37,295 bases of DNA, taken from the IMG/VR virus record IMGVR_UViG_3300022670_000360, positions 1 to 37,295 of that record; one strand, 5' to 3'. The notes beneath the pieces were generated by a model. It saw nothing but the letters and a program-made list of their open reading frames with translations. It had not been told where the DNA came from and did not search any database. Origin of the DNA: a virus (lineage: Duplodnaviria > Caudoviricetes). Both the position numbers and the translations under genes were made by a program. Below, piece by piece: positions 1 to 37,295 of the stretch (position 1 is its first letter; every line of letters starts with the position of its first letter).

Positions 1-128
1 AAATATTAGCAGAACAACAACAAGCCGGGGAAGAACGCGAGCGCCAGTTTGCCCGTGATAACCCGTTGGGCACTCAGCTTGTTGAGGCGTTTGTTGACCC
101 GCGCCTTGATATAGGGCTTGATACCCAG
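1..128. repeat. Terminal direct repeat, left copy (circular assembly overlap)
   Basis: 1-128 matches 37168-37295 except C71 vs T37238; a reading frame continues across the junction. Confidence 0.95.
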
Positions 129-1319
129 AATGAACGGGCACTCGCTACATTCATTGAAGACAATATCCAAAACCCGTTTGGCAGGGCAATTGTAGGCGGC
201 ATCGCCCGTGTTGGCGGTGAGTTGGGCGCGGGCCTTCTTGATATTGTTTCAACAGGGATTAGCGGTGCGGCAGGGGAAGTAGCAGCTAGTGCCCGCAGGG
301 AGGGGTTTATTACCAGCGACGCTGAATTTGAAGACGCGAAGACAGATTTGGACCTTTTTGGGAATATAGCACTTTTATTGTCTGGTTCACGCCCCGGCGC
401 TGTTACAACACGGCAATTAAGCGCCCGGGAGCTCCGGGGTAAAGTACCCCCTACGGCTCCTACCGGCTTATCTCTGAAGAGAAGAGGAGGTGCTATATTG
501 GAGCAAGCCGAGAAGTCCCCCATACGAGTGTCAGCTCCTCGCATCGATAATTTAATACAAAACGCCAAGTCTGCCATCCCTAGCGCATTAGAGGATAGCC
601 GGTCTGCGATTAATAATCATATAGCAAGACTTCGCCCTCTTTTCGACGCTGGCAAACCAATAACTATGGTCCAGATGTTAAAAGTAAGAAGGGATTTAAG
701 CAGAGCTTTAAATGCAAGCAAAGACCCAAATGTGCGATTTGACCTAATACCTTTACTGGGCGAGTTTGATTCTTTTGTGGTGCGGCCCAGTAATATAGTA
801 GGGCCCGCGCAAAGCACCGCTCGTTTTCTTGCGCAATTTGAAGCACGATTGGCGGAAGGTCGTACAATCTACGCACGCGCCATGAAGACAATGGATTTGG
901 AGGAAGCTATTGCTGCTGGATTATCAGGCACAACTCCTTCTCAGGTTGCTATACCCGCAAACTTCAAAACTTTGGTTGATATAGAAAACTCGTCAAGGAT
1001 ACGGGGATTCAGGCCCCGGTTCAGCGATGCCGAGACTGCTCTAATGGCAGATATAAGCGGAGGCGGGAACTGGTTTTCTCGGCTTATGAACACCATTGGT
1101 AAATTTGGTAAACTATCATTAGCCGCAGGGCAAGTATTTAACCCGAAAGTAGGGATTGGTATTGCTGGCCGCGTAGCATCCGGCAGCAGTGCCTTAGGGC
1201 AAGCTCAAACTGCAAGAAGTCTTGTAGCGTCAGGAATACCTTTAGCCGCTACAGTACAGCGAGCGCCGAGACAGGGTTTGATTGGTGCTTTGGTGGGCGC
1301 TCAAGGCATACCAAGATGA
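1..1319 (+). CDS. C-terminal part of putative internal virion/ejection protein (full gene 37011..37167 + 1..1319, 491 aa)
   Basis: In frame with ATG at 37011 across the overlap; Ala/Gly-rich helical; last gene of the structural operon. Confidence 0.7.
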   Translation, partial: ILAEQQQAGEERERQFARDNPLGTQLVEAFVDPRLDIGLDTQNERALATFIEDNIQNPFGRAIVGGIARVGGELGAGLLDIVSTGISGAAGEVAASARREGFITSDAEFEDAKTDLDLFGNIALLLSGSRPGAVTTRQLSARELRGKVPPTAPTGLSLKRRGGAILEQAEKSPIRVSAPRIDNLIQNAKSAIPSALEDSRSAINNHIARLRPLFDAGKPITMVQMLKVRRDLSRALNASKDPNVRFDLIPLLGEFDSFVVRPSNIVGPAQSTARFLAQFEARLAEGRTIYARAMKTMDLEEAIAAGLSGTTPSQVAIPANFKTLVDIENSSRIRGFRPRFSDAETALMADISGGGNWFSRLMNTIGKFGKLSLAAGQVFNPKVGIGIAGRVASGSSALGQAQTARSLVASGIPLAATVQRAPRQGLIGALVGAQGIPR

Positions 1320-1624
1320 CCATAAATGGCAAACCGGCAGGAGAGTGGGTTTTCCAGAATGCGTGGTTGATAGTGCGTCTTGTAGGGGTTTTAAGCGTTG
1401 TGATTTTTTTTGGCTATGACATGACGGTCAAGTTGAACAGTACCATCGAACGATTAGATAGGATAGAGTTAGCTGCGTTTGAGAGAGAAATAAGGAATTT
1501 GCACTTTAAAATGTGCGATGCCAGCGAAGAATCCCAAGAAGGATTTCAGCTTGCAATTGACGGGATTATGCGTCAAATCAATGAACTGGGCTTGGAAAGC
1601 AAGCTTAACTTAAACTGTATCTAG
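1316..1624 (+). CDS. Hypothetical membrane-anchored coiled-coil protein
   Basis: ATGA overlap with previous stop; N-terminal hydrophobic helix then charged helix. Confidence 0.65.
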   Translation: MTINGKPAGEWVFQNAWLIVRLVGVLSVVIFFGYDMTVKLNSTIERLDRIELAAFEREIRNLHFKMCDASEESQEGFQLAIDGIMRQINELGLESKLNLNCI

Positions 1625-1633
1625 GAGATTACT

Positions 1634-1732
1634 ATGCCTAAACCAGATAAAGACAAAAAAGACAAGAACCCGAAACCAGACCCCAAGGGTGGCACGTCAC
1701 CTCCGCCGCCACCTCCTCCAGACGATGATTAA
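1634..1732 (+). CDS. 32-aa Lys/Asp/Pro-rich micropeptide MPKPDKDKKDKNPKPDPKGGTSPPPPPPPDDD
   Basis: Not in ORF track; AGGAGA RBS upstream; TAATG coupling to next gene. Confidence 0.7.
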   Translation: MPKPDKDKKDKNPKPDPKGGTSPPPPPPPDDD

Positions 1733-2229
1733 TGGATTTTAGTCTCTATATGCTGCCAGTCTATGCTATCGGCGTGGTTTCCGCGCTGGTCGTTGCTATA
1801 CCTGAATGGCGCGTTACAGGCCTTATCGTCTTCTTTGCATCATTTCTGAATATATTCTTTTTAGATAGTATCATGGGAGCTGTTAATACCCATAATGGCG
1901 CATTTTTTATGTTCTATGATGGGATGTTTGCCGTGACTTTATTCCTCGCCAGCGGCGGCGAGCGGACACCATTGATTATGTCTGCAATTTTGGCACTCTT
2001 CGTGATTTTTCATGGGCTGTTGGAGATATCGGTGGTCTTAGGAGAATACTCGTTTTTCTGGAGAGAGTATGCTAATATTATACTTACGTTAAACTTGTTA
2101 CAACTTTCATTTTTAGTCTGGGGGCTTTCGTCCAGTGTTAGAAATTATTGGGTTGCTTACCATAGCATCAATCATAGTAGGCGCAGTCGTCTTCATAACG
2201 CGTGTGATAAAACTGATTTGGCGCAATGA
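1732..2229 (+). CDS. Multi-pass (4-5 TM) membrane protein
   Basis: Successive hydrophobic segments with embedded polar residues (YDG, FHG, Y..N..Q). Confidence 0.75.
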   Translation: MDFSLYMLPVYAIGVVSALVVAIPEWRVTGLIVFFASFLNIFFLDSIMGAVNTHNGAFFMFYDGMFAVTLFLASGGERTPLIMSAILALFVIFHGLLEISVVLGEYSFFWREYANIILTLNLLQLSFLVWGLSSSVRNYWVAYHSINHSRRSRLHNACDKTDLAQ

Positions 2230-2459
2230 TCATGAAGATTTTAAGCTCGATAGAAGCAATCAGCACAAAAAGCGCCTTGGCAGGGACAGCGATAGCAGGG
2301 ACGGGGGCCGTAGGGATTGAACAAGGATGGTTTACTGAGTGGGGCGCTATTGCCCTTGCTTTAATTGCGGTTGGTAATTTAGTTCTTGCGGCCATTGGTA
2401 AATATATTGATTGGCGTAGATTCAAACGAGAGGAAAAGAAAGATGGGCGGAACAAGTAA
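2226..2459 (+). CDS. Putative holin
   Basis: 1-2 TM segments, highly charged C-terminus, upstream of endolysin. Confidence 0.55.
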   Translation: MIMKILSSIEAISTKSALAGTAIAGTGAVGIEQGWFTEWGAIALALIAVGNLVLAAIGKYIDWRRFKREEKKDGRNK

Positions 2460-2535
2460 GCCCCCTCCAAGACCAAAGCGTAAACCGAAAACAACGCGCC
2501 GCACACCACGGAGGCCCCGTGGAAGCAAGCGATAA
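2443..2535 (+). CDS. 30-aa basic micropeptide MGGTSKPPPRPKRKPKTTRRTPRRPRGSKR
   Basis: Not in ORF track; GAGGA upstream; fills the gap between holin and endolysin. Confidence 0.5.
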   Translation: MGGTSKPPPRPKRKPKTTRRTPRRPRGSKR

Positions 2536-2983
2536 ACTTTCGCCTCACTTCACTCTCGGGGAGCTTACACGCAGTTCTACAGCGTTGAGGATGGGCATAG
2601 ACAATACCCCGGACGATAAAGAAATCAGTCGGTTAAAAACACTGTGCGCCAAAATCCTTGAACCGGTTAGGTTAAAATACGGTCCTTTCAGCCCAAGCTC
2701 CGGTTTCAGGTCAACGGAACTTAACAGACAGATAGGATCGCGCGATACCAGCCAGCATGTAAAAGGCGAAGCAGTTGACTTTGAGATTGTTGGTACACCT
2801 AACGCTGGACTGGCCGCGTGGATTGCTGGCAATCTGAAATTTGACCAATTGATTTTGGAGTTCTATACTCCTGATGAGCCGAATAGTGGTTGGATACATG
2901 TTAGTTTTGCTGAGAAAAACAGGCAACAGGTTTTAACGATTAACAAGGATGGGGTTTTCCCAGGTATCTTAGGAGACGATTAA
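2519..2983 (+). CDS. Endolysin, peptidase M15 family (Zn D-Ala-D-Ala carboxypeptidase-like)
   Basis: LSPHFTLGEL, SSGFRS, SQHVKGEAVD, FDQLILEF, WIHVS motifs; GGAGG RBS before GTG. Confidence 0.92.
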   Translation: MEASDKLSPHFTLGELTRSSTALRMGIDNTPDDKEISRLKTLCAKILEPVRLKYGPFSPSSGFRSTELNRQIGSRDTSQHVKGEAVDFEIVGTPNAGLAAWIAGNLKFDQLILEFYTPDEPNSGWIHVSFAEKNRQQVLTINKDGVFPGILGDD

Positions 2984-3066
2984 TGCCAGTACATACGCCA
3001 AAGGAACGGGCCAAGAGACGGCCAGCGAGACGCAGGAAGCCTGTCCCCAAAACCAAACGGAGATGA
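2983..3066 (+). CDS. 27-aa Arg/Lys-rich micropeptide MPVHTPKERAKRRPARRRKPVPKTKRR
   Basis: Not in ORF track; AGGAG RBS; TAATG coupling to endolysin stop. Confidence 0.6.
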   Translation: MPVHTPKERAKRRPARRRKPVPKTKRR

Positions 3067-3069
3067 TTA

Positions 3070-3264
3070 ATGGAAATTCTAAACATGCTTGGTCTTTCGA
3101 CTGAGACAGTTTCTATAATTATAGCGGCGATTTTGTTTTTCGAGAGAATTGCAAAGATTATCCCTGATGATGCAACTGGCATGGCTGGAATGACCCGCAA
3201 GCTTGCTAAGTTCCTGGGCGCATACACTTCCAACAGAAAAACCGACAAAGATAATGTAGGTTGA
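3070..3264 (+). CDS. Small membrane protein, second holin/antiholin candidate
   Basis: TM helix followed by IIPDD; lysis-cluster position. Confidence 0.5.
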   Translation: MEILNMLGLSTETVSIIIAAILFFERIAKIIPDDATGMAGMTRKLAKFLGAYTSNRKTDKDNVG

Positions 3265-3470
3265 TGGGGGGTATCCTCAAAGTTATCCAAGGGGCTTTTG
3301 CTTTCGTTAATGCATGGATGCGTAAAGGCCAGCAAGAAGCTGATATGAAAGCAGGGGCTAACGAACGAGAGATAACAGCCCACAACCGTCAGGATGAAGT
3401 TAGAAAAGACAAGGAAAAGGTTCGTGCTGAAAAGCGTGATGATACTTTTACTGGTAAGCGCCACCGTTAG
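3261..3470 (+). CDS. Putative i-spanin (Rz-like)
   Basis: Amphipathic N-terminus plus charged helix; overlaps a lipoprotein gene. Confidence 0.45.
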   Translation: MMGGILKVIQGAFAFVNAWMRKGQQEADMKAGANEREITAHNRQDEVRKDKEKVRAEKRDDTFTGKRHR

Positions 3471-3660
3471 CGCCTGCACGCCCTCTATCCGTATCAAGGT
3501 AGATAACACCTGTCCGGGGGGTTTCGTGCACGTATGGCTCTCTGAGGCCGCTGAGCAGGAGCTTCAATCCTACGATCTAACCATTGAAACCGCTGTCGAG
3601 CTAAATGCTGTAAAAGAAGATGTTTTAGACGGTAATGAACTTTACGAGCGCAACTGCTGA
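3439..3660 (+). CDS. Lipoprotein, putative o-spanin (Rz1-like)
   Basis: Signal MILLLVSATVSA-C with lipobox VSAC; overlaps preceding gene; start could be as far up as 3394. Confidence 0.6.
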   Translation: MILLLVSATVSACTPSIRIKVDNTCPGGFVHVWLSEAAEQELQSYDLTIETAVELNAVKEDVLDGNELYERNC

Positions 3661-3931
3661 TCCTGCTGGTCTGTTCGGGCTGCTTCTCTTTGATATGCGC
3701 CCCATAATTTATTTAATACCAAAACAGGAGAGGCTAAATGGTCGTAAGCAATAAAAAAATCTTGTTTAGGCTGTGATGCTGCAGCATATATTCTATATTC
3801 GAACATTTCAGGTTCGTTTTCTGACGGAAAATCTGCTTGAGTACAAACTTTAAGTCGCGAGCTCTTTAATTCCATACACAAAACTTCTCCGTCATGCGGG
3901 CCCCCACAAAATGAATATTTACTTTGCCCAT
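3642..3931 (-). CDS. Hypothetical protein with F-x-GGP-x-DG motif; probably frameshifted near 3901-3905
   Basis: Best start (ATG 3931, TGATG-coupled to ninB, AGGAG upstream) is out of frame with the GGPHDG body by one base at a G5 run. Confidence 0.5.
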
Positions 3932-4326
3932 CATCCTCTCCTTTGCATATCTTCAGGGTGAGGCAAGTGAATACCCAAATCAGTAGCACAAAACCTGCTT
4001 ATCGCATTCATAAAATCTCTCATCTCTCCCACCTTTAATTCCTTGATAGACAGACGCCGTTCTCTATCAACACCATCCAGGTCCGTATAGGCTTTCGCCA
4101 TAAGGAATTTGTCCTTGAATATTTTCGCCATATCATCTTTATCATAACCCAGTTCCGATCCTGCGTCTGACATCCAGCGCCAATAAAGATTACGTTGCCG
4201 CACACTCAACGAGTCTGAATGAAGGCTTATATCCACATCCCATTTCTTGTCAGGGTTAAGCTCACTCAGAAACTTGAGGGTATAAGCCAGTGTTTTACTA
4301 TCTGATATAGTGAGTTTATTCGCCAT
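3931..4326 (-). CDS. ninB: NinB/Orf-family recombination protein
   Basis: S-x-R-Q-x-N-LYW-x-W, ELGY, S-I-KEL-x-x-x-EM-x-DF, LGIHLPHP pattern. Confidence 0.75.
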   Translation of the reverse strand: MANKLTISDSKTLAYTLKFLSELNPDKKWDVDISLHSDSLSVRQRNLYWRWMSDAGSELGYDKDDMAKIFKDKFLMAKAYTDLDGVDRERRLSIKELKVGEMRDFMNAISRFCATDLGIHLPHPEDMQRRG

Positions 4327-4588
4327 GATACATCCAATAATTCCTTGTGGCCTCCCGATCCAGATTCACGTCATAAACCATCTCAAAAGCCTCTACCGAG
4401 CCAACAGCGTCATGGTACTGGGTGTGGTGGTCAGAACAGAGACAAGCCCCCCACCAGTGATTACGCGCAGGCAGTCCGGGAGGCATCTTGACGTGGTGAA
4501 ACACTCCCGGCGCTCCGCATACACAACAACCTCCGTCCATTACCGTGGAGTGGAAACGTCTTTGTAATGCTGTCGGACGTTGGCTCAT
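4316..4588 (-). CDS. HNH-like zinc nuclease (Ref/DUF968-like)
   Basis: GCCVCG...HH...CLCSDHH...H; start ATG 4588 TAATG-coupled. Confidence 0.7.
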   Translation of the reverse strand: MSQRPTALQRRFHSTVMDGGCCVCGAPGVFHHVKMPPGLPARNHWWGACLCSDHHTQYHDAVGSVEAFEMVYDVNLDREATRNYWMYHGE

Positions 4589-4854
4589 TAAGCATCCAGC
4601 ATCACATGAACATACCCATGACGCTGAGCACAAGGATTGTATGCAGGCATTCCAGCTAAAGCTTCATCACCTTCTTCACGAATAACCCACCCATTTTCTG
4701 TGCCACATGGGTTTTTGTCTTCAGCAAATTCAAGAATTGCTTCGTCGGGCCAGTCTCCGGGCACACAAACCTGCATATCAAAGCCACCAAACTTGGTAAC
4801 TTCTGCGCCGTCTTCCATTAATTTATCCCAATATTCTGATTTTACTTTACCCAT
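4588..4854 (-). CDS. Hypothetical protein
   Basis: GGAG RBS; QVCVP...NPCGT..GW...PC...H. Confidence 0.7.
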   Translation of the reverse strand: MGKVKSEYWDKLMEDGAEVTKFGGFDMQVCVPGDWPDEAILEFAEDKNPCGTENGWVIREEGDEALAGMPAYNPCAQRHGYVHVMLDA

Positions 4855-4957
4855 ATCAATTCTCCAATGTGTCCTAACCCCTCTCAGCGTTAAAAGGGAG
4901 AATGAGGCGCGGCAGAGGCTAGGACTTGGGGGTGTGTCGTTACGCCGCGCAGATTAG

Positions 4958-5203
4958 TTAGAAGTCTACTTTGTCATACATCATATTATGTCCTGGCGAA
5001 GTATCTTGCTGCTGTCCTTCTTCATCTTTCGGGGTAAACTTCATGCCAAGATATTTGCCTTTTGTCCCGTCATTGATCCAGCCACTTACCCAGTATTCCA
5101 CGCCGCCTATTAGGGCTGATCCTGTACGATCCGGGTGGCTGTCCTTGTCCTTCTTGTCGTTGACAAAAAGGCTTCCTGAGTTTGGTTTGTGTTCAAATGT
5201 CAT
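4958..5203 (-). CDS. Putative ssDNA-binding protein (DUF736-like OB fold)
   Basis: GSLF-x-N-x-K...HPD-x-TG...G-x-EYW-x-SGW...GKYL; acidic C-terminal tail ending in F; near SSAP. Confidence 0.7.
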   Translation of the reverse strand: MTFEHKPNSGSLFVNDKKDKDSHPDRTGSALIGGVEYWVSGWINDGTKGKYLGMKFTPKDEEGQQQDTSPGHNMMYDKVDF

Positions 5204-5444
5204 TGTTCATTCCAATCGTGTATCCCTGCTGGCCCGTGTTAATGAACCTATTGCCTTTAAAAACATTACCCAAAATTGATTTGGCGGTTTTGATCGCAGT
5301 TACAAGCTCGTCACTTTGGTGGCAGAGCGCAAGCCCGCGTTCGTCGTATAGATTGAGAGCCACAAAAGGAAACAGAGCGTCGCGCAAGGTTTGAATTTCC
5401 GCGTTTTTCTTTTTAACTAAGTCTTTCATTAAAGTGTCTGTCAT
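5193..5444 (-). CDS. Hypothetical protein
   Basis: Overlap-coupled within leftward operon. Confidence 0.6.
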   Translation of the reverse strand: MTDTLMKDLVKKKNAEIQTLRDALFPFVALNLYDERGLALCHQSDELVTAIKTAKSILGNVFKGNRFINTGQQGYTIGMNNDI

Positions 5445-6115
5445 TGTTCTTTCTCAAATTTTGCGTTGCTGATATTAATACGCTGCTGGTTTATCCTGTC
5501 CTCATAGCTCGGCACGTCACCACCACCGGCCATATATTCTGGTATCACGATTAGGAACCGTTCTATAAGTGGTTTAGAGGCTATCAGGAAGGCATCTAGC
5601 TGGTCTGTGTCCTCACATGCAGCGACTTCCTCAAAGAAGGTCTTGAAGGCTTTCTTGGCCTTTACAACACTTCCCTTGACGTTATCTGGCCGCTCCTCTT
5701 TAAATTCGTCTGCTTCCTGTTCTGAATAAACAAAACCGTGCAAGCCAATCAGTTTCAGAATAACCCTGTCCTTTGCCCGCTTTTCTGCCATGGCCCAAGG
5801 GTATGAGTTCTTGTTGTTCTTGGGTGCGGCCTCGCCTATTGACCATTCAGTTCTTTCCTCAACCATTTCCATTTCTAACTTTGCCGCACGGCCTACAATC
5901 TTCATCTCAACCTGTGCACTCCCAGTCACGCACACTGCTATATTGTCGGGCTCGGCGCTGCAAACAAACGGCTGGTCAAATATTATCCCTGCCTTTGTCG
6001 CAATCTGTTCAAGAACCTTGTGATATATAACTGCTGTGCCGTGGCAGTCCCACATGGCCGTTTCATCAAAGTCGTATTTCTCAAGGACTTCTTTTACGAA
6101 AGGTTCTATTTTCAT
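5441..6115 (-). CDS. Putative single-strand annealing recombinase (Rad52/Sak-like superfamily)
   Basis: WDCHG..HK..LE, SIGEA..KN..NSYP.AMAEKRAKDR.ILKL.G..YSE.EAD; context with SSB and ninB. Confidence 0.7.
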   Translation of the reverse strand: MKIEPFVKEVLEKYDFDETAMWDCHGTAVIYHKVLEQIATKAGIIFDQPFVCSAEPDNIAVCVTGSAQVEMKIVGRAAKLEMEMVEERTEWSIGEAAPKNNKNSYPWAMAEKRAKDRVILKLIGLHGFVYSEQEADEFKEERPDNVKGSVVKAKKAFKTFFEEVAACEDTDQLDAFLIASKPLIERFLIVIPEYMAGGGDVPSYEDRINQQRINISNAKFEKEQ

Positions 6116-6306
6116 TTCATTCCATCCAGTTTTTCTACAATATCAAGGCACATGCACTTGAGGGTTTCGATATAGGCTACGTCAACATCTGCCAATTTCA
6201 CGCCCTGCCGTCCGTATGAAGCGGCACGAACAGCTCGCTTTCCTTTGTTAAGATCATCATGCAGGACATCTAAATCTTGGAGAAATTCTTCATGTGCGCT
6301 CATCAC
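6112..6306 (-). CDS. Hypothetical protein
   Basis: Overlap-coupled, AAGGA RBS. Confidence 0.6.
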   Translation of the reverse strand: MMSAHEEFLQDLDVLHDDLNKGKRAVRAASYGRQGVKLADVDVAYIETLKCMCLDIVEKLDGMK

Positions 6307-6551
6307 ATTTCCTTACAGCCACGACTGGCGTTAGAATCGCCGCGTAGTTCTTTAAGATGTTTTGCTTCTTCTTTATCGTTTTCTTCTTCAAAGCGCCGTT
6401 CAATGCGTATCATGCAATCAGCAGCCAAATCATCAAACTCCCGCGCCAGATCAATAATCTCGTCATGCTCAAGCTTTACACCCACATCATTAAGTGTTTT
6501 GGTCATTGAGGCGAACATATCAGTGAGCTTTTCGGTTTCTGTGGTTTTCAT
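6303..6551 (-). CDS. Hypothetical acidic helical protein, first gene of leftward early operon
   Basis: AAGGGA RBS; downstream of sigma70-like promoter. Confidence 0.65.
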   Translation of the reverse strand: MKTTETEKLTDMFASMTKTLNDVGVKLEHDEIIDLAREFDDLAADCMIRIERRFEEENDKEEAKHLKELRGDSNASRGCKEM

Positions 6552-6575
6552 TTCATTCCCTTTCTGCTTTACATT

Positions 6576-6604
6576 ACTTTAGTTATGATTTACAGATAAT
6601 GCAA
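6576..6604 (-). promoter_or_regulatory. Sigma70-like leftward promoter
   Basis: TTGCAT-N17-TAAAGT on minus strand in a divergent intergenic region. Confidence 0.6.
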
Positions 6605-6628
6605 GACTTATTTTCAAAGGACGCAAAT

Positions 6629-6862
6629 ATGTCACCAGCAAAATACCTCGAGCAATCCCACTACAGAGACATGACTCATTTATCCATCGCTATGGATATC
6701 GTGGGTTTGGCCATATCATATCCAATGCTGCGCCGTAATATAATTGGCACGCATATGCCCTCTCAGGAGGCGTGGGAGGCGTGGGAGGATTTCACTCATT
6801 GCAAGGTCACGAAACATGATTTGGTTGACCAGCACTTTAAGTTTCTGGCAGAAAAAGAATGA
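6629..6862 (+). CDS. Cro-like HTH regulator
   Basis: Short, first gene of divergent rightward operon; G..MPS......ED.T..KVT..DL tail typical of Cro-like proteins. Confidence 0.6.
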   Translation: MSPAKYLEQSHYRDMTHLSIAMDIVGLAISYPMLRRNIIGTHMPSQEAWEAWEDFTHCKVTKHDLVDQHFKFLAEKE

Positions 6863-7155
6863 CCCGTCCAATTACAAACCGTAATTATCCAAGCGGGCTG
6901 CCGGTATTATATTTTGATGCGATAATTGGGTTAGCAGAAAGCGTGTCCAAAGCTATAGCCAACAAAATAACCCGTGAAGGAATTGTGCTGGGGTTCGAAA
7001 ACATGGAGCGGTTTATTGACTGTTCCTTTCTTTCGTTTTTCCCAGCCACTCGCAGAGGCGTAATGGAGGAAATATTTTTCATAAGTGTGAAAAACCGAAT
7101 ACATTATTGGCTGCCACGCTCGCGCACAAATGTTTGGAACGAGGATATTAATTAA
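6859..7155 (+). CDS. Hypothetical protein
   Basis: ATGA-coupled, fills the operon. Confidence 0.5.
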   Translation: MTRPITNRNYPSGLPVLYFDAIIGLAESVSKAIANKITREGIVLGFENMERFIDCSFLSFFPATRRGVMEEIFFISVKNRIHYWLPRSRTNVWNEDIN

Positions 7156-7494
7156 ATGAGCCGTCTGCTTGAAAACATAATCAATGCTGTCTCCAAGGAA
7201 ACCGGCATAACCCGTAAGGAGATAATGAACGGAGACAGCACTCGTAGGGTTACAAGCGCACGATACATGGTGGTTTATATTCTGCGTAAGCGTCATGGGT
7301 GGACATTCCCCGACATCGGGGAGGTATTGGGCAAGGAAGAATCAACCATGCGGTCCGCCTTTAACAGCATGTCTAGGCTTGTAAACAGAGGGAGGGTCCA
7401 AATCCCCGGAACCAACAAAAAAGAAATCAGGGCCCAAAAGATCGTGGACGAAATCAGCGAACATTTATTTGAAGCAATAGTGAGGGTAATATGA
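7156..7494 (+). CDS. Stand-alone DnaA domain-IV-like HTH protein
   Basis: II.AV....GI...EI....R.VT.AR...Y.LR...G.T.PDIG..LG.E.STM matches the DnaA C-terminal HTH pattern. Confidence 0.8.
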   Translation: MSRLLENIINAVSKETGITRKEIMNGDSTRRVTSARYMVVYILRKRHGWTFPDIGEVLGKEESTMRSAFNSMSRLVNRGRVQIPGTNKKEIRAQKIVDEISEHLFEAIVRVI

Positions 7495-7697
7495 AAACGA
7501 GGTGTGGAAAATGCGGGATGGGTTTTAGGATATGCAATCCCGAAACAGTTGACGGCAAAAAAGCTGAGAAATTTATTTGCGCCGTACCTGGATGTGAGCG
7601 TCCTTATTGGGAAGGCGAGAGAAAGCAGCCGTCTGTAATTGTCGGGATGACGCGTGAGGCTTACAAAGATTATTTGTCTATAACCCCCTACCCCTAA
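7491..7697 (+). CDS. Small zinc-finger protein
   Basis: CGKC...CAVPGC. Confidence 0.6.
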   Translation: MKTRCGKCGMGFRICNPETVDGKKAEKFICAVPGCERPYWEGERKQPSVIVGMTREAYKDYLSITPYP

Positions 7698-7705
7698 AGG
7701 AACGA

Positions 7706-7894
7706 ATGATGCGTAATAAATGGAGATTGAGTTACACGGTTTGGCCCGAAGTATGGCGTAGCGAAGGGACCTACAGGGATTATATGTATTGGTGGCAGGC
7801 GTGGACCGGCAAGACTTTTCGTATACTGGACAAATATTTTTATAATGGTGACACCGGCGATTACACCATAACCAACACCCCAGAGGAAGAATGA
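7706..7894 (+). CDS. Hypothetical Trp/Tyr-rich protein
   Basis: AAGGA RBS; coupled to next gene. Confidence 0.55.
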   Translation: MMRNKWRLSYTVWPEVWRSEGTYRDYMYWWQAWTGKTFRILDKYFYNGDTGDYTITNTPEEE

Positions 7895-8181
7895 TGGACT
7901 TAGTTTACATTAAATGGATTGACTCATTTGGCTGTAACGCTGGATGGACTACCATTGAGGATATAATGGATGAAGTCGAAATGAAAATCGAAAGTGTGGG
8001 CTGGGTTGCACAGGAAACCTCTAAATATATCTTACTAGTTCCTCACGTCCATGGGGCTGTGCAGTTAGGCAAAGATAGGCTTGCGAAAGAATCTGGGTGT
8101 GGTGATATGGCTATTCCTAAATCTGCTATCGTTGAACGAAGAATATTGACAATCCCGCTGATACAGCGTAAAAAGAAATAG
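7891..8181 (+). CDS. Conserved-type phage hypothetical protein
   Basis: LVYI.W.DS..GW...SVGW...IPK..I pattern. Confidence 0.7.
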   Translation: MMDLVYIKWIDSFGCNAGWTTIEDIMDEVEMKIESVGWVAQETSKYILLVPHVHGAVQLGKDRLAKESGCGDMAIPKSAIVERRILTIPLIQRKKK

Positions 8182-8306
8182 TGGGAGGGGTTCGTTAATT
8201 CGTTCCCTCATCCTGTCACGCTGGGGTCTAGGCCCCTCCTGCACTCTACCAAGTCGTGACACAGCTAGAAATAAGGCGTGACAACCTCAATGAAAAACAA
8301 TGCTAT

Positions 8307-8930
8307 ATATGATTTTGGTGAGCGCGGAAGTGAGCGGTTCGTTCCTGTTCTGAATGCCGCCATGCTCAGTATCGGGCGGCCTAATCTGAGCCGTGCTAGA
8401 AGTAACGACTGGCCCGCGTTCTCCAAAGTCATATGCGTGTCCTATGGACTGAATAAGGCAAGTGCCAAGGCCTTCGGGCCTAGGTTCTTAATACCCGTAC
8501 TAGAGGAAGGGCTTGCCGAATATCTTTTGGGCGCATTAGAGACAAGCTCCACTGAGCTACTAAGCCACTTCCCTGCTAGTGGTGTCTCGAAAAGCAGGGG
8601 ATTATTTGCTCTTATACCTAGCGTATGTAGAGTATTCGGGGTCGTGCTTCGGTGCGGCCCTAGCTATTTTGGGTTACCAACATTTTACCAGAACAAAGAT
8701 GTTCCCCTACCAAGGGGTCTATAAGTATGGTCACGTTCCGGGACTTCACCCCATCCCCTTGCTGGCTTGAATAGGCCGATAGGATAATGTGTCGCTAGAG
8801 AAAGATACTCAGGGCTGCTTGGTGCACTTACGCACAGACACGGTAAACGGGACTGAGAATATTCGTCATAGACCAGAGCGTTGACAAGAAGGGGGCTTCT
8901 TTCTCAGCGGGTGGGAAAGTTGTATTTAAA
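8307..8930 (+). ncRNA. Putative large structured ncRNA or RNA-primed origin element
   Basis: 21-position stem 8307-8327/8414-8434 with G-U pairs; two cUUCGg hairpins (8468-8481, 8639-8660); two pseudoknot-compatible pairings; 3' boundary uncertain. Confidence 0.65.
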
Positions 8931-8941
8931 CAAGGGCTAGA

Positions 8942-9454
8942 ATGAAAAAAAACTATTCTCATTTGTTCAAAAAACGCGCGGTTGCGTATTTAAAGCACAA
9001 GCACGGGCTGGCAGACGCTTACAAAATGAAGAACAGCGAATTGATGGTTATGATTGAAGCGGCGCTAGGACTAGAGACGCCCTGCGTAACCGGAAAGCAA
9101 AAACGCTACAAAATGATGTTTGGTCTGTTGCCGAAGCCGATACCAACGAAGAAAAAGAAGCCGAAGAAGCAGAACGAGAATAAGAAATACGAGAGGTTTT
9201 ATCAATCGGCACCATGGAGAATGGTTAGATATGACGCTTACGAGAAAAACGATGGCCGCTGTGAATGCTGCGGGCGTAGTGCCAAAGAAGGAATTTATCT
9301 AAACTGCGACCACATCAAGCCACTACGCGAGTTTTGGAAATTACGCCTAGACCCGGAGAACCTGCAAATACTTTGCAACGAATGTAATCACGGCAAAGGC
9401 AACAGATACTCAACAGACTGGCGAAAAGGGAAAGGTATGGAAAATGAGCTTTGA
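8942..9454 (+). CDS. HNH endonuclease with N-terminal extension
   Basis: FY.S..WR..R...CECCG...DHIKP...LD.ENLQ.LC.ECN.GKGN. Confidence 0.92.
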   Translation: MKKNYSHLFKKRAVAYLKHKHGLADAYKMKNSELMVMIEAALGLETPCVTGKQKRYKMMFGLLPKPIPTKKKKPKKQNENKKYERFYQSAPWRMVRYDAYEKNDGRCECCGRSAKEGIYLNCDHIKPLREFWKLRLDPENLQILCNECNHGKGNRYSTDWRKGKGMENEL

Positions 9455-9878
9455 TGAATTTTACGAACTTTATCCTAGAAAGGTAAAAAAGGGCCACGCT
9501 GAAAATATGTATGTTAGGGCTATAAAAAAAGTCACGCACGAAACTTTGATGACAGGCTTGCGTAATTGGGTGGTTTATTGGAGAACAAACAAGACTGAAA
9601 TGATACATATCCCGCATCCAGGCTCTTGGCTTAATCCTAAAAACAAATCATGGGACAGTGATGAAATTAAAGGTCTTGGCGAAACATTGAAAGAAACCGC
9701 ATACTGCAAAGCCTTTAAAATAAGGTGGGAGCTGCGCCAGCCGCCAGATTGGCGGGCAATGGGGGAAGGCGTGGAGAGGGCTTGGTTAGCTGATTGGGAT
9801 CAGAGCATACACGGCCCCAGACCTGCAAGTGTTGGCGCTCTGCGGAGAATGTACCGAATAGATCAGTGGCAGGAATGA
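9444..9878 (+). CDS. Phage replication-initiator C-terminal-domain-like protein (no N-terminal HTH)
   Basis: FDEFY..YPRK..K..A ... IPHP.SWLN...W motif begins at residue 3. Confidence 0.7.
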   Translation: MSFDEFYELYPRKVKKGHAENMYVRAIKKVTHETLMTGLRNWVVYWRTNKTEMIHIPHPGSWLNPKNKSWDSDEIKGLGETLKETAYCKAFKIRWELRQPPDWRAMGEGVERAWLADWDQSIHGPRPASVGALRRMYRIDQWQE

Positions 9879-10432
9879 TGGGTAAGCGATCAGAATTTAA
9901 GCGCCGCAAGAACGATGCGTACATGACATGGGACACCAGGGCAGTTATTCCTCTATTATCTCATGTGAATCCTTTAACAACATTTATTGACCCTTGCGCC
10001 GGAGATGGAAGTTTAATAGACCAATTACACAGCCACAATATTTTATGCATATTGGCGGGGGATATAAACCCACAACGTAAAGACGTATTAAAATTGGATG
10101 CTTTGACGCTGCCTTATTCAACTACAGTAATCACTAACCCACCTTGGACTCGTGTGTTACTTCACCCAATGATTGAGTATTTTATAGAACACGCGCCGGA
10201 AGTTTGGCTGCTGTTTGACGCAGATTGGTGCTATACTAAACAGGAGAAATTAGCCAAGCGGACCGGCTGTAAAACGACACCAGAACTGCTTGAAAACTGC
10301 CACTCAATCGTAAGCGTGGGGCGCTTGAAATGGATAAAAGACAGCCTGCATGATGCCAAAGACAATTGCGCTTGGTATGGATTTCGTAAAGGCAAACAGG
10401 AAACCCGATTTTATGGGCGTATGAACGAATGA
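9875..10432 (+). CDS. DNA amino-methyltransferase (m6A/m4C)
   Basis: Motif I DPCAGDG and motif IV ITNPPW; ATGA-coupled start at 9875. Confidence 0.88.
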   Translation: MMGKRSEFKRRKNDAYMTWDTRAVIPLLSHVNPLTTFIDPCAGDGSLIDQLHSHNILCILAGDINPQRKDVLKLDALTLPYSTTVITNPPWTRVLLHPMIEYFIEHAPEVWLLFDADWCYTKQEKLAKRTGCKTTPELLENCHSIVSVGRLKWIKDSLHDAKDNCAWYGFRKGKQETRFYGRMNE

Positions 10433-10779
10433 TACTTCCCTTTCCAATTTCAGTTAACACCGCCTACGCTACGAACTGGAAGACCAAACGCAGGTTTCGG
10501 TCGAAAGAATACGAAACATGGCACAAAGCCGCGCAGGACGCGCTGTGGACACAAGCTATCCCCGACTGGTGTAAGGGCCCCATAAAACTGGAACTGGCTC
10601 TGGTACGCCCTGACAAGAGACGCAGAGATTTATCGAATTATGTGAAAGTTGTGGAGGATTTCTTGGTCGACATGAAAATCATAGAGGACGACAGCCAGAT
10701 TGAGCATTTAACCGTGTTCTGGTCCGAAGGCTTTGAAGGTGTTAAAATAACAATAACACCCCTAGAGCCGCAAGCATAA
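10429..10779 (+). CDS. rusA: RusA-family Holliday junction resolvase
   Basis: LPFP.SVN, RRRD.SN..K...D.L....I.DDSQI. Confidence 0.9.
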   Translation: MILPFPISVNTAYATNWKTKRRFRSKEYETWHKAAQDALWTQAIPDWCKGPIKLELALVRPDKRRRDLSNYVKVVEDFLVDMKIIEDDSQIEHLTVFWSEGFEGVKITITPLEPQA

Positions 10780-10894
10780 CCCCGCCAACAATCATGCCGC
10801 CAAGAATCGCAGGCGCGTTTGCGTACAATTTCTTCCAGAAACCAAGGGGTTCATAAGCCAATGACCTAATGTGTTTTTGGTAATCGTTGGTCAT
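10742..10894 (-). CDS. Left-arm unit 8: 50-aa protein with C-terminal TM helix
   Basis: AAGGA RBS right after CGCCCG site 10905. Confidence 0.65.
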   Translation of the reverse strand: MTNDYQKHIRSLAYEPLGFWKKLYANAPAILGGMIVGGVMLAALGVLLLF

Positions 10895-10911
10895 GAGGTC
10901 CTTTCGGGCGT

Positions 10912-11154
10912 TTAAGTTGATTTTAATTGTTGGGCTAATTCCACACATTGGTTAGCAGTACTCGCGCCTGTTACAGCGGAGAGTTTGACCATGCCTAAGC
11001 CGAAATGCTTTGGCGGTTTTGCGATAGCAGTCGTTGCCCACCCACTCAACTGCACCGCCAGCGCAGCTAACTTACTGGTGGGAGCCTCCGCTATTTGGTC
11101 GGTAAATATTTTGTCCCACTCAGGCGTCCATGTTTTTGGTTCTGGTTCTGGCAT
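10912..11154 (-). CDS. Left-arm unit 7: hypothetical protein
   Basis: GGAGG RBS right after site 11167. Confidence 0.7.
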   Translation of the reverse strand: MPEPEPKTWTPEWDKIFTDQIAEAPTSKLAALAVQLSGWATTAIAKPPKHFGLGMVKLSAVTGASTANQCVELAQQLKST

Positions 11155-11182
11155 CGTCACCTCCATCGGGCGTTAGTGTAAG

Positions 11183-11374
11183 TTAATCTTTAGGCGTTAT
11201 TCGCTGGTAATCTGTGTAAACACAGGCGGGAGCAATTTGATTGGCGAATTGAAATTCATCTTCATCTAATTTCTGATTACCAGAAAGTGTTAAGTGTTGT
11301 CCCGTTTCTTTGTCTTCAAAGATAACATCAAAGTTGTCATTGTTGTATGTGCAGATGCTCATTGTTAATTTCAT
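11183..11374 (-). CDS. Left-arm unit 6: hypothetical protein
   Basis: Follows site 11387. Confidence 0.7.
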   Translation of the reverse strand: MKLTMSICTYNNDNFDVIFEDKETGQHLTLSGNQKLDEDEFQFANQIAPACVYTDYQRITPKD

Positions 11375-11400
11375 CTTCTATCCAATCGGGCGTTTAAAAG

Positions 11401-11556
11401 TTATTCTGCTATCTCGCTCTGCTCGGCCTCTGTTACTAATTCAACAACGACTGACCCCGGTATAGAAACCTCTACGCCGTTAACAACAAAAAGAAGATCA
11501 CCTGATAAATCAAAATTATAATTGACGTGGCCATTTTCAAAATCCTTGTGGTGCAT
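11401..11556 (-). CDS. Left-arm unit 5: 51-aa protein MHHKDFENGHVNYNFDLSGD...
   Basis: Not in ORF track; GGAG RBS after site 11566; stop abuts next site. Confidence 0.7.
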   Translation of the reverse strand: MHHKDFENGHVNYNFDLSGDLLFVVNGVEVSIPGSVVVELVTEAEQSEIAE

Positions 11557-11577
11557 AATAGTCTCCGGGCGTTTGTG

Positions 11578-11784
11578 TTAGTCTTCCAGGTAGAGAGATG
11601 TTTCCGCACTGACCGTCTGGGTTTCTTCGCCGCTCTCTTCTTTGGCATCTACAGGAAAAGTCTGCCTGACCTTCAAGGACGTAACAACGCCATCCATCGC
11701 GGCGACTTCAATAGCAGTATTTAGCTCTATTACCGCTTTGTGAATAGCATTCCGATAGCCAAGTGCTTCGTGTGTATCAATCAT
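11578..11784 (-). CDS. Left-arm unit 4: hypothetical protein
   Basis: GGAG RBS after site 11808. Confidence 0.7.
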   Translation of the reverse strand: MIDTHEALGYRNAIHKAVIELNTAIEVAAMDGVVTSLKVRQTFPVDAKEESGEETQTVSAETSLYLED

Positions 11785-11821
11785 CTTAGTTCTCCATTGT
11801 GCCCAATCGGGCGTTTAAAAG

Positions 11822-11986
11822 TTATTTAGTTAACGGCACAGCAGCCGAGCCGTTTAACAGGGCCACGCGAGATATTGCGTCGGCTTCGTCTATGTGGTCG
11901 CTCAGAGATTCAAAATGACCATCAGGCCGTGTAAAACCGACCGTCCACAAGTTTGGTTCTCTTTCTGTCTGTATCATCGTGTGCAT
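11822..11986 (-). CDS. Left-arm unit 3: 54-aa protein MHTMIQTEREPNLWTVGFTRPDGHFESLSDH...RVALLNG
   Basis: Not in ORF track; GGAG RBS after site 11996. Confidence 0.75.
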   Translation of the reverse strand: MHTMIQTEREPNLWTVGFTRPDGHFESLSDHIDEADAISRVALLNGSAAVPLTK

Positions 11987-12009
11987 AATAGTCTCCGGGC
12001 GTTTAAAAG

Positions 12010-12543
12010 TTATTGCGCTCTCGGTATTGGCGGCTGGATTTTCATTAAATCCTGACCGTCGAATAATTTGATTGCAACCATTTGAGCAATGTTAGCACGA
12101 GCCTCTTTCACCGCATCGTTTTTAACGTCATCGAGAACCGCTCTAAATTCTTTTGTGAGGGCGACAAGAATAATGTCGTTCATCATTTCCTTGAGCCCCT
12201 TGATATTTTTGTTGCCCCAACTTTGGTTATTCTTTGGCTCCGCCGTGGCCCACACATTAATTGCCTCATCGATAATATTTTTGAGGGTGTGTTTGCCGTC
12301 GTCGAACCGTATGCCACGCCTCATAATCTTTGCAACAGTATCGTCGATCATTTTGGTGACTGTTGCCAATGCCTCCGTCTTGATTTCGTCTATGACGGGC
12401 TTTTCAAGTGTGGTGTAAATGCGGGAAGCTAGTTCATGGACCACTTCGCCCTTAAGAAACTCATTGAAGGTTGGTCCTTCGCTGTATTCGTCGCCGCGAT
12501 ACCATTCTTCTACATCAATTTCAAACTTTACTATTGTCATCAT
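12010..12543 (-). CDS. Left-arm unit 2: 177-aa helical protein
   Basis: AAGGAGG RBS after site 12553; the longer start in the ORF track overlaps unit 1. Confidence 0.75.
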   Translation of the reverse strand: MMTIVKFEIDVEEWYRGDEYSEGPTFNEFLKGEVVHELASRIYTTLEKPVIDEIKTEALATVTKMIDDTVAKIMRRGIRFDDGKHTLKNIIDEAINVWATAEPKNNQSWGNKNIKGLKEMMNDIILVALTKEFRAVLDDVKNDAVKEARANIAQMVAIKLFDGQDLMKIQPPIPRAQ

Positions 12544-12559
12544 TACCTCCTTCGGGCGG

Positions 12560-12736
12560 TTAAATTGATTTTTCGCCACGCGCTTTCGCGAGGGCTTTAG
12601 TAACCATATCCTTTGTTTTGCCGTATAATATAAACACGTTTTTTTCTGCGATAAGCCGCTCGTTTTCGAATAAGATGTGCTCAAGCGCCTCGTACATATC
12701 AGGAGCAGCGGCGGCTAGTGTGTCTTTATTATCCAT
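12560..12736 (-). CDS. Left-arm unit 1: AAAPD-x-x-EAL...ALAKARG motif protein
   Basis: GGAG RBS after site 12750; motif common in small phage proteins. Confidence 0.75.
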   Translation of the reverse strand: MDNKDTLAAAAPDMYEALEHILFENERLIAEKNVFILYGKTKDMVTKALAKARGEKSI

Positions 12737-12777
12737 CTTGTTCTCCAATCGGGCGTCTTAATATTTCAATTCAATTC

Positions 12778-12814
12778 TTGACACCCTTATACATTTATCA
12801 TAATGTGGTGTCAA
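12778..12814. promoter_or_regulatory. Palindromic overlapping divergent promoter/operator
   Basis: TTGACACC...GGTGTCAA inverted repeat; minus strand TTGACA-N17-TATAAG; plus strand TTGACA followed by CATAAT. Confidence 0.7.
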
Positions 12815-12845
12815 TTCATAATTAAACAATAGTGGAATAAAGTTT

Positions 12846-13340
12846 ATGGGCGAAAAAATAGGGTACATACAGAGGCGGTCCCGCACTATTACGCCGGAAC
12901 AGCAGACACAAGAGCTTCTCGCGTTGGGATGCCAGCAGATATACGAAGACCTTGATGATTTTCTTTCTGAGGCCACCTTGCGCGAGGATGATATGCTCAT
13001 GGTTTGGTCTATTGGTATCATAGGTCGGGTAAACATTACCAGGGCGTTTCTAGCTGCGGCCAAGGCCAATTGCAGCGGCATATACAGTGCGAAGGCCAAG
13101 CGTTTTTATTCTCTTGATTTGCCCCACGCTCAGACGATTCACGATGCCTATGAGGAAATGAAACAGCATGAAGATAAGGTGCGCTCAGAGGCCACGAAAG
13201 GCAAATCCGGGCGGCAACCCTCCGGCGCATGGGATAAGCAAGCTGACATACGCGCTCTAGCCGATGACGGGGTACATATTGACGACCTGGCTATCCGGTT
13301 TGGGGCTAGTTCTGCCACAATACGAAGGATAATCAAATGA
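12846..13340 (+). CDS. Degenerate small serine recombinase (resolvase/invertase-like) with C-terminal HTH
   Basis: IGY...Q...L...GC..IY, LR..D.L.V.....GR, then GR.P and a Hin-type HTH; canonical YxRVS and DRLGR are altered. Confidence 0.75.
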   Translation: MGEKIGYIQRRSRTITPEQQTQELLALGCQQIYEDLDDFLSEATLREDDMLMVWSIGIIGRVNITRAFLAAAKANCSGIYSAKAKRFYSLDLPHAQTIHDAYEEMKQHEDKVRSEATKGKSGRQPSGAWDKQADIRALADDGVHIDDLAIRFGASSATIRRIIK

Positions 13341-13489
13341 GCGAAAAACAAATAGAAGCGTCAAGACCCATGGTTTCTTTGGGGGCCGCTATTCTTGTAT
13401 CACAATTAAGCAAAAAACCTATCTATGTGGTGGACAAAGATGGAAATAAAACCCTGCTGGTTCACCCTTATTTGGAGCAACACAAATGA
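13337..13489 (+). CDS. Right-arm unit: 50-aa MSEKQIEASRP...
   Basis: Not in ORF track; ATGA-coupled at both ends. Confidence 0.65.
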   Translation: MSEKQIEASRPMVSLGAAILVSQLSKKPIYVVDKDGNKTLLVHPYLEQHK

Positions 13490-13776
13490 GCGACAACCCA
13501 CAAGAAATATTGGATCCAGAAACGCGCAAACAGATTGACGCGATAAATAAGCGCCTAAAGACTGATGCCGCGTTAGAAAATGATTTACTTGGTGCGTTTG
13601 CAATCGGGGGTCTGACAGATGCAGGCTATGTTGTGATTGGGCCAGAAGCAATTGAACGTTTAGTTCTGGAATTTTGGCGGCGTGGTTCTGTCCCTAATGA
13701 ACAATGGGTCGCGGTCTCGTATGAACGTCGGGACAAACTTCGGGAGCAAATAATGGCAATGATTGGAACTTTTTAG
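13486..13776 (+). CDS. Right-arm unit: hypothetical protein
   Basis: ATGAGC start, GGAG RBS. Confidence 0.7.
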   Translation: MSDNPQEILDPETRKQIDAINKRLKTDAALENDLLGAFAIGGLTDAGYVVIGPEAIERLVLEFWRRGSVPNEQWVAVSYERRDKLREQIMAMIGTF

Positions 13777-14076
13777 ATGAGCGCCGTTGACATTTTTGAT
13801 TTGGTTAATCAGGAGGATTTACCGGAAAATATTCGGATTTCTTTGAAGACCGACAGAAACGATGTTCTTGGACAAGCCATTCTCGATTTATTCGCTATCA
13901 AAAACGTCCTCACTTTAGACGAAGTTATTTTAGGCTTGTGGCGGCGCTCAAAAATAACTCTTAAACGCAGTCAGGTTAACACAAAGCTTTACAATATGAC
14001 GCGCTTTGGAGACCAATCATTAATCTCTGTTGTCGGCAAACGAGGCTGTTGGTCGGCCAAAAAGAAAGGCAACTAA
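13777..14076 (+). CDS. Right-arm unit: winged-helix-like protein
   Basis: LTLDEV...L.R.....KR.QV..KLY.M......V.G.RG.W resembles a wHTH. Confidence 0.6.
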   Translation: MSAVDIFDLVNQEDLPENIRISLKTDRNDVLGQAILDLFAIKNVLTLDEVILGLWRRSKITLKRSQVNTKLYNMTRFGDQSLISVVGKRGCWSAKKKGN

Positions 14077-14077
14077 G

Positions 14078-14359
14078 ATGAGCCACCTAGGCTATTCAAA
14101 AAATGAATGCGGGACGCGCATTGCACTTCATAAATGCGACACATGCGGCATTGAATATACGGTGACTGCCCCGAAGGCAGATTATAGTCCCGAAAATTTC
14201 CAAGATTGTCTGGCCCCTGAGTGTGCCAGTTATGACGTAAATCGGGACATGGATTTGTTATTTATGACAGACGATGAGATTGCCCGCGAAAAAAAGATTG
14301 TGCCTATTAATCTAAAGGCCAGACGTGCGGCATTGCAGAGGGAGTTAATAAACAAATGA
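14078..14359 (+). CDS. Right-arm unit: zinc-ribbon protein
   Basis: CDTCG...CLAPEC; ATGAGC start at 14078 after AAAGG. Confidence 0.7.
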   Translation: MSHLGYSKNECGTRIALHKCDTCGIEYTVTAPKADYSPENFQDCLAPECASYDVNRDMDLLFMTDDEIAREKKIVPINLKARRAALQRELINK

Positions 14360-14511
14360 GCGATGTTGAGAAATATATACAGAACCAGAAAAATCGCGGC
14401 ATGTGGTTTCCAGCGCCTCAGTGGGCTTGCCAGTGTGAGGTGATGGCCCGACATCAAAAGGTTATTGCTGAGATGCAATATCGCAATCACATATTGGAGT
14501 TACAGAGATGA
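14356..14511 (+). CDS. Right-arm unit: 51-aa MSDVEKYIQNQ...
   Basis: Not in ORF track; GGAG RBS; ATGA-coupled. Confidence 0.65.
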   Translation: MSDVEKYIQNQKNRGMWFPAPQWACQCEVMARHQKVIAEMQYRNHILELQR

Positions 14512-14717
14512 GCGATAGCATTTTTGCGAACCCAACCACCGGCAAAAACCTCCGGGCTTGTGGGGGCGTGGCTCCTCCGCCCCGCACACTAGACAATGTT
14601 CTGGGGGCTCGCATGTTACCTAGACCCATTAGTGTTGTCGTGGCCTCGCCCTCTCTTTGCGAGGCGGCACGGGAGATTGTCGAGGGAAAAAGCAAAATTA
14701 TTAAGGAAAGCAAATGA
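14508..14717 (+). CDS. Right-arm unit: hypothetical protein
   Basis: ATGAGC start, GGAG RBS. Confidence 0.55.
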   Translation: MSDSIFANPTTGKNLRACGGVAPPPRTLDNVLGARMLPRPISVVVASPSLCEAAREIVEGKSKIIKESK

Positions 14718-14857
14718 GCCCGACTGACAAAGCATTAAGAATCTTAGAAATTGAGACGTTGGAAAAGTGGCAGTTTCGGCTGTCCTCGGTCCCACCCAAA
14801 AAGATGTTAAAGGCCCTTACGGCGGCGATTAAATCATTGGAAAGTGAAATTTTATAA
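14714..14857 (+). CDS. Right-arm unit: 47-aa MSPTDKALRILE...
   Basis: Not in ORF track; AAGGA RBS; coupled at both ends. Confidence 0.6.
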   Translation: MSPTDKALRILEIETLEKWQFRLSSVPPKKMLKALTAAIKSLESEIL

Positions 14858-15186
14858 TGAGCGATTTGGTTAAAGAAGAATTAGAACGCCTGGGGACATC
14901 AAGGACGATCAAAGACGCCAAACCTCTGGATTACGAGCCGTGGGCCGAGAAGAAGGAAACGAAGATGAGCGATAACACTTTTATCATTGACCACATCAAC
15001 GGGGACAAACCCATCGGTAAAGATACGCGGGTGCGTTTCCAAATCAGCAAACATAATAAGATAGAGGTTTATATGAACCCCAAAGGTAATCTGGTTATTC
15101 ACGCCGTTAGTGATTGCATCGACGATTTCATCATGGCCCCCTGCGTGTCCAACGAAATTGAGGTCGGTTTTGGAGTTTTGAAATGA
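14857..15186 (+). CDS. Right-arm unit(s): apparent in-frame fusion of two MSD-starting units (second start 14965)
   Basis: Internal AAGGA...AAGATGAGCGA at 14965, in frame. Confidence 0.65.
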   Translation: MSDLVKEELERLGTSRTIKDAKPLDYEPWAEKKETKMSDNTFIIDHINGDKPIGKDTRVRFQISKHNKIEVYMNPKGNLVIHAVSDCIDDFIMAPCVSNEIEVGFGVLK

Positions 15187-15347
15187 GCGAGCAAATTTGT
15201 AAAATAGAAGAGAGGGGCGGCAAATTTTATGCTGTTCGGGTAGTGCGTCCTTCTTTTCGTCTTGAAGCCAATAACCGCGAAGAGGCTGAACAGAAAGCAG
15301 TCAAAGCAATGGAAGACTATCACGAACTTTCAATGAGAATGGGATAA
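15183..15347 (+). CDS. Right-arm unit: 54-aa MSEQICKIEERGGKFY...
   Basis: Not in ORF track; GGAG RBS. Confidence 0.65.
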   Translation: MSEQICKIEERGGKFYAVRVVRPSFRLEANNREEAEQKAVKAMEDYHELSMRMG

Positions 15348-15351
15348 ACAA

Positions 15352-15651
15352 ATGAGCGATGAAGTCATCAAGGAACAAGCTAAAGAGATTGAGGAATTGA
15401 AAGCTCGTATCTACGAGTATCACAGAGTTTGGCTTATTGGCGAACTTGATATGAGGAACGCCGGTGGTGTTTCGGATAGAACAATGTCCGAAATCATTTG
15501 TAACCGGGCAGAGATAACCAAACTGCGGGAGGCTTTGAATATTGCTCGCAAGGAAATACAGAGCCGGGATGGTGACACGTTGCCAATGGATATAGCAGCC
15601 GGGGACGCCTGCGTATTAGACGATGAAGCACTTAATGGAGGCCAACACTAA
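15352..15651 (+). CDS. Right-arm unit: coiled-coil hypothetical protein
   Basis: ATGAGC start. Confidence 0.7.
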   Translation: MSDEVIKEQAKEIEELKARIYEYHRVWLIGELDMRNAGGVSDRTMSEIICNRAEITKLREALNIARKEIQSRDGDTLPMDIAAGDACVLDDEALNGGQH

Positions 15652-15911
15652 TGAGCGACGATGTAGTGCATCTTGGGATGGTAGCACGCGATGGTAAAAT
15701 GTTCACGCCAGAACAAACATTGCGGCAATGCCTTGAGGATTTAGGCAAGAACGGGGCTTTTGAAAAAGGCAAAAAGCTTATTGTTATATGCTTAGATGAT
15801 ACTGACGATTGTTACCGGGTGTCTTGGCAACAGTGTGGAATGAAAATGTCTGAATGCTTGGCGCTATGCGAAATAGCAAAAACAAAATTTAAGAGCGAAA
15901 TGGAATATTAA
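15651..15911 (+). CDS. Right-arm unit: hypothetical protein
   Basis: GGAGG RBS, ATGAGC start. Confidence 0.75.
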   Translation: MSDDVVHLGMVARDGKMFTPEQTLRQCLEDLGKNGAFEKGKKLIVICLDDTDDCYRVSWQQCGMKMSECLALCEIAKTKFKSEMEY

Positions 15912-15912
15912 G

Positions 15913-16212
15913 ATGAGCGACAAATTGATGATTGAGGGGACCACCATTGACCCTAAATTTATTGTTGAATCGTTGCCCCTCAGTGAGCTTTGCGAAGTTA
16001 TGCGGGATATGCAAAACGATCTTTTGGAGTTCTGGGCCGAGCAACGCGCACAACAAATTATAAAGTTCTTGTCGGATCACGATTTAGAGGCCAAGCAAGC
16101 CAGAATTATAGAGCACCGCAGAAGGGAATTTATATTCAGTGTGGTTGATCCCATGATTAATAGAATGCTGGTGCAAATCCGCCAATTTTCAGAACAGGAG
16201 CAACTTTTATGA
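15913..16212 (+). CDS. Right-arm unit: hypothetical protein
   Basis: ATGAGC start. Confidence 0.7.
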   Translation: MSDKLMIEGTTIDPKFIVESLPLSELCEVMRDMQNDLLEFWAEQRAQQIIKFLSDHDLEAKQARIIEHRRREFIFSVVDPMINRMLVQIRQFSEQEQLL

Positions 16213-16255
16213 CGAGCACTGTGCAATTTTTGCAACAACCGAAAGGAACCAGAAG

Positions 16256-16408
16256 ATGACCATACTTAAAAAACTAACACAGGAAGACCAAAACACACTG
16301 TTGCGTAAGGTGAAAAGAATACACCCCGGACCAAATCAGATGTTTGGGAATTTTGAAGATATACTTAGTGAGTGTGGGCTCGAAATTGTGCGAAAGAACG
16401 CGGGCTAA
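16256..16408 (+). CDS. Right-arm terminal unit: 50-aa MTILKKLTQED...
   Basis: Not in ORF track; AAAGGA RBS; followed by a last ATGAGC at 16410. Confidence 0.6.
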   Translation: MTILKKLTQEDQNTLLRKVKRIHPGPNQMFGNFEDILSECGLEIVRKNAG

Positions 16409-16416
16409 AATGAGCA

Positions 16417-16557
16417 CTATTTTCGTTCAAGCTTGATATAACTTCTTATCGCCCTGGCAATGGCCGCAGATTTATTCTTTTGTTTCTCATGCCATGCGCG
16501 TAGATCACCAGCTAGATAGAAGGTAATTTGTTTGCCTCTGTTTAATTTCCGTTTCAT
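16417..16557 (-). CDS. 46-aa ribbon-helix-helix-like DNA-binding protein
   Basis: Not in ORF track; MKRKLNRGKQITFYLAGDLRAWHEKQKNKSAAIARAIRSYIKLERK has a beta strand with alternating hydrophobics followed by two helices. Confidence 0.6.
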   Translation of the reverse strand: MKRKLNRGKQITFYLAGDLRAWHEKQKNKSAAIARAIRSYIKLERK

Positions 16558-16668
16558 CTACTTATACTTATAACAGTTTTGCCACATTACTATGGTAAAT
16601 TTGTCACCCACTCCCCAACATCCATTAAAATAATTGCTAGTGTTGCTCATCGGGCAACATAGTGGGGC

Positions 16669-17499
16669 ATGGGCACTGTATTACCAGCATTCAAAGATTT
16701 TATTGGCGGCTTGGTTGCTGTTTCTCCTAATACACCATTACCTGTTTCGAACTCCCTTTTCCAGATTCAGATTGGCAATGTGGAGGGGTTTGAATTGATT
16801 AGTGTCACTTTCGCCAACGATGATATCGGGCTGACCTTCGAAGATTTGTCAGACGTAGGCGGGGTGCAGGATTTGCCCACGGAAGGCAACCCTGAAACCT
16901 GGGAGATTGTCAGTACCAGCCCACAGGATGCCACCAGCGGCTCAGGAACCAGCAGTGTAGCGGTTATATCGCTTGCAGATGGCTGGGTTGAGCAAGATCC
17001 AACTATAGTTGAAGTTACAGGCACAACTCCAAATACGCTTTCAGGTTCGCATTTTCGTCCCTCTGCTGCCGTTATACTGTCGCCGGACGGCGGGGCTAAC
17101 GTAGGCGATATAACAATCCGCAAAGTGGGGGGCGCGGACCGTCTAAAGATACGAGCGGGAATAGGCAACACAAAATCAAGTCTTTTCAGCGTCGCTGCTG
17201 GCAAATCTGCGTTTGCCCAGTTTATAATGAATATTACGGGTAAAAACGACGATATAACAGGTCGCCTGCTGGTACAGGGCGACGGAGGGCCTGTTTTGCG
17301 GGGTCTGGACATCCCATTATATCAAACTCCCCTGCTCCTGCCTGTCGCGGCGCCTATGGTTCTCCCCCAAAAGACCGACATCAGGTTACAGGCCGCGAGC
17401 AGTAATGAGGGAGCCGGAGCGGTCGGCTTGTTTGACCTTTTGATAGTGGACAACGCCCAAATCGCCGTCCCCCCAACAGCGATGAAGAATTTAATATGA
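16669..17499 (+). CDS. Beta-rich hypothetical protein, possibly virion accessory
   Basis: G/S/T/V-rich; EIVSTS..D...G.G motif seen in phage beta-sandwich proteins. Confidence 0.65.
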   Translation: MGTVLPAFKDFIGGLVAVSPNTPLPVSNSLFQIQIGNVEGFELISVTFANDDIGLTFEDLSDVGGVQDLPTEGNPETWEIVSTSPQDATSGSGTSSVAVISLADGWVEQDPTIVEVTGTTPNTLSGSHFRPSAAVILSPDGGANVGDITIRKVGGADRLKIRAGIGNTKSSLFSVAAGKSAFAQFIMNITGKNDDITGRLLVQGDGGPVLRGLDIPLYQTPLLLPVAAPMVLPQKTDIRLQAASSNEGAGAVGLFDLLIVDNAQIAVPPTAMKNLI

Positions 17500-17831
17500 C
17501 TATGCACCGAGGAAGAAACTTCAATACTAATGACGTGGCGGCTGTTACATCCGTGGATTTGAACTCTACGACAGCTACCAAGATAGCGGACGTAAACGCC
17601 GACAGGCTGACTTTCCATGTTAACAGCAACGATGAAAACAACGCTGTGTGGATAAAGCTACAGGCTGCTTCGGTTGATAACGATAAAAAGGGGATTTTCC
17701 TTGCGAGAAATATAGCTGCCGCCGGTCCGGGGCGCAGTTTGTATGACATGCCAACTGATAATGTTTACACAGGCGAAATCAGCGCCATATCTGAAGCAGG
17801 TACCCCTACGGTTTATATTACTGAATACTAA
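17496..17831 (+). CDS. Small beta-sandwich-like protein
   Basis: ATGA-coupled; YTGEISAI...V.ITEY C-terminus. Confidence 0.65.
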   Translation: MTMHRGRNFNTNDVAAVTSVDLNSTTATKIADVNADRLTFHVNSNDENNAVWIKLQAASVDNDKKGIFLARNIAAAGPGRSLYDMPTDNVYTGEISAISEAGTPTVYITEY

Positions 17832-17994
17832 GCTTCAGCGCGATAAAAAGCCCTACAGGCTTGGTTAGGCTCCTCTCCCCCCTTTCTATTTTGCTTATCA
17901 TTTGGTGGTCTTTGTAGCCCAGCATGGGGCCAGCTTGGGCTTGAGTAAGCCCTAGCCTTTCCCTGAAATCTTTCATTGTTTGTGCGGCTGTCAT
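17818..17994 (-). CDS. XRE-family HTH regulator
   Basis: RERLGLTQAQA...LG....ISKIERG. Confidence 0.85.
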   Translation of the reverse strand: MTAAQTMKDFRERLGLTQAQAGPMLGYKDHQMISKIERGERSLTKPVGLFIALKLSIQ

Positions 17995-17995
17995 C

Positions 17996-18409
17996 TCAAA
18001 ATTCCTGAATGGTTGGATTGTAAATGTCCAAATCCACATCTAGCCACCGCAACCCCATTGTGTTTTTCACTAGCGTTTTGGCGCGGACGTACGAACCCAC
18101 ACCGCCGCTTAACCCTATTCCCTCAGCCATAACGATAAGGCGCTGGTATTTAAGCCTGTGCCGAAGAGACCAGCACCACGCTCCTGCGCTTTTTTCTGAG
18201 GAAGTGGCGCGTCTATAGACCGAAAAAAATTCAATGTCTTTTGGTTCGGCATTAAATGTAATTTCTTCTGAATTGAGAAAATCGTATATTTTGCGAATAA
18301 TGGGGCTAACGCGCAATGAAGGCCTTGGTTTATACCGACTACCAAAAAAACACCTGTGGAAAGATGTGCAATCATCCCTGCGGCATCTTGGGCAATAATA
18401 GTCGCTCAT
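17996..18409 (-). CDS. Hypothetical protein with N-terminal Cys motif
   Basis: CPRC...C...H.C; ATGA-coupled. Confidence 0.6.
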   Translation of the reverse strand: MSDYYCPRCRRDDCTSFHRCFFGSRYKPRPSLRVSPIIRKIYDFLNSEEITFNAEPKDIEFFSVYRRATSSEKSAGAWCWSLRHRLKYQRLIVMAEGIGLSGGVGSYVRAKTLVKNTMGLRWLDVDLDIYNPTIQEF

Positions 18410-18636
18410 GCTGCGTGCTCGGCTCTTAAAATTGGGGCCATTGAGTACGAGCCAAGCGGGTTAATAGTTTCGGAATTGTTCCACACCTTAACCGCTTTGC
18501 GTATTGTTTCGCCGTTTTGCGCGTCTTTGACCCAAATGCTCTTGGCGGTGCGTTTGATTACTTTGAATGTCCAGACACAATCATAGTCACATACTGAGCG
18601 GCAAAAATAGCTCTTCCCAGTTTCAAACTTAGTCAT
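18406..18636 (-). CDS. Phage hypothetical protein
   Basis: FETGK.Y..RS.CD.DC...F.V.KRTAK...P.G.YSMAP; AAGG RBS. Confidence 0.75.
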   Translation of the reverse strand: MTKFETGKSYFCRSVCDYDCVWTFKVIKRTAKSIWVKDAQNGETIRKAVKVWNNSETINPLGSYSMAPILRAEHAA

Positions 18637-18677
18637 AATCTTACCTTTCTATTTAATGTCCCGTAATGGTGGGGGTG

Positions 18678-18842
18678 TTAGAATCCCTTCGTATAGCGCG
18701 TGTTTTTAAGAACAAGGTCATGGTCGTCCATAATAACAGCGTGAAGGTTGATTGCGTCTTTAATGCTAATATTGAACGCTTCCATCAATTCATTAATTGT
18801 GAGTTTGTGGAGCGTTAGTTCGTTCAAAATATCCATGTTCAT
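18678..18842 (-). CDS. 54-aa hypothetical protein MNMDILNELTLHKL...
   Basis: Not in ORF track; AAGGGA RBS downstream of a promoter. Confidence 0.55.
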   Translation of the reverse strand: MNMDILNELTLHKLTINELMEAFNISIKDAINLHAVIMDDHDLVLKNTRYTKGF

Positions 18843-18862
18843 TTCCCTTTTGTTGCCTTTCT

Positions 18863-18891
18863 TATATAGTACAGGTGTATCAGTAGTACAA
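18863..18891 (-). promoter_or_regulatory. Sigma70-like leftward promoter
   Basis: TTGTAC-N17-TATATA on minus strand. Confidence 0.6.
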
Positions 18892-18907
18892 GCGTTAATT
18901 AAACTAT

Positions 18908-18936
18908 TTTACAAGTGTTTGAATTGGTTGTATAAT
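18908..18936 (+). promoter_or_regulatory. Sigma70-like rightward promoter, likely leaderless transcript
   Basis: TTTACA-N17-TATAAT with ATG at 18943. Confidence 0.65.
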
Positions 18937-18942
18937 CTCTGG

Positions 18943-19065
18943 ATGCCATTAAAACGTGGGAAATCAAAGAGGGCCGTCTCTTCCAACATTCGGACACTGC
19001 GCCGTGAGGGCAAGCCCCAACGCCAAGCTGTTGCTATTGCTTTGAGCAAGGCACGCAGGAAATGA
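18943..19065 (+). CDS. 40-aa basic peptide MPLKRGKSKRAVSSNI...GKPQRQAVAIAL
   Basis: Recognisable small phage protein motif; 3' part of the ORF-track 18748 frame. Confidence 0.8.
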   Translation: MPLKRGKSKRAVSSNIRTLRREGKPQRQAVAIALSKARRK

Positions 19066-19223
19066 CGGTAATCGACATAAAGTTTGCCAGTGGTGGTCAT
19101 GCCGTCTCCAGCTTGCGCCCATCAACCACGCCTGAGCAGGCGCAGAAGGTCGTTAAGGCTATGTTTAATAGTGAGGCCATGCTTGTGCGCGCTGAAAGGA
19201 TTTATAGGTTAAAAAATGATTAA
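19062..19223 (+). CDS. 53-aa hypothetical protein
   Basis: Not in ORF track; ATGA-coupled. Confidence 0.5.
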   Translation: MTVIDIKFASGGHAVSSLRPSTTPEQAQKVVKAMFNSEAMLVRAERIYRLKND

Positions 19224-19362
19224 GCTCCCTAATGGCACAAAGATTCCTGTATGGACTGGCAAGTTCTTAAAGATGCCTATACCTTACAAGCCTGGTGTAA
19301 GCTGGTTACGGTTTATCCCTGCCAAGCCACTTGATGTTGTGAGGTTACATGGCGCACCCTAA
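19216..19362 (+). CDS. 48-aa hypothetical protein
   Basis: Not in ORF track; fills the gap to terS. Confidence 0.4.
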   Translation: MIKLPNGTKIPVWTGKFLKMPIPYKPGVSWLRFIPAKPLDVVRLHGAP

Positions 19363-19639
19363 AGCACCCAAGCGCAATCGTTCAAGGCGCAATGATGTAT
19401 TGCACGGCGATACCCGCAAGAAGATACAGGTCACGCAGATCGTCAACCGCCTGGCGGCCAATACCATGGGAAGCCTAACTAATCAAAACGGGGATCATGT
19501 GGAAATGTCACAAGGTCAGTTAAAGAGTGCAGACATTCTGCTGAAAAAGGCATTGCCTGACTTGAGCGCTACTGAGATCACAGGCATAGATGGTAGCCCT
19601 CTTATACCTGCCTTGAATATTGCACGTGCAAGCGACTAG
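19349..19639 (+). CDS. terS: Putative terminase small subunit
   Basis: R.KIQ..QI.NRL...MS..Q..SA..LL.K.LPDL...E.TG.DG.P; upstream of terL. Confidence 0.65.
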   Translation: MAHPKAPKRNRSRRNDVLHGDTRKKIQVTQIVNRLAANTMGSLTNQNGDHVEMSQGQLKSADILLKKALPDLSATEITGIDGSPLIPALNIARASD

Positions 19640-19855
19640 CCACATGTAAACTTATCTTTATATACAATCACTTATATAGGCGAGGTATTATAGTACCCTA
19701 CACCCCTAGTTATGGCACCCAAGCCACTCAAAATACCCTTGATAACCACCAATTAACACACACATTCTTTGTTTCCCCACCATCCCCCACCCCCTAAATA
19801 TGCCATTTTTGTTCGTATAAACACCAACCTTTTGTCATTATGTTACGATTTACCC

Positions 19856-19883
19856 TTGCATTTACTGAAAATGGTGTTATATA
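19856..19883 (+). promoter_or_regulatory. Sigma70-like promoter
   Basis: TTGCAT-N16-TATATA with a TG extension. Confidence 0.5.
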
Positions 19884-19908
19884 AAGGTTAACACGGAAGG
19901 GAAATGAG

Positions 19909-20133
19909 ATGAGATTGACATACTGGGTTAGCGAATGTTTGCAAGACTCTGATTGCTACAACATCCGGGCCAAGACAAAGAAAGAATGTGCGGCCTTGCG
20001 CGCTGCATGTAATGAAGACGAGATAAACCTCTCCCACGCCTACGGTCCCGTTCACAAAATCACCATTGATTACCGCGACGGGTTTGACTTGCTTTATATG
20101 TGTCTTAACGAAGGGAGGATATACGAAGGGTGA
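19909..20133 (+). CDS. Hypothetical protein
   Basis: AAGGGA RBS. Confidence 0.75.
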   Translation: MRLTYWVSECLQDSDCYNIRAKTKKECAALRAACNEDEINLSHAYGPVHKITIDYRDGFDLLYMCLNEGRIYEG

Positions 20134-20363
20134 ACCTCAAACAACACCGCAAAGCCGCTGGCCTTACCCAGACTGAACTAGGCAGGGCCATGGGCATATC
20201 CTTGAGAGCCACTGTAGGCCGCTGGGAGGCCAACCCAGGCTGCATGACCCTTGGCCGCCTAACAGACTACGCCCGTATCTGTGGTGTAACCCTGGCAGAT
20301 CTCATGGGCTATGACGGGCAGGCACAAGTAAAGCTGGACAGGGTACGGGAGGTGGTAGGATGA
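20130..20363 (+). CDS. XRE-family HTH regulator
   Basis: LKQHRKAAGLTQTELG..MG.....V.RWE. Confidence 0.88.
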   Translation: MNLKQHRKAAGLTQTELGRAMGISLRATVGRWEANPGCMTLGRLTDYARICGVTLADLMGYDGQAQVKLDRVREVVG

Positions 20364-20554
20364 AAAGGTTTATTGTAGATGGGGTGCCACGTTATGCAGA
20401 GGACGCAGCCAAGACGCTGTATAGCCAAGGCCGTGCTGGTACTACGCTTGAAGACCTTACCCAAAGGCTGGTAGACCTGGACGTTGATATGGCCGGGACC
20501 GCAGGCACTCTCACATTTACGCGTAAGGCAGGTCCCCCGCGCGCTCAGAAGTAA
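20360..20554 (+). CDS. Hypothetical protein
   Basis: GGAGG RBS; ATGA-coupled. Confidence 0.55.
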   Translation: MKRFIVDGVPRYAEDAAKTLYSQGRAGTTLEDLTQRLVDLDVDMAGTAGTLTFTRKAGPPRAQK

Positions 20555-20622
20555 AACCCGAAACGGGGATTGAAGTAATTGTATATGCTGACACGATAAA
20601 TTTCACACTAGGAGCTTTTGTA

Positions 20623-20898
20623 ATGGAATATACTACGTATAATTTAATTAAAGACAGCGCCTTACATAATTGGAGTGATTTTAGTTTGGATGTTTCGGTG
20701 TCTGTTCTTAGGCGTGTTGTCGGGGTCAGCGTGATGTTTCTTTATTGGGGATTGTCCATGAAGCGGATTCGCGGGGGGAAGCTTAGTTCTGGGTATACAA
20801 TACACGCAGGCCCTATATTCTTATATTACCAGACCACTGAGTTCCTACCCGCACATGAGCTTCGCTACTTTAAAATGCGTGTAGAGATCATCAAATAA
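20623..20898 (+). CDS. Hypothetical protein
   Basis: AGGAG RBS. Confidence 0.55.
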   Translation: MEYTTYNLIKDSALHNWSDFSLDVSVSVLRRVVGVSVMFLYWGLSMKRIRGGKLSSGYTIHAGPIFLYYQTTEFLPAHELRYFKMRVEIIK

Positions 20899-20934
20899 TA
20901 GTATAACACATTAAGGGGTGTATAGGAGGTTATT

Positions 20935-21177
20935 ATGAATTTTGTATATTCGTTAGAGGACGGAGTTGGGGTTGATCTTTCCCAAGTCGTTGGTTCGTCC
21001 GAGCCGCTTATAACTACGGTTTTCGGCGAGCCTGAGAAACAGCAGTTAGTTCGTCTTATGCTACGCTCGGGCCATACTTACGAAGTGTGCACATCTCGTG
21101 CCGACATGGAAAAATTCACAAAGTTCTTTAAAAAGATGCGCCCTGAATTTTTTAGAGAATACCACGAAACAGTATAA
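20935..21177 (+). CDS. Hypothetical protein
   Basis: AGGAGG RBS. Confidence 0.7.
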   Translation: MNFVYSLEDGVGVDLSQVVGSSEPLITTVFGEPEKQQLVRLMLRSGHTYEVCTSRADMEKFTKFFKKMRPEFFREYHETV

Positions 21178-21188
21178 CATAAAGCCCC

Positions 21189-21216
21189 TTGACCACAAAA
21201 TTTTTTAGAGTAGAAT
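21189..21216 (+). promoter_or_regulatory. Sigma70-like promoter upstream of terL
   Basis: TTGACC-N16-TAGAAT. Confidence 0.55.
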
Positions 21217-21276
21217 ATCTTTATCAAAGAAGGATGATTAGCGACGTCCCAATTTATGAGAGTTACAATCGATCTA

Positions 21277-21306
21277 GGGAGGCCCGGGCCGGAGCCCGGG
21301 TTTTCT
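21277..21306 (+). terminator. GC-rich hairpin immediately before the terL start
   Basis: CCCGGGC-CGGA-GCCCGGG followed by TTTT; extendable to 13 bp with G-U pairs. Confidence 0.5.
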
Positions 21307-21310
21307 CCGT

Positions 21311-22780
21311 ATGCAAGCTGAAATTAACCTTGAGCTTTTCGACAAGCAACTGATAGCCCTCAATTCGACGGCTACGGAGGTTTTATTCGGTGGCGCGGCG
21401 GGCGGGGGCAAATCACATTTAATGCGTGTAGCGGCTATTGTATGGTGCACAGCCATAGCAGGCCTACAGGCTTATCTATTTCGTCGTGTTCGTGATGATC
21501 TTATCAAAACCCACCTTGACAGCCCCCAGGGATTCAGGAATATGCTCTCCCCGTGGGTAGACGAAGGACTTGTTCATATAAAAGAAGACGTAATAACCTT
21601 CTGGAACGGATCACGCATCTATCTCTGTCACTGTCAACATGAAACCGATGTCGGCAAGTACCTCTCAACCGAAATGCACGTTCTCCTGATTGACGAGCTT
21701 ACTACCTTTTCAGAAAACATGTACCGGCAACTGCGCGCAAGAGTGCGTATGGTTGGCATCCAAGACAAAGTCCCTGATAACTATAAAGGACAATTCCCCC
21801 GTATTCTGTGCGGATCCAACCCAGGCAACGTAGGGCATCTTTTTGTCAAGGATACCTTTGTTGACGGCAAGGAGCCTTATAAATATTATAAAGCCCTGCC
21901 GGAAGAAGGTGGGATGACCCGCCAGTTCATTCCTGCCCGCGTCAACGATAATCCTGCCCTGTTAAGGGAAGACCCTACCTATGTGGATAAATTAAGAGGA
22001 ATAGGCTCTGATGCTTTAGTCAAGGCAATGCTTGAGGGTGACTGGAATATAGTTGAAGGAGCGTATTTTGATTGCTGGTCGCCTGAGCGTCATGTTATTC
22101 GTCCCTTCACTATCCCTAAACACTGGACACGGTTTCTCGCAGGCGACTGGGGGTCAGCCAAACCTTTCTGCTTTCATTGGTTCGCCGTATGCAGCGATGA
22201 TCATTTCCTTGATGATGGCCGTATTATTCCGCGCGGGGCCTTGGTTGTTTATAAAGAGTGGTATGGATCACGAATGCACAAAAATGTTGGGTTGAAGCTG
22301 ACTGCAGAAGAAGTCGGTATTGGTCTTTCTGAACGGGGTATCGCCAAACTACAATACGCGGTTCTTGATCCTTCGGCCTTCGCAGAAGATGGCGGCCCTT
22401 CTATCGCTGAACGCATCCATGGAGCTGGGGGGCCTTATTTTATGCGAGCCGACAACCGGAGAGTAGGCCGTGTAGGCGCCATGGGAGGATGGGATCAGAT
22501 GCGGGGGCGGTTGGTCGGAGACGAAGACGGAAGACCTATGCTTTTCTACACTTCTAACTGTGTTGATATTATAAGAACCCTCCCTGCGATGCAGCATGAT
22601 CAAAACCGCCCAGAGGATTTAAATACCAATATGGAGGATCACGCGGTCGACTGTGACAGGTATGGTTGTATGAGCCGCCCCTATATCATTGATAGTCCTG
22701 AAATGATAAAGCCCTTGAAAGGCCAAACCTTTAATGACATAATCCGCCGACACAAACCAGTGAAAGACTTTTATATCTAG
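21311..22780 (+). CDS. terL: Terminase large subunit
   Basis: Walker A GGAAGGGKS, Walker B LLIDE, SNPG coupling motif, nuclease DWG and DHAVD..RY. Confidence 0.96.
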   Translation: MQAEINLELFDKQLIALNSTATEVLFGGAAGGGKSHLMRVAAIVWCTAIAGLQAYLFRRVRDDLIKTHLDSPQGFRNMLSPWVDEGLVHIKEDVITFWNGSRIYLCHCQHETDVGKYLSTEMHVLLIDELTTFSENMYRQLRARVRMVGIQDKVPDNYKGQFPRILCGSNPGNVGHLFVKDTFVDGKEPYKYYKALPEEGGMTRQFIPARVNDNPALLREDPTYVDKLRGIGSDALVKAMLEGDWNIVEGAYFDCWSPERHVIRPFTIPKHWTRFLAGDWGSAKPFCFHWFAVCSDDHFLDDGRIIPRGALVVYKEWYGSRMHKNVGLKLTAEEVGIGLSERGIAKLQYAVLDPSAFAEDGGPSIAERIHGAGGPYFMRADNRRVGRVGAMGGWDQMRGRLVGDEDGRPMLFYTSNCVDIIRTLPAMQHDQNRPEDLNTNMEDHAVDCDRYGCMSRPYIIDSPEMIKPLKGQTFNDIIRRHKPVKDFYI

Positions 22781-22788
22781 GATGTATT

Positions 22789-24819
22789 TTGGCACGCAAA
22801 AATAAGACTGAGATGCAAAAATTCTGGGCAGCCCAGATCAGTAAATCCAAAACCCGTGAAAAACCATGGCGGGCACAGGGCGACAGGATAGTGAAGCTCT
22901 ACCGGGGTCCTAAAGCGATGTCCACAAGGGAAACCCATTCTGACCGTAACCAGTTCAATATCCTGTGGTCGAATACCGAAATCCTGAAAGCTGCCACCTT
23001 TTCCAAACTCTCTCCTCCCAATGTAACCCGAAGATACAAGGATGAAGACCCCGCTGCAAGGCAGGCGTCAGAGATCATGGAGCGGGCTTTGGAGTTTCAG
23101 GCTGACAGTGACGAGTTTGTGCCCAACTTGCGTAAGGCCCGTGACGATATGCTTTTACCCGGAAGGGGTACCAACTGGTATGAATACGACGCTGACTTTA
23201 ATCTTGTCAGGATGGATGAAATACAAGGCCCTCCCGAGGTGGATGAAGCAGGAGAGTTGATAGAATCAGAAGCAATTTTCCAGCTTAATGGCGTTACCAC
23301 CAAACCCGACAAGATTACCGATGACGGTGCCTTCATGGAAGTCAAGGCCGCTGAACGGGTTACATCGAAGTATGTTTACTGGAAAGACTACCTGCAAAGC
23401 GATTCACGGACTGAAGAAGATGTGTGGTGGAAAGCCCGCAGGCACGGATTGAGCAAGGATGAACTTACCGATCTTCTGGGCGAAAAAGCCGTTTCAAGGA
23501 TAGACCTCCCTACCGCTCCGCGTGATACAGGAGAAGGGCAATCCGGGGCAGATGATGATGTCTTCGAGGTCTGGGAAATTTGGTCAAAACCAACCCGCAA
23601 GCGGATATGGTTTACCACTAATGCTTCTGATACGCTTGAAGTAGAAGATGTTCCTGTTAAGCTGACAGGTTTTTTCCCTTCGCAAAAGCCCCTGTTTCCG
23701 TTTGAAACCACGGATACCATGATTCCGGTCCCGGAGTACACAATTTACCAGCCTCAGGCGATGGAACTCAATATCATTGTACGCAGGCTCACCCGTATTA
23801 CCCGTATCCTGAAAGTCGCCGGTGTTTATAACGGGGCTAAGGAAGACGCCGTTATAGATATGCAGCAACTCGAAGACGGCCAGTATAAAGCTATCCATAA
23901 CGCTATGGCCTTTGGTGACAGGGGTGGTTTTGCGGGGGCTCTGTTTTCACTCCCATTACAGGAAGCCGCTGCGGTGCTCCAGGCCTTGGAGGCCCGAAAG
24001 GTTATCCTCAAGAATGAAATATTTGAGATTACCGGGATTTCCGATGTTATGAGGGGGGATTCACAGGTCCACGTAACTGCAACAGCAGAACGGTTAAAAG
24101 GGAGTTTTGGTTCGCTCAGATTGCGCCCGAGACGTGAGCCGATGGAAGAATTTATCCGTGACGGCTACCGGATTATGGCTGAAATCATCGCTGACAACTT
24201 TTCCGCTGCTAACATCCAGCGCATGACCGGTATACAGCCGACAGACGACACCATGGCTTTATTGCGTGATGACCGTATGCGGAGTTTCAGGATAGATGTC
24301 GAAACCGATTCCACTGTGCAGCCCAATGAAGAAATAGATATGCGCAAGGCGGTTGAATATGGGCAGGTCGTTGGTAGCTTGTTGCAACAGGCATTGCCAG
24401 CTATTCAGGCGTTTCCTGCTACAGCCCCGTTCCTTGGGTTTTCTCTCAAATTTATCTCACGACAGTTCAAGGCTGGCCGGGTAGTCGAACAGGAATTGAA
24501 TAACCTGATTGAACAAGCTACCAAACTTGCCGCTAATCCCCCACAACCGCGGCAGGACCCGAAAGATGCTATTGCTGCCCAGCGGTTAGAATTGGACGCA
24601 CAGAAATTGCAGATTGAACAGGTCAAGGTTGCACTTGACGCCCAAAAAGCACAGGTCGATGACCAGACGAAAAAAGACATCGCAGCACAACAGGAAAATA
24701 CAAAAGTCTTTATTGCCCAGTTACGCGCTGAAACCGAAGACGATAGAACCGCAGCCAAACTTTTAGGAGATGTTCTTGATGTGGAAGCAGCCGAAGCAAA
24801 CAGGGGGCCAGTTAATTGA
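22789..24819 (+). CDS. Portal protein
   Basis: 676 aa directly after terL; FNILWSN, EITGISD..RG, C-terminal Gln-rich coiled coil. Confidence 0.88.
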   Translation: MARKNKTEMQKFWAAQISKSKTREKPWRAQGDRIVKLYRGPKAMSTRETHSDRNQFNILWSNTEILKAATFSKLSPPNVTRRYKDEDPAARQASEIMERALEFQADSDEFVPNLRKARDDMLLPGRGTNWYEYDADFNLVRMDEIQGPPEVDEAGELIESEAIFQLNGVTTKPDKITDDGAFMEVKAAERVTSKYVYWKDYLQSDSRTEEDVWWKARRHGLSKDELTDLLGEKAVSRIDLPTAPRDTGEGQSGADDDVFEVWEIWSKPTRKRIWFTTNASDTLEVEDVPVKLTGFFPSQKPLFPFETTDTMIPVPEYTIYQPQAMELNIIVRRLTRITRILKVAGVYNGAKEDAVIDMQQLEDGQYKAIHNAMAFGDRGGFAGALFSLPLQEAAAVLQALEARKVILKNEIFEITGISDVMRGDSQVHVTATAERLKGSFGSLRLRPRREPMEEFIRDGYRIMAEIIADNFSAANIQRMTGIQPTDDTMALLRDDRMRSFRIDVETDSTVQPNEEIDMRKAVEYGQVVGSLLQQALPAIQAFPATAPFLGFSLKFISRQFKAGRVVEQELNNLIEQATKLAANPPQPRQDPKDAIAAQRLELDAQKLQIEQVKVALDAQKAQVDDQTKKDIAAQQENTKVFIAQLRAETEDDRTAAKLLGDVLDVEAAEANRGPVN

Positions 24820-25235
24820 CCTTGAAATATTGCAGAAGGCGTTTAAGGACGATAGAAGCTGGTAAATGGCACCGGATGGAAATTAACCGTGAATGGGTTA
24901 ATTTTAAACATACAATAAAGGCGTATATGGCTTTTTTATGTAAGGAATTGACCGGTAAGGTTAAAAAGGTTATTGTCCAATTGCTGCCTGAGCCTGAGCC
25001 GGTAGATTGTAGTGGTATAGTTATTATTACAAACGATACCATGGACCCAACCAAATCAATGGCTGATGGAAAATATTACACCAGCAAGAAAAAGATGGAA
25101 CGGGAACAGCGGGCGCAGGGGTATGTTCATGTGGGGAATGATAAACAGGAACATTTGAAGCAGGACGAAGTGTTAGCCAAGCAGGCTCATTTCAAGGACA
25201 TCAAGCAAGTAGTCGAAAGGGTAATCGATGGCTGA
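24816..25235 (+). CDS. Hypothetical protein between portal and scaffold
   Basis: C-terminal D.......ADGKYYTSK......G...VGND pattern; start uncertain. Confidence 0.65.
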   Translation: MTLKYCRRRLRTIEAGKWHRMEINREWVNFKHTIKAYMAFLCKELTGKVKKVIVQLLPEPEPVDCSGIVIITNDTMDPTKSMADGKYYTSKKKMEREQRAQGYVHVGNDKQEHLKQDEVLAKQAHFKDIKQVVERVIDG

Positions 25236-26313
25236 CGAGAAAAAAGAAGAAACAACTGAAGAAACAGTTGAGCAAACTATTCGTGATTCGGTAACTGCTG
25301 CGTTTGATGAAAACCAGAAGGAAGACAAAGAACGCGCCGCCATAGGGGAAGAAGACAATCCTGCTGAAATAGCGCCTGAGAAGGCCGCAGAAGACGCAGG
25401 AGAGGCCAAAGAGGAGCCTGCCGAGGAAAGTGTAGAAAAGCCCGCTGAGGGGGATGGGGGTCTAATAGCCCCGGAGAACTGGGATGCTGACCGTACAGCC
25501 GCTTTTGATGGCCTGACGGATGAAGCAACCAAACAGGAATTTTTAAATGCTGTTACCAACCTTGAAAAAGGAGTACAGCGCCAAAGAACAGCGGATGCAG
25601 ATATCCGCAAGGAACACGAGGCAATAAGCGCCTTGATGCAGCCTTTTGAGGCACAACTGGGAGTACAGGGGTTAGACCGCGTAGGCGGAATCCGGCAACT
25701 TGTAGCAGCCCAAAACATGCTTACTCAAAATCCTGCACAGGGGATCGCGCAATTGGTTCAGCAATTTGGAGGACAAAACGCTGCGGCGATTGTCCAACAG
25801 CTTGCACAGCTATACGGGGTAACACCGGCAGTCCAGGATGACCAAGCCTATGTAGACCCGCAATTTAAAGCGTTGAATGGCAGAGTCGATCAATTGACTA
25901 ATGTTATTCAACAGACACAAACAAATGCAGACGCTACCAGAGTGGCTGAAGCACAGAACCAGATTGGCTTGTTCAAGAACGCAACCGATGACGACGGGAA
26001 TAGTCTCCACCCTCACTTCGAAAGCGTTGAAGCACTGATGAGTTCGTTTATTACAGGCGGTCACGCTGCTGACATGCAGACAGCATACGACCAAGCCATA
26101 TACGCGAATCCAGAACTGCGCAAAGGTTTATTGGAAACGGAACGGACCGCCGTTGCGGATAAGATGAACGATACGCGCAAAGCGGAAGTGGCAGTTTCAA
26201 AAAAGGCGTCCAAGAATGTAAGAACAACTAATACGCCTCCTGAAGTTGAACCCGATGAACCAGCCAGCATAAGAGATTCTGTGACCAAGGCATACGATGA
26301 GGCAGCGTCATAG
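25228..26313 (+). CDS. Capsid scaffolding protein
   Basis: Acidic low-complexity N-terminus, AP..W, Gln-rich helices, AYD.AI.ANP; precedes MCP. Confidence 0.8.
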   Translation: MADEKKEETTEETVEQTIRDSVTAAFDENQKEDKERAAIGEEDNPAEIAPEKAAEDAGEAKEEPAEESVEKPAEGDGGLIAPENWDADRTAAFDGLTDEATKQEFLNAVTNLEKGVQRQRTADADIRKEHEAISALMQPFEAQLGVQGLDRVGGIRQLVAAQNMLTQNPAQGIAQLVQQFGGQNAAAIVQQLAQLYGVTPAVQDDQAYVDPQFKALNGRVDQLTNVIQQTQTNADATRVAEAQNQIGLFKNATDDDGNSLHPHFESVEALMSSFITGGHAADMQTAYDQAIYANPELRKGLLETERTAVADKMNDTRKAEVAVSKKASKNVRTTNTPPEVEPDEPASIRDSVTKAYDEAAS

Positions 26314-26323
26314 GAGATGAGCT

Positions 26324-27298
26324 ATGGCTTTTGCTAATCCCAACTTTGACGAAATCATCACCACAACCCTGAAAAACCGTTCAGGACAGGTTGCTGATAA
26401 CGTCACCAACAATAATGCGCTTTTGCGTGTATTAAACTCGAAAGGCAATATCCAGCTTGAAGACGGTGGTCAAACACTTGTCCAGGAGTTGAGTTTTGCT
26501 GAAAACAGCACTTTTAAATTCTACAGCGGTTATGAAATTCTTGATGTAGCCCAGTCAGAAGTTATCAGTGCGGCTGAATATGACTGGAAACAGGCTGCGG
26601 TTGCAGTTACGGTTTCTGGTCTGGAAATGCGCCAGAATATGGGGCGTAACCGCGTAATCAACCTTATCACTACCCGCGTCCAGAACGCAGAAGATACAAT
26701 GTCGAACAATCTCTCGACTGGTATTTTCTCGGATGGAACCGGATCAGGTGGTAAACAGATTGGCGGTCTTGCGCTTTTGGTTGCTGATGATCCTACCACA
26801 GGTACGGTTGGTGGTATCAACAGAGCCACTTTCTCATTCTGGCAGAACCAGTTGTTTGATATTTCCGTGAGTGGTTCGGGTGCTGCAAGCGCCACGAATA
26901 TCCAGGGTTATATGCAGTCCTTGTGGCAGCAAACACTTCGCAGTGGTGATACTACAGACCTGATTATAGGGGATAATAACTTCTATCAGTTCTTCTGGGA
27001 ATCACAAACCTCGATCCAACGCATTACACAAACTGATCAGGCAACTGCTGGTTTCCGTTCACTTGAATTTAACGGGCCAAGTGGGAATGCTATGGTTCTT
27101 CTTGACGACGCTGCAGGAACCGATTCGTTCTACTTCCTCAATACAGACTTTATCTTCTGGAAAGTTCACCAGGCAGCTAACTTCTCATTGATGGAAGATG
27201 TCCGTTCAGTTAACCAGGATGCCATTGTCAAGCAACTCCTGTTCATGGGCAATATGACCATGAGCAATGCTGCTCGCCAAGGTGTCATGATCCCATAA
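26324..27298 (+). CDS. Major capsid protein
   Basis: TTTL..RS...ADNV..NNALL, YSGYE, Y.WKQ, GT.GGINRA; AGGAG RBS; position. Confidence 0.9.
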   Translation: MAFANPNFDEIITTTLKNRSGQVADNVTNNNALLRVLNSKGNIQLEDGGQTLVQELSFAENSTFKFYSGYEILDVAQSEVISAAEYDWKQAAVAVTVSGLEMRQNMGRNRVINLITTRVQNAEDTMSNNLSTGIFSDGTGSGGKQIGGLALLVADDPTTGTVGGINRATFSFWQNQLFDISVSGSGAASATNIQGYMQSLWQQTLRSGDTTDLIIGDNNFYQFFWESQTSIQRITQTDQATAGFRSLEFNGPSGNAMVLLDDAAGTDSFYFLNTDFIFWKVHQAANFSLMEDVRSVNQDAIVKQLLFMGNMTMSNAARQGVMIP

Positions 27299-27309
27299 GG
27301 AGATAAATA

Positions 27310-27810
27310 ATGGTTGCATTATCAACCCCTGTAGTTGGTGCTAATGTTACCCGTCTTGTTACGGGAACTGGTACCCTTTTCGACCAAGGCAACGACTTCG
27401 AATTGGGGACAATTCTGGTCGGTACGGATGGAGATGAATGGATTTATTGCCATGCTTCTGAAATCTTGACTGCCAACAACGCTGTATTAATCAATGAAAC
27501 GTTTGAAACTGAAAATGTTGACATAACAATTACCGCGTCAACTTTCGGACAGATGTGTGGTGTTTGCGAAACCACATGCGCCGATAACGATTTTCTGTGG
27601 ATTAAGATTAACGGCGAAAGCACCCTGAATGTAGCTACGAGTTCTGCGGCTAATATAGTCCTTAATTCGACGGCTGTGGCAGGGCGTCTTGATGATAACC
27701 TGTTAAGTGGTTCAGAAACCATTGAAGGCATTATCCAGACTGCCACTGAAAGTTCCAATACCGCCGCGTGTCTTCTGACTCGCCCGCGTGTTGGTGCTAC
27801 ATTAACCTAA
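27310..27810 (+). CDS. Capsid decoration/cement-like protein
   Basis: Directly after MCP with AAGGAG RBS; T/A/G-rich beta composition. Confidence 0.65.
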   Translation: MVALSTPVVGANVTRLVTGTGTLFDQGNDFELGTILVGTDGDEWIYCHASEILTANNAVLINETFETENVDITITASTFGQMCGVCETTCADNDFLWIKINGESTLNVATSSAANIVLNSTAVAGRLDDNLLSGSETIEGIIQTATESSNTAACLLTRPRVGATLT

Positions 27811-27814
27811 TAGT

Positions 27815-27832
27815 GGGGGCCCTGCGGGGCCC
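27815..27832 (+). terminator. Hairpin after capsid genes
   Basis: GGGGCCC-TGCG-GGGCCCC; lacks a U tract, so weak terminator or mRNA stabiliser. Confidence 0.5.
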
Positions 27833-27852
27833 CTCCTCTCTTGGAGAAAACA

Positions 27853-28014
27853 ATGTTTACAGTCAAAACAATTGGCAGCGGCGGCAAAGTTGTCAAAGAA
27901 GTGAAAACTGATAATGTCACCCGTGCTGTCAATCGTGGGCTCAAGGTGACGGGCTTCAAGAAAATAGAAATAGAGCCGATTGTCGAGAAACCTAAAAAAG
28001 CCAAAAAGAAATGA
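27853..28014 (+). CDS. 53-aa Lys-rich protein MFTVKTIGSGGKVVKE...
   Basis: Not in ORF track; GGAG RBS; ATGA-coupled to next gene. Confidence 0.65.
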   Translation: MFTVKTIGSGGKVVKEVKTDNVTRAVNRGLKVTGFKKIEIEPIVEKPKKAKKK

Positions 28015-28559
28015 AGATTGCTGTTGTAGGACATGGACCGCTTACAAGGGGGTTAGCCCCTGTTGGTAAGGATGGGTGGCTGACATGGGGCATTTCGCAT
28101 AGGGAGTGGCAACGGGAGGTGTTGTACGGAAAAGTGCGTGGCTTTGACGTTCTCTGGGAATGCCACGATTGGCGACCAGAATCCCCCGAATATCAGGAAT
28201 TCTTTGACAGACACAACGTGAGACGCCCAGACAAGGCTGCGTGCAGCGAGTTGGTGGGTGCCGAGGGCATCAAGTCCTCAATCTCATGGATGATAGCCGA
28301 GGCCATCCTGTGCAAGCCCGATGAAATATCCATATACGGCTGTGATTCACGGGTAATACAGGAAAAAGAGTATAACAAGCAAATCCCCAACATCAAGTTT
28401 CTCTTGGGCTATGCTGAGGGTGCGGGGATAAAGGTTTCGGCACCGGAACAATGTGGCTTATTTGATAGCATCATATACGGAGTTGAAAATCACAATAAAT
28501 CCGGATTTGAACAATTTGTCATCGACCACGGGCCTGCTAAAAAACAGGCAGCATTTTAA
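28011..28559 (+). CDS. Putative sialyltransferase/Maf-like (GT29/GT42-type Rossmann fold) glycosyltransferase
   Basis: KIAVVG.GP start, SS...MI..AI.....EI.IYG.D motif; adjacent to a CMP-sugar synthetase. Confidence 0.55.
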   Translation: MKIAVVGHGPLTRGLAPVGKDGWLTWGISHREWQREVLYGKVRGFDVLWECHDWRPESPEYQEFFDRHNVRRPDKAACSELVGAEGIKSSISWMIAEAILCKPDEISIYGCDSRVIQEKEYNKQIPNIKFLLGYAEGAGIKVSAPEQCGLFDSIIYGVENHNKSGFEQFVIDHGPAKKQAAF

Positions 28560-29243
28560 ATGATTTGCGTCATACCAGCAAGAGGCGGTTCCAAAAGGAT
28601 CCCCGGCAAGAACATCAAGGAGTTTTACGGCAGGCCTATGATTGCATGGTCTATAGACGCGGCTATGCTATCGGGATGTTTTGACAGTATCATAGTTTCC
28701 ACGGAAGACCCTGAAATAGCAAAGGTTGCCATTGACCATAATGTAGAGGTCTTAGCGAGGCCCGAAGAGCTCGCCACCGATAGCGCAAGTTTAATGAACG
28801 TCATGCATCACGCCGCTGAGAATACCAAAGACCCCCTGGTCTGCTGTGTTTATGCCACAGCCCCGTTTCTAAACCCCTATGATTTGCAGTGCGGGGCTAA
28901 ATTAATATCTGAGTACGAATATGTTTATTCTGCGACTGAGTTTCCGCATCCCATTGAACGGGCCATTGTAGACGGTAAGATGATACAGCCTGAACACTGG
29001 AATACACGCTCGCAAGACTGCATGGAGGCTTACTACGACGCAGGGCAGTTTTATTGGGGCCACAGGGATTGCTGGCTTCAGGAAAAGGTAATCTTTACTA
29101 AAAAGTCAAAACCTATTATGATACCGCGATCACGGGCGCAAGATGTTAATACCCCCGAGGATTGGGCAATGGCGGAAGCTATGGGTTTCTACAATTTTGA
29201 TGCAATCTACGAAGGAGACGGCAATGTTAGGCGATTTCATTAA
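28560..29243 (+). CDS. pseF: CMP-nonulosonic acid synthetase (pseudaminic acid/acylneuraminate cytidylyltransferase)
   Basis: IPARGGSKRIP.KNIK.F.G.PMIAWSI, VSTED, CC.YATAPF, RSQD, DAGQFYWG, DV.TPEDW. Confidence 0.9.
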   Translation: MICVIPARGGSKRIPGKNIKEFYGRPMIAWSIDAAMLSGCFDSIIVSTEDPEIAKVAIDHNVEVLARPEELATDSASLMNVMHHAAENTKDPLVCCVYATAPFLNPYDLQCGAKLISEYEYVYSATEFPHPIERAIVDGKMIQPEHWNTRSQDCMEAYYDAGQFYWGHRDCWLQEKVIFTKKSKPIMIPRSRAQDVNTPEDWAMAEAMGFYNFDAIYEGDGNVRRFH

Positions 29244-29493
29244 TTCAGGCCCCGGCAGACAGCGTGAGCTTTACCAAAAGGCGCTTGACCGTATTGCTGA
29301 ACTTGAAGGGCCCGTTACGACCACCAGCTCTGTCGCAGAAACTGGCGGTGTTGTTTTGCTTAAAGGAGACACACACTCCACAGAAGATTTGAGCAAATTA
29401 ACCGTCGCCGAACTGCGTTCGCGTTGCCAGACGGCAGATATTGTCGGGTATGGTAAAATGAGAAAAGCTGAACTTGTGGAGGCATTAGGATAA
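29224..29493 (+). CDS. Small protein with C-terminal Rho-N/HeH-like domain
   Basis: LSKLTVAELR..C....I.GY.KMRKAELVEAL; AAGGAG RBS before 29224. Confidence 0.75.
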   Translation: MLGDFINSGPGRQRELYQKALDRIAELEGPVTTTSSVAETGGVVLLKGDTHSTEDLSKLTVAELRSRCQTADIVGYGKMRKAELVEALG

Positions 29494-30095
29494 TGGAAAA
29501 CTTTGAAACTAACGAACCTGTCAAAGGCACCGCAGGCGATGGTAATCTGGTTACTATGTATGCCCGGAAAATTCTTGACAAACGCACAACTGAAGAAACC
29601 GAAACGCTGACGTATATGTATAAACCCTATGTTGAGATTATTTCTCCGGGGCAAAAACATGCTATTGTCGATACCCCTATTAAGGACCGGCATAAAAAGT
29701 TGTATCCTTTACATTGGGACGCTTTCCAGAAGAAAGAAGAAATGCGGCAGAATGGCACTTCTTTGCGGGATTGGCATGGTATAGAGCAACATATTGTTGC
29801 TGAACTTGAATACCTGAATGTTTACACAGTCGAAGATTTGGCGAATGTAAGCGATGGTAATCTTGGCAAGATAGGACCTGGCGCCGTAAACCTCAAAAAG
29901 AACGCACAAATATTTGTTGCGGGCGAGACTGAAAGTAAGTTACAGTTGGATGAGGCCAATGAGCGTATCAAAGCTCTTGAGGAAAAATTAACACTATTCA
30001 TGGACGCTAAGGCGAATCCTGGAGTTTCAGAGGAAACAACGGATGAGCCTACTGACGATAGTTCAGGACACACTGAGGGAGATAGGGGGGGTTGA
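29493..30095 (+). CDS. Hypothetical protein with HhH-like motif and coiled coil
   Basis: EL..LNVYTVEDLA..SD....KIG.G; morphogenesis operon. Confidence 0.7.
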   Translation: MENFETNEPVKGTAGDGNLVTMYARKILDKRTTEETETLTYMYKPYVEIISPGQKHAIVDTPIKDRHKKLYPLHWDAFQKKEEMRQNGTSLRDWHGIEQHIVAELEYLNVYTVEDLANVSDGNLGKIGPGAVNLKKNAQIFVAGETESKLQLDEANERIKALEEKLTLFMDAKANPGVSEETTDEPTDDSSGHTEGDRGG

Positions 30096-30765
30096 AGTCC
30101 CCACTTCGGTAGTCGGTAACAGCAATGAGACTGCTGTACGGTCCCTCGCGCTTGCTAATCGTTCCCTGAAAGAAACAGCTAAACGTACAAATTGGCCCGG
30201 ATTAACTATCCGCGGCACTATAACCACGGTTGCCTCTCAGGAAGAATATGCAATACCAGACGACTTCCAGTTTCTTATCAATGATACAATGTGGGATGAT
30301 ACCAATAACCGGCAGGTCTTCGGGCCGCTGAGTGAATCTGACTGGGAATTTGTCAAGAACAGCGACGCGGTAGCTGGTGTAGGTTCGATTAATTCATTTT
30401 TCCGTATTTTCAGAAGCGCAACAACCACTTCACAGGTTTTCTACCTTTTCCCGATCCCTGATTCCATAAGAACACTGAGGTTTGAATATCGGTCAGATGC
30501 TTTAACTGAAACCAGCGGTAACGTCGCGCAAGGTGACAGATTTCTGGCAGACACAGATTTGTCCCTGCTCGATGAAGATATTATAGCTCTCGGGTTTAAA
30601 TGGCGTTTCCTCAAAAGCTTTGGCCTTCCGTTCGAAGAAGAATTCCGTGATTACGAGGCTGCTATTGAAGACGGCGCACAGGCCGATGGTGCTGGTATTA
30701 TTTCCCTTGCCGGCCCCGGTTTTGTGCGTTTTGGCCCGGTTGTACCTGATGGGAATTTCGGATGA
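30043..30765 (+). CDS. Head-tail adaptor (tail tubular protein A-like)
   Basis: MSLLTIVQ..., Y.IP.DF, P.PD, LG.KWR..K..G; position. Confidence 0.75.
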   Translation: MSLLTIVQDTLREIGGVEVPTSVVGNSNETAVRSLALANRSLKETAKRTNWPGLTIRGTITTVASQEEYAIPDDFQFLINDTMWDDTNNRQVFGPLSESDWEFVKNSDAVAGVGSINSFFRIFRSATTTSQVFYLFPIPDSIRTLRFEYRSDALTETSGNVAQGDRFLADTDLSLLDEDIIALGFKWRFLKSFGLPFEEEFRDYEAAIEDGAQADGAGIISLAGPGFVRFGPVVPDGNFG

Positions 30766-32399
30766 TGAGGCAACCGTTAAGACCCCGCCCGAGATTAGCA
30801 CAAACGGCTACGGTTTTTCCGTTGCCTGCTCCTACAGGGGGCTGGAATGTACGCGATAACCTTGCTGCCATGCCGGAGCTTGATGCAATAGAAATGATTA
30901 ACTTTTTCCCTGAAGTTGACGGGGTTACCTTGCGTAGAGGTGATGTCCTCTTTGCGTCGGGGCTATCTGGCGAGGTTGAGTTTTTATTCGAGTATGCTTC
31001 TCCCACTACGAATGATCTGCTCGCCGCGTCGGATGGCAATGTCTACGATATAACCGCTGGCGGCACTATCAGCAGCACTATTGGGACGGGATTTACAAAC
31101 GCACAGTGGCAAGCGGTTAATTATCTTGCACAGGCTTTTCTGGTGAATGGAGACGACGCTCCGCAGGACTGGGACGGCTCCACTTTATCTGCTACGTCTT
31201 GGACCGGAGCCATAGGGTCGATAAATGACCTTATTAACGTAAACCAAGTGCGTAACAGGCTCTGGTTCACCGAAAAAGACGCGGCAAGAGCATGGTATGC
31301 AGGAATTGGTTCTATTTCAGGCACTTTAACATTATTTGATATAGGAGAATTTGCACGCGAAGGTTTCCTCATGCAGGTTTCGTCATGGTCACGCGATGCG
31401 GGGGCAGGTATGGATGATTTCACTGTTTTTACCATGTCCACCGGCGAAGCGCTGGTTTATACAGGCGATCCAGCAGGCACTGTAGCCAATGAGAACGCAT
31501 TTACCCTTATAGGCCGTTATATGGCTCCTGAGCCCATAGGACGGCGTTGTACGGTAAACTGGGGCGGAGAGTTGATTGTTATCACCAGAGGCGGTTATCT
31601 GCCGATGACGGGTATAATGAATGGTAAAGTCAGGCCAGAAGATGCGATCAGCGGTAAAATACGCGATGCTGTATCGAAAGCTGCGGAAAACGGTTCTGCT
31701 TTGAATGGTTGGGTTGGCATTCTTCATCCTGACGGCACCAAACTGATATTTAACGTGCCCTCCGTTGATAAAGTCGCTTATGACCAGCATGTGATTAATA
31801 CTATCACGGGATCATGGGGCAAGCGGGAAGGCCGTAACCACCGTTCTATAGCAACCCTGAACAACGAAATGTATGGTGGGTTTAATACTTTTGTATTTCG
31901 GCTTGACGAAGGCGGCGTAGATCAATCACGTCCCGAGCTGTCATGGAACAATATTACTGAACCGTGGGAGGCATGGGGGTCACGTTGGGAAGATGACGCT
32001 TCCCCCATCTCAAGTTTTGTGCAACAGGCGTTTAATGGTCTTGACCGCCCCGGCAATAATCTGCCCGGTTTTACCAAAAGGGTTACAAACATCAAACCTT
32101 TCGTTAGGGGTAGTGGTGTTATTTCATTGACCGCAGGTGTGCGCGCAGACTTCGATTTAACGCGACTACCAGACAACCAGCAAGTTTTATCACCTGATGC
32201 AGTTTTTTGGGAAGACATTGATACAAACTGGGAAGTATTCACCGAGCCTTGGGGGAGCGGCGATGTGATTATTGGTATTAATCTGACGGCTGGCGCTACC
32301 GGCGAAACATTTTCTGTGCTTATGCAGGCGAACACAACGGAATCTTTAATCTGGTATAATACGACATTGAAGTTCCAACAAGGAGGCATTAATGGCTGA
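30762..32399 (+). CDS. Tail nozzle/hub protein (P22 gp10 or T7 gp12-like position)
   Basis: LPAP.GGWN.RD....M...DA....NFFP; beta-propeller-like composition; follows adaptor. Confidence 0.75.
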   Translation: MMRQPLRPRPRLAQTATVFPLPAPTGGWNVRDNLAAMPELDAIEMINFFPEVDGVTLRRGDVLFASGLSGEVEFLFEYASPTTNDLLAASDGNVYDITAGGTISSTIGTGFTNAQWQAVNYLAQAFLVNGDDAPQDWDGSTLSATSWTGAIGSINDLINVNQVRNRLWFTEKDAARAWYAGIGSISGTLTLFDIGEFAREGFLMQVSSWSRDAGAGMDDFTVFTMSTGEALVYTGDPAGTVANENAFTLIGRYMAPEPIGRRCTVNWGGELIVITRGGYLPMTGIMNGKVRPEDAISGKIRDAVSKAAENGSALNGWVGILHPDGTKLIFNVPSVDKVAYDQHVINTITGSWGKREGRNHRSIATLNNEMYGGFNTFVFRLDEGGVDQSRPELSWNNITEPWEAWGSRWEDDASPISSFVQQAFNGLDRPGNNLPGFTKRVTNIKPFVRGSGVISLTAGVRADFDLTRLPDNQQVLSPDAVFWEDIDTNWEVFTEPWGSGDVIIGINLTAGATGETFSVLMQANTTESLIWYNTTLKFQQGGING

Positions 32400-33336
32400 T
32401 TTAACCGGCACCTCACCGTCAAATACCTATAAGGATTTGCTACAGGTTCCTAACTCAAACTCTGGCATAGACGGAACATTGCGGACTATGCAAGACGGAG
32501 AGGGTACGAACAGTACCGTCCAATTCTCCACAACTGCGTTCAATATTCTGGCTACTGCGACATGGACATCGGCAGCCGATCTTTCGTTTAGCCAAGCTAA
32601 CCCGAATTTGTTTGGCGCTGATACTAATGGTGTCTTTTCAATTTCCAGCGGTGTCACAGCTATCCTTGGCAGTAATGTCAAGATGTACGGCGATACCCAT
32701 GCTTCGAAGGCTGATGATTTTGAGGTTTTTGGCTCCGCTACACTCCAACTGTTATATGATGATAGTGCTTCGATATGGAACTTCCAAGCCAATGCTATTA
32801 CAACAAGTGGCGCTATTGACGGGGCTAATTTAGACGGTATTTTAGGGGCCAATACTCCGGCGGCTGTAACCGCGACTAGCGGTACGTTCTCCGGCACAGT
32901 GCAGAAGAACGGGACGCATCCGGCGTTTTTGGCGCGTAATAGCGTCACCGATACAGACGCCACGGGCGACGGAACCGCAGTAACAGTTGACTTCGATACT
33001 GAAGTTATCGACCAAGGCGGAAATTTTGCGACGGATACCTTCACGGCTCCAGTCACGGGGCTGTATGCTCTTTCTACTAGCGTGCTCGTGAGCGATCTGG
33101 GTGCAGGTCATACAACCTATCAACTTCAAATAATTACATCAAACAGGACTTATGAAATTTTGCTTTGTGATGGTGCCGCTGTTTCTAGCTCTGGCGCACT
33201 TTTGAGGGTTGCTGGCACAATAATGGCGGATATGGACGCTTCTGATACAGCATTTGTTCGCCTGACAGTAACAGGAAGCACAAAAACGGTAGACATAGGG
33301 TCTGGTTCTGTATTTGGGGGCCATCTTGCAGCATAA
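32392..33336 (+). CDS. Tail fibre/spike with C-terminal C1q-like domain
   Basis: PAF.A...V.FD.E..D.GGNF...TFTAPV.GLY. Confidence 0.78.
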   Translation: MADLTGTSPSNTYKDLLQVPNSNSGIDGTLRTMQDGEGTNSTVQFSTTAFNILATATWTSAADLSFSQANPNLFGADTNGVFSISSGVTAILGSNVKMYGDTHASKADDFEVFGSATLQLLYDDSASIWNFQANAITTSGAIDGANLDGILGANTPAAVTATSGTFSGTVQKNGTHPAFLARNSVTDTDATGDGTAVTVDFDTEVIDQGGNFATDTFTAPVTGLYALSTSVLVSDLGAGHTTYQLQIITSNRTYEILLCDGAAVSSSGALLRVAGTIMADMDASDTAFVRLTVTGSTKTVDIGSGSVFGGHLAA

Positions 33337-33355
33337 GGAAATAAAGGGCTGAAAA

Positions 33356-33787
33356 ATGATCCCACAGGCTGAAAATAAGGGCGTCTATGTAGCACATGGT
33401 TGCGATGATATGGTCCGGCTATGGGTATCCCGTGAGCTTGGTATGGAGATACAGGGTGCTGTAAAATGCATGGGTATTATGCGCGGTGAACAACTGGTAG
33501 GCGGAGTGGTTTTGCACAATTACAAAGGCCATATGGTTGAATGCACTTTTGCCACGATTAATAACCGCTGGTGTACGCGGGATGGCTTGAAGCAGTTTTT
33601 TGATTATATTTTTAACCAATTGGGTTGTGTGCGGGTTCATGGGTTATGCGCGAGAAAGAACAAGAAGATGCGGAAGTTGTTTACCGGCCTGGGGTTTAAA
33701 TATGAAGGATGCCATAAAAAGGCGTTTGATGGTGTCCGTGATGCAATGAGCTATGCAATGCTCAAAAATGAATGTAGGTGGATATAA
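33356..33787 (+). CDS. GNAT-family acetyltransferase
   Basis: F.Y.F.QLGC.RV......N.K.......LGFKYEG. Confidence 0.85.
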   Translation: MIPQAENKGVYVAHGCDDMVRLWVSRELGMEIQGAVKCMGIMRGEQLVGGVVLHNYKGHMVECTFATINNRWCTRDGLKQFFDYIFNQLGCVRVHGLCARKNKKMRKLFTGLGFKYEGCHKKAFDGVRDAMSYAMLKNECRWI

Positions 33788-34374
33788 TGGTTAGCGCACC
33801 AGACATACAATTTCCTGATCCTGTAGACCCCACTAATCTGGCGAGGGAGCAAGGCACACAAAACCTGCAAGCTGCTATCGCAACAGCGTTACTCAACCAG
33901 CAAAATCAAGTTGGGCCTTTTGGGACTGTGAGCTTTACGCAGAACCAACCCACAGGGGGTGGTGGCTTACAACCTCAGATATTCGGCACTCCACAACGAA
34001 TTGGAGTCCCACAAATACCTCCCAATCTTGGTGGTGGTCCTCTCGGTGGGCCGGGACAAGCATTTTTCGGTGGTCAAATGGGTCCGTTTGGCGATGTAGG
34101 CGCAGAAGGCGCAGGACCGCTTGGCGGCTTTACTGGCGGAGCTGGTTTAGGTGTTCCTACCGGAGGTGGGTTTGGTGGTCAGTTTGGCGGTGGTGGAGGT
34201 GGGTTTAATATTGGAGGTATCAATATTCCACAGTTTACACGAACAACTACGTTAACCCCTGCCGCGCAGGCACAACTGGAAGCCTCACAGGGTCTAGGGC
34301 GTGATGTAACTCAGCTCGCCGGGCAGAACGTAGAAGCTGTGAGACGGGCACAACAAGGGGGGGCTTGGCTTTGA
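33787..34374 (+). CDS. N-terminal part of putative ejection/pilot protein
   Basis: TAATG-coupled ATG at 33787; PD....A..QG..N...NQ.GPFG; ends at CTT TGA after a G7 run. Confidence 0.7.
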   Translation: MVSAPDIQFPDPVDPTNLAREQGTQNLQAAIATALLNQQNQVGPFGTVSFTQNQPTGGGGLQPQIFGTPQRIGVPQIPPNLGGGPLGGPGQAFFGGQMGPFGDVGAEGAGPLGGFTGGAGLGVPTGGGFGGQFGGGGGGFNIGGINIPQFTRTTTLTPAAQAQLEASQGLGRDVTQLAGQNVEAVRRAQQGGAWL

Positions 34375-35476
34375 AGGATTGCCTTTATCCGTATCTGGTA
34401 TTAACGCGGCGCCTATTAGTGGTTTCCAGGCCCCCGGAGGAGCAATCCAGTCAACATTAAGACAGTTTGACCCGCAAGCTGGTATTCAAACACAAGGTTT
34501 ATTTGGTTTGGGTGGTGATTTCGCAGATGAGGCGCGTAGTCTTGAACAGGCTACTTTCCAGCGGGGGCGCAGTCTGCTTGAGCCGGGTTTTTCGCAACAG
34601 CAGGAACAGGCTGAAATCCGTCTTGCTGAAAGAGGGTTGCCGTTAAGTTCGCAGGCAGCACAAGGTATTTTAGGCGGTCTTCAAACGGCACGTGGGCGCA
34701 CTCTGAACGAGTTAGCCTTAAGTTCGGTAGCGGCGGGCAGACAGGAACAGGAACGGCTGTCTCAGCAGAGAGCCCGTTTGAGAGGCCAACAGTTTGGTGA
34801 ACGCACTACTCAATTCGGTGCGGTAGGGCAGGCTGCGGGGCAGAGGTTTGGACAAGGCTTGGCTACCGGGCAGTTCGGGCAGCAAGCGCAGGCACAGCAA
34901 TTCCAACAGGCAGCATTGGGTAATCAGCTTGGTTTGGGCGCACAGGCACAGAGTTTCCAGCAGGCTCAGGTTAACGCAGCCATACAGAACGCTGCCCGGG
35001 CATCAGGTTTTCAGGAACGTGCTTTTCTACGCAATGTCCCGATTAATGATATTGCTGCGCTTCTTGGCACGGCTCCCGGTGTTCAGTTGCCTCAGTTCCA
35101 GCCAACGCCTAATGTTGGGGTAGCTGCTCCTGATTTGATAGGTGCTACGTTAGGAGCAGGACAGATAGGAACCCAGAGGGGGCAAATACAGGCAGGGGCT
35201 AATAACGCGCTCCTTGGTGGTTTGTTTGGGTTAGCGGGCGATATTGGAGGCGCTGCTCTTTTCGCCTCTGACATTCGTGTTAAGGATAATATTAAACGGA
35301 TCGGTCTTGTAAACGGTATCCCACTTTATAAATTCCGTTATAAAGGCGAGAATGAGGAAACCCTTGGTGTAATGGCACAGGAAGTTGAACAATGGATGCC
35401 TGATGCTGTCTTTGAAATAGACGGGATCAAACATGTTGATTACAGTATGATTTTGGAGGTTCAGGGCCATGGCTGA
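34364..35476 (+). CDS. C-terminal part (+1 frame) of the same protein, ending in a peptidase S74-like chaperone domain
   Basis: Q/G/A-rich; SDIRVKDNI..IG...LY.FRY...GVMAQEV...P.AV....G...VDY; +1 frame is open across the upstream stop. Confidence 0.75.
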   Translation, partial: LGFEGLPLSVSGINAAPISGFQAPGGAIQSTLRQFDPQAGIQTQGLFGLGGDFADEARSLEQATFQRGRSLLEPGFSQQQEQAEIRLAERGLPLSSQAAQGILGGLQTARGRTLNELALSSVAAGRQEQERLSQQRARLRGQQFGERTTQFGAVGQAAGQRFGQGLATGQFGQQAQAQQFQQAALGNQLGLGAQAQSFQQAQVNAAIQNAARASGFQERAFLRNVPINDIAALLGTAPGVQLPQFQPTPNVGVAAPDLIGATLGAGQIGTQRGQIQAGANNALLGGLFGLAGDIGGAALFASDIRVKDNIKRIGLVNGIPLYKFRYKGENEETLGVMAQEVEQWMPDAVFEIDGIKHVDYSMILEVQGHG

Positions 35477-37007
35477 TGGATTCCTGCATACAGGGCCTAC
35501 GCGATCACAACTTGTAGCCCAGTTATTGGCACAAGGGCGGCGTGAGTTCCCACAGCAGATACAGTCTGTAGGAGAGGGGTTCGCCCGTACAGGATCACGC
35601 CTGATTGACGCTTTCTTGCAACGCAGGGCTATTGATGAGCAACTTGCCCAACAGGAAGCGTCTCAAGCAAACTTCAGGGCTGCTTTTGCGCCCAGAGATG
35701 TAGAAGTAGGTACTCTCCAAGCTGGGTTGGGGCAAGCCCCATCACTGCAAGGGCAAGTACCAGGTTCAGAGGCATTGCTTGCTGATGCGTTAGCTAGTGC
35801 TAGAGTGCCTCCTGTAGGACAGACTGGAGGCGGGGCATTATTGGCTGCACTTTCACAGCAGCAAGTTGCCCCCGCGGGTGATCTAGGCCTCACTGCCGGG
35901 GGTGCTGCACCACAACTGACTGTGCCTGATTTAAGGGTAGGCCCAACTGAAACCATAAGCAGACAGCCCACAATCCAAGAAACAGGGCAACAGCTTCTAC
36001 AAGACCCAGCAACGGCAGAGTTCGGGGCCCAGACATTGCTGGCTGAACGTGCAAGATTACAGGGATTAGAGGAATCTCGGCTTAATAGAATAAGAGAGAG
36101 AGGCGACTTTGTGTTTGAGGCCGGGGTCACCGCAGGGTTCCGTGAACCTCGGGCTCCAAATTTAATCGAGGTGACTAGAGTGGATGGGGGCATTGAGTTG
36201 CTTAATGAAAATAACCCCGCAGAAGCGCGCCGTGCCCAAGAACTTGTTAGCGCAGGGGGCAGGCTTACGGAAACGCGTACAGCAACAGGGAGGCCTGGAG
36301 AATTTGGCGGTCCCAGTGATCCCCGTTCTATTGTAGCAGCCAATGTCAACAATGCAAACCAACTTGCTTTTGTAAATAGTCAAATCCTTGATAATTTGGG
36401 ACCGGGCGCGTTTACCAGCGCAGCATTAGGCGGTGGTTTGCAATCTCTCGCTACTGGTCTTGTTGCTGAGTTGCAAGCCGGGGCATCTACTCTGTTCGGC
36501 ACCCCTGTTGACGAAATAGCAACACAAGATGATTTGATCGCCGGTTCGCTTGATACTATAGAAGATATAATGGGTGATGTTACTGATTTACAATTGGGTG
36601 CATTAAGCAGAGAACAATACAGATCCGCCATGAACTCCTTGGGTTATACGATAGCCTTCATCAACAACCCAGATGGCCGTATTAGCGAGCCTGATTTCCA
36701 GAATGCGTTGCGACAGATTGGTGGTAACTTGTCTGATCCTGTTGTGGTGCGCGGTGTTCTTGAAAGTGCCTATGATAGAGGCATTAACAGGATACGAGGC
36801 ACTATAAGGACCAGCGCGAGCTTCCTGAACGCCAAGCAGACTAATCGTGATCTTACGGTCGACCAACATATTGAAGATTTAGGATTGTCGTTTGACCAAA
36901 ACCCCTTTGAAACGCCTACTGCTCAATTTGAAGAGGGACAGACCGCAACGAACGCCCAAGGCCAGCGAATTATCTTTCGTAACGGTCAATGGGTTCCTGT
37001 AGGATAA
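35469..37007 (+). CDS. Putative internal virion/ejection protein
   Basis: GGAGG RBS; helical A/G/Q-rich; C-terminal GQTATN..G.RI.F.NGQW motif. Confidence 0.7.
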   Translation: MADGFLHTGPTRSQLVAQLLAQGRREFPQQIQSVGEGFARTGSRLIDAFLQRRAIDEQLAQQEASQANFRAAFAPRDVEVGTLQAGLGQAPSLQGQVPGSEALLADALASARVPPVGQTGGGALLAALSQQQVAPAGDLGLTAGGAAPQLTVPDLRVGPTETISRQPTIQETGQQLLQDPATAEFGAQTLLAERARLQGLEESRLNRIRERGDFVFEAGVTAGFREPRAPNLIEVTRVDGGIELLNENNPAEARRAQELVSAGGRLTETRTATGRPGEFGGPSDPRSIVAANVNNANQLAFVNSQILDNLGPGAFTSAALGGGLQSLATGLVAELQAGASTLFGTPVDEIATQDDLIAGSLDTIEDIMGDVTDLQLGALSREQYRSAMNSLGYTIAFINNPDGRISEPDFQNALRQIGGNLSDPVVVRGVLESAYDRGINRIRGTIRTSASFLNAKQTNRDLTVDQHIEDLGLSFDQNPFETPTAQFEEGQTATNAQGQRIIFRNGQWVPVG

Positions 37008-37010
37008 GAT

Positions 37011-37295
37011 ATGGTACACAACTTACCACAAGGATTTGTCTTAGACGAAGCACAAACAGGGCTTCCTGAAGGGTTTGCTATTGACACGCCGGGATTAGAC
37101 CCGAACAGCCCTGCCGCCTTTACACAAAGGATAGCCGAACGCCAGGCCGACCCAAGAACGAATCAGCAAATATTAGCAGAACAACAACAAGCCGGGGAAG
37201 AACGCGAGCGCCAGTTTGCCCGTGATAACCCGTTGGGTACTCAGCTTGTTGAGGCGTTTGTTGACCCGCGCCTTGATATAGGGCTTGATACCCAG
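37011..37295 (+). CDS. N-terminal part of the ejection protein that continues at position 1
   Basis: AGGA RBS; MVHNLPQGFVLDEAQTGLPEGFAID...; no stop before the window end. Confidence 0.8.
   Translation, partial: MVHNLPQGFVLDEAQTGLPEGFAIDTPGLDPNSPAAFTQRIAERQADPRTNQQILAEQQQAGEERERQFARDNPLGTQLVEAFVDPRLDIGLDTQ
37168..37295. repeat. Terminal direct repeat, right copy
   Basis: Same 128 nt as 1-128 with one synonymous mismatch (GGC/GGT Gly). Confidence 0.95.

Follow-up and report, generated by a model that had tools for sequence, protein, structure and literature searches.

Integrons comprise the tyrosine recombinase IntI, an attI site and attC sites, and keep promoterless cassettes behind one promoter. 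Serine site-specific recombination requires dyad sites of ~28 bp with fixed spacing, and Tn3-type resolvases, whose tnpR gene in Tn3 adjoins divergent promoters, repress or balance expression at their own divergent promoters. Phages can also shuffle genes without a dedicated recombinase, as described for the PeSL of the T4-type phages RB49 and phi1; that report likens the elements to integrons and cites T4 deletions at GGGC/GCCC (Arbiol et al. 2010, PMC2839356). In Cluster K mycobacteriophages, SAS and ESAS repeats precede the start codons of non-structural genes in one orientation (Pope et al. 2011, PMC3203893), and the F16/OPG61 protein of poxviruses is described as an inactivated serine recombinase, the intact form of which is found in a deep branch (10.1101/2022.11.22.517515). 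A literature search, with subscription journals largely outside its reach, found no description of the arrangement reported here and, within the same limit, returned only the poxvirus reports for inactivated serine recombinases in phages.

The locus lies in a stretch of 37,295 nucleotides (hereafter the window) of a phage from marine sediment, in which 22 small unrelated genes form two back-to-back rows around a gene with a resolvase fold (12846-13340, plus strand). As stated in the preliminary description, the rows make two divergent arms; 8 ORFs run leftward and 14 rightward. Both boundary words that the description reported held on counting: on the minus strand CGCCCG precedes 8/8 leftward ORFs (plus-strand positions 10905, 11167, 11387, 11566, 11808, 11996, 12553 and 12750), as ACGCCCG in seven cases and CCGCCCG in one, and ATGAGC forms the start of 13 of the 14 rightward ORFs (13337-15913). 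A control set of 55 gene starts, picked by hand outside the locus but within the window, had ATGAGC in 6 cases and CGCCC within 45 nt upstream in one; Fisher's test gave p ~9e-9 for the enrichment of ATGAGC and ~2e-9 for that of the CGCCCG site, the motifs having been chosen post hoc, after they were sighted. Chance combined with ordinary ATGA translational coupling could be invoked, as several right-arm starts overlap the preceding stop codon as ATGA and the 6 control genes also open with ATGAGC, yet many ATGAGC starts overlap no stop, the enrichment stands at p ~1e-8 per arm and the pattern recurs in two more phages, and with 10 of 11 downstream genes of G001 starting likewise the explanation counts as refuted.

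In these two phages, G001 and G003, the hub gene lies between the same two motif-delimited arrays. G001 has 7 ACGCCC sites and ATGAGC at 10 of its 11 downstream genes, and one of its sites precedes a tRNA pair; G003 has 10 sites, with four ATGAGC and three ATGAGT starts. The frame is common to three phages, which have two kinds of virion backbone, and its contents are not, as cross-phage blastp of the 59 array proteins at E<=0.01 gave no match; the expectation that relatives would carry motif-delimited arrays with other genes is borne out in both, with every array gene different. The accessory genes of G001 include a DNA methylase and tRNAs. An exact 19-mer scan of viral contigs gave 0 matches, and the 34 matches of a 17-mer scan of metagenome contigs, with at most four same-strand CGCCCG within 2.5 kb, were taken as chance.

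The site nearest the centre in the left arm (12750-12755; all left-arm features are on the minus strand) has an AT-rich flank that recurs in G003 and on contigs from a second sample. L1 (12560-12736, 58 aa) and L2 (12010-12543, 177 aa), the latter behind the variant CCGCCCG site (12553-12558), match weakly phrog_1273 and phrog_26090, both function-unknown PHROGs. No family was assigned to L3 (11822-11986, 54 aa), L4 (11578-11784, 68 aa), L5 (11401-11556, 51 aa), L6 (11183-11374, 63 aa) or L7 (10912-11154, 80 aa); L8 (10742-10894, 50 aa) has a hydrophobic C-terminus and overlaps the end of the convergent RusA gene. The site preceding L3 (11996-12014) has a TAACTTTTAA-type left half and a GGAGACTATT-type right half, and that of L5 (11551-11574) repeats the right half of L3's through the first two codons behind a different left half. 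The L4 site (11803-11826) is the sole copy in the window with a full GCCC-loop-GGGC hairpin, and the L6 site (11382-11405) is identical to it over 24 nt. The L7 site (11167-11181) shares 15 identical nt with one G001 site, and each half of the L8 site (10899-10917) recurs separately in G001.

Left and right junction halves assort independently: among 300 site pairs the left half was common to 13, the right half to 19 and both to 1, where ~0.8 would be expected under independence. In the second sample, an R4-like sequence tracks the window up to the final base of the following ATGAGC and no further, the contig going on for another 98 nt, and a start resembling that of L8 stands behind another left half (by eye); these pieces are 21-131 nt long, on single contigs at a depth of 2.7-16, and such joints often stem from other organisms or repeats. 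The few breakpoints visible in these contigs fall on the motifs, as had been anticipated, and together with a sister prophage family (L043-L050) these few low-depth contigs establish the point in part; placing most of the window's own breakpoints takes a near-identical relative. Because the halves assort independently and the second-sample contigs diverge at the motifs, the motifs are likely exchange seams.

The thirteen ATGAGC-start ORFs of the right arm, R1-R13 (13337-16212, plus strand), begin at 13337, 13486, 13777, 14078, 14356, 14508 and 14714 (R1-R7) and at 14857, 14965, 15183, 15352, 15651 and 15913 (R8-R13). R8 and R9 lie in one common frame with no stop between them. R9 has a weak DUF7239 match, homologues of R4 and R12 exist elsewhere, and none was found for R3 in the sequences within reach of the search. 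The R12 homologues outside arrays start with ATGACA and ATGACG; that of R4 in G003 bears both motifs even though it is part of neither array. The fourteenth ORF, R14 (16256-16408, 50 aa, plus strand), starts with ATGACC. Beyond it, an orphan ATGAGC (16410-16415, plus strand) opens an 8-codon frame only; a single nucleotide separates it from the convergent gene's stop codon, and the same is seen in G001. This convergent 46-aa ORF (16417-16557, minus strand) closes the right arm; its earlier RHH label, given by eye, went unconfirmed, as its protein has no Pfam or PHROG match and a single-sequence, alignment-free monomer model yields one long helix (pTM 0.40).

The hub protein (12846-13340), previously noted as serine-recombinase-like, does have a small serine-recombinase fold followed by a C-terminal HTH: its Pfam matches lie below cut-off, and its best Foldseek matches are Sin, gamma-delta and Tn3 resolvases (E 6.5e-7 to 5e-6). 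A PDB sequence search gave no match, and matches in INPHARED were limited to weak invertase ones. It is like Tn3/gamma-delta resolvase, Sin and Hin/Gin (PF00239 + HTH_7) in fold and domain order, but unlike them its clade, at least 31 resolvase-fold phage proteins (genomic context visible for 2 of the 31, several of the other contigs being 35-42 kb long), has lost the nucleophilic serine, the first arginine and DRLxR in 31/31 members. The hub enzyme of G003 also belongs to this dead clade, whereas that of G001 is intact, with a PF00239 score of 146 bits, over cut-off, and both YxRxS and DRLxR present. By hhalign, Ser9, Arg7, Asp66 and Arg67 of G001 align with Arg11, Gln9, Gly57 and Ile58 of the window protein, and the loop bearing G001 Arg44 is deleted in the clade. 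Since the catalytic residues are replaced and 0/31 members keep either motif, the window protein is, as judged from its sequence, unlikely to be a working integrase.

The clade and poxvirus F16/OPG61 are alike as viral exaptations of a serine recombinase with a lost catalytic motif and differ in that the poxvirus protein belongs to a eukaryotic virus, lacks cassette arrays and is, as far as known, of unrelated origin. Alignments of the dead clade gave no usable pattern or no confirmed locus, and a search for loci with the single protein returned as sole match L001, judged spurious. A full resolvase-like gene was found in none of the 49 capsid-related records searched out of 80, one of which gave a 28-aa HTH-only match (E 5.7e-4), and the module is therefore not a capsid-family trait.

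Between the arms lies a 37-nt block (12778-12814) of the form TTGAC-N27-GTCAA, that is two opposed, -35-like TTGACA hexamers, and its geometry is equal in G003. The hexamers bear out the sequence part of the earlier claim of a palindromic promoter region, and the promoter part was not upheld by a promoter scan, which called neither; the block likely represents overlapping divergent promoters and/or an operator. The dead resolvase adjoins it as tnpR does its promoters in Tn3, and its position and retained HTH suggest that it is likely a DNA-binding regulator, or switch, of back-to-back promoters. Promoter matches (9 versus 10.8) and terminator matches (9 versus 6.7) did not exceed the numbers in shuffled sequence, and at the junctions neither kind was systematic.

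The locus resembles an integron in its unrelated, promoterless small genes behind one putative promoter region, in the recombinase-fold neighbour and in array content that differs wholly between relatives, and it differs in that the neighbour has a serine-family fold and no attC-type long palindrome is present. The tyrosine recombinase PF00589 was found in 0/5 records, the window included, and an attC reading of the sites was rejected, as the junctions are short (15-45 nt, with flanking AAC words direct, not inverted) and hold no long palindrome. A serine-recombinase counterpart could be imagined, in which intact resolvases like that of G001 excise units and insert them at the motifs, so that tRNAs and promoterless genes are captured and reordered at sites of very short length within both divergent arrays; the window would be a relic or be served in trans, and the widespread dead derivative would be kept as a regulator or as a recruiter of the intact enzyme. 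The catalytically complete G001 resolvase does sit between both arrays, and in a comparison with 20 control resolvases it clusters (100/98) with the L043 enzyme. In the L043-L050 family, the intact enzymes of which border shuffled, motif-bounded arrays, a related junction motif lies no more than 30 nt away from 42 of 68 alignment ends, compared to an 11% background. Such arrays are present at 0/80 other resolvase loci, and a cycle of excision and insertion would agree with sites that are oriented as direct repeats and with orphan sites at the array ends. Against it, the sites have a short asymmetric core of 7-8 nt and a hairpin loop of 4-7 nt with variable spacing and no fixed ~28-bp dyad, a single enzyme would need two unrelated words, and the window and G003 have entirely different arrays even though the enzyme of each is dead. 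In addition, contigs of the source run, which cannot show absence, show no joint, such as an excised circular cassette would leave, and no variant, and arrays of the motif occur in a phage record that has no detected resolvase (L189, in which 7 hairpins with differing stems precede genes). We regard such an enzyme-driven system as improbable. Of the gene-shuffling platform linked to a serine recombinase that was first proposed, the motif-bound variable arrays stand, while a working enzyme in the window, given the lost residues, the missing dyad and L189, does not.

The word of the left arm is a truncated version of a leader hairpin that many phages without a detected resolvase carry: none of 49 motif-bearing records, 13 of them at least 90% complete, many single-site and some chance matches, matched PF00239 or the dead-clade profile. 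An RBS and start follow 20 of 50 distinct hairpin matches as compared to an 8.6% background, and several hairpins have UUCG or GNRA loops and covarying stems, suggesting an RNA structure; Rfam recognized tRNAs only (G001). The hairpin resembles the lambda boxB antitermination element, and a boxB-like role was set aside as the loops vary in length and sequence. The RBS and start behind the hairpins and their RNA-like features would fit the words being expression signals only (translation-initiation, RNA-processing, protein-binding or SAS-like), with genes arriving by random illegitimate recombination and selection retaining the joints in which the signal stays intact; selection for gene function is what exchange targeted to boundaries is usually set against (PMC3233612). 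As with SAS-type repeats, an oriented repeat stands close upstream of the start codons of non-structural genes (8/8 in the left arm); SAS, in the mycobacteriophage report, coincide in part with the Shine-Dalgarno sequence and occur throughout half of the genome, whereas the window words lie upstream of the RBS or within the first two codons and are packed in two arms. A purely expression-related function leaves unexplained that 7/8 window sites lack the hairpin 3' arm with the core kept, that a G001 site precedes tRNAs, that an orphan terminal ATGAGC has no gene in two phages and that the halves assort independently; we consider it unlikely as the whole account, and it is compatible with exchange at the same words. 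It is also conceivable that a host-supplied HUH (Y1) transposase moves units single-stranded by reading TAAC-plus-hairpin, which resembles REP or IS200/IS605 ends and combines an invariant tetranucleotide at the hairpin base with a stem of variable sequence. As PF01797 occurs in 0/5 phage records, most window sites lack the hairpin and ATGAGC would be unaccounted for, this is very unlikely.

On balance, and with somewhat better than even confidence, we favour a two-armed accessory-gene region in which the junction words likely serve as swapping seams for general recombination and the dead resolvase is likely a regulator. The region is PeSL-like, with genes probably exchanged by general phage or host recombination. 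As the PeSL report describes them, short conserved intergenic elements with GC stem-loops flank ORFan genes in variable regions and act as exchange points; each PeSL has its own promoter and terminator, whereas the window units are promoterless, with a core of 6-8 nt, two words for two divergent arms and a resolvase-fold hub gene. A left-arm unit, made up of leader, RBS, ORF and AT-rich tail, would extend between successive AAACGCCC cores and a right-arm unit from ATGAGC to ATGAGC, its ORF ending in an RBS that may serve whatever follows, so that a crossover within a word would always give an expressed gene. Crossovers may use 6-24 nt of identity through single-strand annealing or an illegitimate pathway, and the dead resolvase may repress or balance both arms. 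The 6-nt identity of ATGAGC is short for annealing proteins, and family searches gave no call for a candidate annealing gene (5441-6115). The intact resolvase in the hub slot of G001 speaks against general recombination at the words and is treated there as incidental. The anti-defence function first suggested for the genes gained no support from PADLOC, which models defence systems rather than anti-defence proteins and matched 0/24 proteins.

Whether phage modules meet at gene boundaries because exchange is targeted there, or because random joints are followed by selection, is an old open question (PMC3233612), and the locus offers a compact test, with two defined words, a frame kept across different virion backbones and an intact and a dead resolvase in one slot. 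It further delimits a clade of dead resolvases and offers orphan accessory genes that merit screening. If it were true that the intact enzyme drives the shuffling, this would be a system for gene capture that uses a new class of enzyme.

The phage of the window, recovered from a marine sediment run, is a single circularly permuted record with a terminal repeat of 128 nt and virion genes for terminase, portal, major head, tail and ejection, and its two-armed locus sits between a replication block (HNH, replication initiator, methylase, RusA) and the late genes. The arrangement of two words in this locus is real and far beyond chance. CGCCCG precedes every leftward ORF (8 of 8), as the preliminary description had it, and ATGAGC opens 13 of the 14 rightward ORFs, close to the "almost all" claimed there, whereas among 55 gene starts that we picked elsewhere in the window the words occur at 1 and 6 (Fisher, p about 2e-9 and about 9e-9, respectively); coincidence as the source of the pattern has a practically negligible probability. 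Left junctions run in the order stop, AT-rich tail, AAACGCCC core, leader, RBS and ATG; three of them have a 19-nt left half in common, and two carry the same right half as far as the first two codons. In the right arm the end of each preceding gene contains the RBS of the following one. At 16410 an ATGAGC with no gene of its own adjoins the stop of the convergent gene closing the arm, whose identity as an RHH protein is unconfirmed. The central palindrome (12778-12814) is composed of two opposed TTGACA hexamers with imperfect -10 matches; a promoter scan gave no call for either. Confident function was assigned to none of the 22 array genes.

Several features of the window are recorded here for themselves. 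A 16-codon frame (16209-16259) connects R13 to R14 through ATGA overlaps, and its start, ATGACGAGCACT, resembles an ATGAGC start plus three extra bases. R8 and R9 (14857-15186) form a single frame with no stop between, R9 having its own RBS and ATGAGC; DUF7239 matches residues 30-104 of the joint frame weakly. A cytidylyltransferase (28560-29243; CTP_transf_3, E 3e-29) lies amid virion genes. Positions 20882-20908 and 21153-21179 have AGTATAACA in common, each copy stopping short of one of two consecutive genes that precede the terminase; this is possibly a promoter, or chance. The minus-strand gene at 5441-6115, adjoining SSB and NinB, is a candidate Sak/Rad52-like gene (nearest named Atlas clusters at 0.89-0.90, a lead only); its product is 41% identical over 73 aa to a protein of the related phage G001 that PHROGs labels exonuclease.

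The serine-recombinase-like fold ascribed to the central protein (12846-13340, + strand) was upheld: its AlphaFold model (pLDDT 88.6, built on 14 sequences) matches the Sin, gamma-delta and Tn3 resolvases (E 6.5e-7 to 5e-6), and the Atlas result is consistent with this fold. The protein does not qualify as an active recombinase, the DRLxR motif (so named in 10.1101/2022.11.22.517515) being absent. Arg7, Ser9, Asp66 and Arg67 of an intact relative align with Gln9, Arg11, Gly57 and Ile58 in the window (hhalign probability 95), none of the 31 homologues collected retains GYxRxS or DR[LI]xR, and a 100/100 branch separates these 31 from 22 intact enzymes in a tree whose controls were 20 of 80 other resolvase loci. 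The clade is old and conserved, likely catalytically dead, and retains its HTH.

Relatives were sought by a portal search (3 loci, G001 among them) and a 16-mer scan, in which 2 of 12 loci, in G001 and in a further phage, G003, were arrays. G001 (portal 61%, capsid 68%) has a divergent array with 7 ACGCCC sites, in which lie a tRNA-Pro/tRNA-His pair and a gene resembling PAPS reductase. Beyond this array come a resolvase that is catalytically complete, a C5 methylase gene, 10 ATGAGC genes and an orphan terminal ATGAGC. The tRNA-Pro(TGG) and tRNA-His(GTG) genes (L005, 2032-2188) lie immediately behind an ACGCCC site. G003 carries a dead-clade gene 39% identical to that of the window, the same palindromic block of 37 nt and 10 sites. 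Its right arm is weaker, with 4 ATGAGC and 3 ATGAGT starts, and no match was obtained between its virion genes and those of the window. The expectation that homologues would lie in motif-delimited arrays of different content was thus borne out by G003 and by G001, which has the same frame with an intact resolvase: comparison of the 59 proteins of the arrays (23 window, 16 G001, 20 G003) gave no match between phages at E<=0.01. Upstream sites and downstream ATGAGC number 8 and 14, 7 and 13, and 10 and 4 in the three phages, a count that permitted one extra site variant relative to the control, in which the other 80 resolvase loci reached at most 3 sites (65 with 3 kb flank) and 4 ATGAGC (68 with 3 kb). 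As the resolvase-like gene was absent from the capsid-related records searched (49 of 80), the module travels independently of the backbone.

That the words act as seams of exchange is partly shown. Among 300 pairs of 25 sites, the left half (at least 7 nt) is common in 13, the right half (at least 5 nt) in 19 and both in 1, so that left and right halves are copied separately, which is what crossovers within the core would produce. In a second sample, whose contigs are single, of low depth and from phages other than that of the window, 4 contigs were found at 85%, and among the matches listed the common parts are only motif pieces of 21-28 nt, with 110 and 867 other letters separating sites; one L8-like start is preceded by a different left half. 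At 80% there were 8 contigs, one of which, among the matches listed, tracks the end of R4: the match runs through the ATGAGC that follows and stops at its final base, although another 98 nt of contig remain. Two cultured phages have R12 homologues in the midst of late genes, with ATGACA and ATGACG at their starts, so ATGAGC is no family trait there. An R4 homologue in G003 (about 26260-26572) lies outside both arrays, yet its leader contains AAACGCC..GGGC and it starts with ATGAGC.

The left word also occurs in records in which no resolvase was found. Its fuller form, AACGCCC-loop-GGGCATAAC, was found at 75 viral loci and is followed by an RBS and start in 20 of 50 distinct contexts against a background of 8.6%, and a resolvase lies within 7 kb at only 3 loci, all of them in G001 or G003. 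Among 49 whole records (from 50 of the 75 loci; 13 at least 90% complete) the PF00239 profile gave no match, nor did the dead-clade profile, in a search without its own positive control. In one locus (L189, about 4400-9400, oriented) 7 hairpins with fixed flanks and different, covarying stems precede successive genes. The left-arm word is thus a shortened version of a leader hairpin that is widespread among phages, and it has no fixed dyad. A leader element TAAC-hairpin-(A/T)(C/T)AAC before the RBS occurs widely in phages (L189, also L163, L157, L164 and L156), and four loci with no resolvase (L176, L195, L212, L211) have 12-15 same-strand ATGAGC per 11-14 kb, few of them gene starts in L195 and L211. 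It is conceivable, if rather unlikely, that the words are expression signals kept by selection, an explanation in keeping with the RBS and start that follow the hairpin and compatible with exchange; the separately copied halves speak against it. Movement of the units by an HUH transposase is highly improbable. Neither a Y1 transposase nor a tyrosine integrase was found in the 5 records searched.

Gene capture by G001-type enzymes as active serine recombinases, an integron analogue, seems to us unlikely. Evidence that bears on it, and also on the words as seams, comes from a sister family of 8 prophage records (L043-L050) found via the G001 enzyme (38-40%); in the tree the G001 enzyme groups with that of L043 at 100/98. 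At about 2500-6640 they encode near-identical intact small serine recombinases upstream of an excisionase-like gene, with a hypervariable co-directional small-gene array in front, joined by a related motif, the C-rich TAAC..AAACGC. Units of 147-297 nt (91-99.6% identity) differ in position and have their ends on this motif. Of 68 alignment ends, 42 fall within 30 nt of it against a background of 11%, a count in which the motif was picked by eye and the ends are not independent. On the other side stand the likely dead enzymes of the window and G003, the lack of a fixed dyad in the left-arm word and the many fuller hairpins with no resolvase nearby.

On balance we consider it most likely that word-bounded units are exchanged through short-homology recombination, with a dead resolvase near the promoters. 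Units would be lost, gained and reordered in this way; a crossover within either word would give the incoming gene an RBS and bring it under one of two promoters, and the dead resolvase may bind close to both array promoters, its role as regulator, like the exchange enzyme, being inferred. The proposed integron membership failed because there is neither IntI nor attC. The systems closest in working are PeSL shuffling (PMC2839356, within which T4 deletions at GGGC/GCCC are cited) and the boundary-sequence model (PMC3233612), and SAS (PMC3203893) resemble the present words in placement. None of the papers listed in our literature search described a double array centred on a resolvase. The locus is best read as boundary-sequence gene exchange around a dead resolvase as its hub, and the L043-L050 prophages offer a tractable system in which to test the recombinase.
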